Sequence record: OR513085.1
Length of the DNA stretch: 64,000 bases
Strand: one strand, 5' to 3'
In this document: positions 1 to 64,000 of the stretch, piece by piece
How positions within the stretch are numbered: position 1 is the first letter of the stretch
Layout of the letters: each line of letters begins with the position of its first letter
Notes under the pieces: generated by a model
Told to the model about the DNA's origin: nothing
Databases searched by the model: none
What the model saw: the letters and a program-made list of their open reading frames with translations, nothing else
Position numbers and translations under genes: made by a program

Positions 1-8
1 AGATAATT

Positions 9-998
9 ATGGATTATATGAAAAATGTTTGGCACTTAGATAAAGAATTGCATAAACATTTAAAAGAACATCCAGAACTTAAAGCTTCTTTCAAAGACCC
101 GGATTGGCGAGCTGAAGTTAAGCAAATAGATGTTAATTTGGATTACGTACTTTATATGGACACTGACTCGATGTACGTTACGTTTGAGGAATTATTTGAA
201 ACTATTGGCTATGACCCGCAACATGACGGTTCATATGCCAGGTTTATTATGGAAATGAATTCGTTCAGACTACGTGGATTGTTTAAGGAAAAAATTGGTG
301 AACGTGTAGCCGAAAGACATGGTGAAAACTTTTTAGTTTTCGATTTGGAATCGGTATCTGAAACTACATGTTTCCTGGCAAAGAAAAAATATGTGATGTC
401 GTACAAAATGGAAGACGAAAAAATTTATGACGACCCACTTAAACATATAAAAGGTAAAGGTGTTGAGCTAGTTCAGCAAAAATTAGCAGTGCCAATCAAA
501 GACATGATTCGTTTCATGGTAGTTCAAATGTTCAAAGGTAAAATTACGAATGTTAACTACAAAACTTACATGAGGTATATGTTCCAGCAATTCTCGCAAC
601 TACCTTTCCAGCAAAGATGTACTTTAGGTTCAGCAAACACGTATGATAAATATGTGCTTAACGATACTACAAGATGTGAATTTGCTTCTGGCGCAGGTGC
701 AGATGTTAAAGGTATGGCATATTACAACTTTGATGTTAATGCAAAAGGACTTAAAACAAAATATGAAGTTCTTAAAGGCGGTAAGTTAGTTTGGTATTAT
801 GCAAAACCTACGCAAGAGCATCCTGATAGATTTTCATACGCATTCCATGTTGACGAATATCCTGAGGAACTTGCTCCTGAAATGGACATCGAAACTCAAT
901 TTATGAAACTTGTAGCAGGACCTGTTGGTAGAATTGTAGCATGTGCCGGAATTGATGTAGGAAATCCTCTGGCATCTCAAATGATGATGGAATTATAA
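9..998 (+). CDS. gp43: Family B DNA polymerase, C-terminal part (probably continues upstream of the window)
   Basis: Motif C YMDTDSMYV, KKKY and KGKGVELVQ thumb motifs; frame is open to the window edge. Confidence 0.92.
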   Translation: MDYMKNVWHLDKELHKHLKEHPELKASFKDPDWRAEVKQIDVNLDYVLYMDTDSMYVTFEELFETIGYDPQHDGSYARFIMEMNSFRLRGLFKEKIGERVAERHGENFLVFDLESVSETTCFLAKKKYVMSYKMEDEKIYDDPLKHIKGKGVELVQQKLAVPIKDMIRFMVVQMFKGKITNVNYKTYMRYMFQQFSQLPFQQRCTLGSANTYDKYVLNDTTRCEFASGAGADVKGMAYYNFDVNAKGLKTKYEVLKGGKLVWYYAKPTQEHPDRFSYAFHVDEYPEELAPEMDIETQFMKLVAGPVGRIVACAGIDVGNPLASQMMMEL

Positions 999-1053
999 AC
1001 CTAATTTGCTTTAATAAATAATTCAATACAAAATATAAACACATTGTTCGTAA

Positions 1054-1134
1054 AGTAGGTTATGTTGTCACAGCGCCTTGTATCGGCTTAAGTTTTCCCC
1101 AAAATGAATCTGTACAAGGCCTGTTTTTCCTACT
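1054..1134. ncRNA. Candidate structured RNA / long imperfect hairpin
   Basis: AGTAGG 1054-59 pairs CCTACT 1129-34; ACAG/CTGT; GCCTTGTA 1075-82 pairs TACAAGGC 1113-20; intergenic. Confidence 0.3.
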
Positions 1135-1152
1135 GAACTTTGATGCTTAAAT

Positions 1153-1160
1153 TATACATA
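1153..1160 (+). promoter_or_regulatory. T4-type late promoter (TATACATA)
   Basis: Variant of TATAAATA shortly upstream of ATG 1188; recurs before structural genes. Confidence 0.55.
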
Positions 1161-1187
1161 AACCAACAACATAATTTATATTTTACA

Positions 1188-2573
1188 ATGAGTAAGGACC
1201 TATTAAACCCAGCAGAATATGTTGCTGGTCTTCAGGGAATTAAAGCACAAACCTTAACTGGTACAAATTTTGTTAACGAGGCTATTTCGCAAATAACTAT
1301 GAATCCGTTTAGCCACAATATGGCAGCAAACATAGTTAACACTGCAGGTCAAATTCAAGATCAAAATGTACAGAAATGGGCGAACGATGTTTATTCCAGA
1401 ATTGATGAAAACATTATGACTTTTAGCATTGGTTTGCTATGTGAGTCGACACAGTATTCTACGGCTGTTTTTGCTGGATTTAAATCAGTAGCCGGAGATA
1501 TTCTACAAATGGCTGAGGCTGATATTGTAAGACAAATTGCGGTTAACGGAGCATTCGATAAGTATGCATTAATTCCGGAAGTTAAGCAATTAATCCTTAA
1601 AGCTAAGAACATTACGTTAGCTAAATCTGGCGTAACTAATCAAGTACTTACTGCAGATGACAAGTATGCTTTGAAACCTATGCTTGCAATTATTTCTCAA
1701 ATCGCTGCAACTACTTTTGTTGTAGGATTTGACGGAAACGTAAACATTTTGCATAATTCGGCTAACAAAAGAGTAGCTCTAGCGTCTTCTGCTGACATTA
1801 TGGCTAGCGTTGATAGCGAAAACTTTATGTTTGACGGAGGCGAATTTGCTGGTAGAGTAGGAGCTCTTAAAACTTTTGAAAACTATTATGATAGCGACAT
1901 GCAATCTTTTGTTTTCAACATTCTTGGTAATAAAATTCTTTGGAGACTTTCTGACGGATATTTATTCCTTAACGGAGAGGATTCGACATTTGAGGCTATC
2001 GTAAGAGTTCTACAAGCTAAAGCTACTGCGTTATCGCTTAAACAATCAGCTTACACAAACCCTTCGCATTCAGCAACAGACGACCAATTGCTTGAAGCTT
2101 TCCATATCCTTTGGAATGGCAGAGACAACCTAATCATTTTTGATGCTATGATTGCAGTACCTAACAAAGATGGCGGAATAGTTTATACTCTTTGTGCTAA
2201 GAACACTGACGTAACTACGGTTAGACCTAACGTGTATACTTGCATTACTAAATTCCCAGGTTCTACACAACCGTTCACTACAGTTTATGACAGATTCTAT
2301 GACTATGCTAAACAATTCAACAACCAATTTGTTATAGCAACGTTACAAAAAATCTTCTGTGATGAAATTGCGGCTGAGGATGCTATGGCAGCTTTGATTA
2401 CTGTAGGAAATCAAACAGTTAACGACAACATTGCTAGATTAGTTCAAACAAGAACTGACTTAGAAAATGCAAAAGTTAACTTACCTGCAGCTTCACTAGC
2501 CGGAGTTAATGCGCAGATTATATCAATTGATGATATGATTGCTCAGCAACAAAGTAAAATTCAACAATTTTAA
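1188..2573 (+). CDS. Hypothetical late/virion protein with N-terminal FVNE|A site and C-terminal coiled coil
   Basis: Long ORF; ATG 1188 chosen over TTG 1140; late promoter and terminator flank it. Confidence 0.6.
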   Translation: MSKDLLNPAEYVAGLQGIKAQTLTGTNFVNEAISQITMNPFSHNMAANIVNTAGQIQDQNVQKWANDVYSRIDENIMTFSIGLLCESTQYSTAVFAGFKSVAGDILQMAEADIVRQIAVNGAFDKYALIPEVKQLILKAKNITLAKSGVTNQVLTADDKYALKPMLAIISQIAATTFVVGFDGNVNILHNSANKRVALASSADIMASVDSENFMFDGGEFAGRVGALKTFENYYDSDMQSFVFNILGNKILWRLSDGYLFLNGEDSTFEAIVRVLQAKATALSLKQSAYTNPSHSATDDQLLEAFHILWNGRDNLIIFDAMIAVPNKDGGIVYTLCAKNTDVTTVRPNVYTCITKFPGSTQPFTTVYDRFYDYAKQFNNQFVIATLQKIFCDEIAAEDAMAALITVGNQTVNDNIARLVQTRTDLENAKVNLPAASLAGVNAQIISIDDMIAQQQSKIQQF

Positions 2574-2580
2574 ATAAAAT

Positions 2581-2604
2581 AAAGCCAGGCAATGCCTGGC
2601 TTTT
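2581..2604 (+). terminator. Intrinsic terminator
   Basis: AAAGCCAGGC-aat-GCCTGGCTTTT. Confidence 0.8.
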
Positions 2605-2675
2605 GCAGTTTGTGTGTATAATATAAACATAAATAACAACAACCGATCTTTAACATACTTGAACAATTTACTATC

Positions 2676-3083
2676 ATGGCTGATGAAACAAAGAAGCAGG
2701 ATGCTGTAACTACAGCGCCAAAGAAAAAACCAGGCAGAAAGCCTTACTTAACAAAAGAGGAATTAAAGGCAGAGTTGGCAGTGTCACATGAACGTGGACA
2801 GCTAACAAACAAAAATGCTAAAATGTTCCAGCTTATGGTTAGCAAAATTCAGTCAAGAGTTTTTTATAAAGACCCTGCAGCAAAAGAAGACTGTGCAGCG
2901 CATGCGATGTATATCGTAGCTAAAAATTGGCATAAGTTCGACATGACTCAGGACAATCCATTTGGATTCTTTACAACTACAATTATCAATGCATTATCTG
3001 CAGGATGGAATGCTAATGAACGTAGGCCAATTCACATACCATTGGATGCATTCATTAACAACGACGCAGATAAAGCTGAGTAG
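2676..3083 (+). CDS. gp55: T4 gp55-like late sigma factor
   Basis: YLTKEELKAEL...EDCAAHAMYIVAKNWHKFDMTQDNPFGFFTTTIINAL matches the gp55 pattern (FD...NPxxYxT...NAF). Confidence 0.75.
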   Translation: MADETKKQDAVTTAPKKKPGRKPYLTKEELKAELAVSHERGQLTNKNAKMFQLMVSKIQSRVFYKDPAAKEDCAAHAMYIVAKNWHKFDMTQDNPFGFFTTTIINALSAGWNANERRPIHIPLDAFINNDADKAE

Positions 3084-3133
3084 AACAATACTTGCCGGGT
3101 TACCGGATTTTTCATGATTTTTTTATTTTTTTG

Positions 3134-3167
3134 CACCCTGACTATCGCTTTTAGTCAGGGTGTTTTT
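3134..3167 (+). terminator. Intrinsic terminator
   Basis: CACCCTGACTA / TAGTCAGGGTG + T run. Confidence 0.8.
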
Positions 3168-3200
3168 GTTTGAAAGTTTTTGAAAAAAGTTGCCTAAAAA

Positions 3201-3232
3201 TTTTCATATGTCGTTTATTTTTCTTAAATTTA
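3201..3232 (+). promoter_or_regulatory. Early host-type promoter
   Basis: TTTTCATATGTCG with TTTTC 19 nt before TAAATTTA. Confidence 0.65.
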
Positions 3233-3271
3233 TACTATAATTAAAAACAATTAAAAAAAATCATTTAAGTT

Positions 3272-3466
3272 ATGAAAAATTCAGCAAAATACAAGAAAAA
3301 GCCAATTACTTTACTAGAATGGATTCATGATGACAATCATCCGCAAATTATGGTAACGTTAGCTAATGGTAACGACCAGATTTTAGAAGTTTCCGATTTT
3401 CTAGCAAACGGCGGAAAGTTTAAAGACTTGCAAAATGTAATTAACGAATACGAAGCAAACAAATAA
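3272..3466 (+). CDS. Hypothetical protein
   Basis: 64-aa ORF after early promoter. Confidence 0.6.
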   Translation: MKNSAKYKKKPITLLEWIHDDNHPQIMVTLANGNDQILEVSDFLANGGKFKDLQNVINEYEANK

Positions 3467-3475
3467 ATTAAAAAC

Positions 3476-3910
3476 ATGGCAACAATAAAAATTTTAGAAC
3501 AAAACGGTTACGATGTTTTATACAACCAGGAGACTGAAAAGTTTGAATCAAGCATTATTAAGCACAGACTGCTAGACGTAGTTAAGTCAGGAATTAAGCA
3601 TTATACATTACAAAAGAATTACTTGGATCAGCTTGACCGTGCTACGCTACTACTAAAGGAAAGCATAGCTATGCCGATACTTGGCGTGCATGATAATGAC
3701 TATATTTTTCTTTGGAATGTAGATCATATAACAGTAGTTCCTGCAGGCATGGCATCTAGGTTACGTAGAGTTATCGACCTCAATTCATATATAGAAGCAA
3801 AAGGCAGACTATGTAGACTGCTACAAGAACGTAAAGAACTTGACTTACGCATAGCAGAACTAGAATATGAATTGCCTTTAGCATTCCCGCAATTTAGCAA
3901 AGCAAAATAA
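3476..3910 (+). CDS. Hypothetical protein
   Basis: 144-aa ORF followed by terminator. Confidence 0.65.
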   Translation: MATIKILEQNGYDVLYNQETEKFESSIIKHRLLDVVKSGIKHYTLQKNYLDQLDRATLLLKESIAMPILGVHDNDYIFLWNVDHITVVPAGMASRLRRVIDLNSYIEAKGRLCRLLQERKELDLRIAELEYELPLAFPQFSKAK

Positions 3911-3939
3911 AATAAACCTTACTACCTGACATATTTTTT

Positions 3940-3974
3940 AAAAGCCTGGCGTTATGTAAACGCCAGGCTTTTTG
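3940..3974 (+). terminator. Intrinsic terminator
   Basis: AAAAGCCTGGCG / CGCCAGGCTTTTT. Confidence 0.8.
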
Positions 3975-4032
3975 TTGTTTAGCACAGCAATATGCTTTGC
4001 ATAAGAATACATACCTTATATAAGCTATAATT

Positions 4033-4701
4033 ATGTTTAACAATCCAAATAAAACGTCCTGGAAAGTGTTTTTGCCGCCTAACTTGCTGCCAAACACACT
4101 TAACGAGGACCTTTCGCAATACTTTTTTAATGAGGCTACGTTGCCATATCGTAACGTTCTTGAAGGTTGTTTTGAAGCTCAGATTACTGGCTATGAAATT
4201 CCGGAGCTAGGTATCGAAGCAGTTTCGCAAATGACGTATCCAGGAGGCCAAGTTACTCAGTTGCCTGCGTTATTTACACACGAGGCATATGGAGATAACC
4301 GAGTAGCTTTGACATTCAAATGCATGGATGGCTATTTCAATTACTTCCTGGCCAGGTATGCATTCCTAATTTACACCAATCCAAAGACTAACTCTGACAA
4401 AAACAAAACTGGTCAGATTGGCGACCTCATTATAACATTCAACACTCAAGGCTCACTTTTTCAGTACACTGTAGTTTATCGCCAAGTAGTTTGGGTATCT
4501 GTAGATGGCAAAAACTTTTCGTATGATGCTACACAAATGGACTTTGACACATTTGGAATGACTTTCCGCCACAATGGATTCGACATTATTCCAGGAATCA
4601 ACACAAGAATTGCAGAATCTAAAGGACTAAAAATTGAGGTTGGCGATGTAGATTATAGCAAGAAGGGCTTAGAGGAACTTAAACTACGAGAAAAGAAATA
4701 A
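4033..4701 (+). CDS. Putative tail tube/baseplate tube-initiator-like protein (gp19/gp54/gp48 fold)
   Basis: ITGYEIPELGIEAVSQ..., VALTFK, FDTFGMTF pattern; position before gp53-like gene; late box AATACATA 4006-13. Confidence 0.45.
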   Translation: MFNNPNKTSWKVFLPPNLLPNTLNEDLSQYFFNEATLPYRNVLEGCFEAQITGYEIPELGIEAVSQMTYPGGQVTQLPALFTHEAYGDNRVALTFKCMDGYFNYFLARYAFLIYTNPKTNSDKNKTGQIGDLIITFNTQGSLFQYTVVYRQVVWVSVDGKNFSYDATQMDFDTFGMTFRHNGFDIIPGINTRIAESKGLKIEVGDVDYSKKGLEELKLREKK

Positions 4702-4707
4702 GCGAAC

Positions 4708-5130
4708 ATGGCACTAACAGAACTACAATCATGTGAAAACTTGACTACTGATGGCAATGGTAACATTGTTTTCAACTCAAGTTTCCGAATGAATATTGAC
4801 GATATTAAAGTAGTCAATACATTTACAGTTGACGATATGACTGAACATAGAGCCCAGCTAATTTCGCAATCAATGTTTCAGACACAAAACTATGCAGACT
4901 TAATTTGCATATTCAACCAAATAAACAATCCTTTTTATATACCAAAGGGCACAATTCTAAAAGTTCCTGATTTAGCTCACATTCAAAGCAAAATGCTATT
5001 GTTTAGCCAACAAAACGTAGCGTTCGCAACAGAGAACGTTATACAAGAGAACGTACTAACTAAAAAAGCTAACAAAAGCTCTAACGTTCAACGTTCAGAA
5101 GGTAGACTAATTTTCAGGAAACAAAATTGA
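4708..5130 (+). CDS. gp53: Baseplate wedge gp53-like (LysM-like) protein
   Basis: RAQLISQSMFQTQNYADLICIFNQINNPFYIPKGTILKVP. Confidence 0.65.
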   Translation: MALTELQSCENLTTDGNGNIVFNSSFRMNIDDIKVVNTFTVDDMTEHRAQLISQSMFQTQNYADLICIFNQINNPFYIPKGTILKVPDLAHIQSKMLLFSQQNVAFATENVIQENVLTKKANKSSNVQRSEGRLIFRKQN

Positions 5131-5145
5131 CAATAAGCATAACAC

Positions 5146-7614
5146 ATGGCAACAATCAAAGAAATTTTAAAGCCTAACAACACGGCTAACGACATAGTCT
5201 TGCATGTTGGTGCTAACAAAACTACTACGCCAGAGAACGCATATTCAGACTTGCAATTTCAAGCAGGATTTTATTGGCCTATAGTAAAAGTTAGATCAAC
5301 TACATTCACTAAGCCAGCAATCAAAACGTTTGAGCTTAACTTCGGTTACCAACTATTACCAACGTTAGAGTTTATGGTTGTTGATGACTCTAGGTCGTTC
5401 CAACAATCAGACTATCCTGTTAAAAATGATGTAGTTACAGTATTCCTTGGCAACAACTACGATACCTCATCAAAGCCAATACAACTTGACTTTCTAATTG
5501 ATGACGTAACTACACTAAATAGCATGGATGGTTCCGGCTCGGCTAAGCATAGCTTTACCTGTACGTTAGCAATCGAGCATGCTTTTGAAAACATAAATTT
5601 TGCAGGAGAACAAACATCACTTAATGTTTTGTACGAACTTTGTAAAGCTATGAACTTGGGGTTAGTTACAAATTTGGATAGTACTAACGATCGCTACAAA
5701 TATCGTCAATATAGCAAAACAAATATTGAATATTTGAAAGATGTTTGTTCCAAAGTTTATGTCGATGATGCTACAATTATTCATTACTACATTGACCAGT
5801 ACTTTAGACTTAACGTTATTGACATTAATGCAATACTTAGCGCACCAGCACCTAGATTGCCAGTACGTCGTGACGTTACGTTCTTCAAAACGTTAGCAAA
5901 TCCTGAGGAGCTAGTACTAAACAATGCTCAGTACAACCTAACTAATGTACAATTTAAGTTTGGTAGCTACACTACGTCTAGTAATGCATTTGAAACATAC
6001 AAGGAAGTTAAGCCTGTCGAATCTACTGTAATTAACAAAGATTATTCGCAAGCTATTGTTAAAAGTACAGTAAAAGATACGCGAGTTAAGGCTAACGCTA
6101 CAACCGGAGGAGCTACAAAAAGTGAGAACGTTACAGAAAATAACGTAACAAATAGCAAACGTATACAAACAATTGCTATTGATGGCGAACACAACAGTAA
6201 CGTACAGCAATTAGGTAGCAATGCAAACAAAAGTAGGTTTAGATACTTAACAAACAACTCTATAACGCTAAGGCTTAACAATCCTAGCAACTTACTAAAC
6301 ATTAACCAAATGGTACCTGTTGAGTTGTACAAGCCAGATCAGTTTTCACAAACACCGCTAAAAAATTCAGATACTAACCTAGATAGCACACAACGGCCAA
6401 TAACGCCAGATGGTACAGAAGCCATTAATCCAACGTTATCAGGTGACTATGCAATAACAGGAATGACTTTTGCATATCGTCAAAATCAAAACCTTTGGCA
6501 GGAATTGAAGTTGATTCGTAGAGAATGGAAGCCTCAGCATTATGACGTTGACAAATCTCGTAAAATTGACTTATCAGAAGCTACATTCGGTGCGCCTAAG
6601 CCTTATACTTACCCACCACCGCCACCGCCACCTGCAGTAGACAACTCAGGCTATGGCGGGCAATATGGAGGATCATTAGGCAACTGGATGCAAATTGCTA
6701 GAGGTGAGCTAGGAACTGCGGAAGTTGCAGGTGCCGGTTCAAACCCAAGAATTGACGAATATCACCGAGTTGGAGGAGGACTTTCAGGAGGGCAGGCTAA
6801 CGATGCTACTGCATGGTGCGGTTCGTTTGTAGGCTGGTGTATGGTCAAGGCAGGCTACCCTAAACCTAACGGCTCGGCTGCAGCAATATCATGGGCTAAC
6901 TATGGAATACCTTGTGCTCCAGGTACAGTCGGCGCAATAATTGTGTTGAAGCTTAAGCCTAGTAGCATGACTTATTCAGGTAACCACGTAGGATTTTGTG
7001 CAGGCTTGAATGGTGATAAAGTTTCAATTTTAGGAGGTAACCAAGGCAACAGCGTTAGTCAGCTTAACATGGCTTCTGCAAAAGTTATTGCATGGAGGCT
7101 GCCACCCGGCTCACCTAGCCAAGGCATAGCTAACGCAGGCAATAGCGTAGCACCTACAGGACCTTTAAGAATTTCTAACCAAGGTGTTGAATTTATCAAA
7201 TCTAAGGAAGGTTGTAAGCTTACAGCATATTGGGATAGCTATGGTAAAGTATGGACCGTAGGTTACGGAAATACTAAACAAGCTAAGCCTGGCATGACAA
7301 TTACGTACCAACAGGCTGAGCAACTTTTACGTCAAGACATAGTTTACTTTGAAAACTACATAAATCAAAATGTAAAAGTTAAGCTAACGCAGGCTATGTT
7401 TGATGCTTTAGTATGTTTAACGTTCAACACTGGGCCAGGTAAAGTTTCACCTAGCTCAGCCATTGGAATAGCTTTGAAAAATCGGCAATACCAAACTGCA
7501 GCAGATACATTCCTACGTTACAACACATCAAAAGGTAAGTACTTGCAAGGCTTAGCTACTAGAAGGCAACAAGAACGCCAAATGTTTATGAGTCAAGGCG
7601 TAAATCCAATTTAA
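5146..7614 (+). CDS. Baseplate hub (gp27-like) fused to CHAP-like (TIGR02594-type) and GH24 lysozyme domains
   Basis: N-terminal hub-like region; poly-Pro linker; WMQIARGELG..AWCGSFV..GNHVGF; EGCKLTAYWDSYGKVWTVGYG (E-D-T triad). Confidence 0.75.
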   Translation: MATIKEILKPNNTANDIVLHVGANKTTTPENAYSDLQFQAGFYWPIVKVRSTTFTKPAIKTFELNFGYQLLPTLEFMVVDDSRSFQQSDYPVKNDVVTVFLGNNYDTSSKPIQLDFLIDDVTTLNSMDGSGSAKHSFTCTLAIEHAFENINFAGEQTSLNVLYELCKAMNLGLVTNLDSTNDRYKYRQYSKTNIEYLKDVCSKVYVDDATIIHYYIDQYFRLNVIDINAILSAPAPRLPVRRDVTFFKTLANPEELVLNNAQYNLTNVQFKFGSYTTSSNAFETYKEVKPVESTVINKDYSQAIVKSTVKDTRVKANATTGGATKSENVTENNVTNSKRIQTIAIDGEHNSNVQQLGSNANKSRFRYLTNNSITLRLNNPSNLLNINQMVPVELYKPDQFSQTPLKNSDTNLDSTQRPITPDGTEAINPTLSGDYAITGMTFAYRQNQNLWQELKLIRREWKPQHYDVDKSRKIDLSEATFGAPKPYTYPPPPPPPAVDNSGYGGQYGGSLGNWMQIARGELGTAEVAGAGSNPRIDEYHRVGGGLSGGQANDATAWCGSFVGWCMVKAGYPKPNGSAAAISWANYGIPCAPGTVGAIIVLKLKPSSMTYSGNHVGFCAGLNGDKVSILGGNQGNSVSQLNMASAKVIAWRLPPGSPSQGIANAGNSVAPTGPLRISNQGVEFIKSKEGCKLTAYWDSYGKVWTVGYGNTKQAKPGMTITYQQAEQLLRQDIVYFENYINQNVKVKLTQAMFDALVCLTFNTGPGKVSPSSAIGIALKNRQYQTAADTFLRYNTSKGKYLQGLATRRQQERQMFMSQGVNPI

Positions 7615-8123
7615 TGAAAATAAATATGTCAGAACAAGATAAAAATATAGCTAAAGGCCACAACATCAAAAACTTAAAGCCTCGAAAAGGTGGCCACTTC
7701 AAACAAGGTTATTTCGATGCTTCAGACAAATATGTCGGCGCCAGACCAGTAATTTACAGGTCTGGCCTCGAACTTAAAGTATTCAACCTCTTTGAAAGAT
7801 CGCCAGGAATTAAGCATTGGTCGTCTGAACCAGACTTCATAGTTATCAAGTACATGTACGGAGGTAAGCTTCGCCAATATAATGTTGATGTTTATGCAGA
7901 ATATCACAATGGCGTAAAGGAAATTATTGAGATTAAGCCATATGCGCAAACACAGGCTCCTGAAGCTCATCGCTATTTTGGCAAAGAAGCACGTTACGCT
8001 AAGGACGTAGAAACGTACCAACGTAATATAGCCAAATGGAAGGCTGCATGGGAATATGCTAATGAAAACAATATGAGGTTTAAGATCATAACAGATCATG
8101 CGTTAAAACAATTTAACATTTAG
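7614..8123 (+). CDS. gp4: Head completion nuclease (T4 gp4, TnsA-like)
   Basis: YRSGLELK, WSSEP, YNVDVY, IEIKP, NIAKWKAA, FKIITD. Confidence 0.88.
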   Translation: MKINMSEQDKNIAKGHNIKNLKPRKGGHFKQGYFDASDKYVGARPVIYRSGLELKVFNLFERSPGIKHWSSEPDFIVIKYMYGGKLRQYNVDVYAEYHNGVKEIIEIKPYAQTQAPEAHRYFGKEARYAKDVETYQRNIAKWKAAWEYANENNMRFKIITDHALKQFNI

Positions 8124-8198
8124 TAGCCAAAATATTTTCAAATGTCAAAAAATGTTATATAGTTATTGTAACTTTTAACAAAAGTTTAACAATTAGAA

Positions 8199-8230
8199 TT
8201 TTTTACTTTGTAAAATAATTCTTATATTTG
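8199..8230 (+). promoter_or_regulatory. Early host-type promoter; late box GATAAATA follows at 8245-8252
   Basis: T run 19 nt before TATATTTG. Confidence 0.6.
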
Positions 8231-8357
8231 CATTATACAAATTTGATAAATATAAAACAATCAAAACGCTTCAATACTAGGCCGGAGGACTAAAGTAAGT
8301 GTTCATTTTAACAACAAACCTATTTTTAATCGCCGAAAGGCACAACAGCAAAACAAA

Positions 8358-9164
8358 ATGAAAAACTTTTTCAGCTTTATCAACGAAGCAAATTCATTCA
8401 ATACAGACAACGGAAATCCTTTTAATGCAGGTGACATAGTTTATACAAAATCTGGTCGAATTAAAGGGGTAATTGCATCAGATTACGTAAGCAAATCATC
8501 TAACGGACTTTCAGTTTACGTCGACTACCTAGAACCTGGGTCATACAAAGGCGGCAAGAGTATGAAATTGCATTTAATTTCTGAACTTGTAGCATCTAGC
8601 GAAAAGAACATAGAAGGCAAAGAATTGGTGAAAAACTTCAAGCCTGGTGACTTAATAAAAATTAAAGCAACAGGAAATGTTGGCGAAATTATCGAACATG
8701 ACTTAGGCAAAAACAGAATTCAGTACAAAATTGTACAGGGCGAAAATATTACAAGACTAGATAATTTCGTTTCCGCATTTGGAATTGAACTTGTAGATGC
8801 TAAGAAAATGGCAGATGCTAAATTAGCCGAGCTTAAGGCTAACAAAGACCTTAACAAATTCTTTAAAATTTCAATGAACTGGGAATGCGAATTTACTTTG
8901 GAAAAGGCTGACGACAAAAAGCCAGGTAGGTTCTGGGTTAGAATTCAAACATTCGGAAAACGACTTTCTGAATATGAAGCTTACAAAACTGCAACTAACT
9001 TTGCGCCTCAGTCTAACAAAGAATATTCTGTTTCAGATTCGTATTACTTTGACACTAACGCATCTAAACCAACATCTTGGAAAGAACTTAAAGAAAAGTT
9101 TAGTGAAAGCGAATCAAATTCAGAAGTTTCTGGTAGAATTTACCGTTACTTAGACCTCAAATAA
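8358..9164 (+). CDS. Putative internal head protein with capsid-targeting leader and two KOW/SH3-like barrels
   Basis: MKNFFSFINE|A; FNAGDIVYTK..KGVI and FKPGDLIKIK..GEII repeats. Confidence 0.55.
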   Translation: MKNFFSFINEANSFNTDNGNPFNAGDIVYTKSGRIKGVIASDYVSKSSNGLSVYVDYLEPGSYKGGKSMKLHLISELVASSEKNIEGKELVKNFKPGDLIKIKATGNVGEIIEHDLGKNRIQYKIVQGENITRLDNFVSAFGIELVDAKKMADAKLAELKANKDLNKFFKISMNWECEFTLEKADDKKPGRFWVRIQTFGKRLSEYEAYKTATNFAPQSNKEYSVSDSYYFDTNASKPTSWKELKEKFSESESNSEVSGRIYRYLDLK

Positions 9165-9185
9165 CACATAAACAACAAAAGCTAC

Positions 9186-9220
9186 AAAAAGCCTGAACGT
9201 TCGTAACGTTCAGGCTTTTT
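9186..9220 (+). terminator. Intrinsic terminator
   Basis: AAAAAGCCTGAACG / CGTTCAGGCTTTTT. Confidence 0.8.
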
Positions 9221-9296
9221 GCGTTGTATGCAATATGCGTAGCATGCACAATTTAATTTAAATTGTGTACATATACTACACATTACAACTACAATT

Positions 9297-10055
9297 ATGC
9301 CTAGATTTAACACAAAATCAATATTTGCTTCGGCAACTAAATTTGCAAGAGGCATCCTTAGCTCAACACAAAAAATGTTTAATTCATCGGTTAAGGATGG
9401 CAATTATGACCTCAAAAAACGAATTGAGGAATCAGAATTTGTTAGAGATGATTCGTCCGCTAAGTCAGCTGCGCAAGATTGGCTACGTAAATACATGCAG
9501 AACAAAGACGTTCAGTTCAAGAAAAGACAAATGGAGGCAGGAAAGCTTTACTTTTTTCGCTATATGAAGCCTAAACACATGGACACTTTGGAATACTGGG
9601 ACCGAGGACCTCTAGTACTTTGCTTAGGCGGATATTGGTCGGCGGAAAATCAATACATTGAAGTTGGCTTAAACCTACACTTACTACCACCAAAAATTAG
9701 GCAGCAAGTACTAATTAAAGTATTTGACATGTTCAGACAACGTTATCGTGGCGAAATGTACGCGCCTACGCAACGTCCGCTAGAACTTAATTGGCAGGCT
9801 ATTGCTAGGCCTTTGCTACAATATGGAGCAGCTTTTGCATTTCGTAGCTACATACCACATCTACGTAGCCAAGCCATAGAGTTCAAATATGAAGACTGGG
9901 ATAAAGCAATATTTGTTCCTAACGAATATTTAAACAAAACTACGGCACTGGAATTGAGAAATATGTGGGCTGATTTTACTAGAAATCGTGCACTAAATCA
10001 ATTATCATCTAGCAACTTAGAAAACTTATTGTCTGGTAATGGTCAAAGAAGGTAG
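9297..10055 (+). CDS. gp2: DNA end protector protein (T4 gp2)
   Basis: GKLYFFRY..KH..TLEYWDRGPLV..GLNLHLLPPKIRQQ..RSY. Confidence 0.88.
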   Translation: MPRFNTKSIFASATKFARGILSSTQKMFNSSVKDGNYDLKKRIEESEFVRDDSSAKSAAQDWLRKYMQNKDVQFKKRQMEAGKLYFFRYMKPKHMDTLEYWDRGPLVLCLGGYWSAENQYIEVGLNLHLLPPKIRQQVLIKVFDMFRQRYRGEMYAPTQRPLELNWQAIARPLLQYGAAFAFRSYIPHLRSQAIEFKYEDWDKAIFVPNEYLNKTTALELRNMWADFTRNRALNQLSSSNLENLLSGNGQRR

Positions 10056-10194
10056 AACGTTATTACGTAACAAACGTTCTGCTACAATAACGTAATTGCT
10101 ACATTTTGCAAAAGCCTTAGCTAACGTTATTACGTAACAAACGTTCTGCTACAATAACGTAATTGCTACATTTTGCAAAAGCCTTAGCTAACGT
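10056..10194. repeat. Two perfect tandem 67-bp copies plus partial third, ACGT-rich
   Basis: 10056-10122 identical to 10123-10189. Confidence 0.9.
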
Positions 10195-10368
10195 AACGTA
10201 CGTAAAGCATAACGTTCAACAACAAATTACGTTATGCTTTAATATGCAAGCATGCACAACTTACTAAAAAGTTATGCAAGTAAAACTTTTCCATAGGAAT
10301 ATATAAACTACCTAACTATACACAATAAAGTTCAAATATAGGCATTAGCCTTTAAAGCAATACACCAC

Positions 10369-12078
10369 ATGGCAGTAGAAAATTTTAACAACAACATAAA
10401 CGTTACTAAGCAGAACGACTTGATGCGTAAACGTATCTTCAAGGAGATGCAGAACAACACAACAAAGTCTGTTATTAACAAAATTTACAACTCTATTCAA
10501 GGTAACCAAACCACCATGGACAACATCGTCAATGAAGACGCCGTATCTCCTGGCAACTTGGCAGGCAAAGCTACACAAACAGTTTTCAATACTAAAGTAG
10601 CTTCTGTAGCCGATTGTATTGGTGCTGCCTCTGAAATGGAAATTGCAGATATCCTAGATCGTTTTGTCGATGAAATGATTGTTTACGGAACTGGCAACAA
10701 CAGATTCTGTGAACCTGACTATTCGTCAATTGAGCAATTGGATATTACTGACAATGCTAAGCAGGAACTAAAAGACGAAATTGACAAAGCGTTTTCAAGA
10801 GTTTATAGATTGCTTAAGTACTCACGTCATAACATTCGTAGCGTTGAGGACGTTTCTGCATTAGCAAAACGTTGGCTAACTATTGGTAAGCTAGCATACT
10901 TTATTGTCTATGACAACTTAGAAAAGCCTACAAAAATTCTAGACATTATCCCAATTGACTTACGTAGATACACGCTAATTAAGCATGATATCCCAGTTAA
11001 AGTTAATAATGGGAAATATACATCGACTAAGACAGTTACTTATTGGACACTTCACGAAAACACTGGTAACGACCAGTACGGAAGAACAATGTATAACTCG
11101 GCAATGACTAACTTTACTTACTCGTTAGATAACGCACAGTTCCAAAAAGACATTTTTACTGACATGGAAATTACTATGGCAGACTGGTCTAGAGTAGAAT
11201 TTGAACTATCTAACGTACAGTCATATACTGCCATGCTACTTAGACCTTTCAACATTCTACGTATCATGGAACGTACAAAAATAATCTGGGCTGTAATGAA
11301 CTCACGTTACAGAACAATGTATAAAATTCCTGTTGCTAACTTAGGTAAGCAAAGAGGTAAGCAGGTTATTTCAATGGTAATGAACGACTACAAGGAAAAT
11401 GTAGAATTCAATTCGACTACCGGACAAATTTCAGTCAACGGACAGCCGGACTTACCTTTTAACAAGGACATTTGGATGGGCCGAGGTAATGCAGGTGAAC
11501 CTGAAATTATACCACTTGGCGGTAATGGTCCTGATATGTCAGACACTTCTACATTAACTCCGTTCTACCAAAAGTTACAAAAAGCGTCTAAAATGCCAAT
11601 GTCTAGATTCGAGGAAAACAATGCAGTTTACTGGGATATTAACCCAATGGCAATTTCTCTTGAAGAACGTAGATTTGGTAAATACAACGAAAAAGTTCAG
11701 CAACAATTTATCGAACCTCTACGTAAATGTACGTACTACCAGCTACTTATAGCTAATCCAAAATATATTGGCGACACTAACATTTATGATGCTCTTAACA
11801 TTCGTTGCAACAGATACAATGAACTTGAGCAAATGATGGAACTTGAAACTTTGAACAAGAAAATCGAACTTATCGGAGATGTTAAAGACAAAATGAAAAT
11901 TTACGATAAGGATGGCAACGAAGTTCCACTTATATCTACTAGATTGCTACTTGACAAATACTTACCGCTTACTAAGGCAGAAAAAGAACTTAACGAGAAG
12001 TACATCAAGGAAGAGCAGGAGAATATTAAGAAGGCTATACAAAATCAAACATATTCTGGTGAAAACCAAGGTTATTAG
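10369..12078 (+). CDS. gp20: Portal protein (T4 gp20)
   Basis: ILDRFVDEMIV, LRIMERTKIIW..RTMYKIPVANL, FNSTTGQI, DIWMGR, LQKASKMPMSRF, ISLEERRFGK. Confidence 0.92.
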   Translation: MAVENFNNNINVTKQNDLMRKRIFKEMQNNTTKSVINKIYNSIQGNQTTMDNIVNEDAVSPGNLAGKATQTVFNTKVASVADCIGAASEMEIADILDRFVDEMIVYGTGNNRFCEPDYSSIEQLDITDNAKQELKDEIDKAFSRVYRLLKYSRHNIRSVEDVSALAKRWLTIGKLAYFIVYDNLEKPTKILDIIPIDLRRYTLIKHDIPVKVNNGKYTSTKTVTYWTLHENTGNDQYGRTMYNSAMTNFTYSLDNAQFQKDIFTDMEITMADWSRVEFELSNVQSYTAMLLRPFNILRIMERTKIIWAVMNSRYRTMYKIPVANLGKQRGKQVISMVMNDYKENVEFNSTTGQISVNGQPDLPFNKDIWMGRGNAGEPEIIPLGGNGPDMSDTSTLTPFYQKLQKASKMPMSRFEENNAVYWDINPMAISLEERRFGKYNEKVQQQFIEPLRKCTYYQLLIANPKYIGDTNIYDALNIRCNRYNELEQMMELETLNKKIELIGDVKDKMKIYDKDGNEVPLISTRLLLDKYLPLTKAEKELNEKYIKEEQENIKKAIQNQTYSGENQGY

Positions 12079-12092
12079 CTACAACAAACAAC

Positions 12093-12119
12093 AAAAGCCT
12101 AGCATAACGTTAGGCTTTT
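12093..12119 (+). terminator. Intrinsic terminator
   Basis: AAAAGCCTA / TAGGCTTTT. Confidence 0.65.
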
Positions 12120-12147
12120 GTTTAATTTTTAAAAAATGCAATAATAT

Positions 12148-12396
12148 ATGAAAACATTTACATACTTTATTAATGAAGCTAAACGAAACGAAAATTTACG
12201 TAATGACATTTATGCTAAATTGACTGCAGGCTCATCTAAAGTACCGCTGACAGTTATACAAAGATTAACTGCAATGATACAAAATAAAAAAGTATCGTTG
12301 ACTGCAATTTTATCATTTGCTGAAAGTTTCATAAAAGACAAAGACTTACTTAATGAAATTGTTAGCATGCTAAATTCAAATTTCGTTAATGAATAA
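12148..12396 (+). CDS. Small prohead core/internal protein (position of T4 gp67/68)
   Basis: MKTFTYFINE|A leader; lies between portal and protease. Confidence 0.55.
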   Translation: MKTFTYFINEAKRNENLRNDIYAKLTAGSSKVPLTVIQRLTAMIQNKKVSLTAILSFAESFIKDKDLLNEIVSMLNSNFVNE

Positions 12397-12409
12397 CACT
12401 ATTGTGTAG

Positions 12410-12417
12410 TATACATA
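12410..12417 (+). promoter_or_regulatory. Late promoter TATACATA
   Basis: Shortly upstream of the protease ATG. Confidence 0.6.
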
Positions 12418-12439
12418 CTAAAACCTACAATATTATTTT

Positions 12440-15400
12440 ATGAACAACACACAGAACTTAGGTTTTCTTGTAGAAAATCATGTTTCGCACAACGTCTTCC
12501 AAAGAATTGACGAATCTGTTGCGTTACCAGATGGAGTTCTGATGCTTATGCGAGGTACGTTTATTCCTATGGACGTTCCTGGCGAGAATGGCAGATGGTA
12601 CACTTACGCTGACTATGCACCGCAGGTAGAAATGTTACTACCTAAAATTGCTAGGAAAGAATGTTTTGGAGAAATTGAACATCCTCAAAGAGTTCACGTT
12701 CCTTACGACTTAGCGTCTCACAGAGTTGAGGAAGTTTACTACGACAAAGCATCAAATTCTTGGATTGGTACTATCGCAATTTTAGATACTGACAAAGGTA
12801 GAGCAGTTTACGATATCGCAAAAACTGGAGCTCCTATATACGTTTCGCATAGAGCGTTAGGTTCAGTTGACCAAAAGACTGGCAAAGGAATTCTACTTAA
12901 ATTGCTTACTTGGGACGTAACTTCCAATCCATCGTTTAAGGCTGCAGAATTTAGCAGAGCCGAACTTATCAATGAATCCGCTTACGTTTACTTGCCGCTA
13001 GAAGACGAAATGCTTAACGAATGCTATGCTGAGCTTGGCTTAACGTCAGAAGACTTCATCAACGAATCTACTGTTACTCTAACTCAAAGCGAATTGTTAG
13101 CTATGCTTAATGAAGCGTCTAACAATGCTAACGCTATAGCTACCGAACGTTACGCAAAGCTTTTAGCTAACGCAATTAATGTAAATGCCAATTTTGTTAA
13201 TGAACATATTGCAATTCAGCCATCACAAGTTATCGACGTCGTTAAGAAAATTAAAGAACGTCCTTGGATGACTGCCCAGGAAATGCTTGACCCGGAATTC
13301 AAATTTAACGACGAATATATGCATCCGCTAGATTTAGTTGCTGCAATGCAAGCTCTGGCTTCAGAAGGCATGCTATACGACGAAGATGCTCCTGGTTTTG
13401 ATGAAAACGAACCTCAAATAGCATCAGTTATTGCAGTACCTCAATTAGAAGAAGTAATTGCTAATTGGCAAATGGAGCAAGATGCTTTAGCTGCGGATGT
13501 TATTGCTGCCGAAGAAGCCAAAGCTGCTAAGTTTTCAAATGAATCTGTAGACTTCGTAAATAATTTTGCATCTGAATATGCTTTTGTAGGTCCTTATGAA
13601 GCTACAAAACAAGCAGTAGCTGCATTAACTGGCAAAGCTATTGGTGATCTTTCTGAATCTGTTGAAGCTAGAATTTCCGACATAATGGTTAACGCTAAAC
13701 CTGGTAATGCTGAGGAAATTATAAATGCTTTAGTTGACGCTGAACTATATGTTAGTGAAGCTTTAGAAGCAGCTAGCAATCCTAATAAGAACAAAGAAAT
13801 GCTACAAATTTTAGTTAACTTTACAAAATATGTTGAACTAAAATTACATGTATTCCACCACAATACTAAAAGCTACGCACAACATAAAGCATTCGATACA
13901 GCATACAAAAGCTTCCAAAAGCTAACTGATAGCATAATTGAACAAGCTATGGGATATAGCGGCGAACGCTATGATACTATAGACCTTTCAGTTTCTATGC
14001 CAATTGTATATGCTGACGATTCTGGAGCTGATGTTATAGAATCACTTTATTCGTTGTCAAAAGTTATTAAGCTAATTTCTGAGGATTTGATTGCCGGAGG
14101 ACTTTCTACGTTATCTGACGATGTTTCAGGAATTGGTGCGCAACTTTCGTACTTAATGACATTAAACGAATCTCAGCTAGATGAATTTGCTAATGAAGGT
14201 GTTTCTAGCTGGCTTAAAGATAAGTGGTCTAGGCTTAAACGTTGGGCCAACTCAAACATAGATGCTACTGTAACTATTGATGGAGTAGACTATATTATTG
14301 ATGACATTCAGGAAGACGACAAAGTAATTTGCAGAGATTCCGATGGCAAAGCCAAAGAATTTACCTTTGACGAGGTTTATAAATACTTAAACGAAAACAA
14401 CATATTACAACCACAAACAATGGCAAATACACACATTAACGAGGGCGTTGACGGAGCAAAAGCAAACGTTCTAGCTATTCTTTCCGGAGCAAAATTTGTA
14501 AGCTCGGTAGATAATGCAACAGATTATGACTATTCAATTGACGACGACGGACTTACTGCAGCTTCTGATGAAGTGGCATTAGATATCCTAGCCGTTCTTA
14601 AAAATAACGCAGTTACTGCTTCTGTAGATGGAGCTAAAGTAGCTATAACTTTCGGAATTGTTCCTGCAGTAGTTACTGACCAAATTAACGAATCTTTAGA
14701 AGACTTCTGTAACAAAATGCTTAGCTATGCTAACGAATCAGGTAATGCAGGAAACATTATTAACGCAGCAATGGCTATTCAAAATGCTAATGGCGTTATA
14801 AACATTAACGAATCTTACGTTACGTATTGCGAACAAATTGTAGAATATGCTAACGAATCAGGAGTAGCTTCTGACATTGCTAACGCTGGATCGCTATTAC
14901 AAAATGCTTTAGAAGCAAAATTTGCTAATGAGGCCGAAGAAACTGCAGCAATCGTATCTGATGCTACAATTGCCGGAGATGTTGCTGTAGATGGAGGTAA
15001 TGAAAGATATGCAGTAGGATGCGTATTCTCAGTAGATTCTCAAAACTTCACAGTTGCTGAATTTGACGGAACTAACGTAGTAACTACTACTGGTGAAACT
15101 TTCACTGTAGCTGAACTAAAGAAAGACGATGACGCACCAATTCCTGGAACTGATGATGCATTAGAACCTGGTGCTCCTGTAGAAGGCGACAATACTGTTG
15201 ATATGACTGTAACTCCTGTAGGAACTATCGGTTCAATCAACGAATCTTATAGCAAAACTAACAAGCCAAAAATTGGTGATAAAGTTACTTTCATCATGGA
15301 TAACCCAGACGGTCCTGGATTTGGTAAAGTTAAAAATGGTGAAAAAGTTACTGCTACTGTAGCTGATTTTGGTGACTGGGAAGGTGACGGTTATTCTCTT

Positions 15401-16063
15401 GACGTAGTACTTACTGGAGTTTCTGAGGAATACAACGTTTACACTACTGAACTTATCAATGAAGCTGCTGAGGACTTAACTGACTTACCTTCTGGAACTG
15501 CAGAGAACATTGACCATAAAGTTATCGAGGATGGCAATGCTACTGACATTCCTAGCAACCTCGACAAACCACTAGAAAACAAATTAGCTGAGGACTTCCT
15601 TGCTAGAGCTGATAAAGGCGTAACATTTGAACAATGGATTGTTGACCAAGCTTCTGCTAACGAATTAGTTACTCCTCAGTTAGTAATGACGGTTAAAACA
15701 ATTATTTCTGACATGGAAGTTAAGCAAATGATTAACGAATCTGCAGTACTAACCGCAGCATTTATTAACGAATCTGCAGAAGCTACTGAACAATCAGCTC
15801 ACTTAAAGCTTATTGGTGACCACATCGGACAATCTCACAAATACATGTTTGAACACTTGAACGAATCTGCAAAAGGAGTTCTAGTTGCTCAAGCTGAATT
15901 GTATAACTTGTCCAGCCAAAATATCCACGACTTCCTTGATACAAGAAACTGGGCACAAATCGCTAATACTACAATTAACGAATCAGTAGCTCAAATTTCT
16001 GCAAATATTCAACAAAATGACTGGAAATCTGCACTTAAAGCATCTTTCAGAGCAGGTAGATAG
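12440..16063 (+). CDS. gp21: Prohead protease (gp21 family) fused to a roughly 1030-aa acidic scaffold/cargo polyprotein
   Basis: GENGRWY, CFGEIEHP (His), VSHRALGS (Ser), WDVTSNPSF in the first 175 aa; about 20 xNE|S/A/G sites downstream. Confidence 0.88.
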   Translation: MNNTQNLGFLVENHVSHNVFQRIDESVALPDGVLMLMRGTFIPMDVPGENGRWYTYADYAPQVEMLLPKIARKECFGEIEHPQRVHVPYDLASHRVEEVYYDKASNSWIGTIAILDTDKGRAVYDIAKTGAPIYVSHRALGSVDQKTGKGILLKLLTWDVTSNPSFKAAEFSRAELINESAYVYLPLEDEMLNECYAELGLTSEDFINESTVTLTQSELLAMLNEASNNANAIATERYAKLLANAINVNANFVNEHIAIQPSQVIDVVKKIKERPWMTAQEMLDPEFKFNDEYMHPLDLVAAMQALASEGMLYDEDAPGFDENEPQIASVIAVPQLEEVIANWQMEQDALAADVIAAEEAKAAKFSNESVDFVNNFASEYAFVGPYEATKQAVAALTGKAIGDLSESVEARISDIMVNAKPGNAEEIINALVDAELYVSEALEAASNPNKNKEMLQILVNFTKYVELKLHVFHHNTKSYAQHKAFDTAYKSFQKLTDSIIEQAMGYSGERYDTIDLSVSMPIVYADDSGADVIESLYSLSKVIKLISEDLIAGGLSTLSDDVSGIGAQLSYLMTLNESQLDEFANEGVSSWLKDKWSRLKRWANSNIDATVTIDGVDYIIDDIQEDDKVICRDSDGKAKEFTFDEVYKYLNENNILQPQTMANTHINEGVDGAKANVLAILSGAKFVSSVDNATDYDYSIDDDGLTAASDEVALDILAVLKNNAVTASVDGAKVAITFGIVPAVVTDQINESLEDFCNKMLSYANESGNAGNIINAAMAIQNANGVININESYVTYCEQIVEYANESGVASDIANAGSLLQNALEAKFANEAEETAAIVSDATIAGDVAVDGGNERYAVGCVFSVDSQNFTVAEFDGTNVVTTTGETFTVAELKKDDDAPIPGTDDALEPGAPVEGDNTVDMTVTPVGTIGSINESYSKTNKPKIGDKVTFIMDNPDGPGFGKVKNGEKVTATVADFGDWEGDGYSLDVVLTGVSEEYNVYTTELINEAAEDLTDLPSGTAENIDHKVIEDGNATDIPSNLDKPLENKLAEDFLARADKGVTFEQWIVDQASANELVTPQLVMTVKTIISDMEVKQMINESAVLTAAFINESAEATEQSAHLKLIGDHIGQSHKYMFEHLNESAKGVLVAQAELYNLSSQNIHDFLDTRNWAQIANTTINESVAQISANIQQNDWKSALKASFRAGR

Positions 16064-16113
16064 CACTTAAATTTTTAAAGTTAGGTTTTAAACAACGTGT
16101 GTTACACGTATAT

Positions 16114-16159
16114 TTGAACGAACCTGGATTCTTTTTAGAGTCCGGGTTTTTGCGTTCAA
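16114..16159 (+). terminator. Intrinsic terminator (extended hairpin)
   Basis: TTGAACG-AACCTGGATTCT / AGAGTCCGGGTT-tttg-CGTTCAA. Confidence 0.7.
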
Positions 16160-16238
16160 AACTAGTGAAAATATTTTCAAAAACTTTTCAAAAAAGTGCC
16201 CAAAATGGCCCATTTTCAAAATAACTTTGCAGGTAGGT

Positions 16239-16246
16239 TATAAATA
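16239..16246 (+). promoter_or_regulatory. Late promoter TATAAATA
   Basis: Exact T4 late consensus upstream of the capsid gene. Confidence 0.75.
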
Positions 16247-16278
16247 ATTTAACAATAACAAAAATAAAACATTTTCAC

Positions 16279-18000
16279 ATGCAAACATTATTTCCAAACG
16301 CCAACCAAGTTGGCAACATGGTAGACAGATGGTCTGAATTTATTAACGAAGCAGCTCCTAAAGGTGGTAGTACTCTATCTGATGGTAAGAGAGCAATGAT
16401 CGCTCAGGTTGCAGAATTCCACGCTCATGGCAAGGATATCGCAACTGGAGGATTCTTGAACGAATCTATCATCGGTACAAATATTATGTCAAACGGTGCT
16501 AACATGAACGGAATGGGTTCTATTACTCTTCCTACTAACGTTAAAGCTGGATTTACCCAATTCAACCAACAAACTCCTGGTTCTGGTGATGTTCCTGTGA
16601 CTGTGCTTTCAATGGCAATGTCAGTAGCTGCGACTACTATCGGTTTTGATTTGTTACCAACTATTCCAATTTATCAGCCTGCAGTAATGCTACAGTACGT
16701 AGATTACCTTTACGGTGGTGGTAAACTTGATTCGGCAGATAACCCTCCTTTGATCGTTATGGCTAGAATTGAGGAACTTAGAGGACACCTTGATCTTAGA
16801 CAAGGTTCTAAAGTTGCTATCCACTCTGTTGCAGGTGATGCTACTTCTGGATGGACATTTGAGTTCGTTGGATTTACAAGATTAGAAGGATATGCAACTT
16901 TAAAGGTTGACACTTTCGCTAACAAAGTAACTCCTGCATTAGGTTCTCTTGCTTTAGTTGAATTTACTATTGACGGTGGTGCTCCTGTAACAGTTGCTCC
17001 TGCTGGAAATCCTAAATTGGAATTAGCTAGAGCGGTTGAAAACCACTTCTCAATGTTCACAGCTTACGGAAACCTTGATGGTGAAGGAGTTGATAGAGCT
17101 GAAGCTGAAAAAGGTACAAGATCAGTTATCGAAATGAGAACTTACTCTAAAGTAGTAAGAACTAAAGAACATGCTGTAGAAGGTATCGTTTCAAGACAAC
17201 AAGCTAGAGATATCAAAGCTATGGGTCTTGATGCATTCCCTCAATTGAAAGTTGCAATGCAGAATGACATCTCTCAGTCATTAAACAAGGAAATCCTTAT
17301 GAGAATGAGACAGATGGGTGTTTCTACACACTTAATGTTACAGAAATCTCAAGGAGTTAACTTGAACACTTACATTGACTTACCAGCTAACACTTCTAAG
17401 CCAATTGTACAGTTCAAAACTCAGCCTCTTATCGACAAGAACGGAGTTAACCAAACTGCTAACTTCTTACCAGCTCCTAACTCTGAAACTAACTCAGCTG
17501 CTGAAAACCTTTGGACTAGACAAAGAAGAGTAACTTCTACCATCATCACTGGTGCTGCTCTAGTAGGACAAGCTTCTTTCCACGGTTCTGCTGACGCTGT
17601 AGTTGTTAACTCTCAGTTAATGGCAGCTATTAAGGAATCTGTTGGTTACCAGCCAGCTACTATTGAGAACAAAATCTCTCAGTCTACAAAGGCTCTTTAT
17701 TATGCAGGTACTATTTCTGACGTTGCAGTTTACTGTGACCCTAACATGAAATGGAACGATACTACTGCTATCTTGGCTAGAACAGGTAAAACTGATGACG
17801 GTCTTGATATTAACCAATTAGCAGAAGGGTTAGTTTTTCTTCCGTATGTCTTGAGTTCGGAAGTTGAAATTATCACTGAAGGAACTATGGGTCCTAAAGC
17901 GTTAATCGAAACTGTTTATGCTATCGGAGAAATTGGTATCAGACCAGAACTTGCTTACTTAACTATCGTATTCGATAACGGATTTGGTAGATGGGCATAA
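16279..18000 (+). CDS. gp23: Major capsid protein (T4 gp23 family)
   Basis: PGSGD..VLSMAMSVAATTIGFDLLPTIP, VVVNSQL, YAGTI, EGLVFLPY, EGTMGPK; follows the protease; FLNE|S at residue 62. Confidence 0.92.
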   Translation: MQTLFPNANQVGNMVDRWSEFINEAAPKGGSTLSDGKRAMIAQVAEFHAHGKDIATGGFLNESIIGTNIMSNGANMNGMGSITLPTNVKAGFTQFNQQTPGSGDVPVTVLSMAMSVAATTIGFDLLPTIPIYQPAVMLQYVDYLYGGGKLDSADNPPLIVMARIEELRGHLDLRQGSKVAIHSVAGDATSGWTFEFVGFTRLEGYATLKVDTFANKVTPALGSLALVEFTIDGGAPVTVAPAGNPKLELARAVENHFSMFTAYGNLDGEGVDRAEAEKGTRSVIEMRTYSKVVRTKEHAVEGIVSRQQARDIKAMGLDAFPQLKVAMQNDISQSLNKEILMRMRQMGVSTHLMLQKSQGVNLNTYIDLPANTSKPIVQFKTQPLIDKNGVNQTANFLPAPNSETNSAAENLWTRQRRVTSTIITGAALVGQASFHGSADAVVVNSQLMAAIKESVGYQPATIENKISQSTKALYYAGTISDVAVYCDPNMKWNDTTAILARTGKTDDGLDINQLAEGLVFLPYVLSSEVEIITEGTMGPKALIETVYAIGEIGIRPELAYLTIVFDNGFGRWA

Positions 18001-18036
18001 TCAATAAAGCTTCGGCTAAATTGATTTAACAATATG

Positions 18037-18069
18037 AACCTCGGTTACTTTTTGTAGCCGAGGTTTTTT
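18037..18069 (+). terminator. Intrinsic terminator
   Basis: AACCTCGGTTAC / GTAGCCGAGGTT + T run. Confidence 0.8.
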
Positions 18070-18092
18070 GTGTTAAAATAGTTGCAAAAATA

Positions 18093-18124
18093 TTTTCATA
18101 TGTTAAATAAAATGATTAAATTTA
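18093..18124 (+). promoter_or_regulatory. Early host-type promoter
   Basis: TTTTC-19nt-TAAATTTA. Confidence 0.65.
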
Positions 18125-18128
18125 TATA

Positions 18129-19559
18129 ATGATTAAACGTAAAAGACAAACATATAATGACGTTATAGCCGATTGCAAAAAAGCTCATGGTAATTATTAT
18201 GACTATGTAGATACGTCTGCTACTTGGTATAAGAAAACTGACAAACTTAGAATTATATGTCCTGTTCATGGCGAATTTGAACAATCTGGCAAAAACCATA
18301 GTAAAGGCCAAGGCTGCACAAAATGCAAAAAGAACATACAATCGTATGACCAAATTATAACTAAAGTCCTGGAAATTCATGCGTCCAGAGGCTATATTTA
18401 CGAAGACACTTCGGCAGAATTTACAGTTTCAACATCGTCATTCCTTAAAGCTAATTGTCCTAAGCATGGCGAATTTGAAGTCAGGGCGCATGCACATAGT
18501 GTAGGTGTTTTAGGATGTCAAGGATGCTATACGGATGATTTAGTTGATCGTCAAAGATATAGTAAAGATGAAATGCATAGCATTTGTAAAGTTATTTTAG
18601 CTAAACGTAAATGTACAATTTTAGACATAACTTTTTATGTCGATAAAGCAAATTCAAATTTTATAATAAATTGCCCTAAGCATGGCAATTTTGAAAAGAA
18701 TGCTTATCAAATTTTATTAAAACAAGGTTGCCCTAATTGCGTAGGCTATAATTCCTCAAAGGCTGAAACATTTTTGAGAGATCATTTAGTTGGCCAAGGT
18801 ATTGCAGATGCTGTAGGTCGTAAGCGTTTTAGACATCATGAAACTAATAAACTTTACGAAATAGACGTGCAATCGCCAAGCTTAAAAATTGGAATAGAAT
18901 TTAACGGAATACATTGGCATAGAGGCGAAGTATTCAAGCATAAACATATGCTAAAAACTACAAGCCTAGACTATATGAACTGGCAGTTAATTCATATTTT
19001 TGAGGATGAATATCATGCAAAATTTAATGCAGTAATGTCAATGATTAATCATAAGCACGGAGTTACTAAACAAAAAATTCATGCCAGGAAAACTAAGACT
19101 GCTTTAATTGACGAAGACACTTACGTACAATTCTGCAACGAAAACTGCATACAAATTTTTGACAAGCTGGCATTTAATTACGTAGGGCTATATTTAGCAG
19201 AAACATTAGTTGGCGTAATTGCGTATAACGTAGATACTAAAGCTAACGTAGACATCATAAATATTGCGATGTTAAACAATCATAATATAATTGGCGGAGT
19301 CGGCAAATTAGTAGCTTATGTAGAACGTTCGGAACGTCCTGCATCAATAACCGCTACGCTAAACAGGCAATTCTCAACTAAGCATAACGTTTTTGCAAAA
19401 CTAGGCTTTGATTTTGTTGAATATACAGAACAGAATTTTATGTACAGTATACATAGCAGTCCTAGGATTTTGCCAGAACATACGTCTATTGAACATCAAA
19501 TAGATTCTAATAAAGTCTGGGATGTCGGTAACATTATTATGAAAAAAGTGTTCAAATAA
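18129..19559 (+). mobile_element. Free-standing Hef-like homing endonuclease with three CPxHG zinc-ribbon repeats
   Basis: CPVHGEF..GQGCTKC x3; EIDV..KIGIEFNGIHWH (PD-(D/E)XK, Vsr-like); KIHARK..; VWDVG. Confidence 0.7.
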
Positions 19560-19591
19560 TTTTCATATGTCGTAAAAAATGATTAAATTTA
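19560..19591 (+). promoter_or_regulatory. Early host-type promoter
   Basis: TTTTCATATGTCG, 19 nt, TAAATTTA. Confidence 0.65.
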
Positions 19592-19618
19592 CATATAATT
19601 AAAAATAACGATAACAGC

Positions 19619-19801
19619 ATGAAAAAGACATTCCTACTTAGAGACTGGCAAAATTTATACTATTGCTTTGAGCATTATCAATTTTGGCACGTAGATAAAG
19701 GTCAAGCTAAAATGTTTTATTCAATGGAAGACGTTGAAGCTACAGTAATTGAAAATAACCTACAGGACGTAGAAATCGTAACTTTACTAAGCAAAGCATA
19801 A
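19619..19801 (+). CDS. Hypothetical protein
   Basis: 60-aa ORF after promoter. Confidence 0.6.
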   Translation: MKKTFLLRDWQNLYYCFEHYQFWHVDKGQAKMFYSMEDVEATVIENNLQDVEIVTLLSKA

Positions 19802-19804
19802 AAT

Positions 19805-20245
19805 ATGGCTATGAACAAACAAAACATACAGCGTGCAATAAACCATATTAGAACATTACGGCCTGAAAATTTTGATATGCAAGATTACCGTGCAGCCCAA
19901 TTTACTGACAAAGCTCCTGAATGCAAAACTATAGGATGCATAGTAGGCCATTGCACTATACTTGATGCCAAAAACATCAATGAAAAATTTATAGATATGC
20001 GTAACGATTCCATTATGTTCAACGAATGGTCAGTCGAATTCTTTGGCATTGGTATTTTGCAAAGAAGCTGGGACTATATGTTTTCATGTAATTGGGCTAA
20101 GTCACAAAAAACTAACACTATAGAACATGCAATTTATCGCATGGAACGTATAATTGACGATTATAAGCCAGGCAATATTGACGATGAATATTCATACGAA
20201 ACTGGCGCTACTAGGCTTGAACCTGGATATACTGACAACGACTAA
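19805..20245 (+). CDS. Hypothetical protein (Cys/His motif CKTIGCIVGHC)
   Basis: 146-aa ORF, tightly packed. Confidence 0.65.
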   Translation: MAMNKQNIQRAINHIRTLRPENFDMQDYRAAQFTDKAPECKTIGCIVGHCTILDAKNINEKFIDMRNDSIMFNEWSVEFFGIGILQRSWDYMFSCNWAKSQKTNTIEHAIYRMERIIDDYKPGNIDDEYSYETGATRLEPGYTDND

Positions 20246-20301
20246 CTTTTATGCACTACAGTGCAATCTATAAACATAATAACAAATAAATTTTTAAAAC
20301 A

Positions 20302-21219
20302 ATGACAAACATCAACGCGACCGAAAGACTCATTGCTATCTGGCAAAATGATTATGCTAGGCACACTAAAAACCACAAAACAGTCAACGAAGACGGCATT
20401 CTTAAAAAGTATTGGAAAAATCCAATTACACATTATTATGCTAATATTGGCACTGATGTACTTAGACAAATGCTAGAAGATTCAGAAGCTTATGACTATC
20501 CTGGCTTAGAATTTGCAGAACCTCAGCAAAATCCTAACAAAACTGCAATGCCTGAATACATAGGCAGTTATGCACTTTCAGAGGACCAGGTCATTCAATT
20601 TTATCATGACAAAGACCTCAAAAATGACATGCAGATGTACTATGCAGAAGAGGAATATGATTATCATCGACTACTTTTCGGAAGTCGTAGCAATCCTACA
20701 TTAGGCAAAGTATTCTCAAAAGTTTATTGTAACATCATTACAGATACGCCAATTTCAGACTTCCTTAGACTTCATATTTACCGAGTACTAAACAACCTGG
20801 ATAATGAAGGCACTAAATTCTACTTGCTACTTTCTGCAGCTGCAGCAAAACAACTAAAGCATGAGTCAGACTTTACTGAACAAATTTCAATGACTACAAT
20901 TAGCCAAATTAAACACAACACATCAAAATTTGGCACGTTCCGACCAAAATGGAAAAAGACTTCTAATTATGGCAGAGCATTCAGGAACATTTTAGAAAAT
21001 CATGCATGCATAGAATTGTACGAATGCCATGATTCAGGAGCTTCTATTAACCAGGAGCATAATTATCCTATGGCTGCTATACTTACTAGCTACAAAATGC
21101 ATGAACGTTTCGATAATTGTAGCATACATTCACCAATGCATCCTAACGATCATACGCCAACATCATTAAAGTCAGAACTAATTGAAAATATTTTGGACAA
21201 AGCTTTAAAAACTTGCTAA
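20302..21219 (+). CDS. Hypothetical protein
   Basis: 305-aa ORF. Confidence 0.7.
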   Translation: MTNINATERLIAIWQNDYARHTKNHKTVNEDGILKKYWKNPITHYYANIGTDVLRQMLEDSEAYDYPGLEFAEPQQNPNKTAMPEYIGSYALSEDQVIQFYHDKDLKNDMQMYYAEEEYDYHRLLFGSRSNPTLGKVFSKVYCNIITDTPISDFLRLHIYRVLNNLDNEGTKFYLLLSAAAAKQLKHESDFTEQISMTTISQIKHNTSKFGTFRPKWKKTSNYGRAFRNILENHACIELYECHDSGASINQEHNYPMAAILTSYKMHERFDNCSIHSPMHPNDHTPTSLKSELIENILDKALKTC

Positions 21220-21223
21220 AATG

Positions 21224-21255
21224 TTTTCACGTTTCAAATAATTTTCTTATATTTG
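21224..21255 (+). promoter_or_regulatory. Early host-type promoter
   Basis: TGTTTTCACG core, 19 nt, TATATTTG. Confidence 0.7.
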
Positions 21256-21284
21256 TATTATTAAAATAACACACATACAAAACA

Positions 21285-22019
21285 ATGCAAAACAAACCAA
21301 TCTTAACAAGAGATCAAAAGCTAGCAATCCTAGGAGATAACCCACATAATTGGGACGTTGACAACTTGGAAATTGTACAGGACATTGCAATAACAAACGA
21401 ATTTGTAATGCAGGCTAACGAGGCAAACTACAAAACGTTGCTAGGCTTAGGCTGGACCAACCACTACACAATTCATTTGTTGGATAAAATCAACCTCAAC
21501 TATTACATAGACACTCCAGAAGTTTCAGGAAAACCTTCAAGCGACTTCAAAATTTCAATGAGGAATCACTTTGACCAGGATGTTGCCGAAGACTTAGGAA
21601 CTGTACCGAACTCAGAAGTAGGAACTGCATTTACAAACTTATGGACTAGGCAAAATGCTTTAGTTACACATTTGTTCAAAGCATCAAGCATTATGAATAC
21701 TATGTACGGCAATTTTGGTAAAACTATAATCGTAAATTCACAACTTGCTGCGGCTATTAAAAGTACAGAATTGTTCAAGCCTACACCTGTAGAGGAATTG
21801 GCTGAAACGTCATCAACTTCAATGCCATATGTTGCAGGTACGATTACTACCGAAGATGGCAAAATGTCACTAAAAGTCGTAGTTAATCCTCAGCAGCCAT
21901 GGGCAGATACTACTGCAGTATTGTATGACGGTGACTTTGACTTCCAAACAATTGAACTTGAGGAAGGCTTAACTTCAATTTCATTCGCATTCAATAACGG
22001 ATTAGGCCCATGGGCGTAG
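21285..22019 (+). CDS. Truncated paralog of the major capsid protein
   Basis: Shares NLWTRQ, VNSQLxAAIK, AGTI, WxDTTA and FxNGxGxWA* with 16279..18000. Confidence 0.75.
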   Translation: MQNKPILTRDQKLAILGDNPHNWDVDNLEIVQDIAITNEFVMQANEANYKTLLGLGWTNHYTIHLLDKINLNYYIDTPEVSGKPSSDFKISMRNHFDQDVAEDLGTVPNSEVGTAFTNLWTRQNALVTHLFKASSIMNTMYGNFGKTIIVNSQLAAAIKSTELFKPTPVEELAETSSTSMPYVAGTITTEDGKMSLKVVVNPQQPWADTTAVLYDGDFDFQTIELEEGLTSISFAFNNGLGPWA

Positions 22020-22243
22020 AATTAACCTCAGAAGAAAAGAAGGCGTATATCCAGTCGAAAGGCTGGACTACCCTTTGGCATGACAACTATTGGGTACATT
22101 CAGGAATCATGGCCGGTGCCAACCTAGATTATTGTGGAATTGATTTAAACTCTGCATACAAATGCCAATTAAAGCATGAAGCGCCAAAAGAAGTACAGAA
22201 TAATAAACTTCCAGGCTTCAAAGACCACAACAATTTAACATAG
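22010..22243 (+). CDS. Hypothetical protein
   Basis: 77-aa ORF overlapping the previous stop. Confidence 0.55.
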   Translation: MGVELTSEEKKAYIQSKGWTTLWHDNYWVHSGIMAGANLDYCGIDLNSAYKCQLKHEAPKEVQNNKLPGFKDHNNLT

Positions 22244-22287
22244 CGGCTAAGCTGCAATACTTTTATAACAACAAACAATACAACAAC

Positions 22288-22701
22288 ATGAAACAAAGAC
22301 TAACAAAACTATTTACATTCTCATTCGTACTAATTGCACTACTTTCACTACAATCATGCTGGGAATTTTCAAGACAGCAAGCTATCAATGACGCTGAGGC
22401 TAAAGGTATTGCAACCTTAAAAGAATCCGAGTCTTCCAAGAAAGCTATGGTTGAACAAGCTAAAGCTGAAAACCAGGCATCTACACTTAAGGCTGAAGCT
22501 ATGGTTAAAATTGCAACTGCCCAGGCTAACGCTGAAATTGAACGAGCTAAAGGTGTTGCCAGAGCTAATGAAATTATCGGCCAATCGCTTAAAGGTAACA
22601 ACGAATACTTAAAGTACTTGCAAATTGACGCAATTAAGGAATCCAAAGGTGCCAAAGTTTACATTCCTACTGAGGCAGGACTTCCAATTATTGAAAGATA
22701 G
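22288..22701 (+). CDS. Membrane/lipoprotein resembling the SPFH (stomatin/prohibitin) C-terminal coiled coil
   Basis: Hydrophobic N-terminus LLSLQSC; AEIERAKGVARANEIIGQSL..YLKYLQI..VYIPTEAGLPI. Confidence 0.6.
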   Translation: MKQRLTKLFTFSFVLIALLSLQSCWEFSRQQAINDAEAKGIATLKESESSKKAMVEQAKAENQASTLKAEAMVKIATAQANAEIERAKGVARANEIIGQSLKGNNEYLKYLQIDAIKESKGAKVYIPTEAGLPIIER

Positions 22702-22722
22702 ACTAATTCGTATAAATATAGC

Positions 22723-22754
22723 AATCCCAAGTGCCTGGTGTACTTGGGATTTTT
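22723..22754 (+). terminator. Intrinsic terminator (TATAAATA directly upstream at 22711-18)
   Basis: AATCCCAAGT / ACTTGGGATTTTT. Confidence 0.7.
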
Positions 22755-22814
22755 GTGCTTTGTATGGACCTTGCTAGGCACTAATATATACTTTATCAAA
22801 CAAATTATTAAACT

Positions 22815-23045
22815 ATGACAACTCAACACGACATAACGATTCAAAACGTTACGGGTTCTGACAGCGGAGTTTGCGTTGTCACCCTCAAAAACTCAATTGA
22901 TGAACAGACTAAACTAAGTATTGTAGCTAAACCAAGCTTTGTTTCAGTAGTTCCGGTAATGGGTTCAAACAAAACTTTAAAACTAATATGGCATGCGGAA
23001 ACAATTGCCGAACAATACAACGTCAAGCTCAAAATTGAGCGCTAA
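22815..23045 (+). CDS. Hypothetical protein
   Basis: 76-aa ORF between two terminators. Confidence 0.55.
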   Translation: MTTQHDITIQNVTGSDSGVCVVTLKNSIDEQTKLSIVAKPSFVSVVPVMGSNKTLKLIWHAETIAEQYNVKLKIER

Positions 23046-23083
23046 TTGACGTTCTGCTTCTTGCAACTTTGTCATGTGTATTT

Positions 23084-23119
23084 AGAAAAGCCCTAGTCAA
23101 ATTTGACTAGGGCTTTTCT
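23084..23119. terminator. Bidirectional-type terminator
   Basis: Perfect 17-bp IR AGAAAAGCCCTAGTCAA / TTGACTAGGGCTTTTCT. Confidence 0.8.
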
Positions 23120-23155
23120 TGTGTGTAAAAATTGTTGAAAATACTTGCCAAAACA

Positions 23156-23187
23156 TTTTCATATGTCGAATAATTGTTATATATTTG
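23156..23187 (+). promoter_or_regulatory. Early host-type promoter
   Basis: TTTTCATATGTCG, 19 nt, TATATTTG. Confidence 0.7.
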
Positions 23188-23197
23188 TAATAACAAA

Positions 23198-23476
23198 ATG
23201 AAACATATTAATATTATGACAACTACAAATTATACTGAAATTGAATTGGCTATTTTAAACTCAGAAAATTATAAGCATAACTCACAAAGTATAGATTATC
23301 TTGGTGATTTTTACAAAACTAACAATGACCAAAGCGTATTTTCAGTTATATCAAAAACTGAAAGTGAAATTAAAATGCATATGTTTGATGTTGAAGATGA
23401 TGGAAGTCATTCAAATGCATACACAAAAATTGAATCTTTAAAAACTTTAAATTTTAACGATTTTTTAACACTTTAA
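23198..23476 (+). CDS. Hypothetical protein
   Basis: Start moved downstream of the promoter (23198 or 23216). Confidence 0.55.
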   Translation: MKHINIMTTTNYTEIELAILNSENYKHNSQSIDYLGDFYKTNNDQSVFSVISKTESEIKMHMFDVEDDGSHSNAYTKIESLKTLNFNDFLTL

Positions 23477-23477
23477 A

Positions 23478-23509
23478 TTTTTTACTTTCAATTATTTTTC
23501 TTAAATTTA
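23478..23509 (+). promoter_or_regulatory. Early host-type promoter
   Basis: Shares TTTTTCTTAAATTTATACTATAATTAAAAACAA with the 3201 promoter. Confidence 0.65.
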
Positions 23510-23547
23510 TACTATAATTAAAAACAAACATTTAAAAAATCAAACTT

Positions 23548-23850
23548 ATGAAAAAGCAAATTAGAATTACTGCTACAATGAGAGAAACTCTTACAACAAA
23601 ACAAATTTTAAGCTTAGAAGCTAAACAAGCAAAAATTGCTAAAGCCAACAAGGAGGCTAAAGCAAAACAAAAAATCAAAGAAGCTAAAGCTGCAGAGAAA
23701 GCTGCTAAGGCTGAAGCTAAACGTTCAAAATTTGAACACGTAAAAATGCTTAACTATCCAGGAATGGAGTATATGCCAAATCTTGATAACTTGCTAAAAG
23801 CTACTGATACTGTCGAGTTCTTTGCAAAGAAAAAATCCGACTTCATTTGA
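23548..23850 (+). CDS. Lys/Ala-rich basic protein
   Basis: AKQAKIAKANKEAKAKQKIKEAKAAEKAAKAEAKR. Confidence 0.65.
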   Translation: MKKQIRITATMRETLTTKQILSLEAKQAKIAKANKEAKAKQKIKEAKAAEKAAKAEAKRSKFEHVKMLNYPGMEYMPNLDNLLKATDTVEFFAKKKSDFI

Positions 23851-24136
23851 AATTTTCAGAATCTGCAATAACAAGAAAACTCATGCTTTAGTTATTACGC
23901 CATCCAGGTTAGAACGTAACCACGTACTTTGCCAAAACTTAAATGGCAATTCAAGACAACAAGTAGTTTTAGAATTTGGCGCACAGGATGAAATCCTTGC
24001 ACTACTTGCAGGACTGCCAATCTACAATGACTACGATATGGACTATAACCACACTCAAAAGGACAAATATTACGTAGCAGGTCAATGTATTCAGAACGAC
24101 ATGACTATCTACAGAGCAATATTTGCTTCCATCTAA
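23822..24136 (+). CDS. Hypothetical protein (start uncertain)
   Basis: ORF fills the gap before a terminator. Confidence 0.45.
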   Translation: MQRKNPTSFEIFRICNNKKTHALVITPSRLERNHVLCQNLNGNSRQQVVLEFGAQDEILALLAGLPIYNDYDMDYNHTQKDKYYVAGQCIQNDMTIYRAIFASI

Positions 24137-24159
24137 TACCAACGTTCTAACCTTCCTAC

Positions 24160-24184
24160 AAAGCCTAGTTTCGGCTAGGCTTTT
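24160..24184 (+). terminator. Intrinsic terminator
   Basis: AAAGCCTAG-tttcgg-CTAGGCTTTT. Confidence 0.75.
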
Positions 24185-24211
24185 CTAAAAATCAAACAAA
24201 ATCAAAATATC

Positions 24212-24580
24212 ATGTTCACAATAAAATTACTTCAAGAAGCTTCAAAACTACAAAATGCTAACGATCCTAACGAAAGATTAGTAGCAGTAGTATCACAACT
24301 AACCCCGCAACAATATGTTGAGTTGCTTAGCGAAATTGATTTTGACGGCAATTATTCATTTGATGATGCTGGGCAGCTTTGGTTCTATGATAAAATTGGT
24401 TATTATGACGAACCTAAGGTTAAAGTCGAAGACGCTAAGATTCCTACAAGCATGGTAATGTTTGTAGAACTTACGGATGAGTTACTTACTACATTCGTAG
24501 AAATTTTGTATAGTTTAATACAAACTTACAATTCAGGCTTCAATCACCCTTCAAGAAGACATTTAAAAATCGCAATTTAA
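24212..24580 (+). CDS. Hypothetical protein
   Basis: 122-aa ORF. Confidence 0.65.
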   Translation: MFTIKLLQEASKLQNANDPNERLVAVVSQLTPQQYVELLSEIDFDGNYSFDDAGQLWFYDKIGYYDEPKVKVEDAKIPTSMVMFVELTDELLTTFVEILYSLIQTYNSGFNHPSRRHLKIAI

Positions 24581-24587
24581 AAATAGC

Positions 24588-24869
24588 ATGGCAGAACTTA
24601 CATTTTCAGAAAAATACAAAGCTTTACTGGCAGAAGCGCAAAACAAACTAAACGTTTGGTGTAATGATAATATAAAGTCTAAAGGCTTAAAGTCTATAAA
24701 GCTTAAGCATGAGTTTATCGACAATGGTGATGTGGATTGGTATAATTATGACGAACTTACGTCAGATGGCGAATTACTATCAACTGAAGAAAGCTACACG
24801 TTATCAGTTGCTTCAGCAACTAACGTATTTGGATTCCTTGAACTTATTGACGAACTTACACAAAACTAA
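24588..24869 (+). CDS. Hypothetical protein
   Basis: 93-aa ORF. Confidence 0.65.
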   Translation: MAELTFSEKYKALLAEAQNKLNVWCNDNIKSKGLKSIKLKHEFIDNGDVDWYNYDELTSDGELLSTEESYTLSVASATNVFGFLELIDELTQN

Positions 24870-24877
24870 AACATATC

Positions 24878-25789
24878 ATGGCAAAAACATTTGAACTTAT
24901 AAAAGACGGTAGTATAAAACATGCAGGCCGTACACTTTACAAAATAAAAGCTTTAGTAGACATTCCAAATCATGGCGTAAATGCCGGAGATATTGGTGGA
25001 TGGGTAGAATCTGAAAATAACCTACAAAGCGATGAAGCATGGATTGGCGATGCAGCCATGGTTTATGGTGACGCTGTAGTTTCAGAAAAGGCTTTAGTTA
25101 CTGAATTTGCACAAGTTTCAGGATTTGCTGAAATTAAAGGCTTTGCAAAAGTACAAGGTAATGCCAAAATTTCAGACAAAGCCAGAATTTGGGGAAGCTG
25201 TACTGTTGAAGACAACGTTACGATAGGAGGCTTTACATTCATTGCAGACTTTGCAATAGTACGAGGATTTGCTAAAATTGCAGGAGAAATTCAAATTATT
25301 GAAAACGCTAGAATTTGGGGTCATGTAAAAATTTATGCTAACGCTATAATTAGAGGTCATGCACAAATTTATGGTGATGCTGCCATTTATGGAGGCACTA
25401 TTTCAGGTAATACGGTAGTTTGTGACTATGCAAAAATAGGTTCTCATGTTATGCTAAGCTATGGAATTTTTAAAGGTAGGGCTGTAGTTACTACACCTAG
25501 TGACTACGCAGCAATTGCTAACATAGGCTCAAGGAATGGAACTACTATAGCATATAAAACTAACGTACTTGCTCAAAGACCATCACAAATTGAAATTATT
25601 TGCGGATGTTTCACAGGTGACTTACAACAATTCTACAATATTGTACGTAGACAATATGGCGGGCATAACGTAGGTATTGCGGGTAGACGTTACTACAAAG
25701 AATACATGGCAGCTATACAACTTATTGAAGCCAAATTCTCTGTGAAAGTAAAGCGTAAAGGTAGATTTTTGGCATGGTTAAGATCATGA
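24878..25789 (+). CDS. Left-handed beta-helix (hexapeptide repeat) phage protein
   Basis: GRTLYKIKAL..GDIGGWVESENNL followed by many AxVxGxA hexapeptide repeats. Confidence 0.8.
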   Translation: MAKTFELIKDGSIKHAGRTLYKIKALVDIPNHGVNAGDIGGWVESENNLQSDEAWIGDAAMVYGDAVVSEKALVTEFAQVSGFAEIKGFAKVQGNAKISDKARIWGSCTVEDNVTIGGFTFIADFAIVRGFAKIAGEIQIIENARIWGHVKIYANAIIRGHAQIYGDAAIYGGTISGNTVVCDYAKIGSHVMLSYGIFKGRAVVTTPSDYAAIANIGSRNGTTIAYKTNVLAQRPSQIEIICGCFTGDLQQFYNIVRRQYGGHNVGIAGRRYYKEYMAAIQLIEAKFSVKVKRKGRFLAWLRS

Positions 25790-25887
25790 ACCTACTAATT
25801 GGAATTTTTGGTTTTAGAATTGAAATAACCAACTGCGAATACGAGAATTTTTCTAACGAACAAAGACAAATCGACAATGAATTATAA
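25786..25887 (+). CDS. Small 33-aa protein not in the ORF track
   Basis: MNLLIGIFGFRIEITNCEYENFSNEQRQIDNEL; ATGA overlap upstream, 11-nt overlap downstream. Confidence 0.45.
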   Translation: MNLLIGIFGFRIEITNCEYENFSNEQRQIDNEL

Positions 25888-26587
25888 CGACATATCAATA
25901 CCAGTAGCTAATTTAAAGGCCGGTTGCTATGAAAATCACATAGGCAACAATATTTCGCCGAACGCTACGATAGCTGTGCTACTTTACGTTCTTTACGATA
26001 ACGAAGTTATAAACAAGCAATCATTACTTGACAGAACAAAAGTGTTACGTAACACACCTAAAGGGCTAGGCGAAATTAAAAACGATTCCGAATTGTACCA
26101 TTACTACGAAACACATAAATGCCCAATTACTGGCGAGTGGTATAGTGACACTAGGAATCATCACATTCTGAATGATGCTATTGACGAAAAAGTTGAATGG
26201 AATGTACTAAATAGCCTTAGGATTCCTTACGCAAAAATGGTTGAATTCCTTATGTTAATCTACGGAGTTTCAAAAAGTAAGGCTAAGGATTTGTTCAATA
26301 AACTATACATTCTGGATGCTTTGGTTGATTTTAGATCACTAGGAAGCCATACAGTTGAATGGTACAAAAGTCTTGGCTTTATTGACATCGAACCTAAAGA
26401 TTTTGAAATGCCTGACTACAAGCATAATTTCAAGTTTGCTTTTACTGGACCAGTTGATACTGATGATTTTGAAGCTAAATTTAACGATGAGAAACGTAAA
26501 GCCTACGCTAAGCTAGAACAACAAAAACGTTCGACATTAGGATTGCTAATGCAAACTCATGCAATTAACTTAAAAGCTACTTACTAA
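25877..26587 (+). CDS. Hypothetical protein
   Basis: 236-aa ORF. Confidence 0.7.
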   Translation: MNYNDISIPVANLKAGCYENHIGNNISPNATIAVLLYVLYDNEVINKQSLLDRTKVLRNTPKGLGEIKNDSELYHYYETHKCPITGEWYSDTRNHHILNDAIDEKVEWNVLNSLRIPYAKMVEFLMLIYGVSKSKAKDLFNKLYILDALVDFRSLGSHTVEWYKSLGFIDIEPKDFEMPDYKHNFKFAFTGPVDTDDFEAKFNDEKRKAYAKLEQQKRSTLGLLMQTHAINLKATY

Positions 26588-26589
26588 AC

Positions 26590-26883
26590 ATGGAACTAGA
26601 CATTTTACTTAGCAACATACTAGCCAACGCCAGCAAAACAGAACGTAACGCTTACGAAATGCTTAACGAAACTAACCAAACATTTAGCAACATAGGAACT
26701 TTCAAGCTGAAGAAATTTGACAAGCCATTCACAATAAAAGTTACTAAAGAACGTTGGTCAGGTAAGTTATGCTTTAGGAAGCAGGACAAAAACAAGTACA
26801 AAGGATTCACAGTTTCTACTGTACTTACAGACGATGAGCTATCAGAAATCTACGGAAAATACTCAGACAACGATATAGCATAA
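26590..26883 (+). CDS. Hypothetical protein
   Basis: 97-aa ORF. Confidence 0.65.
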   Translation: MELDILLSNILANASKTERNAYEMLNETNQTFSNIGTFKLKKFDKPFTIKVTKERWSGKLCFRKQDKNKYKGFTVSTVLTDDELSEIYGKYSDNDIA

Positions 26884-26916
26884 AAAATGCCAAGCATACT
26901 GTATGCTTGGCATTTT
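26884..26916. terminator. Bidirectional terminator between convergent genes
   Basis: Perfect 16-bp IR AAAATGCCAAGCATAC / GTATGCTTGGCATTTT. Confidence 0.8.
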
Positions 26917-26927
26917 GTTTTCTCTTT

Positions 26928-27155
26928 TTATTTCTTTGCAGATTCAAGTTTTTCAAGCTGGTCAGCTTTTATTTTCTTGTCTCCTTTTAACTTCTCCATT
27001 ATAGCTTTGTAAGTGATTGTTCCACCTACTGCAACAGTCGTCATTAGTGCAGTTGCTAAGTATTCAATTTGTTCTGGGCTTAATCCTGAAATTATGTCTG
27101 AAATTGATTCGTTAGCAAAAGATTGCTTAGGTCCTTGTTTTCTAAATGTACTCAT
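26928..27155 (-). CDS. Small late protein with FANE|S site and hydrophobic helix
   Basis: Occupies a + strand gap; late box TGTAAATA on the - strand at 27180-87; shares the bidirectional terminator. Confidence 0.65.
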   Translation of the reverse strand: MSTFRKQGPKQSFANESISDIISGLSPEQIEYLATALMTTVAVGGTITYKAIMEKLKGDKKIKADQLEKLESAKK

Positions 27156-27245
27156 TGTTGTAAGATGTTTATGTTGAATTATTTACACAACTTGCTAAAA
27201 GTTGTGAATGCTTCGCATATTAATGTAAAAGTTTTTGCAAAAATG

Positions 27246-27277
27246 TTTTACGATGTCAAATAAAAGTTATATATTTG
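27246..27277 (+). promoter_or_regulatory. Early host-type promoter
   Basis: TTTTA, 19 nt, TATATTTG. Confidence 0.6.
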
Positions 27278-27298
27278 TATTATACAAAAACAAACAAT

Positions 27299-27571
27299 AT
27301 GAACCAAATAAGCAAAACTGCTTTGGCTATAACTTTCGCAGTACTACTTTTCTTTGGGCCGTTAGGTTACAAGATTTACAAAGGCAATTTTCAGCCTAAA
27401 GAAAACTTTACAATTGAGTTAACTTATATTGATGGCTACGTTGAAACTAAAACGTACAACCTAAACAAAGACTCTGAGTTCTACGTACAAACATCCAAAG
27501 GTAGCTATAGCCTGCAAACGCAATACGTTGTAGTAGCTCCTGGTGTTATACGTTACAAACTAATTAAGTAG
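27299..27571 (+). CDS. Hypothetical membrane-anchored protein
   Basis: N-terminal TM TALAITFAVLLFFGPLGY. Confidence 0.6.
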   Translation: MNQISKTALAITFAVLLFFGPLGYKIYKGNFQPKENFTIELTYIDGYVETKTYNLNKDSEFYVQTSKGSYSLQTQYVVVAPGVIRYKLIK

Positions 27572-27601
27572 GAAAAGTTTTTGAAAATAGTTGCAAAAAC
27601 A

Positions 27602-27633
27602 TTTTCATAAGTCAAAAACTTTTCTTATATTTG
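27602..27633 (+). promoter_or_regulatory. Early host-type promoter
   Basis: TTTTCATAAGTC, 19 nt, TATATTTG. Confidence 0.7.
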
Positions 27634-27686
27634 TATTATACAAAATCAATAATTAACATTTATTAATCAAACAAATTCAAAACAAA

Positions 27687-28970
27687 ATGACAACAAACGT
27701 ACAAAACTTAGGAACTATTTTCGCAGATAAATTCAATGAAGTAATGGCTAACGAAGCTAATGTAACAAAAGCTTACCAAGTCATAGCTAAATTTTGTATA
27801 AGCCAAGCTAACCAGGCAGATGAAGATGACTCAGAAACTATAGCTTTCTGGAATGAAAAAGAAACTTATTGTATGGACAAAGCTAAATCAGGAGTTGCTA
27901 AAGTTGCAACGACAATCGAACGCTTCCAAAAGAACACTTCAAACTTCAAAACTGAATTTAAGTTTTCAAGTAAGGAGGAAAGAACAATTTACCAAAGATT
28001 CGTAGAAAACAAGGAAAACACTACAAACAAGTTAATGTACTACACAGTAACTGATGAAAACTTCAATTACAGAACTGAGTCTGGCATTTACTTCCACAAC
28101 ATGGTTAATGCAATTGTTGAGAGATTTAACGAAATTTCAAACTACGAATTTGCTATAGTTGACAAGGAGTTCTTAGTTAACAACGAATTTGCTATTGATA
28201 CTGAACTTGGTAGAAGATATGCATTCTATGTAGATACTGATGACTTCCATGCATCTACAAAAGAACAAGTAGCATCAGTTTATTCAAAAGTACATCCAGG
28301 ATGCAGAGTATTCGTTTCTTACGAAGCATTAGCCGAACATATCTCAACTTACATCAGATACAAAGCTATCTACATTCTAAGCGACCAGGCATTCAATGCT
28401 TTACGTTACTTAGTAGATTCAATTGAGGTAGTTAAATGCCCAAACCTTGATCTTTCAGAATTTGGTGATGATAACTTGGTAAGCCATGACTTTCAGGCAT
28501 ACGCAGAATTCCTAAGCTTCAGAAAATTCAATACTGTACATTACACAAATTCAGAAGTTGTAGAAGTAGAAGTTGAACAAAAACAAGAGTTCTTCTCTGA
28601 CTTTATCAGATTCAAATCTACAGGAAAGGCAGAGAAAAAGTCAGTAACAAAGGACATTACTTACGACCTAGTAACAATTTCTAAACCGGCATCAAAGGTA
28701 CCAGTTTACCGATTTGCTAAAAGAATGAAGCAAAATCCAGGTACTAGACAAATCCTGATTCAAAACATCCTATTGACATTGAACGAAAACTTACAATTGG
28801 AAAACATTGAAGTTATGCCAGAAGATTTTACGTTAAGCAACAACAAAGATTACGTTATGCATAGCCAACTTAACTCCATCATTACAATTGCTAACAGAGA
28901 TGCAGACAAATTCCATGCAGGAACGTTAGAAGCATTAACAAACATTTTGCAAATACAAATTAGAAAGTAG
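27687..28970 (+). CDS. Hypothetical early protein
   Basis: 427-aa ORF with its own promoter and terminator. Confidence 0.75.
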   Translation: MTTNVQNLGTIFADKFNEVMANEANVTKAYQVIAKFCISQANQADEDDSETIAFWNEKETYCMDKAKSGVAKVATTIERFQKNTSNFKTEFKFSSKEERTIYQRFVENKENTTNKLMYYTVTDENFNYRTESGIYFHNMVNAIVERFNEISNYEFAIVDKEFLVNNEFAIDTELGRRYAFYVDTDDFHASTKEQVASVYSKVHPGCRVFVSYEALAEHISTYIRYKAIYILSDQAFNALRYLVDSIEVVKCPNLDLSEFGDDNLVSHDFQAYAEFLSFRKFNTVHYTNSEVVEVEVEQKQEFFSDFIRFKSTGKAEKKSVTKDITYDLVTISKPASKVPVYRFAKRMKQNPGTRQILIQNILLTLNENLQLENIEVMPEDFTLSNNKDYVMHSQLNSIITIANRDADKFHAGTLEALTNILQIQIRK

Positions 28971-28999
28971 GATAATTTTTCATAGACATATAATTTTTG

Positions 29000-29032
29000 C
29001 CTGGGTAGTCTTTAAGATTGCCCAGGATTTTT
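29000..29032 (+). terminator. Intrinsic terminator
   Basis: CCTGGGTAGTC / GATTGCCCAGG + T run. Confidence 0.65.
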
Positions 29033-29051
29033 AAAACAAACTTAACAAACA

Positions 29052-29522
29052 ATGGAAACTATAACAGTCATAACAAGCCCAGTTCACAGAAGTATTTATG
29101 AAGTCAACATAGGCGTAAATAGCTACGACATTACTTATGTACAACAAAGCGGAACGTCAATACATAGAAACAAAGCTACAAATGATTTGTTGGAACTAAA
29201 TACTAACGATGAAGCTAAGCTAGAATTAGTTTGTGCGTACTTTAATGCCCTACGTAACTGGCAATTAGCATACATTAACGAAGACTATCTTACGTTTAAC
29301 ATTGGCAACTTATTAATTCCTGATACACTTAAGGAAAAGTTTATTGGCGAAGTACGTAAGCATACGCTAACTTCAATGTTTGGTACATTACAACTTATGG
29401 ATTCTATGAACATCAAAATTGAAGTTCCTCAATCAGAAGTTGTAGGCAGACCTTTGCTAAAATATGCTAAAGCTATCAACCACTACCACAACTACTGCAA
29501 ACAACAACTTAACAATGGATAA
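29052..29522 (+). CDS. Hypothetical protein
   Basis: 156-aa ORF. Confidence 0.65.
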   Translation: METITVITSPVHRSIYEVNIGVNSYDITYVQQSGTSIHRNKATNDLLELNTNDEAKLELVCAYFNALRNWQLAYINEDYLTFNIGNLLIPDTLKEKFIGEVRKHTLTSMFGTLQLMDSMNIKIEVPQSEVVGRPLLKYAKAINHYHNYCKQQLNNG

Positions 29523-30120
29523 ACAAAAACATACACCAAAGCTAATAGCTATTTTTGCTATAACTACTAACAACGTTATTGGTGACGTTAAGGATGGTCA
29601 GCATATCATGCCATGGCCTAGAATTAGCCAGGACATGAAAAGATTCAAGGCGCTAACTGATGGTCATGTTGTAGTAATGGGACGTAACACTTGGGATAGC
29701 CTAGGCTCCTATGCGCCATTACCAAATCGAACAAACATAATTGTTTCGCGTACGTTACGTTACACTGACGTTATGCATCACCCAAATACTTACGTTTTTG
29801 ATAGTATTGATGATGCTATAGCTTATGCTAAGGAAATTTGTGAGACTAATTTGCCTGAACTTGGTAGAAATGTTTACATCATGGGCGGCGGCCAAATATA
29901 CAGGCAGACTAAGGGCATTGTAGATCAGATTGAAGTTACTAATATTATAGCATGTCCTAATGTAGGTCCTGACACTGTAAAATTCAATTCATTCGAGGCA
30001 TACAAAGGATTTAAGCGTACAGAAACATCACCAGTATACAATATGACTGACAAAAGTACTGGTAAAAAGTTGGATTTTTATTTCTATACGGAGGTACGCG
30101 ATACCCAAAAATTGCCTTAA
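29515..30120 (+). CDS. folA: Dihydrofolate reductase
   Basis: AITTNNVIG, MPWPRISQDMKRFKALT, VVMGRNTWDSL, PLPNRTNIIVSR, IMGGGQIY. Confidence 0.95.
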   Translation: MDKQKHTPKLIAIFAITTNNVIGDVKDGQHIMPWPRISQDMKRFKALTDGHVVVMGRNTWDSLGSYAPLPNRTNIIVSRTLRYTDVMHHPNTYVFDSIDDAIAYAKEICETNLPELGRNVYIMGGGQIYRQTKGIVDQIEVTNIIACPNVGPDTVKFNSFEAYKGFKRTETSPVYNMTDKSTGKKLDFYFYTEVRDTQKLP

Positions 30121-30178
30121 ATTTTTGTACTTTAATATAACTTAACAAAATAATTTAAATACACAGATAAACACTACA

Positions 30179-30841
30179 ATGGCAAAAATCTTAAAAGAAA
30201 CTACAACAATTGACTTAGGCATAAAATATGCTGGCAAAGTATCAAAATCAATCACAGATACTTTCGCTGACCGACTTAACAACATTACAATCAATGCAAT
30301 CGTAACACAGTTTGCACATTCGCCAGAAGGTGCAAAAATTATGTTCATGGGTGTTGGCAAAAATTCATACCTTTCGCATAAACTTGCAGCTACTTGTCAG
30401 TCATTGAATATCAATGCAAACTACTTTGATTCTGTACATGCTATGCATGGTGACTTAGGCGCTTTACGTTCAGGTGATATTGTAATTGCGTTTTCAAAAT
30501 CTGGCAAAACTGCCGAGTTGCTTCACACTTTAGCTTACCTTAAAAAGCACAAAAAACATTTTGGTGTAACTACTGTAGGTGTTTTTGCATCAGATGATGA
30601 TTATAATTCTGAGGCGGTTACTTCAATGGAAATAACAAAAAACACAGACTACCAAATTTTGCTTAAATCATGCCAAGAATTGGACGACAACAAAACGGTA
30701 CCGACAACTTCAGCATTGGTTATGCAGGCAGTAGGCGACGTTATAGCATTACAAATTGCATCTAATAACGGCCTTACTACAGAACAATTTGGATTAACAC
30801 ACCCAGGCGGCTTAATTGGTGCAACACATAACAAAGACTAA
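30179..30841 (+). CDS. kdsD: Arabinose-5-phosphate isomerase (KdsD/GutQ SIS domain, no CBS)
   Basis: MGVGKN..KLAAT, AMHGDLG, SKSGKTAEL, VPTTS, GDVIA, FGLTHPGGLIG. Confidence 0.85.
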   Translation: MAKILKETTTIDLGIKYAGKVSKSITDTFADRLNNITINAIVTQFAHSPEGAKIMFMGVGKNSYLSHKLAATCQSLNINANYFDSVHAMHGDLGALRSGDIVIAFSKSGKTAELLHTLAYLKKHKKHFGVTTVGVFASDDDYNSEAVTSMEITKNTDYQILLKSCQELDDNKTVPTTSALVMQAVGDVIALQIASNNGLTTEQFGLTHPGGLIGATHNKD

Positions 30842-31087
30842 TGTGGCCTATAAAAGAAAACCTTAATTGCAAAAGTTAGGCATCATTTTGCACAAACCGA
30901 TCATTATGATGCCGAACTTGCTAAGTTATGCCTAGCACATATTAAACCACTTTGGGATAAAGAGCTTTGGCAAGAATGTAAAGATGAAGTCTACAAATTT
31001 TATGAAGGCTTAGACATCTCGATAGAAAAGGACATGATCCTTGCAAACCTAAATAAACGAATAAGATTAAAAACTACACATGACTAA
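30841..31087 (+). pseudogene. Frameshifted ORF of about 81 aa (MWPIKEN / LIAKVRHHF...)
   Basis: ATG overlaps the kdsD stop; one extra base near 30861-65; the shifted frame ends with an ATGACTAA overlap on the next gene. Confidence 0.5.
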
Positions 31088-31328
31088 ACAATACACCGTA
31101 GCGTATATGTCATTCTTTGACAATGACTTAAGACTTGCAGTAGTCGAAGCTACATCAGAACTTGAAGCTGCAAAGAAATTTTTGTATGACATAACTGATG
31201 ACAAATACAAACAAGGAGAACTTGATGAACAGGCTAGCGAAAACTATCCAAAAGACATGGAAGCTTTGAAAGAATATCATTTTAATGCTGACGCAGTTAT
31301 TAACGTTATCGAAATTCCGACTAAATAG
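31080..31328 (+). CDS. Hypothetical protein
   Basis: 82-aa ORF. Confidence 0.65.
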   Translation: MTKQYTVAYMSFFDNDLRLAVVEATSELEAAKKFLYDITDDKYKQGELDEQASENYPKDMEALKEYHFNADAVINVIEIPTK

Positions 31329-31393
31329 TCTAACAAATGCCGGTATTACTGCCGGCATTTGTGTATTTTAGCATTAAATTTAAAAATCTACAC

Positions 31394-33154
31394 ATGACAA
31401 ATCAAAAATTTGAAAATCTTATAATTGTAGCATCTGGTGCAGGTACTAGAATGGCTGAATATACAATGAACAACACAATTCCAAAGCTTCTTGTTAGTCT
31501 TGGAAACGAAACAATCTGGTCGTCTATGCTTAAAAACATTGACCGAGTTGCCGAATATGTTTTTGTTATTGCCAATAGTAAGCATATTCCAATGTTGCAA
31601 GAGGTTGCAAAACTTACATATCCTGAACAGGCTGAAAACATAATTTATGTTGATTACGATGAACAAGATGGTACAGCAAACACGATTGCTAAAACAGTTT
31701 CTGATAGAATGATTGATGGTACTACTTTGATAGTTTGGTCTGACATTCTTGAAGCTTCTACAGAATCTTTGTTACCGTTAACCAGTTCGTTATCTAAGCT
31801 TAAGGAATATGATGGCGATAATTTACAAGTATGTGTTATAGCAGACAGACAGCCAAGACACCGATTTAAAATTGATGGTTCTGTTATAGAAGAAGTTGCT
31901 GATGCTTCAGGTAACATTGTAGGCGCTTATGCTACTAACGAAATTGCAAAATTTGGAGCATGGTCAGGTTCTCATGGAAGAGGTTTAAGAGATTTTAAAT
32001 TTACTGGTGAAGTTCTAAGGCATAACCAGGACTTTATTTCGTTAGTCAAAGTTATGCATGAACGCGATGATTTACGTTCAATCAAAACTTTCTATGGTGA
32101 CTTTATTGATCTTGGTGATTCTGCAAAATACCAGGCATACATGGCTTCCAAGGAAATAAAAACTCGCTATTTCAACAAGCTAGAAATTGGTACTGACAGA
32201 GTTACTAAAACTGCCACTAATGCTAAAGGCAGAGCAGTTATGGCTAATGAGGCAAGTTTTTATATGTTCATGGAAAAGTCCGGATTTGACCAAATGTTTG
32301 CAGGAGTTATTGGAATGATTGGCGATAGTATTGAAGATGATATGTCTACTTTAGTACTTGAAAAGCTTGACAAAACAGTACACCAGCATATTACAGAACA
32401 TGTAGCTAATGTAAAGAATGTAGATAAACATGCATATACTGCAAGATCGTATGCTGCAAGGATAGCTTACAAAAACTTCAAGGAGTTTATGAAGCCTTTG
32501 CATACAGCAAATCCTGATCATTTTTTACCACAGTCGGATTTTTCAGATGATGTATTAACTAATGCTGCATGGAAGGAATACATTGAAGTAACTAGGTCAA
32601 GGTACGAATCAATCAAAGGATTGCTTTCAGCATCTGACATTATCAGGTTTAATGGCGAAGTTGTGCCAAGCTTTGACTATGTAATGGCTAAGCTAGAAGA
32701 CTACTTACGAAATTCAAACGTACTAAATTTAGGGCTTATCCATGGTGATACTAACACCGCAAATGTTATGATGGATTCCAAAGGCGCTATGAAGCTTATT
32801 GACCCTAGAGGAGTTTTTGGAGATATGCAATATGCAGGTGATACTAATTATGACCTAGCAAAATTCCTTTACGGCTTAACTGGCTACACTGACTTTAATG
32901 ATTCTACAGACTTCAAAGTTAAAAAGGATGGCACTTCGTTATATTGCGAATTATTCAACAAATTGCCATCACCTTGGTATGTTTGCCAGGATAACGAAGG
33001 TAACGACGACATTAATGCGGTTATCTTAGTAGGTCTTATTTGGCTTAAGCTTCCTGCTTACATTATCAACAATCCACTAAAATCGTTAGTAGCTTACTAC
33101 AAAGGCTTGACGTTGCTAAACAAAGCATTGAACGAATACGAATTTACAAGATAA
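31394..33154 (+). CDS. Sugar-nucleotidyltransferase fused to APH/choline-kinase-like phosphotransferase
   Basis: IIVASGAGTRM..PKLLVSLG; EQDGTA; C-terminal IHGDTNTANV, KLIDPRGVFG, YDLAK. Confidence 0.85.
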   Translation: MTNQKFENLIIVASGAGTRMAEYTMNNTIPKLLVSLGNETIWSSMLKNIDRVAEYVFVIANSKHIPMLQEVAKLTYPEQAENIIYVDYDEQDGTANTIAKTVSDRMIDGTTLIVWSDILEASTESLLPLTSSLSKLKEYDGDNLQVCVIADRQPRHRFKIDGSVIEEVADASGNIVGAYATNEIAKFGAWSGSHGRGLRDFKFTGEVLRHNQDFISLVKVMHERDDLRSIKTFYGDFIDLGDSAKYQAYMASKEIKTRYFNKLEIGTDRVTKTATNAKGRAVMANEASFYMFMEKSGFDQMFAGVIGMIGDSIEDDMSTLVLEKLDKTVHQHITEHVANVKNVDKHAYTARSYAARIAYKNFKEFMKPLHTANPDHFLPQSDFSDDVLTNAAWKEYIEVTRSRYESIKGLLSASDIIRFNGEVVPSFDYVMAKLEDYLRNSNVLNLGLIHGDTNTANVMMDSKGAMKLIDPRGVFGDMQYAGDTNYDLAKFLYGLTGYTDFNDSTDFKVKKDGTSLYCELFNKLPSPWYVCQDNEGNDDINAVILVGLIWLKLPAYIINNPLKSLVAYYKGLTLLNKALNEYEFTR

Positions 33155-33161
33155 AGCTTTG

Positions 33162-33194
33162 AAGCCAGAACATTCGGAACGTTCTGGCTTTTTT
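33162..33194 (+). terminator. Intrinsic terminator; late box TATACATA at 33196-33203
   Basis: AAGCCAGAAC / GTTCTGGCTTTTTT. Confidence 0.75.
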
Positions 33195-33230
33195 GTATAC
33201 ATAACAATATAACTAAACAAACATTACGTA

Positions 33231-36200
33231 ATGGCAAAATTTACAAAACTTGCTGGAGAAGTTGCTAAGCTTTACGACGGTAAAGTTACTGGCAGCATTA
33301 TCAAATTTGACAGTGAGGACGACTTATTTAAAGCAGCTGATGAAATTGCAGATCAGTTCGCATTTACAATGGACCAGGATAAACTGACCATCGAGTTCCT
33401 TAACGAAAACATTGACATAAAATTCCTTAAGCAATTTGCTTCTGCAATGGGAGTTTCTCAATTCACTAACGAATCAGTTGACAAACTTACGAAGCAAATA
33501 GGAATTAGCCTTAACGAGGCTGAAGTTGATACCGTTACTACGTTACTAAACAAAGTAGAAAGTCCTGAATATCCTGACGTTGCTAAAGTTGCGGCTGACC
33601 CTATGCAACAAATTGCTGATACTATTACAAACTCTGCAGCTACAGGTGCTACGTTAGATATTGTAGACGGTGAAAATTCTGCTAAACAAATTGTTATCAG
33701 AACTGATGATAAACTTATTGCAGCTACACCAACTGACATCGTAGCAATCAACGAATCAGCTTACGTACACTATGGAATGCATCAGCTTAACGAAAATGAA
33801 TACAATGCACTTAAAGCTTTGGAAGATGTTAATGCTAGACGTAGATTCCTTACAAGCATGGGTATCATGGACTTAGATGCCGATTCAATTTCAAAGAACT
33901 TGGAGTTGCTTAAACCTCTTCATCCTGACATGGATGCTAATGGGTTGCTTCCGCTAAATGAAGCTAACGTAACAATTATTAACGTAAGCAATGCTTTTGC
34001 TAACGAAGCCAGTAACGCTCTAGCTAATGTAGCTAATCTTTATGCTAAGTTTGTTAATGAAAACAATTCATGGACAGTTAAGTCTTACGATGCTGCTGAT
34101 GTTAAAGCTACTTTAGTTTCTGCAGGAATTCCTGCAAACGAAATTTTTATGAATGAGTCTAAAGACATGGACATCTACAACTTACAATCTAAAGTTGCAT
34201 TATTCTGTAAAAAGTCAGGACTTTCAGGAGCCGATGTACAAAAAGCTTTACTACTTGTTAACCTAGAAGCTAAAGAAGCTAAACCTAATTTTAGCAAATA
34301 CGTAAACATAAAGGACTCAATGCTAAACGAATCTGCCGATGCACAGGATGCTGAGGAAATGTTTGAACGTAAAAACAAAGCATATGCTAAAATGATTAGC
34401 AAAGACGGCCTAGCTGCTGAGCTTACTGAATTCCTAGCTTCTTTTGGAGAAAATGCTAAAGTTCCTGAGGATGGTTTAGTTGGTGAGTATGGTGAACTTT
34501 CTGCAGACTTGCAAGAAGGAATCAACAAATTCATGGAAGAGCGTGGTTACTTTGCTAATGAAAGTACTAATTGGACGCTTGATAAAAAATCAAAAGGTGA
34601 ATATAACGAATGGCATATTACTGGCGATGCACTAAACAAAGTAAAATCACGTGATGAAATTTTTGATGTATTACCTGAACTTAAAGGAATCTATAAAACA
34701 CTAATTGATTCTAAAAATGGACTAAAGTACAGCGACCGTGTTAAAGTTGGCAGCATTACAGTTACTGGTGATGATATGGGCGATATTTTAAATTTTCTTA
34801 AAGGTAACGGTTCACTAAATGAATCTGTTGATGCTAACGAGGAAATTGAAAGTGTATACAAATTTGAATCTATAAAAGACATTGAGGTTGCTGCTGCAGC
34901 TAAAGGTTATGTTTGCAAAGGACATTCAGGACAATCCGAATCTTCTGACAAGTATAAATTTGATATTCTAGCTAAAGGTGGCAAAAAATGTGCAATGGGT
35001 ATTTATGACAAAACTAAAAAAATTGCAATACTGGATGTTAACGATGAACATAAAGGTACCGCTTTACTAGAAGCTAAAATGATTAATGAAAGTTTCACTA
35101 ATGAATCTGCAGGCATTGAAAACTTATTCGCATCTATGGGAGCTACATTCAACAAAGAGTTACGTACAGATGGCACTTACAAATACCAAGTTACTGGCTT
35201 AGTAGGTTATGCTAACGAGGCTACTGAAGTACCAAACACTGCCGACCTCATCGCATTTGAAATTCTTAAATTGTACGGAAACTTCAAAGAAGCTACAAGG
35301 CTATCACGTTCAGTAGTTAAACAAGCGTTACGTAATGTTATTGATACATTGAAAGTTGATGACTCTTGGTTAACTGACGAATCTAAATTTATTTCGCTTT
35401 TTGAAGCTATTGATACTATGAGAGTAGACTTTGGCCCAATTGACGAATCTTCAAATTTGCCAACTAAAACAAGCGAATTAAAAATTAACGCATATGTAGC
35501 ATTTAAAAATAATGGTGCAAGAATATTTGGTAAAATTTCAGGCATAAAAGGTGACGAAGTTTCAGTAAAACTAACAAACGGCAAACAAATGCTAGTTGAT
35601 GCTAAAGATGTAATTTTAGGTCTTGAAAATTACGTTAATGAATCAATACCTCAGCAAGAAGCTAAGATTGCCGGAACTAAAGCTAAGATTGCTGAAATTA
35701 AATCAGAGGCTAAGGCTGCTTCGGCTAACGCATCTTCCAAAATTTCCACTGAAAAGGCTAAGTTAGTAAATGCCAGAGCTACTTTGAAAAACCTTAAAAA
35801 GTCAAAGTCGTTAAATGAGTCTAAAGCGCCTCAAGGAGTTGGAGGAAATGTTTATGTAGTACCAAACTCGTCTTTCCAAAATCCTTGGCTAACACATAAG
35901 CTTGAAACTTCACTAGGTATGCGAGGATATCAATTTGCTAACCAATTCAAGTCTGACATCGTAAACGCCGACATTATGGTTGACTATTATGTTGCAAAAG
36001 ACGACAAAGTTAGTGAAGTTTGTATGGACATGGAAGGTACTTCAAAACCTCAAAAGACTGAAATTATAGCTACACCAGTTTCAATTTACATTAACGAAAA
36101 CAATGTACTTTGTTTCAATGAAAATCCAATTCCTACAGAAATTGCAGAAAACGGGCAGATTGGTTCAGTAGCACAATTCAAGGAATATGCTAAATACATT

Positions 36201-36365
36201 CTGAGTGGTGGCATTCCTGGTGCAGATTCTGCATGCGAAGAGGGCCCAGTTACTCAGGAAGATATTGCAAAAATTGACAGTATTTGTGATGCTTGCGGTG
36301 AAAACTATGGTGCTATGATGGGTAAATTTGATGATTATCTTAGCCAGAAAGCTACTGTTAACTAA
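33231..36365 (+). CDS. 1044-aa late protein with about 18 xNE|S/A/N sites; probable internal head polyprotein
   Basis: Late promoter; motif density matches the protease scaffold. Confidence 0.7.
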   Translation: MAKFTKLAGEVAKLYDGKVTGSIIKFDSEDDLFKAADEIADQFAFTMDQDKLTIEFLNENIDIKFLKQFASAMGVSQFTNESVDKLTKQIGISLNEAEVDTVTTLLNKVESPEYPDVAKVAADPMQQIADTITNSAATGATLDIVDGENSAKQIVIRTDDKLIAATPTDIVAINESAYVHYGMHQLNENEYNALKALEDVNARRRFLTSMGIMDLDADSISKNLELLKPLHPDMDANGLLPLNEANVTIINVSNAFANEASNALANVANLYAKFVNENNSWTVKSYDAADVKATLVSAGIPANEIFMNESKDMDIYNLQSKVALFCKKSGLSGADVQKALLLVNLEAKEAKPNFSKYVNIKDSMLNESADAQDAEEMFERKNKAYAKMISKDGLAAELTEFLASFGENAKVPEDGLVGEYGELSADLQEGINKFMEERGYFANESTNWTLDKKSKGEYNEWHITGDALNKVKSRDEIFDVLPELKGIYKTLIDSKNGLKYSDRVKVGSITVTGDDMGDILNFLKGNGSLNESVDANEEIESVYKFESIKDIEVAAAAKGYVCKGHSGQSESSDKYKFDILAKGGKKCAMGIYDKTKKIAILDVNDEHKGTALLEAKMINESFTNESAGIENLFASMGATFNKELRTDGTYKYQVTGLVGYANEATEVPNTADLIAFEILKLYGNFKEATRLSRSVVKQALRNVIDTLKVDDSWLTDESKFISLFEAIDTMRVDFGPIDESSNLPTKTSELKINAYVAFKNNGARIFGKISGIKGDEVSVKLTNGKQMLVDAKDVILGLENYVNESIPQQEAKIAGTKAKIAEIKSEAKAASANASSKISTEKAKLVNARATLKNLKKSKSLNESKAPQGVGGNVYVVPNSSFQNPWLTHKLETSLGMRGYQFANQFKSDIVNADIMVDYYVAKDDKVSEVCMDMEGTSKPQKTEIIATPVSIYINENNVLCFNENPIPTEIAENGQIGSVAQFKEYAKYILSGGIPGADSACEEGPVTQEDIAKIDSICDACGENYGAMMGKFDDYLSQKATVN

Positions 36366-36575
36366 CATAACGTTCTGCTAACATAACGTAACAATTACAA
36401 AAGCCTGAACTAACATAACGTTCAGGCTTTTAAAACGTTCTACAATATTTTGCAAAAGCATTACTTACGTTAAACTATCGTTACGTTAAGCTTACGTTAC
36501 GTTAAACAACAAATTACGTTCGACTACATTTTGCAAAAGCTTACGTTACGTTCTACAACATTTAGCAAAATAATA
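36366..36575. repeat. ACGT-rich intergenic repeat element related to 10056-10240, containing a terminator (36399-36431)
   Basis: TAACATAACGT x3; shared CTACATTTTGCAAAAGC and CAACAAATTACGTT. Confidence 0.75.
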
Positions 36576-36598
36576 CATACTAAAACATAACAAATACA

Positions 36599-37900
36599 AT
36601 GTCAAATTACATAAATGAAGCAATGTCACTTAATGGCAAAGTGGCATATAACGAAGGCCAAGTAGCTTTCAAGACTAACACTGCATTCTCCATCATACAA
36701 CATTTAGCTTGGCAATACAACGACACTTACGTTGGTAGCGTTAAGACAGTTAAGCTACCTTACGAAATAAAAGCCAAAGCAGTTAAGCAACTTTCGTTAA
36801 ATGGAACGCCTTGCATTTTCAGAGAACTTGGCGAGCTTGAAACATTCAAATCTGTAGGTGAATTTGACTTCCTACAAATGGTTTATATGTTCACTGATAA
36901 ACCTGAATTACTACAATACATCGATCAATCTTACGTAGAATTTGGTGTTTTCTTACAAAATGGAAATTGGTGGTTTGTCGAAAAGCAAAACAATGCTAAG
37001 CTTTTTGAAGAGATTGACGAACTTAACGTAGGCTATTACAACCTAGACTTACCAACTGCTAAGCTACCAAAAACAATTTCAATGATTGATTCTGTTAGCC
37101 AAGGCAAAACCGCATTACGTACGTACGCAAAGGATAACGCTCTAACTGATTTTGTTATGTCAACGTTTACTACTCCAATGGCAGTGCAACTTAATGCGTA
37201 TCCTTCAATAGCTAAATTTGCATCGTTTGTACCAGATGCTAACGAATTTACTAATCAACTAATTGCGGTAGTTTTAAAAGAAGAAACTGAAGTTCCTTTC
37301 TTGCTAGACAAAACTTCTGAGCATATGATATTGTTAGTTTGTGTAGAGGGCGTAAACAAATGGTTCAAAATTTCGGCATCCGACGTTCTTGCAGCAATTA
37401 GTAAAAACCAGCAAAACTTTTTTGTAGATAGCGTTAAGAACTCACTAGAATCTAGTAGACTTAATGCAGGACTAAAATCAGAGGACTTATATGCTGCAAT
37501 TAAACGTTTACGTGCAGTAGCATTATTCAACAATTTGCTACAAGATACAGGCTTCTCAGGCTACTATTACGTTAAGAACAACTCACATACAATAAAGGCT
37601 GATGCATTTAACAAATTCAGTGTTAATTCTCAAGGCTATGTTAATCAGATTTTTAACGACAAGGATTTAGTACTTTACAAAGACACTATAATTTCATATA
37701 GCGCCGATCTTAAAGCTGGCATAGTAGTTATTGCATATCCTGGATTAAACCATACTTGCTACATAACTTCAATTGACCAACTACCAGAATTGCAAAATGA
37801 ATTCCTGGATGGCAATGCTAAATTGGACACCGTAGTTTCAATTTCCGACATTTACTTCAAGGACAACGGTTCCAAGAAGGGCGACAGTGGTAAAAAATAA
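36599..37900 (+). CDS. Late protein with MSNYINE|A leader
   Basis: 433-aa ORF; late box AATACATA 36572-79. Confidence 0.65.
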   Translation: MSNYINEAMSLNGKVAYNEGQVAFKTNTAFSIIQHLAWQYNDTYVGSVKTVKLPYEIKAKAVKQLSLNGTPCIFRELGELETFKSVGEFDFLQMVYMFTDKPELLQYIDQSYVEFGVFLQNGNWWFVEKQNNAKLFEEIDELNVGYYNLDLPTAKLPKTISMIDSVSQGKTALRTYAKDNALTDFVMSTFTTPMAVQLNAYPSIAKFASFVPDANEFTNQLIAVVLKEETEVPFLLDKTSEHMILLVCVEGVNKWFKISASDVLAAISKNQQNFFVDSVKNSLESSRLNAGLKSEDLYAAIKRLRAVALFNNLLQDTGFSGYYYVKNNSHTIKADAFNKFSVNSQGYVNQIFNDKDLVLYKDTIISYSADLKAGIVVIAYPGLNHTCYITSIDQLPELQNEFLDGNAKLDTVVSISDIYFKDNGSKKGDSGKK

Positions 37901-37963
37901 ACATAAATTTAATATGCCGAATATGCTTAGACTTAGCACAAATCATTCGGTTTTCTCAAATCC

Positions 37964-37986
37964 AAGCAGGCTTCGGCCTGCTTTTT
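37964..37986 (+). terminator. Intrinsic terminator
   Basis: AAGCAGGC-ttcg-GCCTGCTTTTT. Confidence 0.8.
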
Positions 37987-37998
37987 AAAGCTAAAATC

Positions 37999-38217
37999 AT
38001 GACACATGTACATATCACGGATTCCTGGATAATCCAAAACGTTAACAATCCAGAATTAGTATTAGAACGTTTTGAATTGCCTGAAGTAGCTTATGCAGTT
38101 ACTAAACTTACGCAAAGCATTGATGACGTTATTGCTAACAAAACGCTAAGCCAAGCAGAACGTATACATACAATATCCAACATAATCAAACAATACCACA
38201 GAGAACTGTACTCATAA
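37999..38217 (+). CDS. Hypothetical protein
   Basis: 72-aa ORF. Confidence 0.55.
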   Translation: MTHVHITDSWIIQNVNNPELVLERFELPEVAYAVTKLTQSIDDVIANKTLSQAERIHTISNIIKQYHRELYS

Positions 38218-38220
38218 ACT

Positions 38221-39066
38221 ATGCTAAAAACATTTACAAATATGACGTCCGCGGATAACAACGCATTTATAAATGAATGTGTTATCGCAGCTAAGAAATT
38301 CGATGGCCACTTTATTATTGCAAAAAATCGTGACCGTCCGTATGACCCATCATTAACGCTAATCCACGAAATTATTGATGGCATTGAAACTGTGTGGATG
38401 GTTGACGAAGACACTGACTGGTCCGAAGGCATGAATGAATTTGGCATTAGCATAGTTAACTCGGCACTTATGGTTGCTAGAGACGAGGCTGAAAAGAAAA
38501 CTGCCAAAAAAGAAGGCAAAAAGTTTTTGAAAGACGGTACTATTATTCGTGAGGCTTTAAAACATTCTGATGTCGAAAAGATCATCGACATTATAATAAG
38601 CAAAGACGGCGGGCTTAAAGGTCATACTTTTGTTTGTACTAAGGATGAACTTTATGCAGTCGAATTAACGTCCAAGCATAATCCTGAAGTTCAAAATATT
38701 TCTGACTCAGACAATGAAGTTCGTACAAATCACGGAATTAAGCATACTTCTGCAGGCTACCAAAAAGGTTTATCATTCAAGTCATCTGCAATTCGTAAAA
38801 ATTCTGCAATTGCTCAGATTAGCAAAGCTAACACACCTGAGGAGGTTCTACAAAGAATGCGTAAACGTCTTTATAAAAAGGACTCTATGCTTAACATGAA
38901 GCGTGATACTAAAAAGCTTTGGACATCTTCGCAACTTATGATGGACCCAACTAACTTAACTATTAAGCTAGTAGCGTTTTCTGACAAAACTCAGGATTTG
39001 AAAATAGACAACAGATTGCCAGAAGGTTATGTTCCTAAAATAAAACTTGAATTGCAAGTCATTTAA
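38221..39066 (+). CDS. Ntn-hydrolase (C45/C59-like Cys nucleophile) with 19-aa propeptide ending FINE
   Basis: C20-VIAA..IIAKNRDR; WSEGMNEFGISIVNSAL; VRTNH; late box TATACATA 38163-70. Confidence 0.75.
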   Translation: MLKTFTNMTSADNNAFINECVIAAKKFDGHFIIAKNRDRPYDPSLTLIHEIIDGIETVWMVDEDTDWSEGMNEFGISIVNSALMVARDEAEKKTAKKEGKKFLKDGTIIREALKHSDVEKIIDIIISKDGGLKGHTFVCTKDELYAVELTSKHNPEVQNISDSDNEVRTNHGIKHTSAGYQKGLSFKSSAIRKNSAIAQISKANTPEEVLQRMRKRLYKKDSMLNMKRDTKKLWTSSQLMMDPTNLTIKLVAFSDKTQDLKIDNRLPEGYVPKIKLELQVI

Positions 39067-39106
39067 TTTCCTAAATATTTGTATTTTAAATAAACAACTA
39101 AACAAT

Positions 39107-39811
39107 ATGAACTTTAACAAAAACGAAGCCTACGGAATTGGAGGCGAGAATCTAACGTACAAAGGCAGCACGTCAACAGCCAATAAAATATATCATGCAT
39201 TCGTTAACGAATCTGGAGGTAATATTTTCTTAACTGCTGAGCAGATTAACGAAGCTACTAACGGTTCAGCCGACGAAGAAGTTTATAATCAATGGGCTGA
39301 GCTATTACTTCAGCATATCGGAGTAGACAGAGCTAAAAAATACTTGAATGCTAACGATATTAACAAAGAACTTAAGGCTATGCTTGATGCTAACCATGAC
39401 ATGGAGTCTGACATTCTTTACGATAAAGCAATGAATGCTAAACTTATTGCTGCAGTTAGCAGACGTAGAAAGGCTGCAGGATATGTAAACGAATCTACAG
39501 AAAGCTTTGATTCCAAAGATACTGTAGCATTCATCAGCAAAACGTTTCCTGGAATTTCAACAAAATTCTTACCTGCTAACTTCATGACTAAAATGAAGTA
39601 CGAAAACAGTAATGTTATTGCTGACAAAGAAATGGGAATTTTCTCAGCAGTTTTAGCAGACTGTGCATCTAAACTTACTGTTAGAACTTTCGGAGTTAAT
39701 GAAGTAGAGGTATTCTTTGACTTAAACTACGAACTTAAAAATCGTAGAAGCAATGGAATGTCAGTTTCTTATACATCATCCGACGGTGGTAAGAACTTCA
39801 AAATTCAATAA
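39107..39811 (+). CDS. Probable internal head protein (FVNES, QINEA, YVNES)
   Basis: ATG 39107; three motif sites. Confidence 0.6.
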   Translation: MNFNKNEAYGIGGENLTYKGSTSTANKIYHAFVNESGGNIFLTAEQINEATNGSADEEVYNQWAELLLQHIGVDRAKKYLNANDINKELKAMLDANHDMESDILYDKAMNAKLIAAVSRRRKAAGYVNESTESFDSKDTVAFISKTFPGISTKFLPANFMTKMKYENSNVIADKEMGIFSAVLADCASKLTVRTFGVNEVEVFFDLNYELKNRRSNGMSVSYTSSDGGKNFKIQ

Positions 39812-39833
39812 GCATACTTTATTTAAAAATAGC

Positions 39834-39865
39834 AATGCCTAGCACTCGAAAGTGCTAGGCATTTT
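39834..39865 (+). terminator. Intrinsic terminator; late box AATAAATA at 39885-92
   Basis: AATGCCTAGCACT / AGTGCTAGGCATTTT. Confidence 0.8.
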
Positions 39866-39916
39866 CGGCTTTATATGACTGCATAATAAATATACAAACT
39901 AAACAAATTTTTTATA

Positions 39917-40315
39917 ATGGCATTTGACTTTAAAGATATTTTGTACGACAGAGTCAGATTTGAAACGCCAGGAATTCCAGGTAATGTAGTTATTGAGGAC
40001 GGTTTGGTACGTCAAACACAAATGCCTGATGGTGACATCGACAATCTTTTTAAGTACATTTACATTTATGCAGGCGATGGTACGCCACGAAAACTTTTAG
40101 CAACATCAATTGCTAGTGTTTACTATACAGATGGCAAACTATCATCAAACAGAATTATTGACACTAACGGATTTACTTTTGCAATATCCGGGCTAACTAA
40201 ACAAACAACCAATCTAAGCAACTATACTGTCATGCTACAAGATGCTAACTCAAACACGCATGTAGCAGATGCTGATAATTTCATTAACAACGTCTATACC
40301 GAAACTGATTGGTAA
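39917..40315 (+). CDS. Hypothetical structural protein
   Basis: Late promoter; upstream of fibre genes. Confidence 0.6.
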   Translation: MAFDFKDILYDRVRFETPGIPGNVVIEDGLVRQTQMPDGDIDNLFKYIYIYAGDGTPRKLLATSIASVYYTDGKLSSNRIIDTNGFTFAISGLTKQTTNLSNYTVMLQDANSNTHVADADNFINNVYTETDW

Positions 40316-40371
40316 ACTTTAACTTGATCGAAAAGACTACATAAAAATCTACAACAACAAAACAAACACTA

Positions 40372-41295
40372 ATGGCAAACAAGGCTGTAGGGATGTTATG
40401 GAAGACCGCACTACCGGCTGTAGCGGACTTACTCCCTAATTCAATTTATTTTATCAAACCGGCTACTGGCGTAAAACCAGGAGTATTCGTAACAAACAAT
40501 GATGCTACGCAGGTTATGCAAATTAACCCGGACACTATTGTAGGAGACTTTGTTGCCAAAATTAACAACATAGCGCCTACAAATGGCAATGTTGATTTGG
40601 ACATAAGCTTTAACAACACTACCGGAGTACTTACGTTTACTGGCGGGGCTAATCAAATTAACCTTGACGCTAGGTACGTTAAGAAAGCTGATTTTGCGCC
40701 ATGGCAAGCTACTACAGATAACAGACTAACTGCATTAGAAGCATTAGCTGCTACAGGTCTAAAAACACCAGTAGCATTCGACGCATCGGCTAATGCAACA
40801 TTCCCTACACAAGCACAAGGTTTTACTTACAAAGTAACTGTAGCAGGTACGACTTCAGGAGTGCTACTTGAAGTTGGTGATACTATTATTTACGACAAAC
40901 CAGGAACATCTAATACACCTTACGTAGTTCAGGCTAATATTGATGCAGCAACTACAACTGTAAAAGGTATCATCAGAATTGCTACGCAAACTGAAGTTAA
41001 CAACAAAGTAGTAGGTTCGTTAGTTGGTGATGCTTCTGTAACTCCACTTACACTTTACTACAAACTTAATGCTTGGCTAGCAGATATTACTGCATCTCAA
41101 ACTGATGTAAATACAGGTACTCGTAATGACGTTTTCGTTACTCCGGCAACTTTAAAAGTTAGGCTTGACACTATTGTAGCTAGTTTGCATACTCACACCA
41201 ACAAAACACAGTTGGATAAAATTGCAGAAGACCCAGGAGGTAATATGACTTACGGAGGTAAGCCAGTTTATACTCTGCAAATTTCAGAGTGGTAA
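40372..41295 (+). CDS. Tail fibre-associated protein
   Basis: gp34/gp12-like repeats ATTTVKGIIRIATQTEV..VTPLTL and ASQTDVNTGTRNDVFVTPATL. Confidence 0.65.
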   Translation: MANKAVGMLWKTALPAVADLLPNSIYFIKPATGVKPGVFVTNNDATQVMQINPDTIVGDFVAKINNIAPTNGNVDLDISFNNTTGVLTFTGGANQINLDARYVKKADFAPWQATTDNRLTALEALAATGLKTPVAFDASANATFPTQAQGFTYKVTVAGTTSGVLLEVGDTIIYDKPGTSNTPYVVQANIDAATTTVKGIIRIATQTEVNNKVVGSLVGDASVTPLTLYYKLNAWLADITASQTDVNTGTRNDVFVTPATLKVRLDTIVASLHTHTNKTQLDKIAEDPGGNMTYGGKPVYTLQISEW

Positions 41296-41342
41296 GCTAA
41301 AGCTAACTTTGCAATAGACTAATTTTACGACAACAAAACATA

Positions 41343-41371
41343 GCCTGGCACTTATAAAGTGCCAGGCATTT
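41343..41371 (+). terminator. Intrinsic terminator; late box TATACATA at 41383-90
   Basis: GCCTGGCACTT / AAGTGCCAGGC-ATTT. Confidence 0.7.
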
Positions 41372-41417
41372 GTCGTTGGCTATATACATACTTAAAATAT
41401 AACATAACTTTCCGACG

Positions 41418-44400
41418 ATGCTATACAAATACACAACACTCCCGGCAGATACTTCAGCGTTACCAGTAGGCGCTTTGATTCTTACAAAGAGTGGTGACGG
41501 TTACATTCTTGACAACAATAAAGTTGCAGTACCATTCAAAGGTAACGTACTTACTCCTGCATTAATTAACAGCTGGAATGACGCTGCTACTAAAGCTCAC
41601 GTACATTCTAACAAAGATACACTGGACCTTATTAGCTTGCTTTCAATTCAAAAATGGGATGAAGCTTATTCACTAAGACATACGCATTCTAACCTTGCAA
41701 CGTTAGAAACTATAACGCCTGCAAAAATTGCTGAGTGGAATAGTGCAATGAAATTTATAAAAACATTGTCTACTGAGGACTTAGATACTGTAACAGTTAA
41801 TGGAATCTACACACAGCCATCTAATGCTAATGCAACAACCGCAAATCACTATCCTATTGGTTATGCAGGAACTATAACAGTGCTAGGTAATGGTGGCAAT
41901 CACATTGTTCAGGAATATGTTAGACTTGCATCAGGTGCTACAGGTAACACTAAATATCGCAGATACTATTATGTTAGTTCAGGATGGTCTAATTGGCAAA
42001 AATCTTTAGATGATCGTGACATTACTCAGGCAATGATTGATTCTTGGAATCTTGCAGTGTCTTGGGGTAACCATGCTAATGCAGGTTATATGACTCAAAC
42101 GACTTCGGATGCTAGGTATTTAAGACTAATTGGTGGAACGTTAACTGGTGATGTTGCTGTAACTGGAGGCAAAACATTTACATTCACTGCTGCCGATGGC
42201 AAAACTTATGAAGTTAATGGCTCAGGAACTAAACATACTTCAGGTGCTAATGTGTTTTCATCAAATTTTGTAGATTCTAACACTTGGGGAATTACTCACG
42301 GAACTCAGCAAATTTTGACTAAAGACATAGCCAACAATGTTGTAAAAATTGGTAATGACACTTCACCTGCACAATTAAGAATAAAGTCTGCAGTATCTCC
42401 AAATCCAACTTCTACTGTACTTACAAACCCATCCGGTGACGTTTCAATAGTTCCAGCTTTACCGCTATTTACTAACTACCTTGAGCCTAGCTTATTAGCA
42501 AATGCTGATAGCGTAACAACAAAAGGAATTGAAGTTAACTACATTGACGCATCTACACTAAACAAACCGACAACATTAGCTAATGGAACGTTAATGACAC
42601 TAAACATTAACAACTCAGGAGGCTCGCAATTAGCAATATCAACTTCAACAGACCCAGCAGTTTATTTTAGAACTAGAACAAATTCAAATTTTGGAGGATG
42701 GACTAGGTTAGCTACAACTAACGATCTTACTGCATTAGGCCAGGACTACATTAGCAAAACTACTAACGACTTACCTGCTAACTCGGCTTGGTACGTTAAG
42801 AAAGGAACATCTGGAATTGGTGTAGTTGATACTAACTTTATAGGATTATTTGACGCTACTACAAAGGCTTATGTTACTGCAGGCGTACTAAAAATTGTTA
42901 ACGGTGGTATACAAACTGATGCAGCTTCAGTTATTGGAGGAACTACTACATTCAATGCTAACGCTACGTTCAACTCAGCTAACGTTACGTTTGCTAATGG
43001 CGCTAACAGCTCAACGTTAGCTATGGCTGGCACTAGATTAGCTATAGCATCAGGTAATGCCGGCAAAACTGGAAACATAATTGTTGATGGTGATTCGCCA
43101 ATTATTGCAAGACCTGAAACTGTAGTTAATTCTGACACTGTATTAGCAGGATTACCTGTAGGTACTCATGGTGCAGGTACATCCATTGGCGGTGTTAACG
43201 CATCCTTTATAACTTTTGGTAGCCCAGTTACTGGAACTAAAACAAACTTGATAGGTTCTACTACAGGCTTCCTTAAATTTAGATCATCATCAGGCGCTAC
43301 ATTTTCAGATTGGAAATCGTTAGTTGCTTTTGAAGACTTAACGTTAGCTACTACAGATACTTCTGTTAGCTTAACATTCAATGGCATTACAAAGACTGCA
43401 CCATTAACTACCGGAACGTTAACAAACGTAACGTACACCAACAATTGGACATTGCCATTCGGTACAACTAAAGGTTATATTGACATTGAAATGCCTACAT
43501 CTACATCAGGTGACATTATACTTACGTTAGTAGGTTATTGGGGCAATGAAAGACAATCAGGTTCAGTTAAATATCAAATTGGATTTGGTTCAAACACTAC
43601 ACAAATATACGATCAATATGCTAACATAGTTTCCGTTACTGCAGGCCAAGTTTTACTAGATAGTTATGCAGTTAACTTATCCGCAGCAATCGTGTTAGTT
43701 AATGCTAAACCTTGTTTACGTATTTGGTGCATGCGTGACGGAATTTCGCAAACTAACACAGTTAGAGCATTCATGCAAATTAAAACTAGACAAGGTACTG
43801 CATTTACTTCGTTGAACGATGTTAAGCCTCTAGCTTTCGTAGCCGAGCCTAACATTCCAACATTTATGGACCTCGATCAAGCACCTAAGTCAGTTTCATT
43901 TAACCAAATTGCAGTTAGATCATCTGCGCAAAACGATGATAATGCTGCAATTAAGCTTAAAACTGCTAGAATTTCAACATCACCAGCAAATGCAAATGGC
44001 ATTCGTGTAGTAGGTACATCAAATACTGCAGCAGGTTATCTTTATTTAGGTTCAGGTAACAACAGACTGGGTGTTGACGACGGTACTGCAAATTCACCTT
44101 TGCTTTATAATGCATCACCAGTAGTTACAAGAGACTATGCTATAGCAAATGGTTTTATATTTTCAGAAGGCAATGCTATAGGTACTATAAATGGAGTTTC
44201 TGGAGAAATTGGTCTACCTGCTAACTCATTTAAGCCAACAAAATCAGGATTCTACCGAGCTAATGGTGAAAATAACTGGGGTGCATTGTCAATGGCGATA
44301 GCACATCCTGCTAGAAGTGATGGAGGCTTTATGGCTGGTATAGCTTTTGATTATTCAGGAGCCAATGCATACTTAACAGGTAATGATTCTACAGGAGCCA

Positions 44401-47400
44401 AACTTCCTAACAAGAAAATATTAACTTCTGCGGATATCGACATATCTAAGTATTGGGAGAAATGGACAGATGGTACTAACGTAGGATTTAACAATGCTAC
44501 AGCATATTACTTCCTAGGTGCAGATGCTAATACTGCTCAGAAAGTTTATACAGGAGGTCTACTTACATCAGGCTCATTTGGTGATGGTAGTAAAATTCCA
44601 ACATTTGGAATTTACTCTAAAGGCGATATTGCTTTTGATGGAGTATTAAACAAGCTTACAGGAGAACTTAATTTACAAAAAGCTGGAGTTAACCGAATTA
44701 GAACTAGCGGGCCATCTACAGTAATATCAGCAGAAGCGGTCAATACAACTTCAGGCGTTACGGTTAGGCCTCTTGGTGATGCTAATACTGCTAACCAAAC
44801 AATGTTTGCTAAGGATATTGTACGTTACACTACAAAAGCTAGACAATTCAGTGACGTTGTAAACATTGCAAAATATGAAAACGTTGCAGCAGCTTCATTA
44901 ACACATAATGGTCCTGCAACAATAAAAATTATGTTCCCTCATAGTTTGAACACTGTAATGTGGAGCATTAAGCTTACTGTAGTTTCATATACTGGCGCTA
45001 ACAACACCAACATCAACCAGTTGCCAATGGAACTTACAATTTCTGGTTATGGTACGATGCCTGCAACGCCATCAACTAACACAAGTGCTTCAGTAGTTAA
45101 TGAATTTCCATCGTTTACTGGAGTTAAAATTGGATTAGATGATGCTACTGGCTTTAAAACGTTAATGCTTAACTTTAGTGGTACTTTAGCATATCCTAAA
45201 GTTATAATCGACCAGATAATTTATCATCACTCCGGATTAGCTAACAATACTGATATTGATGGTGCATATTCAATCACTCAGGTAGCCGATGAAACTGGAT
45301 TTACTAGCCAAACTGAAATTTTGCTAGCGCAGTTCAAAAATTATCTTGACGTGTCAAAGGCAAAAACTGCATTCCCTACTAACATGGCAAACGCAATTGA
45401 TTCGGTTGGTACTTCTCCGGATTTAGGCGCATTAGCTAACGGAAATTATTCAGGAGCAATTAGCTTAGCATCTACGAACAAACCATTTGCATCTACTGGA
45501 GGTTTGCTTTCATTTGGAGGAGGCGCACAAACTACTAGAATACTAGGTGCTCGTGATGGTTCGGATAACTTATGGTTCCAATCAGGTCCTGGTTCTGTTG
45601 CATGGAGACAAATAGCCTCAAGAGATTACATAACTACGCAATTAACAAACTACATTCCAACGTCCCAAAAAGGCGTGGCTAATGGCGTGGCTACATTAGA
45701 TGCTAATGGTTTTGTACCATCGGCACAGTTACCTAGTTATGTGGATGATGTTTTAGAATTTGCATCGTTATCAGCATTCCCGCCTACTGGAGAATCTGGT
45801 AAAATTTATATTGCTATTGACACTAACCAACAATATAGATGGTCAGGAACTACTTACGTTTTGATTAGTTCTGGTGCAGTTCAGTCAGTAAATGGTAAAA
45901 CTGGAGTCGTTGTCATTAATAAAACCGATGTAGGCTTAGACAACGTAGATAATACTGCAGATAATGCAAAGAATGTACTTAGTGCAACTAAATGGTCTAC
46001 ACCAAGAACATTTACATTAAATGGTGATATTGCGGCTACTGGTTCAGTCGATGGTTCAAGTAACGTAACGTTCACGACTACTTTGCCTAACATTGTAACT
46101 GCAGGAACTTATAAAATTACTACGGTTAACGCTAAAGGCCAAGTTACTGGAGGTTCAAACCCAACTACTTTGGCAGGTTTTGGAATTACTGATGCTATGT
46201 CAACGTCGCATCCGGCTAACGTAATTACTTCAACTGACATTGCTAACTGGAATGCTCAAGTTGCAGTAGGTAATTTTAGATCTTATGGTTTAGGAACATA
46301 CAATGCACTGACTATATCTGATTTTAACACGTTACAGACGCAACTTGAAAATGTAACTAGATTTTATGGTTCAGTTAATGCTGCAGTTACTAATGGTCCT
46401 ACTGGAATTGATTATCCTGCAGGTGTTTTTAATAGCATAAGTAATGCAGTACAATCTGTATTAGTTTTTGGAGGCCACGGTACTAACAATGGTTTAGCAT
46501 TCAGAAATAAAACTGGTACTAATACATGGGGTAACTGGGTATATGCTTGGACAGACAAACATTTTAGTCAGACAAACATAAACAATTGGAATACTGCATA
46601 TTCTTGGGGTAACCACGCATCTGCCGGTTATCTAAAAGCGGCAGATATTGCAGGACTTGTTAAAAAGACAGGTGACACTATGTCAGGCATGCTTACAATA
46701 AGCTCATCGTCACAGCCATTGGCATTACGAGGAACTTCTGCAAGTACTAACTACACTACTTATGTTAAACATGATGGTAGTGGTAACATTGGATTTATTG
46801 GTTCAAATGGAGGTGGTGCTATTGGTGACGGCGGTAATGGCGACAGATTTGTTGTTCGTGGAACTGCCGGACTTGATCTTTATTCAGATGTAGGAAATGT
46901 TACTGCAAATGGCGGTGGTATTTGGACAACTAACCATTTTGAAGCTACTGACTTAACTAATTTCTTTGAAGCATATAACAATAGCATATCAGGCGGAACT
47001 ATGACGCCTACGCAATTGCAGCTTACAAGAACAGGGTCTGCACCAATAAACATTGCAATACCTACGTTCAACCAAAATACTACTGGTAATGCAGGTACTG
47101 CAACTAAATTACAAACTGCAAGGACTATTAAAATTGGTGAACAGTCCGGACCTTTTGATGGAACTTTAAACTTAACATTTGGCCACAATGAAATGAAAGT
47201 TACGATGTGCGGTGTTAAGACTTACGGCGAATCTTGGAACTCGGTAGTAGTGCTAGATACTAGAAATGCCAGTCCATTACCATCAACAGATTTACAATCA
47301 GCAGTTACATTTGACTTTAAGCAGTCATCTGCAATTGGATTAAATGGCATTCCTGGAGTTTCTACATATGCAAGTGCTATTACTATGGCACCGTTCGTTA

Positions 47401-48521
47401 ACGACTCTGGTAATAATAATTCTGCATTTACGCTAGCTCAATCTAATGGTGTTTTAGCATTTAAAAATTATGCTAACGGTGCATGGGGTTCATGGATTAA
47501 ATTGTTAACATCTGCAGATATTTCTACAGCGTCAATTAACAACTGGAACCAGGCATATTCTTGGGGTAACCACGCATCTGCTGGATATATGTCGAAATCT
47601 ACTATAATGGGTACTGCCAACTTTAATTCATTGGCAGGCACTGGAGCTAACGGAATTTATCGTTCAGACCAAGACCCTACTGTAGCTAATGGTGTTAAGT
47701 ACAAATATTCGCCAATGTTGCATATGGGCGCTTCTGATACAATGACCCAAATGTCTATAGCTTATGCTACTGGCGAAATGTCATTCAGGGGAGGCTATAA
47801 CAACACTTGGCAAGATTGGCGTACTGCTTGGGATAACGTTAACTTACCTCAGCCAGTAACAAGAAACACTGCACAAACTATTACTGCAGATAAAACTCAT
47901 ACCGAGAATATCTTGCTTAATGGTAACAACATGATTAAGTTTTTTGGTACTGCATCAACCAGAGTAATGATACTATCTGCTGATAGAATTACTGGTTGGA
48001 CAGGTATCTCCGATGACCAAGATCGTAAAGTTGCAGGGATAGACTATGGTTCAGGTAACTATACTCTAGGTGAAATGATCTATGTTAGGAAGACTAACAA
48101 TAGCACCGGTAATGTAGGTATCAGATCAACTCCGCATGCAACGTATCCAGTTTACTTAAATGGTGATACTGCATGTACAGGTAACTTCATTGGTGTAGGA
48201 TTCTATGAGTCTTCACGTAGAGAATTGAAAACTAACATCAAAGCTTTTGAAAAATCAGGGCTTGACTTAGTTAACGAACTTGACATTGTAACGTTTGACC
48301 GTAAGGACAACGAGGAAATTAAAGATAAAATCGGAGTTATCATTGATGACACTCCATCCGAATTTGCTTCAGTTTCAGGTGATGAGGTTGACTTATACAA
48401 AACAACCTTCATTCAAGCCAAGGCTATTCAGGAACTTTCTGCTACTGTCGAAAAACAATCTGCTGAAATTGAAGAGCTAAAGAAAATGGTAAATATATTA
48501 CTAAAAGGTACGAATGGATAA
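41418..48521 (+). CDS. 2367-aa long tail fibre with pyocin-knob-like modules and C-terminal intramolecular chaperone (S74-like)
   Basis: G/T/N-rich; KGVANGVATLD..SVNGKTG motif; WSNW/WQDW knob ends; ESSRRELKTNI..AIQEL + coiled coil. Confidence 0.88.
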   Translation: MLYKYTTLPADTSALPVGALILTKSGDGYILDNNKVAVPFKGNVLTPALINSWNDAATKAHVHSNKDTLDLISLLSIQKWDEAYSLRHTHSNLATLETITPAKIAEWNSAMKFIKTLSTEDLDTVTVNGIYTQPSNANATTANHYPIGYAGTITVLGNGGNHIVQEYVRLASGATGNTKYRRYYYVSSGWSNWQKSLDDRDITQAMIDSWNLAVSWGNHANAGYMTQTTSDARYLRLIGGTLTGDVAVTGGKTFTFTAADGKTYEVNGSGTKHTSGANVFSSNFVDSNTWGITHGTQQILTKDIANNVVKIGNDTSPAQLRIKSAVSPNPTSTVLTNPSGDVSIVPALPLFTNYLEPSLLANADSVTTKGIEVNYIDASTLNKPTTLANGTLMTLNINNSGGSQLAISTSTDPAVYFRTRTNSNFGGWTRLATTNDLTALGQDYISKTTNDLPANSAWYVKKGTSGIGVVDTNFIGLFDATTKAYVTAGVLKIVNGGIQTDAASVIGGTTTFNANATFNSANVTFANGANSSTLAMAGTRLAIASGNAGKTGNIIVDGDSPIIARPETVVNSDTVLAGLPVGTHGAGTSIGGVNASFITFGSPVTGTKTNLIGSTTGFLKFRSSSGATFSDWKSLVAFEDLTLATTDTSVSLTFNGITKTAPLTTGTLTNVTYTNNWTLPFGTTKGYIDIEMPTSTSGDIILTLVGYWGNERQSGSVKYQIGFGSNTTQIYDQYANIVSVTAGQVLLDSYAVNLSAAIVLVNAKPCLRIWCMRDGISQTNTVRAFMQIKTRQGTAFTSLNDVKPLAFVAEPNIPTFMDLDQAPKSVSFNQIAVRSSAQNDDNAAIKLKTARISTSPANANGIRVVGTSNTAAGYLYLGSGNNRLGVDDGTANSPLLYNASPVVTRDYAIANGFIFSEGNAIGTINGVSGEIGLPANSFKPTKSGFYRANGENNWGALSMAIAHPARSDGGFMAGIAFDYSGANAYLTGNDSTGAKLPNKKILTSADIDISKYWEKWTDGTNVGFNNATAYYFLGADANTAQKVYTGGLLTSGSFGDGSKIPTFGIYSKGDIAFDGVLNKLTGELNLQKAGVNRIRTSGPSTVISAEAVNTTSGVTVRPLGDANTANQTMFAKDIVRYTTKARQFSDVVNIAKYENVAAASLTHNGPATIKIMFPHSLNTVMWSIKLTVVSYTGANNTNINQLPMELTISGYGTMPATPSTNTSASVVNEFPSFTGVKIGLDDATGFKTLMLNFSGTLAYPKVIIDQIIYHHSGLANNTDIDGAYSITQVADETGFTSQTEILLAQFKNYLDVSKAKTAFPTNMANAIDSVGTSPDLGALANGNYSGAISLASTNKPFASTGGLLSFGGGAQTTRILGARDGSDNLWFQSGPGSVAWRQIASRDYITTQLTNYIPTSQKGVANGVATLDANGFVPSAQLPSYVDDVLEFASLSAFPPTGESGKIYIAIDTNQQYRWSGTTYVLISSGAVQSVNGKTGVVVINKTDVGLDNVDNTADNAKNVLSATKWSTPRTFTLNGDIAATGSVDGSSNVTFTTTLPNIVTAGTYKITTVNAKGQVTGGSNPTTLAGFGITDAMSTSHPANVITSTDIANWNAQVAVGNFRSYGLGTYNALTISDFNTLQTQLENVTRFYGSVNAAVTNGPTGIDYPAGVFNSISNAVQSVLVFGGHGTNNGLAFRNKTGTNTWGNWVYAWTDKHFSQTNINNWNTAYSWGNHASAGYLKAADIAGLVKKTGDTMSGMLTISSSSQPLALRGTSASTNYTTYVKHDGSGNIGFIGSNGGGAIGDGGNGDRFVVRGTAGLDLYSDVGNVTANGGGIWTTNHFEATDLTNFFEAYNNSISGGTMTPTQLQLTRTGSAPINIAIPTFNQNTTGNAGTATKLQTARTIKIGEQSGPFDGTLNLTFGHNEMKVTMCGVKTYGESWNSVVVLDTRNASPLPSTDLQSAVTFDFKQSSAIGLNGIPGVSTYASAITMAPFVNDSGNNNSAFTLAQSNGVLAFKNYANGAWGSWIKLLTSADISTASINNWNQAYSWGNHASAGYMSKSTIMGTANFNSLAGTGANGIYRSDQDPTVANGVKYKYSPMLHMGASDTMTQMSIAYATGEMSFRGGYNNTWQDWRTAWDNVNLPQPVTRNTAQTITADKTHTENILLNGNNMIKFFGTASTRVMILSADRITGWTGISDDQDRKVAGIDYGSGNYTLGEMIYVRKTNNSTGNVGIRSTPHATYPVYLNGDTACTGNFIGVGFYESSRRELKTNIKAFEKSGLDLVNELDIVTFDRKDNEEIKDKIGVIIDDTPSEFASVSGDEVDLYKTTFIQAKAIQELSATVEKQSAEIEELKKMVNILLKGTNG

Positions 48522-49416
48522 AATTATAACTTTTGAATATGCTGCCACTAACTTGGCAGCATTTCAATTGCAACCAATACCAAATACCAAGAAAGGTATG
48601 ACTAAGGACGAGGTCAACGCTTACATTAGCGTTGACCAAGTTCCGTTAGCTTCATATGCAAGTAACCGTTTAGTACCTATTAGCAAAGTTATTGGAGTTA
48701 CAAAAGCGCCTACAGATTTAACTTATTACGTAATGGGCGCAATGTATAATGAACAAGGCAATTACAACGAGACTTATGTATGGAACAACGGATTCTCCGA
48801 ATATCGAAGATTTTCAACGTTAGCCAATGACGACATGGTAGTAAACGTAGTAGATTATTTTCAAAAGGTTTACAGACGATCAAATTCCGATCCTTCGTTT
48901 AATGCAGAAATTGCACTTAATTACAGAGAGCCGCTAAACGCTATACTTGAAGATGCATTTAATATTGCAGCATTTCCGCTTAATGCAAATAACGTAGAAA
49001 TGTCTAGGTCTATGCTAAGCATGATAGGATGGCCTGCATCAGATTACGGCGACCAAATTTACAAGGAAACTGGTTCAGACATTACAAAGTCTACTACATA
49101 CCAAAAAATGTTTACGTCATCGCCACCTGTAGTTAATCCTAGTTCAAATTTAGGAATTATGACTTATGGCGAATCTGACTTGCCTAATACTAACGCACAC
49201 AATAAAGTTAGAGATCGTGAATTACTTAAAATTAGTGTAGGTCCTCCAGGACAGAATGAAATTTTGTCTCAAATGACCAGGGATACGCTTAACACTAACA
49301 CTAATGGTTATTGGGACGTTCAATTTAGTCTTAATCCATTTGAATGTTCTTATGTAATTAAGCGATTGACTGGGGGTGACGCTAAGTTTGCAGTTAAATA
49401 TTTTGCACCTTTATAA
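48514..49416 (+). CDS. Putative tail-associated protein
   Basis: 300-aa ORF overlapping the fibre stop. Confidence 0.6.
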   Translation: MDKIITFEYAATNLAAFQLQPIPNTKKGMTKDEVNAYISVDQVPLASYASNRLVPISKVIGVTKAPTDLTYYVMGAMYNEQGNYNETYVWNNGFSEYRRFSTLANDDMVVNVVDYFQKVYRRSNSDPSFNAEIALNYREPLNAILEDAFNIAAFPLNANNVEMSRSMLSMIGWPASDYGDQIYKETGSDITKSTTYQKMFTSSPPVVNPSSNLGIMTYGESDLPNTNAHNKVRDRELLKISVGPPGQNEILSQMTRDTLNTNTNGYWDVQFSLNPFECSYVIKRLTGGDAKFAVKYFAPL

Positions 49417-49427
49417 ACCAATAGCGC

Positions 49428-49793
49428 ATGAAAAATATTGAATTAACAAAGGAAAATGCGTTAGTATCGAAAGTGGTCGAGATAGCTGAATACAACAATT
49501 TCAGTGCTTTTCTTGTTGGTTCACAGCTTGACGACAGTAAACAATCAAAGGATATAAATATCATAGGTGTTATGGAAAACCAAGACTTTATTGACAAGTT
49601 CGGCTTTCCTTACGCTGAGATATTCAGGCGTTTAATGCAATCAGAATATTCTGACTTGCGTACAATACGTTACATAAGCATAAGCAACAGAATTAAAATT
49701 GAATTGCGATTTACTACTGCAATGAATGTTACTTTTATTCTAATGGATGTCGAAAGCTTTGACTACGACTTACCTTACAAACAAATACACTAA
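49428..49793 (+). CDS. Hypothetical protein (weak Pol-beta NTase-like motif)
   Basis: AFLVGSQLDDSKQSKDINII. Confidence 0.55.
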   Translation: MKNIELTKENALVSKVVEIAEYNNFSAFLVGSQLDDSKQSKDINIIGVMENQDFIDKFGFPYAEIFRRLMQSEYSDLRTIRYISISNRIKIELRFTTAMNVTFILMDVESFDYDLPYKQIH

Positions 49794-49804
49794 ACAAAAC
49801 AAAA

Positions 49805-50914
49805 ATGAGCATAAAATACGGCTTAAATCAATTTAAAAATACTGCAGATAACAGTACAGAGGTAGTAATTGACAATGGGCTACTTTATGAAATTGGCATA
49901 CCAATTGGCGAAGTTAACGAAGCTACAAACAACATTTACGTAACTGATGCTTCTGGCAAAAAGATACGAGTGCCTATACATGATGCAATAATTCAGTCAA
50001 TTCAGTTAATGTCAGATGATGTTAAAAGCCAATTTAGGTCTAGCGTTTTTGGTGAAATAGATTTATTGCCAGCATCAATTTCTGGAGCTATGCCATTCAT
50101 GCTAACTTCTGCCGATTTTGGTAAGTCTGTAGATGTCATAATTTATGGCAAAAACATGAATATGCACGATACTGCAAATACTAAAGTTGCATTAGTCGAT
50201 AAAAATTCAGGTGCTGAGATTATAGCCACTACCTGGAATACGCTTAATATCAACCAAATGCAGGCTACTTTTAAAATTCCTGCAAAATGTAAAGCTACGG
50301 CATTCTTAATTTCGATAAAATATGGCGATATGCTGGCAGAATCTACTGCCGAAATTATAGTAAATTCTGCAGTAACTTTAGAACCTGTAGAACTTAACTT
50401 TAACAAATTCGGCGAGGAATATTGTATAGCTACTACACCAAAGTCCATAAAATTTGCACCGCTTTTCAACAACAATATTGGCGCAGATTCAGTGTCTGTA
50501 ACATCTGAAGCTATAGACTGTACAAAGAATTTCATATTGTCAGCAGACTTAGCAATCAACACTAAGGCAGGATCATCACTTAATGCAATTGACTTAACTA
50601 GATCAGGCTTTGGTTTAGGATATGCTGGTCAACCAGGAGAAGTTAGATTTGACGGAATTAACATGGACTTACGTGATTTTAAGCCAAGGTTCAACACTTT
50701 CCTAACAAAAGACAATATCAAACATGTCAAATTCATAAAGCAAGGCAATTCGATTTACAAACTGCTGTATTCAGATAGCAACGTTTATACATTCAAAACT
50801 ATATTGCTTAGCGACTCTGAACCTATTGCAATCTGTGCATCTATGCAAAGACTTGATGATAGCGGAAGCATCATAAACGTATCTTACAACAACATAACTT
50901 TAAAAACATTCTAA
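49805..50914 (+). CDS. Putative structural protein (beta-rich)
   Basis: 369-aa ORF in the late operon. Confidence 0.6.
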   Translation: MSIKYGLNQFKNTADNSTEVVIDNGLLYEIGIPIGEVNEATNNIYVTDASGKKIRVPIHDAIIQSIQLMSDDVKSQFRSSVFGEIDLLPASISGAMPFMLTSADFGKSVDVIIYGKNMNMHDTANTKVALVDKNSGAEIIATTWNTLNINQMQATFKIPAKCKATAFLISIKYGDMLAESTAEIIVNSAVTLEPVELNFNKFGEEYCIATTPKSIKFAPLFNNNIGADSVSVTSEAIDCTKNFILSADLAINTKAGSSLNAIDLTRSGFGLGYAGQPGEVRFDGINMDLRDFKPRFNTFLTKDNIKHVKFIKQGNSIYKLLYSDSNVYTFKTILLSDSEPIAICASMQRLDDSGSIINVSYNNITLKTF

Positions 50915-50918
50915 CAAA

Positions 50919-51341
50919 ATGGCAAATTTTTTAATTGCATACAAAAAGACTGGAGGCTTTGAAGGTGGCTGGAACCACGTAAAAGGCGATACTGGCGGAG
51001 AAACATATTGCGGAATTGCAAGAAACTATTGGCCTAAATGGGCTGGCTGGGCAATCATAGATTCCAAAAAGCCAATAAAAACAGGCACAATTTTTAAAGA
51101 CAATGTTAAACTTGAAGAACTAGTACATGCATTTTATAAAGCCAATTTCTGGGATGTAGTTGGCGGTGATAGCATAGAGGATCAGACTACTGCAAACACT
51201 CTTTATGATTTTGGTGTTAACGCAGGAACTTCAAGATCAGTTAAGCAAATTCAAGGAGCTTTAGGCTTAACACAAACAGGCAAAGTAGACAAAGCTTTAG
51301 TTGAAGCTATCAACAATCCAACTAAACATTTATTAAAATAA
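50919..51341 (+). CDS. Endolysin, glycoside hydrolase family 108 (no C-terminal PG-binding domain)
   Basis: EGGWNHVKGDTGGETYCGI, FYKANFW, LYDFGVNAG..VKQIQ. Confidence 0.88.
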   Translation: MANFLIAYKKTGGFEGGWNHVKGDTGGETYCGIARNYWPKWAGWAIIDSKKPIKTGTIFKDNVKLEELVHAFYKANFWDVVGGDSIEDQTTANTLYDFGVNAGTSRSVKQIQGALGLTQTGKVDKALVEAINNPTKHLLK

Positions 51342-51348
51342 AAAGACA

Positions 51349-52017
51349 ATGAAGAACATATTTTTTAGCATGATGTTAGGACTTTTTGCCCTAACATCGT
51401 GTAACAATAAAAACGCTAGCAACGTTAAGCATGAGGCAGATTCATTAACACTAATAGACACTGCATTTATTGTAGTAGATTCTGTAACAAAGGATTCGGT
51501 TCCAATCTACATTGAGCAGGAGGCTTACGATAATAAAGCACAAATTGCTAAGGAAGAGTTTAACAGACTTAAAAAATCTGCAGATTCACTTTACAACATT
51601 ACGCTGTCGCTTAAACACTTAGAAGGCCAGTATGCTACAATTATTGCAACAGGTAAAGCTGACTACAAAAGCCTAGATACTAAAAAAATCACGTTAGCAC
51701 AATATAAAGCAAAACTTAAGGCTAACTTAGAACGCAAAATTGTCAAAAAGTCATTTGATGATGAGGTCATAGCTTCGCCAATATTTACTGAAGCAGACTC
51801 TGCAAAAGACAAATTTATAGTTTATCTTGGTGTTATAGAAAAAATTGAAACTGAGATCATACCTACGTTAAAAGAGCAGGAACTTGAAATTTCAAGATCG
51901 ACTTTACATAAAAAGTTAGTAGTCGCAAATGCACAATATTACTTAAACATTACATTACGTAACCCTAGCCAGGACAAATTCCTTAAAGGCTGGACACGAA
52001 GAGCCTGGTCACAATAA
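51349..52017 (+). CDS. Lipoprotein in the lysis cassette (spanin-like)
   Basis: Lipobox LTSC; coiled coil. Confidence 0.55.
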   Translation: MKNIFFSMMLGLFALTSCNNKNASNVKHEADSLTLIDTAFIVVDSVTKDSVPIYIEQEAYDNKAQIAKEEFNRLKKSADSLYNITLSLKHLEGQYATIIATGKADYKSLDTKKITLAQYKAKLKANLERKIVKKSFDDEVIASPIFTEADSAKDKFIVYLGVIEKIETEIIPTLKEQELEISRSTLHKKLVVANAQYYLNITLRNPSQDKFLKGWTRRAWSQ

Positions 52018-52051
52018 AAGCAGGTACATCTTTTCACTTTTGAGTGAAGCT

Positions 52052-52059
52052 AATAAATA
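52052..52059 (+). promoter_or_regulatory. Late promoter AATAAATA
   Basis: Upstream of the PAS gene. Confidence 0.5.
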
Positions 52060-52104
52060 CTAAAACTTTTAAATAAACAAAATCCAGAATAAAACCAAAT
52101 AACT

Positions 52105-52713
52105 ATGTCTATACTACAAGACTACAGCGTGGTTATAGGAAGCATTCTAGTTATTGTCGCTACATTTTTGAAAAAGGGTAATGTTCAACAACTCAATCAG
52201 TATATTAACACAATTAATATGCTTAGAGTTGACTTACTTGCACTCAAAAAAGACAACGCAGATATTGCATCCGACATACGTAAGTTACAGGCCGAATTAC
52301 ACGACAAGGATCGTTTGGTTGCATTATTGGAGGCAACTTCTTGGGACTTACCGTTTCCTTATTGGCTTAAGGACATGCAACATAACATGGTGTACATTAA
52401 TGCCAAGTATGAAAAAACATTTAACGTTAGGTCGATTGATTATGTTGGCAAAAAAGACCTAGACGTCTGGCCAGCAGAAATTGCCGAAAAGTTCAAAGCT
52501 AATGACCAAAAGATGATGGACGGTGACGACGAGTTTATAATTTCGCAAACCGAAGTCGATGGTTTTGTAGTTATAAAATGGAAACGTTGGGCTGGCAGCA
52601 TCTTAATTGGAGTTGCAGGAATGTGCATACCTATCGGAGTATTCCATAATTTCACGCAAGATGTCTTGAACGTAGTTAATCAGAATAACAGCAATGAGCG
52701 AACAAGAAACTAA
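52105..52713 (+). CDS. TM-coiled coil-PAS domain protein (holin/lysis regulator candidate)
   Basis: TM VVIGSILVIVATFL; LPFPYWLKD..YINAKYEKTF..VGKKDLDVWPAEIAEKFKANDQ (PAS_4 pattern). Confidence 0.75.
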   Translation: MSILQDYSVVIGSILVIVATFLKKGNVQQLNQYINTINMLRVDLLALKKDNADIASDIRKLQAELHDKDRLVALLEATSWDLPFPYWLKDMQHNMVYINAKYEKTFNVRSIDYVGKKDLDVWPAEIAEKFKANDQKMMDGDDEFIISQTEVDGFVVIKWKRWAGSILIGVAGMCIPIGVFHNFTQDVLNVVNQNNSNERTRN

Positions 52714-53092
52714 CACAGAATACACAATGCCGCAAGAGGAAACTACAACCAGCGGCATTTTAAATAACATGGAGCTTGCTCAAAAAAATCCTAGCTTATG
52801 GCTTTGGATAGGAATTATCATAGCAATCGTAGCAATTTTTGGCTATTTTACAAGATCACAGGAACTTAGAATCGACGAGGTTAAAGCTGAACGTGATACT
52901 TGGAAAGGCAAATTTGAAGAAGTATCAAAAGCTTACAATGAATTATTGATGAGCCGATACTACGGAAATGTTACTACTATGCCAGGAGTTCCTCAAGTTC
53001 CTCATGATTCAGTTGGCAAATTCCAAAACCAGGATGCAGTAAGACCAAAAGAACTAGAAGACAAAACGAAAACAAATACTGACAATGATTAA
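52694..53092 (+). CDS. Single-TM coiled-coil protein (holin or i-spanin candidate)
   Basis: LWLWIGIIIAIVAIFGYF followed by coiled coil. Confidence 0.55.
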   Translation: MSEQETNTEYTMPQEETTTSGILNNMELAQKNPSLWLWIGIIIAIVAIFGYFTRSQELRIDEVKAERDTWKGKFEEVSKAYNELLMSRYYGNVTTMPGVPQVPHDSVGKFQNQDAVRPKELEDKTKTNTDND

Positions 53093-53717
53093 AACAATGA
53101 AAAGCGCGATAGTTATTACAACAATTGCGCTTTTTACGTTTGGATGCGGTGCACGCAAAGTCGATCTTTCAAAACATAAGGAAGTTGAAACTACTGAGTA
53201 CACTAAAGAAAACGTAAAGCAAACAGAAAGTAACGTACAAACTAACGTTACGCAGAGCGAAAAGAACGTAACTACTAAACAAACAGAAGCTACGAAGAGC
53301 GAAAAGGCTGATAATTCTGAATTAAACATAACAATTGAACCTACAGAAAAGGGTGAAGTTGCAGAGTATGAATTTGTATTTGGTGACAAAGTTTTCAAAG
53401 GTAAAACGTCAGGTAAGCTAATAGTTTCCAACAAAACAGGAACTAACGTTAAGGACGAAAAGAACGTAACTAACGAAAATGCTAACAACGAAAAGAATGC
53501 TAGCGACAATAACGTAAGTAACACAAAAGCTTCAGAAGCTAACAAAGATTCAGGCTCTAGCGAAAAGAAAGTTGAAGACAAATCTAAAAGTTCTGACAAA
53601 AAAGAACCTTTTATTTTCAATTTCATGTCAGGCTTAGCTATAGTAGCAGGCGTGGCTATACTAGGATTCTTGGCGTACTTAATACTACTTAGATTTGGAT
53701 TGATTAAAAGGAAGTAA
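53085..53717 (+). CDS. Unimolecular spanin-like protein
   Basis: N-terminal lipoprotein signal (FTFGC), polar linker, C-terminal TM GLAIVAGVAILGFLAYLIL + basic tail. Confidence 0.7.
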   Translation: MIKTMKSAIVITTIALFTFGCGARKVDLSKHKEVETTEYTKENVKQTESNVQTNVTQSEKNVTTKQTEATKSEKADNSELNITIEPTEKGEVAEYEFVFGDKVFKGKTSGKLIVSNKTGTNVKDEKNVTNENANNEKNASDNNVSNTKASEANKDSGSSEKKVEDKSKSSDKKEPFIFNFMSGLAIVAGVAILGFLAYLILLRFGLIKRK

Positions 53718-53736
53718 GCTTTAAAAGAAAGTCAAC

Positions 53737-53763
53737 AAAAACCGGCAAATTTTGCCGGTTTTT
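53737..53763. terminator. Terminator
   Basis: AAAAACCGGCAAA / TTTGCCGGTTTTT. Confidence 0.8.
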
Positions 53764-53828
53764 GTTGTGAAGTGCTCAAATTGACTGGCAAATTTGTATA
53801 ATAAACTTACAATATAAAACAATATATT

Positions 53829-54383
53829 ATGAGCAACTTAACAGACAAGCCGGATAACAAGCGGTTTGCAGACAACAAAATCATTCACTCGTTATTCCGT
53901 AACTATATAGGAATTTATCATTACGGAGGACCGTCACCAAAATCGCCAAATGCTAAGCAATATAAAAAATTTAGCGAGCATGGATATCAAATGGTTAGCA
54001 GAGAGGACGGCAAACCTTCACATTTTTATATTTTCGACCCTACAGATGATCCTAACAACTATTTTAGGTTACAGATTATTTGGAGTTTTAGTACAATTAA
54101 TCGTATACTTAAACATTATGATTTGTCAGTAACTTTTGAATTTATTGACGTAGACTATTGGCAATTCTTTTATTCGGAGTTTATAAACAATCCTGTAGAT
54201 GAATCTAAACGTTACAAATTTGAAGAAGGTTTAAGAGGCTGTGCATCACAAACATGGGGATTAGCATCATATGGCTATACAGTCAATGATGTTTTAGCTT
54301 TTGAAAAAGTTCAAGCATCTAAATACAGACTTAACAAAAATAAACTCGGCACGCTAAGCACTGAAGAAAATCAGGCGTCTTAG
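53829..54383 (+). CDS. Hypothetical protein
   Basis: 184-aa ORF between terminators. Confidence 0.65.
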   Translation: MSNLTDKPDNKRFADNKIIHSLFRNYIGIYHYGGPSPKSPNAKQYKKFSEHGYQMVSREDGKPSHFYIFDPTDDPNNYFRLQIIWSFSTINRILKHYDLSVTFEFIDVDYWQFFYSEFINNPVDESKRYKFEEGLRGCASQTWGLASYGYTVNDVLAFEKVQASKYRLNKNKLGTLSTEENQAS

Positions 54384-54425
54384 CCGGCATTGTTGCTATC
54401 ATGTCGACTGAGATGCAACCGGTTT

Positions 54426-54456
54426 AAGCCCAGCACTTTTAGTGCTGGGCTTTTTT
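54426..54456 (+). terminator. Intrinsic terminator
   Basis: AAGCCCAGCACT / AGTGCTGGGCTTTTTT. Confidence 0.85.
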
Positions 54457-54487
54457 GTGCAATTTTTTGAAAATAGTTGCCTAAAAA

Positions 54488-54519
54488 TTTTCACATGTCG
54501 AAAATTATGCTTATATTTA
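54488..54519 (+). promoter_or_regulatory. Early host-type promoter
   Basis: TTTTCACATGTCG, 19 nt, TATATTTA. Confidence 0.65.
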
Positions 54520-54547
54520 CATATAATTAATAAACAAAGATAATATC

Positions 54548-54853
54548 ATGACTACAATTACAAATCAATCAGTTAAAACAGTTTGGCATGCGGCACAAAG
54601 CATTAAAGATGCTAACCTTCAAGAACACCAAACTATCAATATACGTATTGGTGACCAAACGTTACTAGAAGTTTACAAAATGATTGGTGACATTCATATT
54701 GACTTAAAGAAACATAAGAAAATGTCTACTATGACTGCAGAAGAAATTACATTCATTGAAGCAGAATCTACATTCATTGAAGCTACTAAGCTTAACAAAA
54801 TGTCAGTAGACAAAATTGAACAAGTTGTCATTAACCTTTTATTAGCTTACTAA
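54548..54853 (+). CDS. Hypothetical protein
   Basis: 101-aa ORF. Confidence 0.65.
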   Translation: MTTITNQSVKTVWHAAQSIKDANLQEHQTINIRIGDQTLLEVYKMIGDIHIDLKKHKKMSTMTAEEITFIEAESTFIEATKLNKMSVDKIEQVVINLLLAY

Positions 54854-54856
54854 AAT

Positions 54857-55267
54857 ATGGAACATTTAGCAACACCTTGGGACGGTCAAACACAATATAT
54901 TAAGGCTTTACATAGAGAGTTAACTAATGTACTACAAGGCGAGCCTTTTAATCTACAAGATTATGGCTACGCTTTCATACCAGCTGGCATAACTAACCCA
55001 TTCAACAATGAATTTCTTGGATGCCAGATTGTCAATGAAACTATTGAAGGCTATTTGCCAGGAAAGTTGACAATCAAACTTTGGTATTTCGTATCTGCAG
55101 GACTTACAGCATATGAATTGCATACAAAGCAAGTCATTGAAAAAATCATTGCCAAAGGACCTAACAGTTTTTACGAAGATGGAGTTTACAATTTTGATGC
55201 AAAGACAACTTGGCAGGAACTGTACAACTACTTCAATGACGTACAAAACGTACTATTTAGCAAATAG
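54857..55267 (+). CDS. Hypothetical protein
   Basis: 136-aa ORF. Confidence 0.65.
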   Translation: MEHLATPWDGQTQYIKALHRELTNVLQGEPFNLQDYGYAFIPAGITNPFNNEFLGCQIVNETIEGYLPGKLTIKLWYFVSAGLTAYELHTKQVIEKIIAKGPNSFYEDGVYNFDAKTTWQELYNYFNDVQNVLFSK

Positions 55268-55316
55268 TAGTAAGCTACAATACACATATAAACTAATTTT
55301 TTAAAACATTCATAAA

Positions 55317-56183
55317 ATGAACACATTTACCGAAAGCCTAGATAAATTCAGGCTTAACAACGAAGACTTACAAAACTTAATCTGGGCATTAAACAAGCGC
55401 TATAATGCCGAACCTTCAGTAAACAATCCAAAACAAATGACTATTGCTGAAGTTGGAATGCTTTACGGAAATTCGCCATTCACTTCAAATTATCGTAGAA
55501 TGTCCGAACTATTGATTAAAGATGCTAAAATTGTAGGTGATTCGCCACACTTCTTTTATAAACTTGAAGATTCTAGGGAATTCTTTACTACGCATTTAAC
55601 ATCTAAACTTTCGCATCGTAGTTGCAAAACTAATGCTACTGTTGTAGACAATGACTACCTTGAAGATGTATACTTCATAGAGTTAAAACGACTTTACACT
55701 GCACTTTTCGTAAAATCATTTATACACGGGCATCTGGAAGTTGACTTGGACGGATTCAAAGAATTGTACATTGCGTTACATTTACATTTGGACGACTTCA
55801 AAAAATACGATGAGTCTCGCAATAATTCTAATTCAGCATACATGGCTAGATACATTATGAATGCATTCTACGGAGTTATTTGCGGTAAAGCTAATGCAAA
55901 AGTATTCCAAATTTCAGGACATACTCAGCCAATATTCTACGACTTCTACAAAAAGCTTAATGAAATTGTGCCTACTGAAAAACTTATTGTATTTTCCACC
56001 GATGACTTGATACTTCCGCAGACGGATGAGTCATTGGAAATTCTTAAAAAGCTATTACCTATTTGCGAAGACTACGGCGTAAGTATGAACGCTACAAAGC
56101 TCAGACACTACAAAGTTGAACGTAATATTTTACGCAGACAACTGGATATGAAAGTACACAGACCTAACAAAAACACTAGATAA
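55317..56183 (+). CDS. Degenerate family B polymerase palm/fingers-like protein
   Basis: EDVYFIELKRLYTAL (motif A-like), RYIMNAFYG (motif B-like), IVFSTDDLI (motif C-like) in correct order. Confidence 0.55.
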   Translation: MNTFTESLDKFRLNNEDLQNLIWALNKRYNAEPSVNNPKQMTIAEVGMLYGNSPFTSNYRRMSELLIKDAKIVGDSPHFFYKLEDSREFFTTHLTSKLSHRSCKTNATVVDNDYLEDVYFIELKRLYTALFVKSFIHGHLEVDLDGFKELYIALHLHLDDFKKYDESRNNSNSAYMARYIMNAFYGVICGKANAKVFQISGHTQPIFYDFYKKLNEIVPTEKLIVFSTDDLILPQTDESLEILKKLLPICEDYGVSMNATKLRHYKVERNILRRQLDMKVHRPNKNTR

Positions 56184-56187
56184 TATC

Positions 56188-57063
56188 ATGACAAAAAATA
56201 TCGAACTACTACAAAAAGAGGCTAAATCATGTCCAAGACTAATTAAGCCATTCACTTCAGTACATAATGCACTAAAACAAGCAATGTTTGCCGGCCATAA
56301 AAAATTCAAGTTATACAAGGTAGAGGCATTCGACATCTACAAAAATAACTTGGCTGATGATGACTATGACGTTATGATTGACAGCCTAGCTAACAATGCG
56401 CCAGTCAACTTTGACAACTGGGATAACGATGCATCTTACGTTACTAAACAATCAGTTATCCGAGCAATTTCAACAAGAGTTATCGCATTTACTAAAGCCG
56501 ATCCTTCCAGATTGCCTTACGTTACAGGAGTTCTTGGTGGCAAAAGCGTAACGTTAGCTAACGTAACCGCCTACGTACGTAAACATATTGAAGAGGTTAA
56601 CATGGCCAAAGTAATGCTTACAGTTGCTGAAGAAAACAAAGATACAGTTTACGAAAAATACAACAGTATTTTAGCATCCGGCGAATATGGCTTAATAGCT
56701 TTAGGTACTACAACTTTTGCAATAGCTAAACGTTTAGAAGGTGGAATGTTTGATGTAGCTTACAACGTAAATGTTATATTCAATCCGGTTGCTGAAATTT
56801 ACGCAGTAATGGTACAGACTCCTGAACAATTCAAGGAATCTAGCGACACTTACCTATTTGCATTTACATCCGACGAGCCTACTACTTTGCTAACTGTGCT
56901 TAACATTTATTACGTTAAGCCTAGCATCGAACTAAAAAGCAATTCATGTATTTGCGGATTTAAGCCTGAACGTTCAACTATCGAAACGTTCTACCGCATA
57001 ACGCAAGGACTATTAGAACATACACTTATTAACTTTGGAAGTTCAGAATATGGTGAACTATAA
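56188..57063 (+). CDS. Hypothetical protein
   Basis: 291-aa ORF. Confidence 0.7.
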   Translation: MTKNIELLQKEAKSCPRLIKPFTSVHNALKQAMFAGHKKFKLYKVEAFDIYKNNLADDDYDVMIDSLANNAPVNFDNWDNDASYVTKQSVIRAISTRVIAFTKADPSRLPYVTGVLGGKSVTLANVTAYVRKHIEEVNMAKVMLTVAEENKDTVYEKYNSILASGEYGLIALGTTTFAIAKRLEGGMFDVAYNVNVIFNPVAEIYAVMVQTPEQFKESSDTYLFAFTSDEPTTLLTVLNIYYVKPSIELKSNSCICGFKPERSTIETFYRITQGLLEHTLINFGSSEYGEL

Positions 57064-57781
57064 TAATTTGTCAAATGACAGCCTGGCTGAACGTTCTACT
57101 ACGTATCGCCAGGTTAAATATAAAGCTTTTACTACACTTAGTCAAACCGACTTAACGTTATGGGAGTTGTACAAACAGGATGTAGAAGCCTTTAGATTGT
57201 ATAGCTTTGAAATTGCTGGGCATAAATACTTTGTAACGCATGACGATTATAGCAACTTAGAGTTGTTACGTCAACAATGTATAGCTTACGGACTTATGTA
57301 CTTTCATGCGGCTTGGCTTCACTCAACGTTACGTAACGAAGGCTTTAAGCTAACAGAGCTAATGCCAGACAACTACAAACTAACAGGAACTAAATTGTTT
57401 GACACTACATTAGCTAAGTCTGAGGTAGCTGATATTGTAGTACAAAATTCAGCTTTACGACTAATTCGCGTTAGCTCTGCAAATGGCAGCTTTGCACATA
57501 GCATAAACATATACAACAAAAAGGTTATCATAACATCACGTTACCATACGTCAAACGTTTACGACTTTGAATGCTTTATGCATATGATGCTTTTTGTTGC
57601 TCGCTACGAAACGTTCTATGCGCTAAGCTTCATCAAAAATATGAAGGCTTTTGGTAAACGTTTTATTGCTGATCGTGATAATGTTACCGACTTCTTAACG
57701 TACGGTGATGTAGTTATAAACCACCTCAACAAGTCTAAAATTTCATACAAAATACTACAAAACAATGTCGGAACAATATAA
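57050..57781 (+). CDS. Hypothetical protein
   Basis: ATG 57050 overlapping the previous stop. Confidence 0.65.
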   Translation: MVNYNNLSNDSLAERSTTYRQVKYKAFTTLSQTDLTLWELYKQDVEAFRLYSFEIAGHKYFVTHDDYSNLELLRQQCIAYGLMYFHAAWLHSTLRNEGFKLTELMPDNYKLTGTKLFDTTLAKSEVADIVVQNSALRLIRVSSANGSFAHSINIYNKKVIITSRYHTSNVYDFECFMHMMLFVARYETFYALSFIKNMKAFGKRFIADRDNVTDFLTYGDVVINHLNKSKISYKILQNNVGTI

Positions 57782-58259
57782 AGTAATTTGCGGTACTGGC
57801 CATAGACCTGACAAACTAGGAGGCTATGACAACCAAGCAGCGCACAACAACCTAGTACATTTGCTAATTGATGCTTTACGTGAGTTAAGACCAGAATTAG
57901 TAATTGTCGGTATGGCTCAAGGTTTTGACCAAGCTTTAGCCGAAGCTGCTTATGAACTTGACATACCTTTTATTGCAGCATTACCTTGCAAAGGGCAGGA
58001 GTTACGTTGGCCTACAAAAGCTCAGCAACATTACAACTATCTGCTAAGTTTAGCAAAAGCAGTAACTATTGTTAACGAAGGCGACTACAAACCTTGGTTT
58101 ATGCAAACACGTAACAAATTTATGGTCGACAATAGTCAGGCTACTTTAACTGTTTGGGATGGCACGCCTGGCGGAACTTACAATACAATCGAGTATACTA
58201 AACAAAATGAAAAACCAATAATCAACTTATACGATAAATGGAAAACCAAATACAACTAA
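57765..58259 (+). CDS. YspA/DUF1273-type SLOG nucleotide-binding protein
   Basis: GTGHRPDKLGGY, GMAQGFDQ, MQTRNKFMVD, WDGTPGGTYNT. Confidence 0.85.
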   Translation: MSEQYKVICGTGHRPDKLGGYDNQAAHNNLVHLLIDALRELRPELVIVGMAQGFDQALAEAAYELDIPFIAALPCKGQELRWPTKAQQHYNYLLSLAKAVTIVNEGDYKPWFMQTRNKFMVDNSQATLTVWDGTPGGTYNTIEYTKQNEKPIINLYDKWKTKYN

Positions 58260-58813
58260 AAAACCGGACACTAAATGCCTTTGTTAATAAATCTGCAAGG
58301 CGTCAAGATCATGAATACATTACATCTGATTGTCTTTATTTAGGCAACATGACATCATCTACAATTGATTTATGGTTAGGCTATGACTACAAAGACCCAT
58401 CAGGTTTAGTAGGATTTGCTACACTAAATTCAGATGATGAAACTTTTCAAGTACGTATAGATCATGACGATTCTGAGTATGGTACATTAGCCGACGAATA
58501 CGAATACATTGTACTTGAGGAAATTCGTAAACGTGCAGTAGCATTAAATTTAATTAGCGAAGAATACCTTAAGCTTAATGTTAAGATACATGCAACTAAA
58601 GCTGTATGGTTAAAACAAAATAGTTGGGTTAGAATTGGCGACTATTGGATATTGCAAAAACCTAACAAGGCAATTAGCCAACCGCCCCAATATGGAACTG
58701 ATCAGGCATACTACGTTGCCGTGCTATCAAGGATTAAGCTTGATGACGAAAGACGCTTAACTTTAAGAAAACAAATTGAAGAGCAGCAAGCACTAGCAAA
58801 CGAACAAAAATAA
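58238..58813 (+). CDS. Hypothetical protein
   Basis: 191-aa ORF. Confidence 0.65.
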   Translation: MENQIQLKNRTLNAFVNKSARRQDHEYITSDCLYLGNMTSSTIDLWLGYDYKDPSGLVGFATLNSDDETFQVRIDHDDSEYGTLADEYEYIVLEEIRKRAVALNLISEEYLKLNVKIHATKAVWLKQNSWVRIGDYWILQKPNKAISQPPQYGTDQAYYVAVLSRIKLDDERRLTLRKQIEEQQALANEQK

Positions 58814-58838
58814 ACAACACTACAATTATATAACAAGC

Positions 58839-59339
58839 ATGACAAAACAACAATTAGAAAAGCTAGAAGACAATGTTATCAAATGGGCTGACGCGCGTAA
58901 TATGTTTGACAAAGACAACGGCGGAACTATAACAACTCAATTATTCAAACTTGTTGAAGAACAAGGTGAAGCATTCTCAGCCAAACTTAAAAACAAAACA
59001 GACTTATTAAAGGATGGTACAGGTGACCAAAAAGTATGTCTAATAAACATGAAAAAATTGTTTGAGGAATTTGGCCTGGGCCAGGTTGACCGACTTGAAC
59101 TTTGGGAAAAGTTAAGACTACTTCAATTAGCTACAATAGGTAAGATTGCCGAAAGTATTTTGACTGACGATGTCATTGGCGTAAGTGAATGTATCGACTC
59201 ACTTGACGATATTCTTAAAGACTTGGCTGAGGCTGATGGCCTAGACTTCCTTGAATGTCTTGGTATAGCTTATGACGAGATTAAAGATCGTAAAGGTAAG
59301 ATGGTCAACCGAACTTTCGTCAAGGAATCCGACCTTTAA
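58839..59339 (+). CDS. mazG: MazG-like nucleotide pyrophosphohydrolase
   Basis: WADARN..QLFKLVEEQGE..KDGTGD..ECLGIAYDEIKDRKGKMVNRTFVKESDL. Confidence 0.85.
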   Translation: MTKQQLEKLEDNVIKWADARNMFDKDNGGTITTQLFKLVEEQGEAFSAKLKNKTDLLKDGTGDQKVCLINMKKLFEEFGLGQVDRLELWEKLRLLQLATIGKIAESILTDDVIGVSECIDSLDDILKDLAEADGLDFLECLGIAYDEIKDRKGKMVNRTFVKESDL

Positions 59340-59397
59340 CTGCCTTATTTAAAATGAATATAAATTGCAACTATTTTTGAAAATAGTTGCAATTTTG

Positions 59398-59429
59398 TTT
59401 TCAAATGTCGTTTATTTTGATTAATTTTA
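59398..59429 (+). promoter_or_regulatory. Early host-type promoter preceded by a perfect 16-bp inverted repeat (59362-59395)
   Basis: TTTTC-19nt-TAATTTTA. Confidence 0.6.
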
Positions 59430-59478
59430 TACTATCAAAATAAAACAATAATTTTTAACAACTTAAAACTTTAAAACA

Positions 59479-59889
59479 ATGGCAAAATTAAGATTTATCG
59501 CAACTGGAAGAGATCCTTTAACTAGACTAGGTGGATATCCTAACGTGGAAGCAGCCAAAAATCTTTGTAAATCGGCAAAGATCACTAATGAAGGTTCAGC
59601 AACTTACGGTCATAAAGAATTGGCAGATGGCAAAAAGTCATATTTTTATGACCATACTACTAATGTATACTTATTAACTAACGAAGGCGTAGCAATTGAG
59701 TTCTCAACGTTACAAACAACTTACGTTAATACTTCACAAAAATTACCTTTAGGGCCAAGAACTTCCCTTAAAGAGGCTACTTTAAAAATTGATGGAGTTC
59801 CAGTAGAGGCTTTACCTCATGAATTATTTTTGAACAACTGGGAAAGTATATCAAACTTAGTTGAGAACCTTGTAAACTTAACAAAATAA
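59479..59889 (+). CDS. Hypothetical protein
   Basis: 136-aa ORF. Confidence 0.65.
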   Translation: MAKLRFIATGRDPLTRLGGYPNVEAAKNLCKSAKITNEGSATYGHKELADGKKSYFYDHTTNVYLLTNEGVAIEFSTLQTTYVNTSQKLPLGPRTSLKEATLKIDGVPVEALPHELFLNNWESISNLVENLVNLTK

Positions 59890-59902
59890 CAAATACTAAA
59901 AC

Positions 59903-59933
59903 AAAGCCAGGACGTTATGACGTCCTGGCTTTT
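59903..59933 (+). terminator. Intrinsic terminator
   Basis: AAAGCCAGGACGT / ACGTCCTGGCTTTT. Confidence 0.75.
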
Positions 59934-59946
59934 AAATGCAAAATAT

Positions 59947-60402
59947 ATGGAAGCTACAAACAACATAACGTTCAACTATAATTACGTTAACACATTACTT
60001 ACGCCATACTACGATAAGCCTGGCAAACTAACAATGCCAGCATCCGATACTACAGGACTACAGCTTGGAGTAAACCAAGGAGGCCATACAAAATTCTTTG
60101 TACATGACGACAAAATTTCGTTCATTCATAACGGAACAAATTATACTGCAGTCCAGGATTTTGAGTATATGCTAAACAAAACTACACAAAATTTGTTGAA
60201 AATATCTTGTCTAGACTATAACAAACTGGACCCTGAACAATTCAAAGGTATACATAGCGGCTACGATGCTTTACGTAATGGATTACTTGAATATTTTAGC
60301 ATACAACTATGTGCCATTTACTTTGACGACATTAAGTCAATTGAGGTTAGTCAAGAAGGCTTCGTAGTCAATGGCGTAACTTTTAAACTTAGTGTAAAAT
60401 AG
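59947..60402 (+). CDS. Hypothetical protein
   Basis: Start moved past the terminator hairpin. Confidence 0.6.
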   Translation: MEATNNITFNYNYVNTLLTPYYDKPGKLTMPASDTTGLQLGVNQGGHTKFFVHDDKISFIHNGTNYTAVQDFEYMLNKTTQNLLKISCLDYNKLDPEQFKGIHSGYDALRNGLLEYFSIQLCAIYFDDIKSIEVSQEGFVVNGVTFKLSVK

Positions 60403-60413
60403 TTGCCAAAATA

Positions 60414-60445
60414 TTTTCATATGTCGTTTATTTTGATTAATTTTA
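60414..60445 (+). promoter_or_regulatory. Early host-type promoter
   Basis: TTTTCATATGTCG, 19 nt, TAATTTTA. Confidence 0.65.
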
Positions 60446-60466
60446 CTATAACAAAATAACAATAAA

Positions 60467-60715
60467 ATGATTAACGAAGAACTTACCACAGATCACTTTA
60501 AAGGACTTCCAAAATTTGGAACTTGTAAAGTAGGAATGCGAATTGAATGTTTAGATGCATTTGGCGACCCAATCAAGGAAATTTCAGGAGTTATTCTTGA
60601 ACTTTCAGAAGACAAAAAAGAAGCTTTGATTCAGTCAAGCTATGGCTTTGGAAAGCTACGCACATCAAAAATGCTATACAATAGAATCAAACAAATTAAC
60701 CAACAAGAATATTAG
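60467..60715 (+). CDS. Hypothetical protein (SH3/KOW-like)
   Basis: CKVGMRIEC..SGVILEL pattern. Confidence 0.55.
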   Translation: MINEELTTDHFKGLPKFGTCKVGMRIECLDAFGDPIKEISGVILELSEDKKEALIQSSYGFGKLRTSKMLYNRIKQINQQEY

Positions 60716-60719
60716 AATT

Positions 60720-61838
60720 ATGTTTATCTACCCATTACACGAAGACCCAAAGCAGTCAGTAAAATATTTAACTGACTTCCACATAAAGAAACACGTTAAG
60801 TCAGTAACTAAGCTTTTGCTAGCACACTTAGTAAACAACGAAGCTGAAATTTACGATGAGGTTCCTAAACATTTGAAGCTTTTCAAATTTGAAAATGATA
60901 TCAACAAAACTGAAGAGTGGCTAAACGAAAGCATGGCTAACGTACATTGGTTGCTAATCTACGGAACTACAATGTTCGACGAGTATAAATTAAGATTTGG
61001 TAAGGACTACAAGTACTTGAAAACATGGTCCGAATTAATGTCATTAGTTTACGGTGCTGCCATGAGACATTACAAAGACTTGATTTATGAAGATCATACG
61101 CCATTCCCATTAACAATTCCGGATATGTATGTTGTTTATGAAGAACCAGTAGATTGCTACAGATACTTCTATGTACATGCCAGACTTTCAGGTGACAGAA
61201 ATGTTAAGTGGACAAAAGGTACTCCGCCAGACTTCCTAGATCAAACAAAATACACACAGGAAATTGACTCTTTTGAAGGTGGCACTAAACTAGCCAAGAT
61301 GGTTGCGAAATACAAAGATTCTGCAGTAGCTGCCGAGGAAAAGGATATGATTCTAGGCTTTATTCAAAAAGAGGCTGACAAACTAAGAATGCCAGTAGAA
61401 CGACTTATCTACGACAAATTTGAAAAACGTAAATGGCATTTTTTCAGATGGCATACTCAATTAGATAGCCAGTTACTTACTAAAATTGTACTTCATTTGT
61501 TTGGCGATATTCCTCAGTATTATGGCTCACATTCCAAAAAAGTTAAGGAATGGAAGTTTAAACTTACAGACATTGAGGCTATAAAACTTCGTGAACATTA
61601 TGACTTCCATAGAGCTAAGCTTTGGCAAGAGTTCAAAAAGGTTGAGGATTCTATGGCTACTGCATATGCTGCTGCACAAGGCTTGGACATTAACGAAAAC
61701 GTAGACATTGACTATGCCAATGACGATGACGACTACAAATCAAAGGATATGTCATTCTACGATCATGCTACTGCAGCCGGATTAACTATGGGTATGGAAA
61801 AACATACGTACACAAAAACGCTAGGTAATAAGAAGTAA
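60720..61838 (+). CDS. Pyrimidine-dimer DNA glycosylase (DenV-related)-like domain fused to a helical C-terminal domain
   Basis: MFIYPLHEDP..TDFHIKK..LLLAH; EYKLRFGK; PFPLTIPD; VDCYRYFY; WTKGTPPDF. Confidence 0.6.
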   Translation: MFIYPLHEDPKQSVKYLTDFHIKKHVKSVTKLLLAHLVNNEAEIYDEVPKHLKLFKFENDINKTEEWLNESMANVHWLLIYGTTMFDEYKLRFGKDYKYLKTWSELMSLVYGAAMRHYKDLIYEDHTPFPLTIPDMYVVYEEPVDCYRYFYVHARLSGDRNVKWTKGTPPDFLDQTKYTQEIDSFEGGTKLAKMVAKYKDSAVAAEEKDMILGFIQKEADKLRMPVERLIYDKFEKRKWHFFRWHTQLDSQLLTKIVLHLFGDIPQYYGSHSKKVKEWKFKLTDIEAIKLREHYDFHRAKLWQEFKKVEDSMATAYAAAQGLDINENVDIDYANDDDDYKSKDMSFYDHATAAGLTMGMEKHTYTKTLGNKK

Positions 61839-61861
61839 TAAATAAACAAATTACAACAACA

Positions 61862-62161
61862 ATGAAAACATTTTTCACATTCGTTAATGAATCCGTAACA
61901 AACTATCCTAAGGTATCATCTACTGCAGATTTAGTTGCGGCTTTACCTGGATTAGTTGCAGAAAAATCAAAAGTTCAAGAAGGCAAACTATATAACACAC
62001 TATTAGCAAAAAACGATGGTAGCGTAGTCATAGAATTGCAAACTTCTAATGCTGCAATAAAGGATGCTACTACAGAAGTTCTTGAATTTTACAAAAAAGT
62101 AAAATCATTTAAGACTTATGAGTACGATAGTAACATGGGCATATTTTCTGTAAAATTCTAA
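61862..62161 (+). CDS. Small protein with capsid-targeting-like leader MKTFFTFVNE|S
   Basis: 99-aa ORF. Confidence 0.6.
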   Translation: MKTFFTFVNESVTNYPKVSSTADLVAALPGLVAEKSKVQEGKLYNTLLAKNDGSVVIELQTSNAAIKDATTEVLEFYKKVKSFKTYEYDSNMGIFSVKF

Positions 62162-62185
62162 ACAATATAAAAATCTAACAATAAA

Positions 62186-62563
62186 ATGACATTTACCGAA
62201 ATTTTCAGCGAAGAGATTATTGCGGAATTCAGAGCAGAATTGGCTAAAATTAAAAAATCACAAAGTGTTAATATGTTCACTGATTCTGTTATTGATGCAT
62301 ACGAGGACATCTTGGAATGTATTGAAAATGGTTCAATAAATGATATTGACGAATTGGAGGACTATATCGACATCCATTACGGAAGCACTGAGGAGGACGA
62401 CAATGAATACTTTATAATTTGCTCACTTACGCAATATGCTGACGGCGATTTTGGCGATGTTCACCAAATTTTCAGACAAGCTACATTATCCAAAAAGAAA
62501 ATTAACCTTGAGGAGTTGTTAGCCGAAGAAGGTGATGCATTTGCATATGACGACGAATTCTAG
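62186..62563 (+). CDS. Highly acidic small protein
   Basis: About 33 D/E versus 8 K/R in 125 aa (hand count). Confidence 0.65.
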   Translation: MTFTEIFSEEIIAEFRAELAKIKKSQSVNMFTDSVIDAYEDILECIENGSINDIDELEDYIDIHYGSTEEDDNEYFIICSLTQYADGDFGDVHQIFRQATLSKKKINLEELLAEEGDAFAYDDEF

Positions 62564-62587
62564 GTAGCACAAATAAAATACCGACAC

Positions 62588-62842
62588 ATGGCAGAGTTAA
62601 ACACAGACAACACAATAATACTTTATGACATTTATGATTATAACGTAGTACCAATCGAGGTTATCATGCAGATAAACGAAAATTATACTGCATGCATAAA
62701 CAGAGCCTCAGATACGCCTATCAAAATTTATAACAAACGTTTACTTGAGCTTTATACTAACAAACGTAGCGCATACGAGGCTTTGCGTGAGCTTTTGGTA
62801 GCAAAGCTACAAGAAACTTTAGGAAACATAAACGAACTTTAA
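62588..62842 (+). CDS. Hypothetical protein
   Basis: 84-aa ORF. Confidence 0.6.
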   Translation: MAELNTDNTIILYDIYDYNVVPIEVIMQINENYTACINRASDTPIKIYNKRLLELYTNKRSAYEALRELLVAKLQETLGNINEL

Positions 62843-62850
62843 AACAAACA

Positions 62851-63135
62851 ATGAAGATTTTAAAATTTTACGCTGACTGGTGCGGACCATGTAAAGCGTT
62901 AAGCAATGCACTAGCAGGAATTGAAGGAGACTTAGCCGAAAGAAACGTAAAGCTAGAAAACATAAACGCCGATGAAAAGGATGATCTTGCAGCAGACTTC
63001 GGCATACGAGGATTACCTACAACTTTAATTGTTGCCGAAGATGGTGAAACTGTACTTTTCAGAAAGCCTGGAATGTACAGCAAAGAGGACCTCTTGGCAA
63101 TTGTAGATGAACTGCAAAAAACTAAACAATCTTAA
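62851..63135 (+). CDS. trxA: Thioredoxin
   Basis: KFYADWCGPCK; FGIRGLPT. Confidence 0.93.
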   Translation: MKILKFYADWCGPCKALSNALAGIEGDLAERNVKLENINADEKDDLAADFGIRGLPTTLIVAEDGETVLFRKPGMYSKEDLLAIVDELQKTKQS

Positions 63136-63147
63136 ACAACATACATT

Positions 63148-63213
63148 ATGAAAAGACGAGACATTATTGTAATTGGCGACTATCACGGATTTGCTGAATA
63201 CGACGGCGTATAA
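63148..63213 (+). pseudogene. 21-aa remnant of a metallophosphoesterase N-terminus
   Basis: MKRRDIIVIGDYHGF (motif I, D-x-H-G) then an early stop. Confidence 0.45.
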
Positions 63214-63233
63214 AAACTTTTAATGAAAATAAG

Positions 63234-63275
63234 TTCCCAAACGTGAAAACATTTGGGAAATTTTGTTTAAATTTG
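63234..63275 (+). promoter_or_regulatory. Early-type promoter with its -33 core inverted between 8-bp inverted repeats
   Basis: TTCCCAAA-CGTGAAAACA-TTTGGGAA, 8 nt, TAAATTTG; late box CATAAATA 63289-96. Confidence 0.6.
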
Positions 63276-63310
63276 TATATAAACTAAACATAAATAAACC
63301 AAACAACAAC

Positions 63311-63910
63311 ATGAAAAACTTCTTTCAGTTTATAAATGAATCCATAAAATCGGATAATGTAGACTATTCAAAAAATGTAAAGCTTACTAATGCGGCGTTA
63401 CAAGATAAAAATGTACTTAAATTCGTTGCTAACGTAATATCTTTGTACAAACTTGATTGTAGCGTAGAGGAATTTATTAAGCAATCAGTATTCAGTATTT
63501 CAGATGCTAAACGACAATTCAAAGTAAAAGCTAAATCAAAAGCCGGCAAAGCTATTGAAGTTACTATGATTGATTCTACGCAATACGAATACACTTCTGC
63601 TAGTCCAAGCGTGCCATTTGGAGAATACGACACTGCTAAGCATACTAAAGGCAAACTAGTAAATGTTACTTCATCAAATTATGCTAATGAAGTTAATGAT
63701 GGCGACACTGTACTTTGCGGAACTACTATAGCACCACAAAGCCAAGTTACTTTAGCTACTAGACTTGAACCAGATTTACGTACAGTAGTTGACAAATATG
63801 CCGATAGTAAAGAAAAATCTGTACGTATAACTAAAAACAAATATCGTAATGAACCAGGCCGAGATGATGAGGTTATGGACATTAGCATTATTACTGCAGT
63901 AGTAAAATAA
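63311..63910 (+). CDS. Putative internal head protein with leader MKNFFQFINE|S
   Basis: ATG 63311; leader nearly identical to that of 8358. Confidence 0.6.
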   Translation: MKNFFQFINESIKSDNVDYSKNVKLTNAALQDKNVLKFVANVISLYKLDCSVEEFIKQSVFSISDAKRQFKVKAKSKAGKAIEVTMIDSTQYEYTSASPSVPFGEYDTAKHTKGKLVNVTSSNYANEVNDGDTVLCGTTIAPQSQVTLATRLEPDLRTVVDKYADSKEKSVRITKNKYRNEPGRDDEVMDISIITAVVK

Positions 63911-63930
63911 AACAATTTTTTAAAAATAGT

Positions 63931-63972
63931 TTCCCAAATGTTTTCACGTTTGGGAATTTTTGTTTATATTTG
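63931..63972 (+). promoter_or_regulatory. Early host-type promoter
   Basis: TTCCCAAA-TGTTTTCACG-TTTGGGAA, 8 nt, TATATTTG. Confidence 0.7.
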
Positions 63973-64000
63973 TATTATAAAATTAATCAAATTAATTGGT

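Follow-up and report, generated by a model that had tools for sequence, protein, structure and literature searches.

A predicted arabinose-donor module for DNA cytosine hypermodification in the Chryseobacterium jumbo phage MA9V-2

Why would a phage encode, in succession, a dihydrofolate reductase (DHFR), an arabinose-5-phosphate isomerase (API), and a protein fusing a nucleotidyltransferase to a kinase? This combination occurs in a stretch of 64,000 nucleotides (the window) that matches Chryseobacterium phage MA9V-2 with 100% identity (OR513085.1, record positions 154540-218539) and forms the final 64 kb of its record. MA9V-2 is a 218-kb jumbo phage outside the Straboviridae that infects the plant pathogen Chryseobacterium indologenes, and the identity therefore establishes the Bacteroidota host that a first-pass annotation of the letters had guessed. 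The same annotation placed the three genes at 29515-33154, where the ORF list has all of them on the + strand, and proposed by analogy with phage RB69 that they supply an NDP-pentose donor for DNA modification. In window coordinates, the features of the locus are as follows.

27687..28970, + strand: MA9V2_230, 427 aa, member of a rare family, with a DHFR-like fold predicted for its central domain
29515..30120, + strand: MA9V2_232, canonical DHFR (Pfam DHFR_1, 3.8e-30; phrog_316, 2.8e-38)
30179..30841, + strand: MA9V2_233, CBS-less SIS-domain API by homology, 220 aa
31080..31328, + strand: MA9V2_234, 82-aa ORF between the isomerase and fusion genes, conserved in position only
31333..31362, + strand: hairpin with a 13-bp stem and T-rich tail, in the gap separating MA9V2_234 from the fusion gene
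31394..33154, + strand: MA9V2_235 (annotated "GlmU"), AfhE-type nucleotidyltransferase-kinase by full-length homology, 586 aa

A hexapeptide-repeat acyltransferase-like protein is encoded near these sugar genes, at 24878-25789.

The isomerase matches Pfam SIS (2.3e-9) and the NCBIfam models KpsF/GutQ (3.3e-24) and KdsD (1.1e-21) over the SIS part only; because only positions 50-199 of the KdsD model, which has 328 positions, are aligned, MA9V2_233 is without the CBS pair, just as it had first been described. It retains the GVGK, HGDLG, SxSGxT, PTTS, and HPGG motifs, belongs with phrog_5670 ("arabinose 5-phosphate isomerase," 1.5e-36), and has as its best PDB matches the single-domain phosphosugar isomerases 5uqi (5e-22) and 3etn, together with Escherichia coli KdsD (2xhz). 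Its identity is 31% to RB69 gp55 and 40% to gp212 of Sphingomonas phage PAU, and from these sequence relationships it is predicted to be the counterpart of RB69 gp55 and DLP3 gp83, converting ribulose-5-P to arabinose-5-P.

The fusion protein comprises an NTP_transferase domain (aa 29-177) and an APH/choline-kinase-like domain (aa 448-511) in Pfam and aligns over its full length with phrog_4098 (aa 27-600, E=4.4e-70) and with the AfhE family HMM (3.1e-93). Searches by tblastn recover full-length matches (95 to 98% coverage) in 229 phage records, the RB69-like group among them. Its counterpart in RB69, DLP3, and HY126, AfhE, is a bifunctional Ara5P kinase/UDP-arabinose pyrophosphorylase (PMC13326640), and identity to AfhE of RB69-type phages is about 27 to 31% over the full length, with the catalytic motifs conserved. 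Across five distant homologues, 60 columns are invariant, including GxxxR, PK, the HGDxNxxN catalytic loop, and IDPRG, the motif by which the fusion had originally been recognized. MA9V2_235 is thus predicted to consist of an N-terminal sugar-1-P nucleotidyltransferase (a UDP-arabinose pyrophosphorylase) and a C-terminal Ara5P 1-kinase, although its sugar or nucleotide specificity could differ, since identity to characterized AfhE is only ~27%.

The longest ORF of the fusion gene (31337-33154, 605 aa) begins upstream of the annotated, alignment-supported start at 31394, and the position of the hairpin favors the latter. The hairpin may terminate or attenuate transcription or affect RNA stability, although such sites are no more common in the region than in shuffled sequence. 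MA9V2_234 yielded no family match in Pfam, NCBIfam, or phrog searches; at the equivalent place, RB69 (gp54), JK45, PAU (gp213 and gp214), and locus L013 also have small ORFs.

The pairing of isomerase and fusion genes recurs well beyond MA9V-2. Of 31 loci examined, 27 have an API homologue no more than 10 kb away from the AfhE homologue, so their grouping is not due to chance, and in 18 of those loci a ThyA homologue of the cytosine-modifying type also occurs within 10 kb of the AfhE homologue. In L013, a dNMP kinase is situated immediately upstream of the API gene. The DHFR gene (whose longest ORF begins at 29464) is only loosely tied to the sugar module, by adjacency, and in the relative L040 it instead adjoins a cluster containing a ThyA homologue and a helicase. 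MA9V2_232 would regenerate tetrahydrofolate for the canonical ThyA (MA9V2_094) and support a folate-dependent hydroxymethylase, a role in folate supply for ThyA-type enzymes. A second protein, MA9V2_230, belongs to a family with only 14 representatives among 1.84 billion proteins. When its AF2 model (pLDDT of 82.6) is compared to the PDB with Foldseek, the best 50 matches are all DHFR (E of 2e-9; TM of 0.64 to 0.72, normalized to target), and the search of BFVD returned DHFR again. Homologues of MA9V2_230 are found between the API and AfhE genes in L013 and L014 and, in L042, 3 kb from a SIS gene and a kinase-like 589-aa gene; it is a candidate accessory enzyme (a nucleotide or sugar reductase) or cofactor-binding protein.

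The first-pass annotation saw no glycosyltransferase or dCMP-modifying gene in the window, which is right, and advised a search of the remaining genome for a thymidylate-synthase-like dCMP hydroxy(methyl)ase, a dNMP kinase, and a glycosyltransferase. Homologues of the first two exist, as MA9V2_146 and the adjacent MA9V2_145, and there are candidates for the third. The principal genes, in record coordinates, are as follows.

91486-92622: MA9V2_112, candidate transferase, putative remote relative of T4 beta-glucosyltransferase by profile-profile comparison
93557-94888: MA9V2_115, candidate transferase, likewise a putative remote relative of T4 beta-glucosyltransferase by profile-profile comparison
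112738-114108: MA9V2_142, KdsC-type HAD sugar-phosphate phosphatase by fold and homology
116922-118265: MA9V2_146, divergent second ThyA homologue (C146, L143D, D169, N177D)

MA9V2_146 is likely cytosine specific with a non-methyl product, because it has C146, L143D, and N177D. Its combination of L143D, D169, and N177D with an MRSND segment is that of T4 gp42, among solved structures its closest match is the CMP hydroxymethylase MilA, and it bears an extra C-terminal domain of ~170 aa. The signature of 5-hydroxy-dCMP synthases, D169N, is absent, the protein having D169, and MA9V2_146 is accordingly classed by sequence as a predicted producer of 5-hydroxymethyl-dCMP, an assignment that follows a single diagnostic residue rule, empirical and taken from one paper. 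The gene that overlaps its start, MA9V2_145, encodes an RB69-gp45-type nucleotide kinase (gp45 family HMM, 6.9e-9; phrog_761, 2.5e-16).

The empirical nature of the D169N rule leaves room for a reading in which the same donor module serves 5-hydroxycytosine (5hoC), as in RB69, DLP3, and PAU, making MA9V-2 a further member of the arabinosyl-5hoC group. The 5hoC signature is indeed present in all 18 of the AfhE-linked ThyA homologues from other loci, and in PAU gp182. We nevertheless consider this unlikely, as MA9V2_146 and 120 of its 120 nearest homologues keep D169 and the MRSND segment of T4 gp42, its closest solved structure is a hydroxymethylase, and whole-genome tblastn of MA9V-2 detected no other cytosine-type ThyA homologue.

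In the phosphatase MA9V2_142 the DxD HAD core is intact and the fold matches the KdsC/YrbI sugar-phosphate phosphatases (E of 1e-7); the protein is 35% identical (9e-17) to PAU gp216, whose gene directly follows that of the PAU AfhE homologue. Metagenomic relatives keep the same HAD-kinase-ThyA homologue gene order. A conserved C-terminal domain is present in every family member examined, and a His/Cys-rich N-terminal tail occurs in MA9V-2 and one relative. An orthologue of AfhF (RB69 gp51) was not found in MA9V-2 by tblastn, family HMM, phmmer, or hhalign, and MA9V2_142 is analogous rather than orthologous to it.

The best family names, KdsD/KpsF for the isomerase and KdsC for the phosphatase, with which the GenBank annotation agrees, would also suit a role in boosting or hijacking host synthesis of Kdo (lipopolysaccharide core), the fusion then being an unrelated sugar-activating enzyme. 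This we judge highly improbable: the isomerase has no KdsD-like CBS pair and is a member of the phage API family, the phosphatase gene lies inside a cluster for nucleotide metabolism, a kinase domain plays no part in Kdo synthesis, and KdsA and KdsB are absent among the 269 annotated CDS and from Pfam scans, which covered small ORFs in part.

For the transfer step, the family profile of MA9V2_112 and MA9V2_115 matches that of T4 beta-glucosyltransferase (GT63) with 88% probability (E of 2.8e-6) over only 80 columns of the C-terminal domain, a match that spans the nucleotide-sugar-binding region, and in a reverse scan of 86 phage proteins MA9V2_112 ranks first. Neither protein has a Pfam match or a PDB sequence match. 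They are homologous to PAU gp179 and gp180, encoded just upstream of the cytosine-type ThyA homologue of PAU. The GT-B arabinosyltransferase types of RB69 (gp46:47 and gp3) were not found in MA9V-2 by tblastn, family HMM, phmmer, or hhalign. Nor did MA9V-2 yield a homologue of RB69 gp28, the T4/RB69 gp56-type dCTPase; possible substitutes are the CYTH protein MA9V2_080 and the NMAD1 protein MA9V2_030, which holds two "nucleotide modification associated domain 1" repeats.

The pathway genes are dispersed over at least three regions of the MA9V-2 genome rather than forming one cluster. The sugar genes sit 67 kb from the ThyA-homologue cluster, amid structural and unknown genes and close to the acyltransferase-like gene, and polysaccharide-modifying clusters do occur in jumbo phages. 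The NDP-pentose might therefore be destined for virion protein glycosylation or a host surface polysaccharide, with the ThyA homologue independently making plain or hexosylated hydroxymethylcytosine. Against this, the AfhE family occurs almost only beside nucleotide-modification genes, the HAD partner lies within the ThyA/kinase cluster, and Pfam scans showed no polysaccharide-type glycosyltransferase, flippase, or polymerase, leaving such a destination quite unlikely. Virion glycosylation and Kdo supply, the two alternatives raised at the outset, are thus both weakened.

With a probability of roughly two-thirds, in our estimate from sequence comparisons, the isomerase and fusion constitute the UDP-arabinose donor half of a DNA cytosine hypermodification pathway, with MA9V2_142, MA9V2_145, MA9V2_146, MA9V2_112, and MA9V2_115 as partners. 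By homology, MA9V2_233 would divert ribulose-5-P to arabinose-5-P, the kinase domain of MA9V2_235 would form arabinose-1,5-bisphosphate, a HAD phosphatase (candidate MA9V2_142) would take off the 5-phosphate, and the nucleotidyltransferase domain of MA9V2_235 would produce NDP-arabinose, probably UDP-arabinose. MA9V2_146 would convert dCMP to a 5-substituted dCMP (by signature, 5-hydroxymethyl-dCMP), and MA9V2_145 would phosphorylate the modified nucleotide for incorporation at replication. After replication, MA9V2_112 and/or MA9V2_115 would move the pentose onto the hydroxyl in DNA, and the end product would protect the phage DNA against CRISPR and the restriction enzymes of the host, while DHFR and the canonical ThyA would maintain the folate and dTMP supply.

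The proposed NDP-pentose donor for DNA modification thus gains support from the full-length homology of the fusion to AfhE of RB69, DLP3, and HY126 and from the partners outside the window. The analogy with RB69 is supported for the donor module and probably does not extend to the target base, which is predicted to be 5-hydroxymethylcytosine in MA9V-2 (D169 in MA9V2_146) versus 5-hydroxycytosine in RB69. The modified base would probably be arabinosyl-hydroxymethylcytosine. The RB69 modification was at first taken to be 5-(arabinosyloxymethyl)cytosine, a structure since corrected to arabinosyl-5-hydroxycytosine, and the literature consulted includes no phage confirmed to contain the former. More tentatively, it is possible that MA9V-like jumbo phages of Bacteroidota have rewired the arabinose-donor pathway onto T4-type hydroxymethylcytosine, using beta-glucosyltransferase (BGT)-like enzymes to make 5-(arabinosyloxymethyl)cytosine, and that the DHFR-fold MA9V2_230 family is a new recurrent component of pentose-donor modules.

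MA9V-1 and MA9V-2 are under development as biocontrol agents against root rot of Panax notoginseng, and the MA9V-1 and MA9V-2 papers are both silent on DNA modification and on resistance to restriction. Hypermodification, if present, would affect host range, restriction/CRISPR resistance, sequencing and cloning behavior, and regulatory characterization. It would also mean that the Afh arabinose-donor module, present in Straboviridae that infect Proteobacteria, has a range that takes in Bacteroidota jumbo phages as well, and that it is portable between two cytosine chemistries, hydroxy and hydroxymethyl. The new candidate enzymes would be a bisphosphate phosphatase of the KdsC type, pentosyltransferases resembling BGT, and an accessory protein with the DHFR fold.

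Among known systems, the Afh system of Escherichia phage RB69, Acinetobacter phage DLP3, and the E. coli phage HY126 (arabinosyl-5-hydroxycytosine; PMC13326640, PMC6024577) has the same order and orientation of CBS-less API, small ORF, and nucleotidyltransferase-kinase as MA9V-2, a ThyA homologue in which residue 143 is acidic and N177D is present, encoded beside a gp45-type kinase, and both DHFR and a canonical ThyA. MA9V-2 differs in the hydroxymethylase-type D169 and added C-terminal domain of MA9V2_146, in a phosphatase that is a KdsC-type HAD elsewhere in the genome rather than AfhF directly downstream of AfhE, in BGT-like candidates in place of detectable gp46:47- or gp3-type transferases, in lacking a detected gp56-type dCTPase, and in its dispersed genes, Bacteroidota host, and position outside the Straboviridae. 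With the T4 glucosyl-hydroxymethylcytosine system (gp42, gp1, and alpha- and beta-glucosyltransferases), MA9V-2 has in common the ThyA-homologue signature, a possible remote relationship of its candidate transferases to beta-glucosyltransferase, and, as proposed, a base made before replication and glycosylated afterwards; T4 uses host UDP-glucose and has no sugar-donor pathway of its own, whereas MA9V-2 encodes one for arabinose, and no homologue of the T4 gp56 dCTPase was found in MA9V-2. The nearest cultured relatives with the module are the jumbo myoviruses PAU and Tenacibaculum phage PTm1, whose AfhE homologues share 29% identity with MA9V2_235 along the entire protein, and whose ThyA homologues (PAU gp182 and PTm1 ORF167) carry the 5hoC signature, unlike MA9V2_146. 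PTm1 further differs from MA9V-2 in having a histidine phosphatase and a split gp46:47-type transferase beside AfhE, and PAU in having a dTDP-rhamnose pathway and an annotated glycosyltransferase. The PAU genes run API, two small ORFs, AfhE, and a KdsC-type HAD homologous to MA9V2_142, PAU shares the candidate transferases through gp179 and gp180, and its DNA is reported to be extensively modified (PMC7824862).

The window matches positions 154540-218539 of the record for Chryseobacterium phage MA9V-2 (OR513085.1) at 100% identity. This phage is a myovirus of 218,539 bp whose isolation host was C. indologenes MA9. Across the window region, its sister MA9V-1 shows 87% identity. Nearly every gene lies on the + strand. 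The dihydrofolate reductase (DHFR), isomerase, and nucleotidyltransferase-kinase fusion that the first-pass annotation had assigned to 29515-33154 are all present at those places, as follows, together with an upstream gene that recurs near such modules.

Window 27687-28970: MA9V2_230, a member of a rare family with 14 representatives among 1.84 billion proteins
Window 29515-30120: MA9V2_232, a canonical DHFR
Window 30179-30841: MA9V2_233, an isomerase of 220 aa consisting of a lone SIS domain
Window 31394-33154 (longest ORF from 31337): MA9V2_235, a fusion with a nucleotidyltransferase at the N terminus and an APH/choline-kinase-like domain at the C terminus

For the isomerase and the fusion protein, the sequence directly shows that they are present, how their domains are arranged, and which motifs are conserved. 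The isomerase matches phrog_5670, a phage family annotated as arabinose-5-phosphate isomerase (1.5e-36), and retains the conserved motifs of solved single-domain isomerases; KdsD/GutQ models match it over the SIS part only. The fusion protein matches phrog_4098 end to end, and a PDB sequence search with it returned no match. Perfect long hairpins with T-rich tails at window 29000-29026 (12-bp stem) and 31333-31362 (13-bp stem) flank the block MA9V2_231-MA9V2_234 and may be transcript boundaries.

The chemistry of such a module has been described in other phages. In RB69 and DLP3, cytosine is replaced by mono- to tri-arabosylated 5-hydroxycytosine (PMC13326640, 2026), and work summarized in the same paper identifies the HY126 SIS protein as the arabinose-5-P source, AfhE (the equivalent fusion) as an arabinose-5-P kinase and UDP-arabinose pyrophosphorylase, and AfhF as a HAD phosphatase that takes off the 5-phosphate. 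By homology, the MA9V-2 pathway would proceed through arabinose-5-P formation, 1-phosphorylation, 5-dephosphorylation, and nucleotidyl transfer, the activating nucleotide tentatively being UDP. Within the searchable literature, neither MA9V phage paper mentions DNA modification, and Chryseobacterium, PAU, and Tenacibaculum are not named in the Nucleic Acids Research (NAR) paper (PMC13326640).

By tblastn, full-length relatives of the fusion protein occur in 229 phage records, most of them RB69-like Straboviridae of enterobacteria, Acinetobacter, and Vibrio, and also in the jumbo phages Sphingomonas PAU and Tenacibaculum PTm1. Aligning the fusion proteins of MA9V-2, PAU, PTm1, JK45, and Serratia 4S gives 60 invariant columns, including the nucleotidyltransferase GxxxR and PK, the HGDxNxxN loop of the kinase, and IDPRG. 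RB69, JK45, and 4S share with MA9V-2 the order isomerase, small ORF, fusion. With a profile built from the fusion protein, we collected 27 further viral loci, bringing those examined to 31 (two pairs being duplicates of PAU and PTm1); an isomerase homolog lies within 10 kb of the fusion homolog in 27 of the 31, and a ThyA homolog does so in 18. All 18 of these ThyA homologs carry L143E, D169N, and N177D, the published signature of 5-hydroxy-dCMP synthases, and a T4-gp1-like dNMP kinase lies directly 5' of the isomerase in L013 and L014, the closest two of the new relatives. Given this adjacency of isomerase, ThyA, and dNMP kinase genes in the examined loci, the fusion family neighbors nucleotide-modification genes and not polysaccharide genes. 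In loci L036-L039, the fusion homologs form part of ORFs of 850-930 aa; three of these loci are MAGs labeled Nucleocytoviricota, which suggests that a putative pentose-donor enzyme occurs in giant viruses too.

MA9V2_230 has family members located between the isomerase and fusion genes of L013 and L014, and another close to a SIS/kinase pair in the metagenomic contig L042. MA9V2_230 itself (427 aa) is without a family match, and we rejected it as a glycosyltransferase because a confident model shows its central domain to be DHFR-like; we keep it as a candidate accessory protein of the module. MA9V2_237 (433 aa), which flanks the module, is likewise without a family match and was also discarded as a glycosyltransferase, and among sequenced phages both proteins have orthologs in MA9V-1 only. 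The L042 cluster (1766-6664) places its distant family member beside dehydroquinate-synthase-like and EPSP-synthase-like genes, with a SIS isomerase, a 589-aa kinase-like gene, and then a NUDIX gene and a methyltransferase, and may represent a different sugar-derivative donor pathway. A BFVD match, H9NC88 (272 aa), may correspond to PAU gp211, which is encoded upstream of the PAU arabinose-5-phosphate isomerase, an identity not confirmed by sequence comparison. Downstream of the fusion gene, MA9V2_236 (1044 aa; window 33231-36365) is without a family match and has about 10 "NES" motifs (LNES, INES, VNES, and similar), a pattern reminiscent of a polyprotein, internal to the head or ejected, that a prohead protease cuts at repeated sites. 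We rejected this protein as a member of the module; it is probably processed and located inside the virion.

The first-pass annotation saw no glycosyltransferase or dCMP-modifying enzyme in the window. Our analysis took in the remaining genome from the public record, and all candidates for the missing partners do sit outside the window. The cytosine-modifying enzyme that it expected elsewhere in the genome has a counterpart in the ThyA homolog MA9V2_146, accompanied by the kinase MA9V2_145. MA9V-2 encodes a normal thymidylate synthase, MA9V2_094 (350 bits; D169 and N177 kept), and MA9V2_146 is a divergent homolog of 447 aa (49 bits) that, among solved structures, is closest to the CMP hydroxymethylase MilA and to an RB69-gp48-like entry. 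Its signature is legible in the sequence: the catalytic Cys, L143D, and N177D are present, D169 is retained, and the MRSND segment of T4 gp42 recurs unchanged. The full-length family (38-45% identity) shares this signature and likewise extends about 170 aa further at the C terminus, and the signature is common to all 120 nearest homologs. By published residue rules, MA9V2_146 is predicted to be a cytosine-specific hydroxymethylase, not a hydroxylase. MA9V2_145, a P-loop kinase 5' of and overlapping MA9V2_146, matches the RB69 gp45 family HMM; by homology, modified dCMP would be synthesized before replication.

Other genes outside the window include a CYTH protein (MA9V2_080) and a protein containing a dCMP deaminase domain (MA9V2_025). 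MA9V2_030 (L001:24793-26202), directly 3' of the clamp loader, carries a pair of DUF1599 ("nucleotide modification associated domain 1") repeats (E 2.9e-38), beyond which lie about 300 aa without assignment; its only full-length homolog is in MA9V-1. The phage-encoded MA9V2_019 (L001:14415-15035) has a precomputed Pfam match to GmrSD_N (DUF262), which forms the N terminus of type IV restriction enzymes targeting glycosylated hmC DNA.

For the 5-dephosphorylation step, the candidate is MA9V2_142. Its N-terminal tail is disordered and rich in His and Cys, its core has a HAD fold evident from the sequence and keeps DxD intact, and its C-terminal domain is alpha/beta and conserved. Its HAD core structurally matches KdsC/YrbI sugar-phosphate phosphatases, the protein is homologous to PAU gp216 (encoded immediately 3' of the PAU AfhE homolog), and it belongs to a HAD-kinase-ThyA-homolog trio that is conserved in metagenomic relatives. 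We tentatively regard it as a bisphosphate phosphatase. It is not an AfhF ortholog by family HMM or hhalign, and when its C-terminal domain was considered as a glycosyltransferase, a structure search with a model of moderate confidence matched the HAD domain only.

A glycosyltransferase had also been expected elsewhere in the genome; two candidates, MA9V2_112 and MA9V2_115, lie outside the window, but neither is of the RB69/DLP3 type, no such enzyme having been found. Queries with the transferases of RB69, JK45, 4S, T4, and locus L048, and with AfhF, the PTm1 histidine phosphatase, the U32 protein, and dCTPase, gave no match in MA9V-2 by tblastn, phmmer, family HMMs, or hhalign, and no glycosyltransferase family appeared when 48 hypothetical proteins (233-585 aa) were scanned with Pfam. 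In PAU, gp179-181 precede the 5-hydroxycytosine-type ThyA homolog gp182; gp179 is homologous to MA9V2_115 (phmmer 9e-10) and gp180 to MA9V2_112 (phmmer 6e-6). A profile of these four proteins, with the invariant motif SE..Y.K..L.PNR..E, matches a T4 beta-glucosyltransferase (BGT) family profile over 80 columns (88% probability, E 2.8e-6), pairing its conserved Y, R, and E with BGT Y261, R269, and E272, which we take to line the UDP site. This match scored 34.6-51.4 against 20.6 for the best unrelated control, the reverse scan placed MA9V2_112 at the top of 86 proteins, and a PDB sequence search with the BGT-like family profile gave no match. MA9V2_112 and MA9V2_115 are tentative candidates for the DNA pentosyltransferases.

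PAU gp185-187 (L052:37823-40302) encode a dTDP-glucose dehydratase, a 3,5-epimerase, and a glucose-1-P thymidylyltransferase beside the 5-hydroxycytosine-type ThyA homolog, and the annotated glycosyltransferase gp171 (L052:24463-25500) adjoins a thymidylate kinase; PAU cytosine may therefore carry more than one kind of sugar. PAU gp25 was rejected as a long ThyA homolog, its signature being that of canonical ThyA. Elsewhere in MA9V-2, the annotation divides the family B DNA polymerase between MA9V2_192 and MA9V2_196 (record 149314-155537; window 9-998), with about 3.4 kb in between that contains two genes of no assigned function and the TnpB-family RNA-guided endonuclease MA9V2_195; the gene looks as if split by a mobile element, and the window begins inside MA9V2_196. 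MA9V2_243 (2367 aa; window 41418-48521), with a faint Peptidase_S74 (intramolecular chaperone) match, is probably a giant tail fiber, and MA9V2_224 (window 24878-25789), annotated as LpxD, is a YdcK-family protein with hexapeptide repeats (left-handed beta-helix) that matches phrog_5070 and phrog_7964, phage families with no assigned function.

Set against known systems, the donor half of the MA9V-2 system belongs to the Afh pathway by its architecture and would work in the same way. The system as a whole is without three features that characterize the RB69-type cluster, namely D169N, AfhF, and the gp46:47/gp3 transferases, whereas its base-synthesis signature is that of the T4-type system.

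Follow-up and report, generated by a model that had tools for sequence, protein, structure and literature searches.

The open reading frame and its flanks

In the 64,000-nucleotide stretch of record OR513085.1 analyzed here (the window), the open reading frame ORF236 encodes an uninterrupted protein of 1044 amino acids that matches MA9V2_236 of Chryseobacterium phage MA9V-2, annotated there as hypothetical, at 100% identity (Table 1). MA9V-2 is a jumbo phage of the jumbo myovirus type, with C. indologenes MA9 as host. The product is strongly acidic (pI 4.8, net charge about -43), and its gene lies 17 kb downstream of the portal-protease-capsid cluster, preceded by LpxD-like, KpsF/GutQ-like, DHFR and GlmU-like genes. 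The two terminator-like hairpins that bracket ORF236 belong to one family (AAGCCWGAAC-N9-GTTCWGGCTT), of which the window holds three copies against zero expected by chance. Between the upstream hairpin and the ATG sits the octamer TATACATA, which resembles the T4 late promoter. The protease ORF, the capsid gene and positions 38221 and 41418 are each preceded, at a distance of 30-58 nt, by an octamer of the same class. Of 21 copies across the genome, 10 have an ORF start 28-58 nt further on, where about 1.3 would be expected. The original prediction of a late promoter dedicated to this gene is thus matched by a promoter-like element, identified by sequence likeness. Judged by these signals, ORF236 is a separate unit with its own predicted promoter and terminator.

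Table 1. Features of ORF236 and its flanks, with positions in the window
Feature	Position	Strand	Basis and remarks
Terminator-like hairpin closing the upstream GlmU-like gene, with a stem of 10 bp, a loop of 9 nt and a T run	33162..33194	+	Read from sequence
Late-promoter-like element TATACATA	33196..33203	+	35 nt upstream of the ATG; octamer class recurs before the protease ORF, the capsid gene and others
CDS of the 1044-aa polyprotein MA9V2_236	33231..36365	+	ATG at 33231, stop at 36365 (stop codon included); ORF check and record match
Conserved N-terminal backbone, aa 1-244 (1-81, 15-aa linker 82-96, 97-175, 176-244)	33231..33962	+	Families F2 and F3; dN/dS 0.07
Divergent segment, aa 245-309 (15-aa linker and 50-aa module)	33963..34157	+	Comparison with MA9V-1
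Modules aa 310-367 and 368-444	34158..34562	+	Weak alignment to P0003
MA9V-2-specific cassette, aa 445-531 (87 aa), orphan	34563..34823	+	Absent from MA9V-1 and P0003
Modules aa 532-620 and 626-663, with a 5-aa duplicated site (621-625) between	34824..35219	+	Common with MA9V-1 only
Helical module, aa 664-739, DE|S junction at its end	35220..35447	+	In MA9V-1 and P0003; dN/dS 0.01
MA9V-2-specific cassette, aa 740-804 (65 aa), small beta-barrel-like (SH3-like)	35448..35642	+	Absent from MA9V-1
Basic K/A-rich helix, aa 805-863 (pI 10.1, charge +7.5)	35643..35819	+	Conserved in P0003
C-terminal module F1, aa 864-1044, family-defining	35820..36362	+	Relatives; AlphaFold
Terminator-like hairpin after the ORF236 stop, same family as at 33162	36401..36431	+	Sequence

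A glutamate-centered motif punctuates ORF236

ORF236 contains 14 NE[SA] tripeptides, against 1.07 expected from its own composition, with potential cuts after residues 81, 96, 175, 244, 259, 309, 367, 444, 531, 620, 625, 663, 804 and 863. Another five of its 23 NE dipeptides read hydrophobic-x-NE|N, perhaps as weak or decayed sites, which puts the total at about 14-19 cut sites; because of these five, the earlier figure of about 18 xNE sites is a fair one, and each of the 14 motifs it was illustrated with is found in the protein. The first sites follow residues 59 and 81, and there is no short N-terminal leader. In a genome-wide scan of 224 ORFs (64,862 aa), in which the pieces were taken separately, 30 of the 72 NE[SA] tripeptides fall in just two ORFs: ORF236 (Poisson p 1.1e-14) and the ORF that bears the prohead protease (1.7e-16).

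With a hydrophobic residue at P3 and S or A at P1', asparagine is the sole residue enriched at P2 (16.5-fold, per residue). An extended logo built from 38 MA9V-2 sites and 66 sites of relatives has Glu at P1, invariably Asn at P2, I/L/V/A at P3 and an aromatic residue at P4, with A or G at P1' in about a quarter of sites; the full motif in MA9V-2 is [F/Y/W]-[I/L/V/A]-N-E|[S/A]. The codons used at the ORF236 sites vary (AAC/AAT, GAA/GAG, TCA/TCT/AGT/GCT/GCC), so the signal acts at the peptide level; a DNA repeat is ruled out.

The motif in head genes and short leaders elsewhere in the genome

MA9V-2 encodes a T4-like head module, with matches to Portal_T4 (190.9 bits), Gp23 (49.5 bits) and Peptidase_S77 (27.3 bits, barely above the cut-off of 27), and the S77 protease gene adjoins the T4-like portal and gp23-like capsid genes. 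The motif also punctuates the ORF bearing this T4-type protease, which has an extension of ~1000 aa occupying the scaffold slot between the protease and capsid genes. As had been noticed from the sequence, the two polyproteins have a heptapeptide in common (residues 173-179 of ORF236 and 177-183 of the protease ORF). Paralogy between them was considered and rejected, the alignment being limited to the site contexts.

The gp23-like capsid protein has two sites, at residues 24 and 62, both N-terminal to its Gp23 match (from residue 109 on), and at least eight other MA9V-2 proteins have N-terminal leaders of 8-10 residues that end in the motif. Conserved leaders of this kind are present in the downstream neighbours ORF237, ORF239 and ORF240, each ending in the motif; in ORF239, the AAT/Ntn-hydrolase-like neighbour, a conserved Cys follows the motif directly. 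The 8-10-aa leaders resemble the capsid-targeting leaders of T4, which are 10-20 aa long (PMC5694885, PMC3012670), and T4-type and giant-phage prohead proteases cut after glutamate (PMC5694885). Since the motif is common to the protease ORF, the N-terminal 62 residues of the capsid protein and the leaders, it is most likely a prohead-protease site, and ORF236 is most likely a head-internal substrate.

Modules between the sites behave as cassettes

Residues 1-244 are the part of ORF236 best conserved among distant relatives, families F2 and F3 being common with P0003-P0006; together with residues 864-1044 they are the only modules that distant relatives have in common with it. The polyprotein gene is syntenic among relatives, with conserved neighbours, and its length is highly variable (422 to >1057 aa). 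The relatives P0003-P0012 come from samples such as SRR12302617 and JGI 3300045326.

Each large indel in ORF236 between MA9V-1 and MA9V-2 runs from cut site to cut site, and indels of this type are seen in both polyproteins, ORF236 and the protease ORF; in the latter, a cassette of 133 aa is peculiar to MA9V-1. The 87-aa cassette at residues 445-531 extends from exactly one NE|S cut to the next, a coincidence with a chance of about 1e-3 for both ends; at the junction of the 65-aa cassette (residues 740-804) only a GAATC(A/T) microhomology is in common. Residues 245-309 are 47.5% identical to MA9V-1 between flanking modules that are 91-98% identical (dS 2.2, dN 0.445), and two sites in this segment are missing in MA9V-1; the divergence looks like allele replacement. 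In P0003 the order of modules 310-367 and 368-444 is probably reversed, and only probably, because the phmmer alignments, which span nearly the whole module, score 24-26 bits and were obtained with phmmer alone, BLASTP not recovering them.

All ORF236 modules common with MA9V-1 are under purifying selection, with dN/dS of 0.01-0.20 (0.02 for residues 532-620 and 0.16 for 626-663). The capsid proteins of the two phages are nearly identical (dN 0.005), even though the 87- and 65-aa cassettes are missing in MA9V-1. From this combination, the cassettes look functional yet dispensable for assembly.

Modules are also common across different carrier genes and positions (32-116 bits). In the relative L004, two extra modules are prepended before the conserved cleavage leader of the ORF237 homologue, and in some relatives F1 lies mid-chain with other modules after it. 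The last ~55 aa of F1 (F1b), comprising three helices, also form the C-terminus of acidic, head-protein-like ORFs in many contigs of marine T4-like phages; these carriers are extremely acidic, of low complexity and scaffold-like, and a site always precedes F1b. One module of the wider marine family, placed between cleavage sites, has a match in PHROGs to a profile of only 128 positions, and the matching module is therefore probably free-standing elsewhere.

The comparison of module content among related phages that had been put forward as a check thus turned up cut-to-cut indels and modules in other carriers and positions. Of what the original prediction called a cargo concatemer of unrelated mini-domains, two parts are supported: a motif that behaves as a prohead-protease site and a chain of separable cassettes. 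The injected effectors or anti-defence proteins it suggested are speculative, and its word 'unrelated' holds in part. The modules specific to MA9V-2, residues 445-531 and 740-804, are both orphans; searches for free-standing homologues or genome paralogues of them found none. No homology was detectable among the SH3-like modules of three different carriers. GenBank phages gave no ORF236 or F1 match beyond MA9V-1 and MA9V-2, no F1 relatives were found in 185,579 reference genomes, and scans with the conserved neighbour ORF237 added no further complete loci.

Family and structure searches

We searched the whole ORF236 protein and ten separate pieces of it. No module matched a family of known function in Pfam, PHROGs, NCBIfam or PDB sequences, and these sources likewise held no recognized effector, enzyme or anti-defence domain for it; neither an embedded peptidase nor a MuF or portal anchor domain was found. 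Splitting the chain and searching or folding the fragments, as had been suggested, yielded only a sub-threshold SH3-like signal at residues 740-804 and a model of F1 of low confidence. At residues 740-804 the Pfam matches are SH3-like, Tudor-like and HAS-barrel, the best having an E-value of 9.5e-5 and 22.6 bits against a cut-off of 27, and a low-confidence model has four strands. The SH3/KOW-like barrel read from the sequence therefore corresponds to a barrel-like module with family matches below threshold. The basic K/A helix proposed alongside it is present at residues 805-863 with the expected high pI.

AlphaFold modelling of the whole chain with three sequences gave a pLDDT of 40.7 and mixed alpha/beta units, too poor to define independent folds; long helices are predicted at residues 791-864 in this low-confidence model. 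For F1, modelled with seven sequences, the pLDDT is 55.9, and only the C-terminal helices reach 68-92. The best Foldseek hit of the F1 model against PDB and BFVD has an E-value of 0.4 and is meaningless. In the relative P0012, a short motif hinted that a 337-aa module might be ParB-like, for which Pfam and PDB gave no confirmation.

A model for ORF236 and its alternatives

In the model we propose, ORF236 is a polyprotein of the head interior, expressed late and processed by the T4-type (S77) prohead protease that the phage itself encodes. Transcription from its own late promoter would yield a single 116-kDa chain, which would enter the prohead core through its conserved ends, residues 1-244 and/or F1, the last three helices of F1 serving as a widespread C-terminal tag. 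The activated protease would then cut after the E of the full motif, a motif that is itself directly visible, releasing roughly a dozen small proteins, each 38-181 aa long, together with linker peptides of 5-15 aa. According to the comparison of relatives, the stretches between sites are independent cassettes that are inserted, deleted, replaced or moved between carriers with assembly seemingly undisturbed, and any in-frame segment between two sites would consequently ride into the capsid. These four steps, taken together, we consider likely.

A fifth step is speculative, and we give it about an even chance: the folded modules would be kept in the DNA-filled head, like T4 internal proteins, and would do their work either within the virion or once ejected, while the short linkers would be lost. 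The mechanism with this step included comes, on the sequence evidence, close to an even chance and perhaps slightly below it. A broader reading is a plug-in cargo system, in which a segment placed in frame between sites, or before a leader site, would reach the capsid, be released and be delivered with the DNA. It would take in at least three carrier genes (the protease ORF, ORF236 and ORF240), and Bacteroidota jumbo phages and their relatives would keep a concatenated and fast-shuffled arsenal of injected accessory or anti-defence proteins; this joint reading is possible but rather unlikely.

The alternative that survives best is that ORF236 is a scaffold- or core-like assembly protein, an analogue of T4 gp22, gp67 and gp68 or of giant-phage propeptides. 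It would help to build or size the large prohead, its dense sites would serve clearance before DNA packaging, and at most F1 would stay; we see this as a serious possibility, though short of probable. The acidity of ORF236 is closer to that of T4 scaffold and core proteins than to that of basic DNA-binding internal proteins, and F1b ends acidic low-complexity scaffold-like proteins in the marine contigs; the helices predicted at residues 791-864 would also suit such a role. T4 gp22, gp67 and gp68 are acidic, multiply cut by the prohead protease and located in the prohead interior (PMC5694885), the last being the predicted position of ORF236. In T4, the scaffold and core proteins are cleaved into pieces that are expelled from the head (PMC5694885), and multiple cleavage of propeptides for clearance is found in T4, where gp22 has many sites, and in phiKZ and SPN3US (PMC5694885, PMC10052503). 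However, ORF236 is four times longer than gp22 and lies outside the portal-protease-capsid cluster, where the scaffold slot is filled by the protease-ORF extension. It also differs from gp22, gp67 and gp68 in having beta-rich modules, presence/absence cassettes and no family match. The presence or absence of the 87- and 65-aa cassettes beside a capsid with dN of 0.005, while the common modules are held by purifying selection, also argues against a scaffold. Moreover, many modules of 50-180 aa are predicted, in the low-confidence model, as mixed alpha/beta and without coiled coil, and F1 is mid-chain in relatives with more modules following it.

Returning to the protease-cut polyprotein, its premise would fail if xNE[S/A] marked something else, for instance a glycosylation-type sequon or a structural repeat where linkers end, with ORF236 acting as an intact chain. 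N-E-S does fit the N-x-S/T pattern, but the sites with A or G at P1' exclude a sequon there. The location of the motif, at the expected point of capsid propeptide removal and at the ends of 8-10-aa leaders, its concentration in the ORF carrying the S77 protease and the conserved Cys right after it in the AAT/Ntn-hydrolase-like neighbour all argue for cleavage, and a Glu at P1 combined with an aliphatic P3 agrees with the way T4-type and giant-phage prohead proteases are known to cut (PMC5694885). We consider this alternative very unlikely. Least probable of all is a non-virion late protein of the cytoplasm or cell envelope, with the motif a by-product of ancestry with the protease ORF: the nearby sugar and LPS genes would suit it, but outside the site contexts ORF236 shows no real paralogy to the protease ORF, it has its own predicted terminator and promoter, and ORF237, ORF239 and ORF240 downstream bear motif-ended leaders.

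Relation to known systems and significance

The module sizes of 50-180 aa fall within the range of the small T4 internal proteins. Those are diverse passengers with only a targeting and cleavage signal in common (PMC3012670, PMC5694885). MA9V-2 resembles the gp21-cut IPI-III and Alt system in its T4-like head genes, S77 protease, cleavage after Glu, aliphatic P3 and short N-terminal leaders on several proteins, whereas T4 uses one leader per gene and ORF236 strings many passengers together with internal sites, without a 10-20-aa leader; the sites of MA9V-2 have an invariant Asn at P2 and an aromatic P4, and most ORF236 modules are acidic. No sequence similarity of ORF236 to IPI, IPII, IPIII or Alt was found in PHROG, Pfam, NCBIfam or PDB.

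To our knowledge, cassette shuffling between sites has not been described for phiKZ-type giant phages. PhiKZ, 201phi2-1 and SPN3US are similar to MA9V-2 in being jumbo myoviruses with a gp21-related, Glu-cutting protease, several cuts per substrate and many head-internal proteins (PMC10052503, PMC5694885). Their protease is of the S80 type and cuts at A/S/G-x-E, unlike the S77 enzyme of MA9V-2 with I/L/V/A at P3 and N at P2, and their cuts clear an N-terminal propeptide to leave one mature C-terminal protein. The polyvalent proteins of phages and conjugative elements (Iyer et al. 2017), thought to be packaged with DNA and freed by proteolysis, similarly carry many unrelated domains per chain in mosaic, fast-changing architectures (PMC5512222). 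Their effector domains can be recognized, and a peptidase embedded in the chain or a MuF/portal anchor is usual; ORF236 lacks all of these, and on it the prohead protease would act in trans, at a short linear motif. For F1, the shell-binding tags of herpesvirus and P22-type scaffolds offer an analogy only, a small helical C-terminal element after a cleavage site in an otherwise variable internal protein, with no sequence or fold match; that F1 might bind shell or core is pure inference.

Given T4 internal proteins with their capsid-targeting leaders, multiply cleaved giant-phage head proteins and polyvalent proteins, all known already, ORF236 would be a variation on these. If its modules are kept and delivered, it would give a phage a compact genetic means of loading and diversifying capsid cargo and would be a polyprotein counterpart to the T4 internal-protein loci: a new passenger could do without a promoter or leader of its own and would need only to be inserted in frame between two short sites. 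Such a system would help to explain the many small internal proteins of jumbo phages and would offer a pool of orphan 50-180-aa proteins that might act at the first moments of infection. The cleavage motif would then be a sequence rule predicting head-internal proteins in the T4-like phages of Bacteroidota and their marine relatives. The T4-like phages of Bacteroidota are a poorly studied clade. Even if the pieces are expelled, the cut-to-cut evolution of cassettes and the fixed P2 Asn inform prohead-protease specificity.

ORF236 and its motif in the MA9V-2 genome

The window is the final 64 kb of Chryseobacterium phage MA9V-2 (OR513085.1, 218.5 kb; position 1 is position 154,540 of the record), a lytic myovirus infecting C. 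indologenes MA9 (PMC13414440). The reading frame of ORF236 (MA9V2_236, annotated as hypothetical) is intact at 1044 aa, and profile matches identify the head genes as T4-like (Table). The protease ORF fuses its S77 domain to an extension carrying a DUF5856 module, and occupies the slot held by a scaffold gene in T4.

ORF236 contains 23 NE dipeptides, 14 of which are NE[SA], where composition predicts 1.07; all 14 lie at the positions listed in the original prediction of a motif-punctuated chain. We scanned the MA9V-2 record in separate, unjoined pieces (224 ORFs, 72 NE[SA]): two ORFs alone account for 30 of the 72, namely the protease ORF (16, p 1.7e-16) and ORF236 (14, p 1.1e-14), followed by MA9V2_240 (ORF240) as the third most enriched (4, p 1.5e-5). 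The logo of 38 MA9V-2 sites has F/Y at P4 (18/38), I/L/V/A at P3 (33/38), N at P2, E at P1 and S (26), A (10) or G (2) at P1', and 66 sites from metagenomic relatives yield the same logo. Given an aliphatic P3 and S/A at P1', Asn alone is enriched at P2 (29 vs 12 in a seven times larger background). Sites are encoded by differing synonymous codons, so the peptide is what selection acts on.

Coordinates of features (window positions unless stated; ↓, cut)
Feature	Position	Detail
Portal (Portal_T4)	10369-12078	profile match
Protease ORF, 1207 aa	12440-16063	first ~180 aa match Peptidase_S77 (gp21 family)
Capsid protein (Gp23 family)	16279-18000	profile match
Hairpin	33162-33194	10-bp stem and T run; ends upstream GlmU-like gene
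TATACATA, promoter-like octamer	33196-33203	35 nt 5' of ORF236 ATG
ORF236	33231-36365 (+)	
ORF236 indel 1	aa 445-531	exactly NE↓S to NE↓S
ORF236 indel 2	aa 621-625	duplicated site
ORF236 indel 3	aa 740-804	DE↓S junction to NE↓S cut
Hairpin, same family	36401-36431	3' of ORF236 stop codon
Leader-bearing proteins	8358-9164; 12148-12396; 61862-62161; 63311-63910	
Leader-bearing proteins (record)	20104; 40608 (- strand); 83518; 140538	loci L061-L063
Shorter leaders	36599-37900; 39107-39811	ORF237; ORF240
MA9V2_239	38221-39066	AAT/Ntn-hydrolase-like
MA9V2_239 homologues	L003:9378-10217; L004:6067-6900; L069:2970-3803	
Acidic F1b-ended ORFs	L005-L060, L070-L149	e.g. L025:8633-10171, L043:8081-10171

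A putative prohead-protease site

NE[SA] is most likely the site of the prohead protease. Two matching sites follow aa 24 and aa 62 of the capsid protein, ahead of the start of the Gp23 profile (aa 109), in the region where T4-type capsid proteins lose a propeptide. The S77 domain itself ends at a matching site (after aa 179), with 17 more in the ~1000 residues beyond, and cutting after Glu is common to all T4-type and giant-phage prohead proteases (PMC5694885). At least eight other MA9V-2 proteins open with an 8-10-residue leader, M-K-x-F-F-x-F-[I/V]-N-E↓[S/A]. These leaders share the format of T4 capsid-targeting sequences, N-terminal leaders of 10-20 residues that gp21 cuts off (PMC5694885, PMC3012670); the set looks like T4-style targeting and would predict a group of head-internal proteins. 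For one of its members the annotation reads bactofilin-like cytoskeletal protein.

MA9V2_239 (ORF239; Pfam AAT 21.9 bits, slightly below cut-off) has a leader of ~15-19 aa that ends F-[I/V]-N-E and is followed directly by a conserved Cys. Since the predicted cut would bare an N-terminal nucleophile, this enzyme might be switched on only within the capsid.

Cassettes are gained, lost and moved between sites

Between MA9V-2 and the related phage MA9V-1, ORF236 (90% identity) differs by three indels; were they placed at random, each would have a probability of ~1e-3 of landing on cuts at both ends. The sole cassette difference in the protease ORF is an extra cut-to-cut one of 133 aa in the MA9V-1 copy (ORF at L065:8502-12545). 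At aa 245-309 of ORF236 identity drops to 47.5% with dS saturated, between flanks of 91-98%, which looks like allele replacement.

We split 19 carrier proteins at their sites and clustered the pieces. F1, the C-terminal module of ORF236 (aa 864-1044), varies in both place and neighbours: it stands at the C-terminus, in the middle of the chain or close to the N-terminus. The DUF5856 module, within the protease ORF in MA9V-2, lies immediately ahead of F1 in the metagenomic relative P0010 (95 bits); another module is ahead of F1 in contig L069, behind it in P0010 and close to the start in contig L004 (81-90 bits). F1-bearing P0011 shares two modules with the ORF240 homologue of contig L003 (116 and 32 bits), and modules 310-367 and 368-444 are probably swapped in order in P0003 (phmmer only, 24-26 bits). 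The L004 homologue of ORF237 has 141 additional N-terminal residues, made up of two motif-terminated modules, before the conserved leader site. With cut-to-cut indels in both polyproteins and modules recurring in other carriers, the predicted insertion of cassettes between sites is supported. The L003 ORF240 homologue (L003:10226-11248) also has a full leader and an SH3-like module.

Exhaustive phmmer of 1.84 billion representative proteins returned only 11 relatives, a word-indexed search of 5.8 billion proteins three, and GenBank phages none beyond MA9V-1 and MA9V-2. The same motif punctuates all relatives (0.9-2.1 sites per 100 aa). Contigs L003, L004 and L069 keep the order GlmU-like, polyprotein, ORF237 homologue, ~75-aa gene, AAT-like, with neighbours 41-69% identical and polyproteins of 647 to >1057 aa. 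P0005 (L068, 105-kb contig) is complete at 422 aa, comprising only N-terminal modules, one module of no known identity, F1 and one further module. The N-terminal ~60 aa of ORF236 are 66% identical even to P0003.

Family searches matched no ORF236 piece to a family of known function, and the whole-chain structure model was unusable for assigning folds. For the proposed SH3/KOW-like barrel (aa 740-804), matches converge on small beta-barrels, all of them sub-threshold; the basic K/A helix is indeed a basic helix (aa 805-863), and the remaining modules are acidic. A 337-aa module of P0012 (L004:18-3191, ~aa 174-510), the positional orthologue of ORF236, has a short motif reminiscent of ParB/sulfiredoxin-type domains, a likeness that neither Pfam nor PDB sequence searches confirmed (no match).

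Expression signals

The original prediction gave ORF236 its own late promoter. A promoter-like octamer does precede the ATG; its lateness we infer from the likeness of TATA[C/A]ATA to the T4 late promoter. The octamer also stands 30-58 nt ahead of the protease ORF, the capsid gene, the gene at 38221 and the 2367-aa fibre gene. Of its 21 copies across the genome, 10 are followed by an ORF start 28-58 nt downstream (~1.3 expected).

The hairpin family AAGCCWGAAC-N9-GTTCWGGCTT has three window copies (9189-9217, 33162-33190, 36401-36429; 0 expected by chance), each just past a gene end, two of them flanking ORF236. The intergenic stretch 36362-36570 carries CTAACATAACGT and ACGTTCTACAAYATTTNGCAAAA three times each before the promoter-like ATACATACTAAAAC of ORF237. 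A 135-aa protein (2676-3083), whose only match is sigma-70 region 2 (20.6 bits, below cut-off), makes a candidate for a gp55-like late sigma factor acting at TATA[C/A]ATA promoters. A second upstream class, AATAGTTGC ... TTTTCA ... TATATTTG, precedes ORF starts 18129, 21285, 27687, 54548 and 59479; the final segment is similar to the -7 element of Bacteroidota, and the motif is possibly an early/middle promoter for the host polymerase.

Retention or expulsion of the modules

Sequence statistics and comparison together lend good support to a scheme in which ORF236 would be expressed late, built into the prohead, cut at the motif and evolve by cassettes. That at least some modules are retained in the head has roughly even chances. 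Retention is favoured by module sizes, by purifying selection combined with dispensability, and by the T4 precedent of diverse passengers with only a targeting signal in common (PMC3012670, PMC5694885). Every module common to MA9V-1 and MA9V-2 has dN/dS of 0.01-0.20 (portal 0.03, capsid protein 0.04, GlmU-like gene 0.13), so the modules are not filler, yet a phage with a capsid protein of almost unchanged amino-acid sequence (dN 0.005) can dispense with two ORF236 cassettes. This pairing of selection with dispensability counts against a purely scaffold-like role with the pieces expelled, a reading we hold possible but rather doubtful; it draws on the strong acidity of ORF236 and on the multiple cuts that serve clearance in T4, phiKZ and SPN3US (PMC5694885, PMC10052503). 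Other readings are very improbable.

The ingredients are already known: gp21-type protease, capsid-targeting leaders, multiply cut head proteins and polyvalent proteins (PMC5512222). A full-text literature search found no head protein of shuffled cassettes bounded by prohead-protease sites, the polyvalent-protein paper being the only pertinent match.

F1b and its marine carriers

F1b, the last ~55 aa of F1, has three predicted helices and is the sole confidently modelled part of F1 (pLDDT 68-92). Related F1b sequences terminate extremely acidic ORFs of 260-700 aa at 56 IMG/VR and >120 metagenome loci, mostly marine; among cultured GenBank phages only MA9V-1 and MA9V-2 have the tag. One carrier adjoins gp32-like and UvsW-like genes, and its contig is therefore T4-like. 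All eight sequences read through have an x-E↓A/K junction before F1b, and in several the chain starts with a leader that closes on I-N-E-S or I-T-E-S. The L008 and L043 carriers include a module matching phrog_1987 (profile of 128 positions), bounded in L043 by [V/I/L]-T-E↓[S/A] sites. F1b, the N-terminal domain or both may anchor the chain to the core or shell during assembly.

Neighbouring genes

Sugar/LPS/nucleotide genes (LpxD-like acyltransferase, DHFR, KpsF/GutQ-like isomerase, GlmU-like) fill 24878-33154, between the capsid cluster and ORF236. An 822-aa protein with CHAP-like and phage-lysozyme domains (5146-7614) adjoins a head-completion gene, and the fibre protein (41418-48521) ends in a Peptidase_S74 chaperone domain. 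In the annotation the family-B DNA polymerase is split into two CDSs; three genes separate them, including one of the TnpB family (L064, record 149314-155537; window 9-998).

Follow-up and report, generated by a model that had tools for sequence, protein, structure and literature searches.

The 281-aa ORF MA9V2_239 of Chryseobacterium phage MA9V-2, a T4-like jumbo phage, is labelled hypothetical in GenBank; an earlier note, made from the letters alone, had read it as a Cys Ntn-hydrolase whose nucleophile directly follows a site of the phage's own head protease. As Ntn hydrolases need a free α-amino group on their nucleophile, an N-terminal extension blocks catalysis. The features of the gene are given below with their positions in the window, i.e. 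the whole 64,000 nt stretch of record OR513085.1 that was analysed; the arrow (↓) marks the junction at which a cut is predicted.

38163..38170, + strand: TATACATA, a T4-late-promoter-like box, 58 nt before the ATG of MA9V2_239
38221..39066, + strand: MA9V2_239, Cys-Ntn hydrolase precursor (ORF; Pfam AAT; AF2 model; Foldseek matches to IAT, BSH, NAAA and PVA)
38221..38277, + strand: leader MLKTFTNMTSADNNAFINE, 19 residues, predicted propeptide and capsid-targeting-type sequence (disordered in the model; similar to other leaders)
38266..38280, + strand: F16-I17-N18-E19↓C20, predicted head-protease site abutting the nucleophile (tetrapeptide shared with the capsid protein and p82; conservation)
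38320..38337, + strand: A34-K-N-R-D-R39 on strand β2, candidate Arg/Asp pair of an Ntn active site
38722..38736, + strand: R168-T-N-H-G172, with N170 and H171 invariant; candidate oxyanion-hole Asn

The codons flanking the junction are GAA for E19 (38275–38277) and TGT for C20 (38278–38280), and the ORF reads MLKTFTNMTSADNNAFINE↓CVIAAK...AKNRDR...EGMNEFGISIVNSAL, exactly as it had been read before. In order to establish what kind of enzyme is encoded, an AF2 model of MA9V2_239 (pLDDT 86.7, pTM 0.86) was compared with the PDB using Foldseek, which returned 26 matches at E ≤ 1e-3, nearly all of them of Ntn fold. Among the best were isopenicillin-N acyltransferase (IAT; 2x1c/2x1d, E ~1e-8, TM 0.6), CV2077, bile salt hydrolases, NAAA and penicillin V acylase (PVA), with 3gvz, 3hbc, 6dy3 and 5j9r also counted among the best-matching structures. 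The protein is thus modelled with the four-layer α-β-β-α fold that is shared by the Cys-Ntn superfamily (clan PB(C): C45/C59/C89). Sequence profiles gave weak but full-length matches to C45 and the wider clan: Pfam AAT (PF03417) aligned with residues 33–251 of MA9V2_239 at E=1.6e-4 (21.9 bits against a gathering score of 23.2) and is precomputed for several homologues, whilst NCBIfam C45_proenzyme (NF040521) matched homologues at E ~1e-11 (34–45 bits against a cutoff of 85) and placed the Cys of two of them at one profile position, ~90. MA9V2_239 itself had no NF040521 match in the NCBIfam search, a PHROGs search gave nothing useful, and searches of PDB sequences with the single sequence and with a profile found no match. 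By the curated cut-offs, the protein is therefore related to C45, yet is not a member of it.

Across 259 aligned domains, six residues are invariant (C20, K35, R37, D38, N170 and H171). C20, present in 259/259, opens the first core strand of the model (β1 runs from residue 22, directly past C20), and is followed, as in the Cys-Ntn clan, by a basic-x-Arg-Asp motif and later an Asn. By likeness to C59 and C45 enzymes, the AKNRDR segment would supply catalytic residues, and the Asn of RTNHG is a candidate for the oxyanion hole. Fold, profiles and the invariant Cys at the start of the core thus bear out a Cys Ntn-hydrolase of the C45/choloylglycine-hydrolase/NAAA type. There are nevertheless clear differences from the known enzymes: MA9V2_239 is ~60–90 residues shorter than those of the clan and shares 11–14% identity with solved structures; in place of the ~100-residue α-subunit of IAT, which ends at Gly-Cys, it has a leader of only 19 residues (0–25 in most relatives), and residue −1 is Glu where IAT and PVA have Gly.

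The GenBank start is M8 (window 38242), which is probably seven codons late. Homologues of 58–70% identity use a start equivalent to M1, and the counterpart in phage MA9V-1 aligns with MA9V2_239 from residue 1, so the 19-aa leader is the better start call. FINE↓C is internal with either start and, as the stretch from M8 to C20 contains no start codon, a leader is present under any annotation.

MA9V-2 encodes a Gp23 capsid protein, Portal_T4 and an S77 protease–scaffold fusion, so that an S77 prohead protease and a T4-type head module are both present in the phage. The head genes lie at 10–18 kb of the window; a head module at 56–60 kb of the record was considered and ruled out, as the genes there are tail-like or unknown. 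The genes that carry candidate cleavage sites are as follows.

8358..9164, + strand: 268-aa protein with leader MKNFFSFINE↓A
12148..12396, + strand: p82, an 82-aa core-type protein with leader MKTFTYFINE↓A and the end ...NFVNE
12440..16063, + strand: prohead protease, 1207 aa, S77 domain at ~37–148 plus a scaffold-like region (Pfam Peptidase_S77, DUF5856)
16279..18000, + strand: major capsid protein, Gp23 family, with EFINE↓A (19–23) and GFLNE↓S (59–63) in its N-terminal propeptide region
33231..36365, + strand: MA9V2_236, 1044 aa, scaffold/internal-body-like, 19 x-N-E sites; first gene of the hydrolase cluster
36599..37900, + strand: MA9V2_237, 433 aa, upstream neighbour with leader MSNYINE↓A
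39107..39811, + strand: MA9V2_240, 234 aa, downstream neighbour with four x-N-E sites, AFVNE↓S at 31–35
61862..62161, + strand: 99-aa protein with leader MKTFFTFVNE↓S
63311..63910, + strand: 199-aa protein with leader MKNFFQFINE↓S

The Peptidase_S77 match of the 1207-aa protease is marginal (27.3 bits against a cutoff of 27), but is backed by the 28.6% identity that the protein shares with a 199-aa S77 protease encoded at a related locus (L035), which itself scores 99.7 bits. It contains 21 x-[ILVMFA]-N-E sites which, together with those of MA9V2_236, make ~40 FINE-type sites in two scaffold-like proteins; [ILVMFA]NE occurs in these at 17–18 per 1000 aa, versus 1.8 per 1000 in the remaining proteome. 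The residue that follows is mostly S, A or G, and is C once (MLNE↓C, in the protease). Furthermore, [FY][ILV]NE is 6.3-fold enriched within the first 30 residues of proteins (Fisher P = 1.8e-4), and at least six small proteins begin with a leader of the form MK.FF.F[IV]NE↓[SA], or nine when MA9V2_237, the capsid protein and MA9V2_239 are counted. The leader of MA9V2_239 resembles these capsid-targeting-type leaders (e.g. MKTFTYFINE↓A and MKNFFQFINE↓S). It ends in [IL]-x-E followed by a small residue, and the final FINE is that of the capsid protein (EFINE↓A) and of p82 (YFINE↓A); C20 does indeed stand directly behind the phage's own head-protease motif. The gene itself lies in a cluster of genes with x-N-E leaders or multiple cuttable sites, the 72-aa MA9V2_238 being placed between MA9V2_237 and the hydrolase.

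Late expression had been suggested for MA9V2_239 on account of the box upstream of it, which is present as described. All 11 copies of the pattern TATA[AC]ATA are on the + strand, with none on the − strand, and they include copies 30–40 nt upstream of the genes for the protease, the capsid protein, MA9V2_236 (where TATACATA itself stands 35 nt upstream) and a 2367-aa protein. Its total does not exceed that of shuffled sequence (11 observed, 13.7 expected), and it is strand bias and placement that make a late-promoter role plausible.

Taken together, we favour, with some reserve, a reading in which MA9V2_239 is activated in trans by the head protease, probably as a packaged and ejected protein. 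A C45-like Cys-Ntn amidohydrolase would be made late in infection as an inactive precursor. As F-I-N-E, with which the leader closes, is the motif cut by the S77 prohead protease that the phage itself encodes, that protease would cut E19↓C20 and expose the Cys as residue 1; with the catalytic Cys placed directly after this motif, it is probably capsid maturation that switches the enzyme on. Carriage in the prohead core is also probable, since the MLKTFT... start resembles the MK.FF.F[IV]NE leaders, which look like T4 capsid-targeting sequences (CTSs). By analogy with T4, the leader would steer the precursor into the core, activation would take place during maturation, and the active hydrolase would stay in the head until it leaves together with the DNA, like the internal proteins (IPs) and Alt. 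The substrate would be an amide bond; we can only speculate that this might be found in N-acyl lipids of the Bacteroidota envelope, in peptidoglycan-linked amides, or in a host protein or peptide conjugate.

The family to which MA9V2_239 belongs is large: clustering at 50% identity leaves 471 representatives, and viral contigs contribute at least 578 loci, whilst MA9V-1 and MA9V-2 are its sole carriers among 50,697 phage records. In 156 of 259 homologues the junction is [ILV]-x-E↓C (class E), which fits the rule of T4 gp21: amongst representatives of 35–70% identity, residue −1 is E in 156/156 and residue −3 is I, L or V in 152/156, with N at −2 limited to the clade whose phages use x-N-E. A second class, [KR]-x-[AGS]↓C, is found in 79 homologues, mostly within polyvalent proteins of huge phages. 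Among the representatives, 31 have a leader of just four residues, M-[IL]-x-E (e.g. MINE↓C), which falls short of the 10 residues of a T4-type targeting sequence, and 22 are leaderless (Met-Cys), with no upstream in-frame start. The latter show, at the level of sequence, that the family can start at Cys; the leader was lost at least five times, and on this evidence is dispensable for the enzyme itself. Given these short and missing leaders, packaging cannot be general for the family. Thus, the conservation of E19 and of the NE-C junction, which the earlier note had named as a check, holds within class E but fails across the family as a whole, and its view of MA9V2_239 as a zymogen is supported in part, by the fold, the position of the Cys behind the protease motif and the class E junction.

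The genomic context of relatives is consistent with a link between junction and protease. In 18 related loci the hydrolase gene lies just upstream of terminase and portal; seven of these are long enough to reach an S77 protease, and all seven encode one (99.7 bits), with a scaffold and a Gp23 bearing KSLLE↓A in up to six. Class E relatives with a head module in reach are found in phages with S77 proteases, and the [ILV]xE-C junction is thus kept in relatives that carry T4-type enzymes. One of them (62% identity; junction TFLNE↓C; locus L089) has neighbours with MKIFKANRFANE↓S leaders and a 620-aa protein with 11 x-N-E sites. The second class, in contrast, adjoins a different and unrelated head protease, phrog_18299, relatives of which are encoded by Bacillus phage G and by cluster C mycobacteriophages, and [KR]xA[SAGC] is over-represented in the scaffolds and N-termini nearby. 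As the two classes form largely separate clades, with 2–3 switches, this match to protease type rests on few independent events and on 4–5 loci. The 10-kb contexts of two further representatives (P0079 and P0113) contained no head genes, and a search of viral contigs with the MA9V-2 capsid protein found no relatives, and hence no intersection with hydrolase loci.

Members of the second class are fused to PolyA_pol, TopoI, 2H phosphoesterase, HAD_SAK_1, DUF5661, GNAT and RNA ligase modules; the fusion proteins reach 2800 aa and are encoded on contigs of 0.1–0.5 Mb. We considered whether the Ntn domain might be a mere self-cleaving processing module of such polyvalent proteins, and rejected this as its main role: in most fusions it stands at the extreme N-terminus behind a five-residue leader, so that self-cleavage would release nothing, and the catalytic set is invariant in stand-alone forms too.

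Self-processing is normal for Ntn hydrolases, and penicillin V acylase removes its own short propeptide. It is therefore conceivable, although in our judgement unlikely, that MA9V2_239 removes its own leader through an intramolecular N-to-S acyl shift, in which case residues −3 and −1 would be internal determinants and any likeness to the protease motif coincidental or secondary. This would suit a family related to the 'C45 family autoproteolytic acyltransferase/hydrolase', as the precursors of the related IAT and PVA cleave themselves (PDB titles 2x1c, 2iwm); it would likewise suit the two mostly separate clades of junctions, the small −1 residue of [KR]-x-[AGS]↓C, typical of self-processing Ntn enzymes, and the 31 leaders of the MINE↓C kind, which make no sense as targeting signals. 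It leaves unexplained, however, why residues −4 to −1 in MA9V-2 are the phage-specific FINE of capsid and core proteins, why N at −2 is restricted to phages that use x-N-E, why the leader begins like other CTS-like leaders, why conservation falls on precisely the positions that T4-type proteases recognise, and why the junction of the second class agrees with a motif in which the scaffolds of the phages concerned are enriched. In disagreement with it, too, is that the leader is modelled as disordered instead of sitting in the active site.

Alternatively, the head protease might cut the leader in the cytoplasm late in infection, with an unpackaged hydrolase acting in the dying cell, where its targets might be envelope lipids or the wall, as an aid to lysis, or else a defence factor. 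We hold this to be rather improbable, even though T4 gp21 is active in vivo beyond the capsid as well, cutting a soluble host protein at I/LxE (preprint PMC12991175), leaders of 4–5 residues and leaderless relatives suggest function without packaging, and the late-promoter-like box is consistent with late expression. The MA9V-2 leader is long and shares its MK.F(F/T) start with other leaders, the gene sits among heavily cuttable core-type genes, and the sister class occurs within polyvalent proteins, for which packaging and injection have been predicted (PMC5512222). Finally, that MA9V2_239 is an ordinary cytoplasmic enzyme with another start or processing, before whose Cys FINE has no function, is scarcely credible: the phage is AT-rich and its background proteome does contain 106 copies of [ILVMFA]NE, and the GenBank start does differ (M8), but E at −1 in every class E junction and I, L or V at −3 in nearly all, at such divergence, cannot be drift, and the leader exists regardless of annotation.

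Activation of MA9V2_239 by the head protease has its closest precedent in T4, where CTSs are processed at L/I-X-E with determinants at −3 and −1, and where Alt is an enzyme that is packaged in the head, loses only seven residues and is ejected (PMC9026906). Shared with T4 IPI–III and Alt are a short N-terminal leader (7–20 residues) ending in [IL]-x-E and an S77 prohead protease, the cut being predicted in the case of MA9V2_239; the MA9V-2 motif (x-N-E) is narrower than that of T4. Cleavage of the IPs and Alt only sets them free, whereas in MA9V2_239 it would generate the catalytic N-terminus and would thus be the activation step. No Ntn hydrolase is known among T4 head proteins, and in this the putative cargo of MA9V-2 differs from them. 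With regard to polyvalent proteins, the fusions of the sister class share the architecture described for packaged, injected effectors; the peptidases listed for these are of the zincin-like, assemblin-like, DD and LonC kinds, with no Ntn hydrolase among them (Iyer et al., 2017; PMC5512222). Such proteins combine at least two unrelated effector domains in a single chain, whereas MA9V2_239 is a stand-alone single domain; only the sister class is multidomain. A different parallel is the glutamine PRPP amidotransferase PurF of Bacillus subtilis, which has an 11-residue propeptide ending in Glu-Cys. It is likewise a Cys-Ntn enzyme with a short propeptide and a Glu before the catalytic Cys, but it belongs to another Ntn subfamily (class II glutamine amidotransferases) and its processing is regarded as autocatalytic, with no viral protease involved; the activation proposed for MA9V2_239 is in trans, unlike C45 autoproteolysis also. 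In our literature search, no report connected prohead proteases or virions with any Ntn hydrolase or peptidase of family C45.

More tentatively, and against our own leaning, the whole family may consist of maturation-licensed effectors in which the residues before the Cys have been retuned more than once to the phage's own head protease, to [ILV]-x-E for S77 enzymes and to [KR]-x-A for the phage-G/cluster-C type, the specificity of which is, to our knowledge, undescribed. The Ntn hydrolase would in that case owe its activation to capsid assembly instead of to self-processing, and would reach the next cell either by itself or as the leading module of a giant polyvalent protein.

Ntn hydrolases are the textbook self-activating enzymes. 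If the reading favoured here for MA9V2_239 is true, the unmasking of its nucleophile by another protease, moreover one that serves virus assembly, would give the class a new logic of control and would be an unusual, so far undescribed activation route for Cys-Ntn enzymes, as well as bringing a new kind of cargo to the T4-type pathway of capsid targeting and processing. The family, none of whose members has been characterised, extends to polyvalent proteins of huge phages; with MA9V-1 and MA9V-2 as its sole carriers among the 50,697 phage genomes, the MA9V phages are the one tractable system in which to study it. The leader with FINE↓ could be used in Bacteroidota phages to tag proteins for packaging and release, much as the T4 CTS is in E. 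coli, and, should the retuning of junctions prove true, the junction classes would offer a sequence-based read-out of head-protease specificity, including that of uncultured huge phages.

The earlier note had read a FINE|C junction (| marks the predicted cut) at the predicted nucleophile, C20, of a cysteine Ntn-hydrolase ORF, and we were able to confirm this observation for MA9V2_239 (38221..39066, + strand, 281 aa; annotated 'hypothetical protein'). The window represents the final 64 kb of the 218.5 kb genome of Chryseobacterium phage MA9V-2 (OR513085.1; window position = record position − 154539), and the 6 kb stretch around the ORF (36000–42000) matches MA9V-2 at 100 % identity and MA9V-1 at 89 %. 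Whilst the deposited GenBank start is M8 (38242), 7 codons downstream of M1, we prefer M1 as the probable true start on the basis of alignment, because homologues of 58–70 % identity begin there (MKTF..., MKHL..., MKKL...) and because the alignment with the MA9V-1 copy starts at residue 1. As no start codon is present between M8 and C20 in this ORF, the leader comprises at least 12 residues whichever start is used.

Sequence-only evidence for the family of this protein is thin: Pfam AAT (C45) aligned with residues 33–251 (profile positions 9–219 of 225) at E = 1.6e-4 and 21.9 bits, below the gathering score of 23.2, and no match was found in PHROGs, a PDB sequence search or NCBIfam. For two homologues, the NCBIfam model 'C45 family autoproteolytic acyltransferase/hydrolase' matched at E ~1e-11, with the Cys of both at profile position ~90. 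The predicted structure settles the fold as that of an Ntn-hydrolase, nearest its cysteine branch. This AlphaFold2 model, built on a 41-sequence alignment (mean pLDDT 86.7, pTM 0.86), retrieved isopenicillin-N acyltransferase from the PDB with Foldseek (2x1c/2x1d, E ~1e-8, TM ~0.6), as well as CV2077 (3gvz), bile salt hydrolases, Caenorhabditis elegans NAAA and penicillin V acylase, followed by archaeal PurO, HslV and proteasome subunits. Residues 1–19 were modelled with low confidence, and the first core strand (22–27) directly follows C20. Invariant in 259 domains from all three junction classes (listed below) were C20, K35, R37, D38, Y41, D62, E69, G70, N72, D88, G134, N170, H171 and G179; by analogy, K35-x-R37-D38 and N170 are read as candidate counterparts of the Arg/Asp pair and oxyanion Asn, respectively, of C59/C45 enzymes. 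A second M-N-E, G70-M-N-E73|F74 (38431–38442), lies in the invariant EGMNEFG core segment; it would be a protease site if accessible, and is presumably shielded by folding.

The window also contains a head module and related features, as follows:
10369–12078: T4-type portal
12148–12396: 82-aa protein with leader MKTFTYFINE|A
12440–16063: 1207-aa protein, N-terminal S77 prohead protease with scaffold-like remainder
16279–18000: Gp23-family capsid protein, with EFINE|A at 19–23 and GFLNE|S at 59–63
8358–9164, 12148–12396, 61862–62161, 63311–63910 and, outside the window, record positions 20104–20622 and 83518–83811: six leader-sharing proteins
1153, 12410, 14378, 16239, 19448, 22711, 33196, 38163, 41383, 49553 and 60249, + strand: TATA[AC]ATA

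The S77 profile matched the N-terminus of the 1207-aa protein at 27.3 bits (cutoff 27), and this protease is 28.6 % identical to an S77 protease on a related contig that itself scores 99.7 bits. The T4 protease has ~200 aa; in MA9V-2 it is the N-terminal domain of a polypeptide that additionally contains DUF5856 and a long region with 21 predicted self-cleavage sites, and protease and scaffold thus appear fused. This fusion has 21 copies of [ILVMFA]-N-E and MA9V2_236 (33231–36365) has 19, a density of 17–18 per 1000 residues vs 1.8 per 1000 across 232 further ORFs. Of the 40 sites, 29 have S, A or G in the next position and one has C (MLNE|C). MA9V2_236 (1044 aa, no family match) is as dense in x-N-E as the scaffold; its gene is preceded by a TATACATA box of its own and is 17 kb away from the head module, and the product could serve as a second protein of the core or internal body. 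Elsewhere, the annotated 'head completion protein' (7614–8123) matched a TnsA-like endonuclease N-terminal domain (PF08722, E = 2.4e-15), and the DNA polymerase is annotated as two pieces, 'DNA polymerase II' and 'DNA polymerase family B' (record 149314–155537, ending in window 1–998), separated by two hypothetical genes and one TnpB-family gene.

Near-identical leaders were found on the six small proteins (MKNFFINE|S, MKQFFVNE|S, MKTFTYFINE|A, MKTFFTFVNE|S, MKNFFQFINE|S and MKNFFSFINE|A; common pattern MK[NTQ]FF.{0,2}F?[IV]NE|[SA]), which are candidates for internal proteins packaged in the head; that at record 20104–20622 is annotated as polymer-forming cytoskeletal (bactofilin-like). MA9V2_237 begins MSNYINE|A, and [FY][ILV]NE was 6.3-fold enriched in the first 30 residues (P = 1.8e-4). 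These leaders look like T4 capsid-targeting sequences, whose motif is L/I-X-E, for which ten residues suffice for targeting and whose processing is governed by residues 8 and 10 (−3 and −1); T4 Alt loses only 7 residues (PMC9026906). The hydrolase leader, MLKTFTNMTSADNNAFINE|C, has both its MK.F(T/F) start and its FINE end in common with the others, and its gene lies within a run of such genes (MA9V2_236, 237, 239 and 240). The T4-late-promoter-like TATA[AC]ATA lies 30–40 nt 5′ of the protease, capsid, MA9V2_236 and 2367-aa genes, and 58 nt 5′ of the hydrolase gene. All 11 copies are on the + strand vs 0 on the −, with a total in the window not above that of shuffles; before five large late genes, it is a candidate T4-like late promoter in a Bacteroidota phage.

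Searches recovered family members that group into 144 clusters at 90 % identity and, at 50 %, 471 representatives; viral contigs encode relatives at 578 loci or more. Of 50,697 phage genome records, only those of MA9V-1 and MA9V-2 carry the domain. The Cys was kept in 260/260 alignable sequences, and the junctions sorted into three classes:
Class E, 156 representatives: −1 is E in 156/156, −3 is I/L/V in 152; typically ~280 aa
Class small, 79 representatives: −3 is K/R in all, −1 is A/S/G; median 712 aa, maximum 2792 aa
Class Met-Cys, 23 representatives: without leader
Leaderless Met-Cys loci: L011–L013, L018–L027, L063, L065, L069, L071, L073 and L079

Class E leaders span 4–25 residues, being just M-[IL]-x-E in 31 representatives, and no upstream in-frame start was present at the Met-Cys loci examined. 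In a mature-domain tree (259 domains, including 22 of the 23 Met-Cys representatives) the leaderless state has at least 5 separate origins, whilst E vs small needs only 2–3 changes. In class small the domain is N-terminal after a 5-residue leader, or internal; the long proteins also carry PolyA_pol, topoisomerase I, 2H phosphoesterase, HAD_SAK_1, DUF5661, SOD, GNAT and RNA-ligase domains, the same architecture as the polyvalent proteins of Iyer et al., which are predicted to be packaged and injected and amongst whose catalogued peptidases there is no Ntn hydrolase (PMC5512222).

At 18 class E loci (IILGE|C, ILTE|C) the gene is directly 5′ of terminase and portal; an S77 protease is also present in all 7 that are long enough, and up to 6 of these 7 encode the scaffold together with a Gp23 capsid protein whose N-terminus reads MANFNVKSLLE|A. 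At locus L089, a relative with 62 % identity has the junction TFLNE|C, its neighbours start MKIFKANRFANE|S and MRIFKSSVRLNE|S, and a 620-aa protein has 11 x-N-E sites; it is thus only in the clade with x-N-E-using phages that N occupies −2. Gene order is conserved at three class small loci of high-GC huge phages (L091, L093 and L094): DUF5661 protein, Ntn fusion, TopoI protein, two small or medium proteins, head maturation protease and acidic scaffold-like protein. This protease matched phrog_18299, with relatives in Bacillus phage G, Tunturiibacter phage Tunturi_5 and cluster C mycobacteriophages, and had no Pfam match; BLAST showed no similarity between it and the S77 enzyme. At these loci, [KR]xA[SAGC] was 2.3-fold enriched in the first 30 residues (P = 2e-4), reaching 24–26 per 1000 in scaffold-like proteins vs a background of 5.4, and [ILV]xE was depleted at N-termini; examples are MAFLRTA|S (protease), EEKRA|S...ADKRA|S (scaffold) and SLKTA|A (polyvalent protein). 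Co-variation of the junction with the resident protease is suggestive: the loci and independent switches behind it are few, and the statistics simple. On the metagenomic huge-phage contigs L090–L094 (130–356 kb), where the [KR]-x-[AGS]|C domain heads polyvalent proteins, a phage-G-type head maturation protease lies ~6 kb downstream and scaffold-like neighbours are rich in [KR]-x-A, which hints at an undescribed head-protease specificity.

As is established for the class, an Ntn hydrolase carrying an N-terminal extension is inactive, and MA9V2_239 combines the Ntn fold and an invariant Cys at the core start with a leader that needs removal. The last four residues of this leader are the phage's recurrent head-protein motif, an S77 protease is encoded in the genome, and the T4-type −3/−1 pattern is conserved. 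The head protease is the probable agent of the cut, and there is an even chance that the leader would direct the precursor into the prohead core, with the mature enzyme later ejected. The core of the earlier note's interpretation was right, whilst the consequences it drew, activation only inside the prohead and delivery on infection, are unproven. The main alternative, ordinary autoprocessing of the leader, seems rather unlikely; its precedents are PVA, IAT and Bacillus subtilis PurF, the propeptide of which ends Glu-Cys. Activation by the head protease without packaging is less likely still, but is lent credibility by in vivo cleavage of a soluble host protein at I/LxE by T4 gp21 (preprint PMC12991175) and by relatives with minimal or absent leaders. 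We found no paper in which an Ntn hydrolase is connected with virions or with a prohead protease. What would be new is the application of T4-type capsid targeting and processing to a C45-like Ntn hydrolase, both being of known kinds, and cleavage would therefore be the activation step.

Follow-up and report, generated by a model that had tools for sequence, protein, structure and literature searches.

A membrane-anchored PAS domain protein family associated with lysin genes in phages of Bacteroidota

Phage lysis in the Bacteroidota is poorly understood, including that by the abundant marine flavophages and by the relatives of the gut crAss-like phages. The slot immediately upstream of the lysin gene is the classical holin position. 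It is occupied in this way in lambda (S105/S107) and phage 21 (S68/S71), whose holins have two to three transmembrane domains (TMDs) in ~70–107 aa, a first helix with the N-terminus outside, Gly-rich packing helices and no folded cytoplasmic domain. This first helix is translocated only when the N-terminus is free of positive charge. The holin T of T4 is built differently, with a single TMD and a large globular domain which regulates triggering. It has its N-terminus inside and the globular domain in the periplasm, and its gene t comes after the tail-fibre genes 37/38. Separate antiholin genes are known as well (T4 rI/rIII, P1 lydB, P2 lysA), and antiholins act on one specific holin. The T4 proteins RI, SAR-anchored and periplasmic, and RIII, soluble, are such separate small lysis-timing proteins, passing a signal to the holin.

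Two further systems are related to the protein described here through their PAS domains. ArcB-type sensor kinases have an input module with a TM helix, a zipper and a cytoplasmic PAS domain, in this order, and carry in addition DHp/catalytic, receiver and Hpt domains and redox-active Cys residues. VqmA-Phage, from the vibriophage VP882, is a phage-encoded PAS protein through which a small-molecule signal leads to the killing of the host. As a soluble HTH transcription factor, VqmA controls the lysis-lysogeny switch.

The window is the whole stretch of 64,000 nucleotides from record OR513085.1 that was analyzed. Its region 50900–54400 had 100% identity with Chryseobacterium phage MA9V-2 (OR513085.1) and 89.7% with MA9V-1. 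MA9V-2 is a lytic jumbo myovirus with a genome of 218.5 kb, infecting C. indologenes MA9. The gene in focus, MA9V2_249 (52105–52713, + strand), is an ORF encoding a bitopic protein of 202 aa. In OR513085.1 it was deposited as a “regulatory protein”, with a PpsR/AppA PAS note, and the MA9V-2 paper discusses neither a holin, nor a PAS protein, nor MA9V2_249. No paralogs of it were found in MA9V-2. Just upstream of the window, at 153006–154172 of the MA9V-2 record (L086:6006–7172), lies a gene with the annotation RNA-guided endonuclease, TnpB family.

The lysis cassette comprises five genes, all on the + strand. The first encodes a GH108 endolysin of 140 aa (50919–51341), recognized by Glyco_hydro_108 (E = 8e-17) and by the endolysin family phrog_315 (E = 2e-17), having an E-G-G-W motif near the N-terminus and neither a signal peptide nor a TMD. 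Directly 3' of it, a lipoprotein-like ORF of 222 aa (51349–52017) matched PG_binding_3 (E = 6e-6, 26.9 vs. 24.6 bits), its last ~36 aa corresponding to the second half of this domain. The N-terminus of the same ORF matched the PG1828 lipoprotein family below the cutoff (E = 3e-5). It is as if a lipoprotein had captured the wall-binding module of a lysin, and the ORF is kept in the loci L004 and L005.

MA9V2_249 is the third gene, followed by orf132 (52694–53092, 132 aa) and orf210 (53085–53717, 210 aa). The orf132 product has a very acidic, Thr-rich N-tail of 34 aa, one TMD (aa 35–53) and thereafter a basic, coiled-coil-like segment. This architecture is kept in L004, L005 and L006 at 18–25% identity, and orf132 is a candidate holin, or a candidate partner of the PAS protein. 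The orf210 product is u-spanin-like, with an N-terminal lipobox (Cys21), a long, low-complexity middle part rich in K/E/N/T, and a C-terminal TMD (aa 184–202). Its lipobox and C-terminal TMD, which constitute the u-spanin architecture, are kept in L004 and L005 at ~30% identity. Neither orf132 nor orf210 matched a family in Pfam, PHROGs or NCBIfam, or any named defense family. The two genes overlap by 8 nt. A perfect hairpin of 16 bp, GC-cored and flanked by T/A runs, follows at 53733–53767, likely as the terminator closing the cassette. A second GC-cored hairpin (12 bp, with a T-run) was found at 54426–54452, after the ORF next to orf210, and the two hairpins are likely terminators bounding the lysis unit. 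The order of the five genes is kept in two metagenomic relatives, whose PAS proteins are ~65% identical. Further upstream, a fibre-like ORF of 2367 aa (41418–48521, +) lies ~2.4 kb from the cassette, with three small ORFs between.

The preliminary description had placed the PAS gene between the endolysin/lipoprotein genes and the TMD/u-spanin genes, as found here. It had also noted an overlap with the next gene, and this part depends on the start codon of orf132: with the deposited start (ATG 52694) the two genes overlap by 20 nt, and an in-frame ATG at 52727 would abolish the overlap. In relatives, the junction between the PAS gene and the next gene stayed tight, ranging from a 1-nt overlap to a 10-nt gap.

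Three modules make up MA9V2_249. A Gly-rich membrane helix at the N-terminus is followed by a heptad coiled coil, and this by a genuine PAS domain. The membrane helix (aa ~7–23; 52123–52173, +) was recognized by hydropathy, with a Kyte-Doolittle maximum of 1.9 in a 19-residue window, and as helix 4–22 in the AlphaFold model, which had nine homologs as input. Before the helix there is an acidic tail of 6 aa without Lys/Arg, and after it Lys-Lys. The coiled coil or leucine zipper (aa 26–76; 52180–52332, +) was modeled as one single helix over exactly these residues. The family-averaged hydrophobicity of this region had a period of 3.5 residues, with a power of 26.7 vs. 5.8 ± 5.7 for shuffled sequences, a value equalled by 1% of the shuffles, and in one heptad register 80% of the a/d positions were hydrophobic. 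In Pfam, this region gave generic zipper matches only.

The PAS domain (aa ~80–178; 52342–52638, +) was recognized by PAS_4 (PF08448, clan PAS_Fold) with E = 1.3e-7 and 32.3 bits, vs. a gathering score of 23.1, the match spanning just model positions 4–65 of 110, i.e., the N-terminal 60%. AlphaFold gave the canonical topology βA-βB-αC-αD-αE-αF-βG-βH-βI at aa 86–176, with pLDDT values of 82–89. All of the 50 top Foldseek matches listed against the PDB were PAS or PAS-containing proteins (best E = 2e-5), among them BvgS, Rv1364c, VqmA (6ide, 6kju), PpsR and FixL, and the top matches were PAS domains of kinases. A reading of aa 162–180 as a second TMD was ruled out, this segment being the final β-hairpin of the PAS fold in the AlphaFold model. 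After the PAS domain only ~22 aa remain, which are disordered and not conserved. No output domain, kinase or other, was found in MA9V2_249, and Pfam gave no HisKA/HATPase matches. The preliminary description is thus upheld for the TM helix, the coiled coil and the missing kinase or output domain, and what it had called a PAS-like domain is a true PAS domain.

The module order is the same as in the input part of ArcB, and the NCBIfam ArcB model matched positions 109–228 weakly (E = 1.4e-3, 16.8 bits vs. a cutoff of 838). Unlike the ArcB-type kinases, the PAS protein has no receiver or Hpt domain, and the redox-active Cys residues are not conserved. An identity as an ArcB-like sensor histidine kinase was rejected, the DHp and catalytic ATPase domains being absent after the PAS domain. 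With VqmA-Phage it shares the PAS domain and the phage origin, and it differs in being membrane-anchored, in having no DNA-binding domain and in its gene being part of a lytic phage's lysis cassette.

When 1.8 billion representative proteins were searched with a profile, 11,775 matches resulted, mostly long multi-PAS proteins aligning over the PAS part only. Among the best 150 of these matches (50% clustering), ~50 proteins had 170–230 aa, and their alignment began at the membrane helix and ran through the whole PAS domain. The family is of considerable size, its members having ~170–220 aa with a TMD, a coiled coil and a PAS domain. Its signature near strand A is P-x-P-x-W-x-K, and the family-invariant positions of the PAS domain are P83, W87, K89, N99, D118, D134, K158 and G172. 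Of these, P83, W87 and G172 were invariant also in the unbiased profile-derived alignment (A3). To find loci, public collections were scanned with a degenerate DNA pattern for P-x-P-x-W-L-K-D-x4-M-x3-N, which inflates the apparent conservation of its motif residues within the recovered set. Loci recovered by the scan were 17 viral, 4 genomic and 52 metagenomic, and the members in them were verified by HMM. The genomic members were all from Bacteroidota (Maribacter, Cyclobacteriaceae, Flavobacteriaceae and a Bacteroidetes MAG), as were all identifiable hosts of the family. The cultured phages carrying it were only MA9V-1, MA9V-2 and the crAss-like Cellulophaga phage phi14:2. Relatives of 220–280 aa had helical C-terminal extensions only, and no Rosetta-stone fusions were found among them.

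We read the orientation in the membrane from the charges around the helix, on the basis of the positive-inside rule. In 91 unique full-length members the N-terminal tail had a median of 5 aa. It was free of Lys/Arg in 67 members, and 67 had at least one Asp/Glu in it; after the helix, 83 had two to four Lys/Arg within 12 residues. From this charge distribution alone, the predicted topology is N-out/C-in, with the coiled coil and the PAS domain in the cytoplasm, and the homology to PAS arrays of the cytoplasmic type is in line with such a placement. In the inverse topology (N-in/C-out) the coiled coil and the PAS-like domain would be periplasmic, and the protein i-spanin-like or RI-like. The i-spanins also have an N-terminal TMD plus a coiled coil and a similar size, and the weakly hydrophobic, Gly/Ala/Ser-rich helix resembles SAR anchors, for which the positive-inside rule can mislead (e.g., lambda Rz). 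SAR and i-spanin anchors have a basic N-tail, however, and the charges of the family run the other way. In addition, the domain is homologous to PAS domains of the cytoplasmic type (PAS_4, kinase PAS arrays) and not to PDC/Cache, no lipoprotein partner recurs, the PAS gene is mostly upstream of the lysin, and with orf210 a u-spanin-like gene is already present in the window cassette. Together, these points make the inverse topology very improbable. An i-spanin identity was rejected on the opposite predicted topology, the lack of a recurrent lipoprotein neighbor and the absence of matches to the PHROG spanin models.

Across the family, the membrane helix is moderately hydrophobic, with a mean of 2.8 Gly per 17 residues and 43% G/A/S/T, and a central Gly-Gly is present in 72–76% of the members. 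The conservation of its sequence suggests that the helices pack specifically against each other and do more than anchor the protein. In phi14:2, gp089 (L002:5962–6591) has the N-terminus Met-Lys-Met, resembling the dual-start motif of lambda S, and a few other members have a second Met after Lys/Arg ahead of the helix.

Only one kind of neighbor recurs beside the family members, a peptidoglycan hydrolase, whatever its class. The lineages were de-replicated at 90% identity (n = 47), and in 15 of them a Pfam-recognized lysin was found within ±2 same-strand genes. At one lysin per 100 genes, ~1.9 lineages would be expected (binomial P ~ 2e-10), and with many contigs truncated the enrichment is a lower bound. 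The lysins belonged to seven Pfam families: GH108, GH19, GH24, Amidase_2, Amidase_3, Peptidase_M15_3 and M15_4. Ten lineages had the lysin at position +1 and two at −1, and in the three lineages of the window clade it was at −2, so the usual order is PAS gene followed by lysin. The two genes either overlapped, by 1–40 nt, or were separated by no more than 63 nt, a tight translational linkage. For example, phi14:2 gp089 overlaps by 4 nt the downstream GH19 glycoside hydrolase (endolysin in RefSeq). A Maribacter prophage has a GH24 phage lysozyme as the downstream gene, a Cyclobacteriaceae MAG an Amidase_2, and other loci a Peptidase_M15_3, M15_4/VanY or Amidase_3.

PAS proteins sharing at least 60% identity can differ in their +1 gene, which is GH19, M15_3, DUF5675 or a 195-aa protein. 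This looks like lysin-module swapping, and a non-specific holin-lysin relationship would lead one to expect such differences. An endolysin chaperone or anchor, similar to Ms6 Gp1, was ruled out, since a specific lysin-binding role is implausible with non-homologous partner lysins. DUF5675 (phrog_1501) and the 195-aa family (phrog_24921) occupy the lysin slot at L021:219–632 (−), L031:948–1361 (+) and L013:5515–6096 (−), and are candidates for new lysins. These two and a 174-aa neighbor had no PDB sequence matches of value and no profile similarity to the lysins of the same slot, and AlphaFold, used on them in the same lysin test, gave a poor model (pLDDT 62) without a fold match.

The family is best explained as specific to phages and prophages of Bacteroidota and as a component of their lysis cassettes, and a role of the PAS protein in lysis is very probable. 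Alternatively, it could be a late-expressed sensor or decoy in the membrane whose only tie to the lysis genes is a common operon, and that might, for example, form heterodimers with multi-PAS sensor kinases of the host and alter their signaling, or serve in superinfection exclusion. The PAS domain is indeed nearest to the repeats of very long multi-PAS proteins (E down to 1e-49), and in 26 of the 47 lineages, about half, no recognizable or candidate lysin was near, partly from short contigs. Outside the lysis context there is also a homolog in Brevundimonas phage Kikimora (L003:4953–5453), a soluble PAS protein without membrane helix and with 25% identity (alignment A1), which adjoins a tRNA cluster and PhoH. 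We consider such a non-lysis role improbable: it would hardly account for an enrichment beside lysins from seven non-homologous families, with frames that overlap, the Gly-Gly motif of the membrane helix is conserved, and the PAS protein had no match to the PADLOC defense families.

The comparative genomics strengthens the link to lysis well beyond what the preliminary description had to go on, and non-homologous endolysins near the PAS gene in 15 of 47 lineages indicate that its proposal of a holin or antiholin was the right class of explanation. Between the two, we tentatively favor the PAS protein as the holin of the cassette, or as an obligatory subunit of the holin, giving this reading a little less than an even chance. 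The partner lysins have neither signal nor SAR sequences, so a hole-former is needed. The PAS protein has one TM helix and its gene adjoins the lysin gene, which is mostly directly downstream and overlapping. Of the lineages covered by at least 1.5 kb on either side (n = 16), 12 had no multi-TMD holin-like gene within 2 kb; eight of these had single-TMD genes only, and four had none. No classical holin is annotated elsewhere in MA9V-2. The phage encodes several small ORFs with two TMDs outside the cassette, and a remote holin, as in T4, is thereby a possibility.

The PAS protein matched no named holin, antiholin or spanin family. For holins this holds at E ≤ 1 with the whole protein (Pfam, PHROGs, NCBIfam) and at E ≤ 10 with the N-terminal modules of ten members. 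Its likeness to the lambda S and phage 21 holins is in the N-out first helix, the Gly-rich packing helix and the gene position, and is not accompanied by homology. The T4 analogy drawn in the preliminary description, with T and RI, stands for the architecture: T and the PAS protein both have ~200–218 aa, a single TMD and a large globular domain, and the window cassette is downstream of a fibre-like ORF as t is of the fibre genes. It fails for sequence and orientation. Homology to T4 T (class III; PF11031, Phage_holin_T) was rejected, with an hhalign probability of 0.1% and no Pfam match, and T is N-in with a periplasmic domain, whereas the PAS protein is predicted to be N-out with its PAS domain in the cytoplasm. 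The T4 T structures 6PXE, 6PX4 and 6PSK were absent among the 50 top PDB fold matches listed. Predicted structures of T-type holins from Proteus phages matched weakly (E = 4e-3 and 0.35), reflecting the shared plan of a TM helix, a long helix and an α/β domain. We know of no holin with one weakly hydrophobic helix of 17 residues, a cytoplasmic domain of ~180 aa and the N-terminus outside.

As an antiholin or timing regulator, the PAS protein would bind the true holin through its helix or coiled coil, and the state of its PAS domain would delay or license triggering. The true holin would then be orf132 in the window, multi-TMD proteins at other loci, or a remote gene. The synteny with lysis cassettes fits this as well as it fits a holin. 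The gene is translationally coupled to orf132, the architecture of which is kept in the window clade, and small, classical-looking genes with two to three TMDs adjoin the PAS gene in at least five lineages (L019, L010/L017, L007, the L039 group and L049). Furthermore, the combination of PAS domain and coiled coil is typical of signal-input modules, and the input part of ArcB is echoed weakly, below the threshold. RI and RIII are precedents for separate small proteins of this kind, although neither has a PAS domain or homology to the PAS protein. Against an antiholin speaks that no membrane-protein neighbor is conserved family-wide, the neighbors being in unrelated clusters or absent. The multi-TMD neighbors matched no named holin, spanin or defense family. 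The 12 well-covered lineages without a multi-TMD gene within 2 kb and the usual slot of the PAS gene immediately upstream of the lysin, the position of a holin, point in the same direction. We see the antiholin as possible but rather unlikely.

The PAS protein is best read as a single-pass protein of the inner membrane, with the short acidic N-terminus predicted outside and the zipper and PAS domain in the cytoplasm. If it is the holin, dimers formed through the coiled coil and PAS domain would build up harmlessly in the membrane, late in infection. The cytoplasmic module would set the time at which the Gly-rich helices would pack into higher oligomers, with a critical concentration, a ligand or the energy state as candidate triggers. 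Through the lesion so formed, the signal-less endolysin would gain access to the wall, and the u-spanin-like protein would then break the outer membrane.

What the PAS domain might sense can be narrowed down by its conserved residues. The family lacks any conserved His or Cys, which argues against a His-ligated haem, against Cys chemistry of the LOV/PYP type and against Cys redox switching of the ArcB type. The polar conserved residues K89, N99, D118, D134 and K158 could line a pocket. A flavin or another small molecule may be the ligand. The PAS domain might also be purely an oligomerization module. A metabolic or redox cue as the lysis trigger, put forward in the preliminary description, is at present a hypothesis. 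In its full form, with the family as a new holin class whose triggering is set by a cytoplasmic PAS domain binding a metabolite or cofactor, we find it speculative and on the unlikely side. If true, Bacteroidota phages, including crAss-like ones, would read the physiological state of the host for their lysis timing, beyond holin concentration alone.

A full-text literature search for PAS together with holins, lysis cassettes, Cellulophaga phages or crAss-like phages returned nothing relevant. Papers on Bacteroidota phages describe lysins “surrounded by TMD proteins”, with the holins not identified, and the PAS family is not mentioned in the surveys of lysis genes from flavophages and Crassvirales (PMC8776804; PMC10136315). 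Within the literature searched, the family and its association with lysis appear undescribed. It would offer a recognizable lysis marker for annotating phages of Bacteroidota. A holin-class protein with a classical signal-input domain would be, to our knowledge, the first case. Three cultured phage-host pairs carry the family, phi14:2 on Cellulophaga baltica and both MA9V-1 and MA9V-2 on C. indologenes MA9, and it would become directly testable whether an intracellular cue can tune lysis timing.
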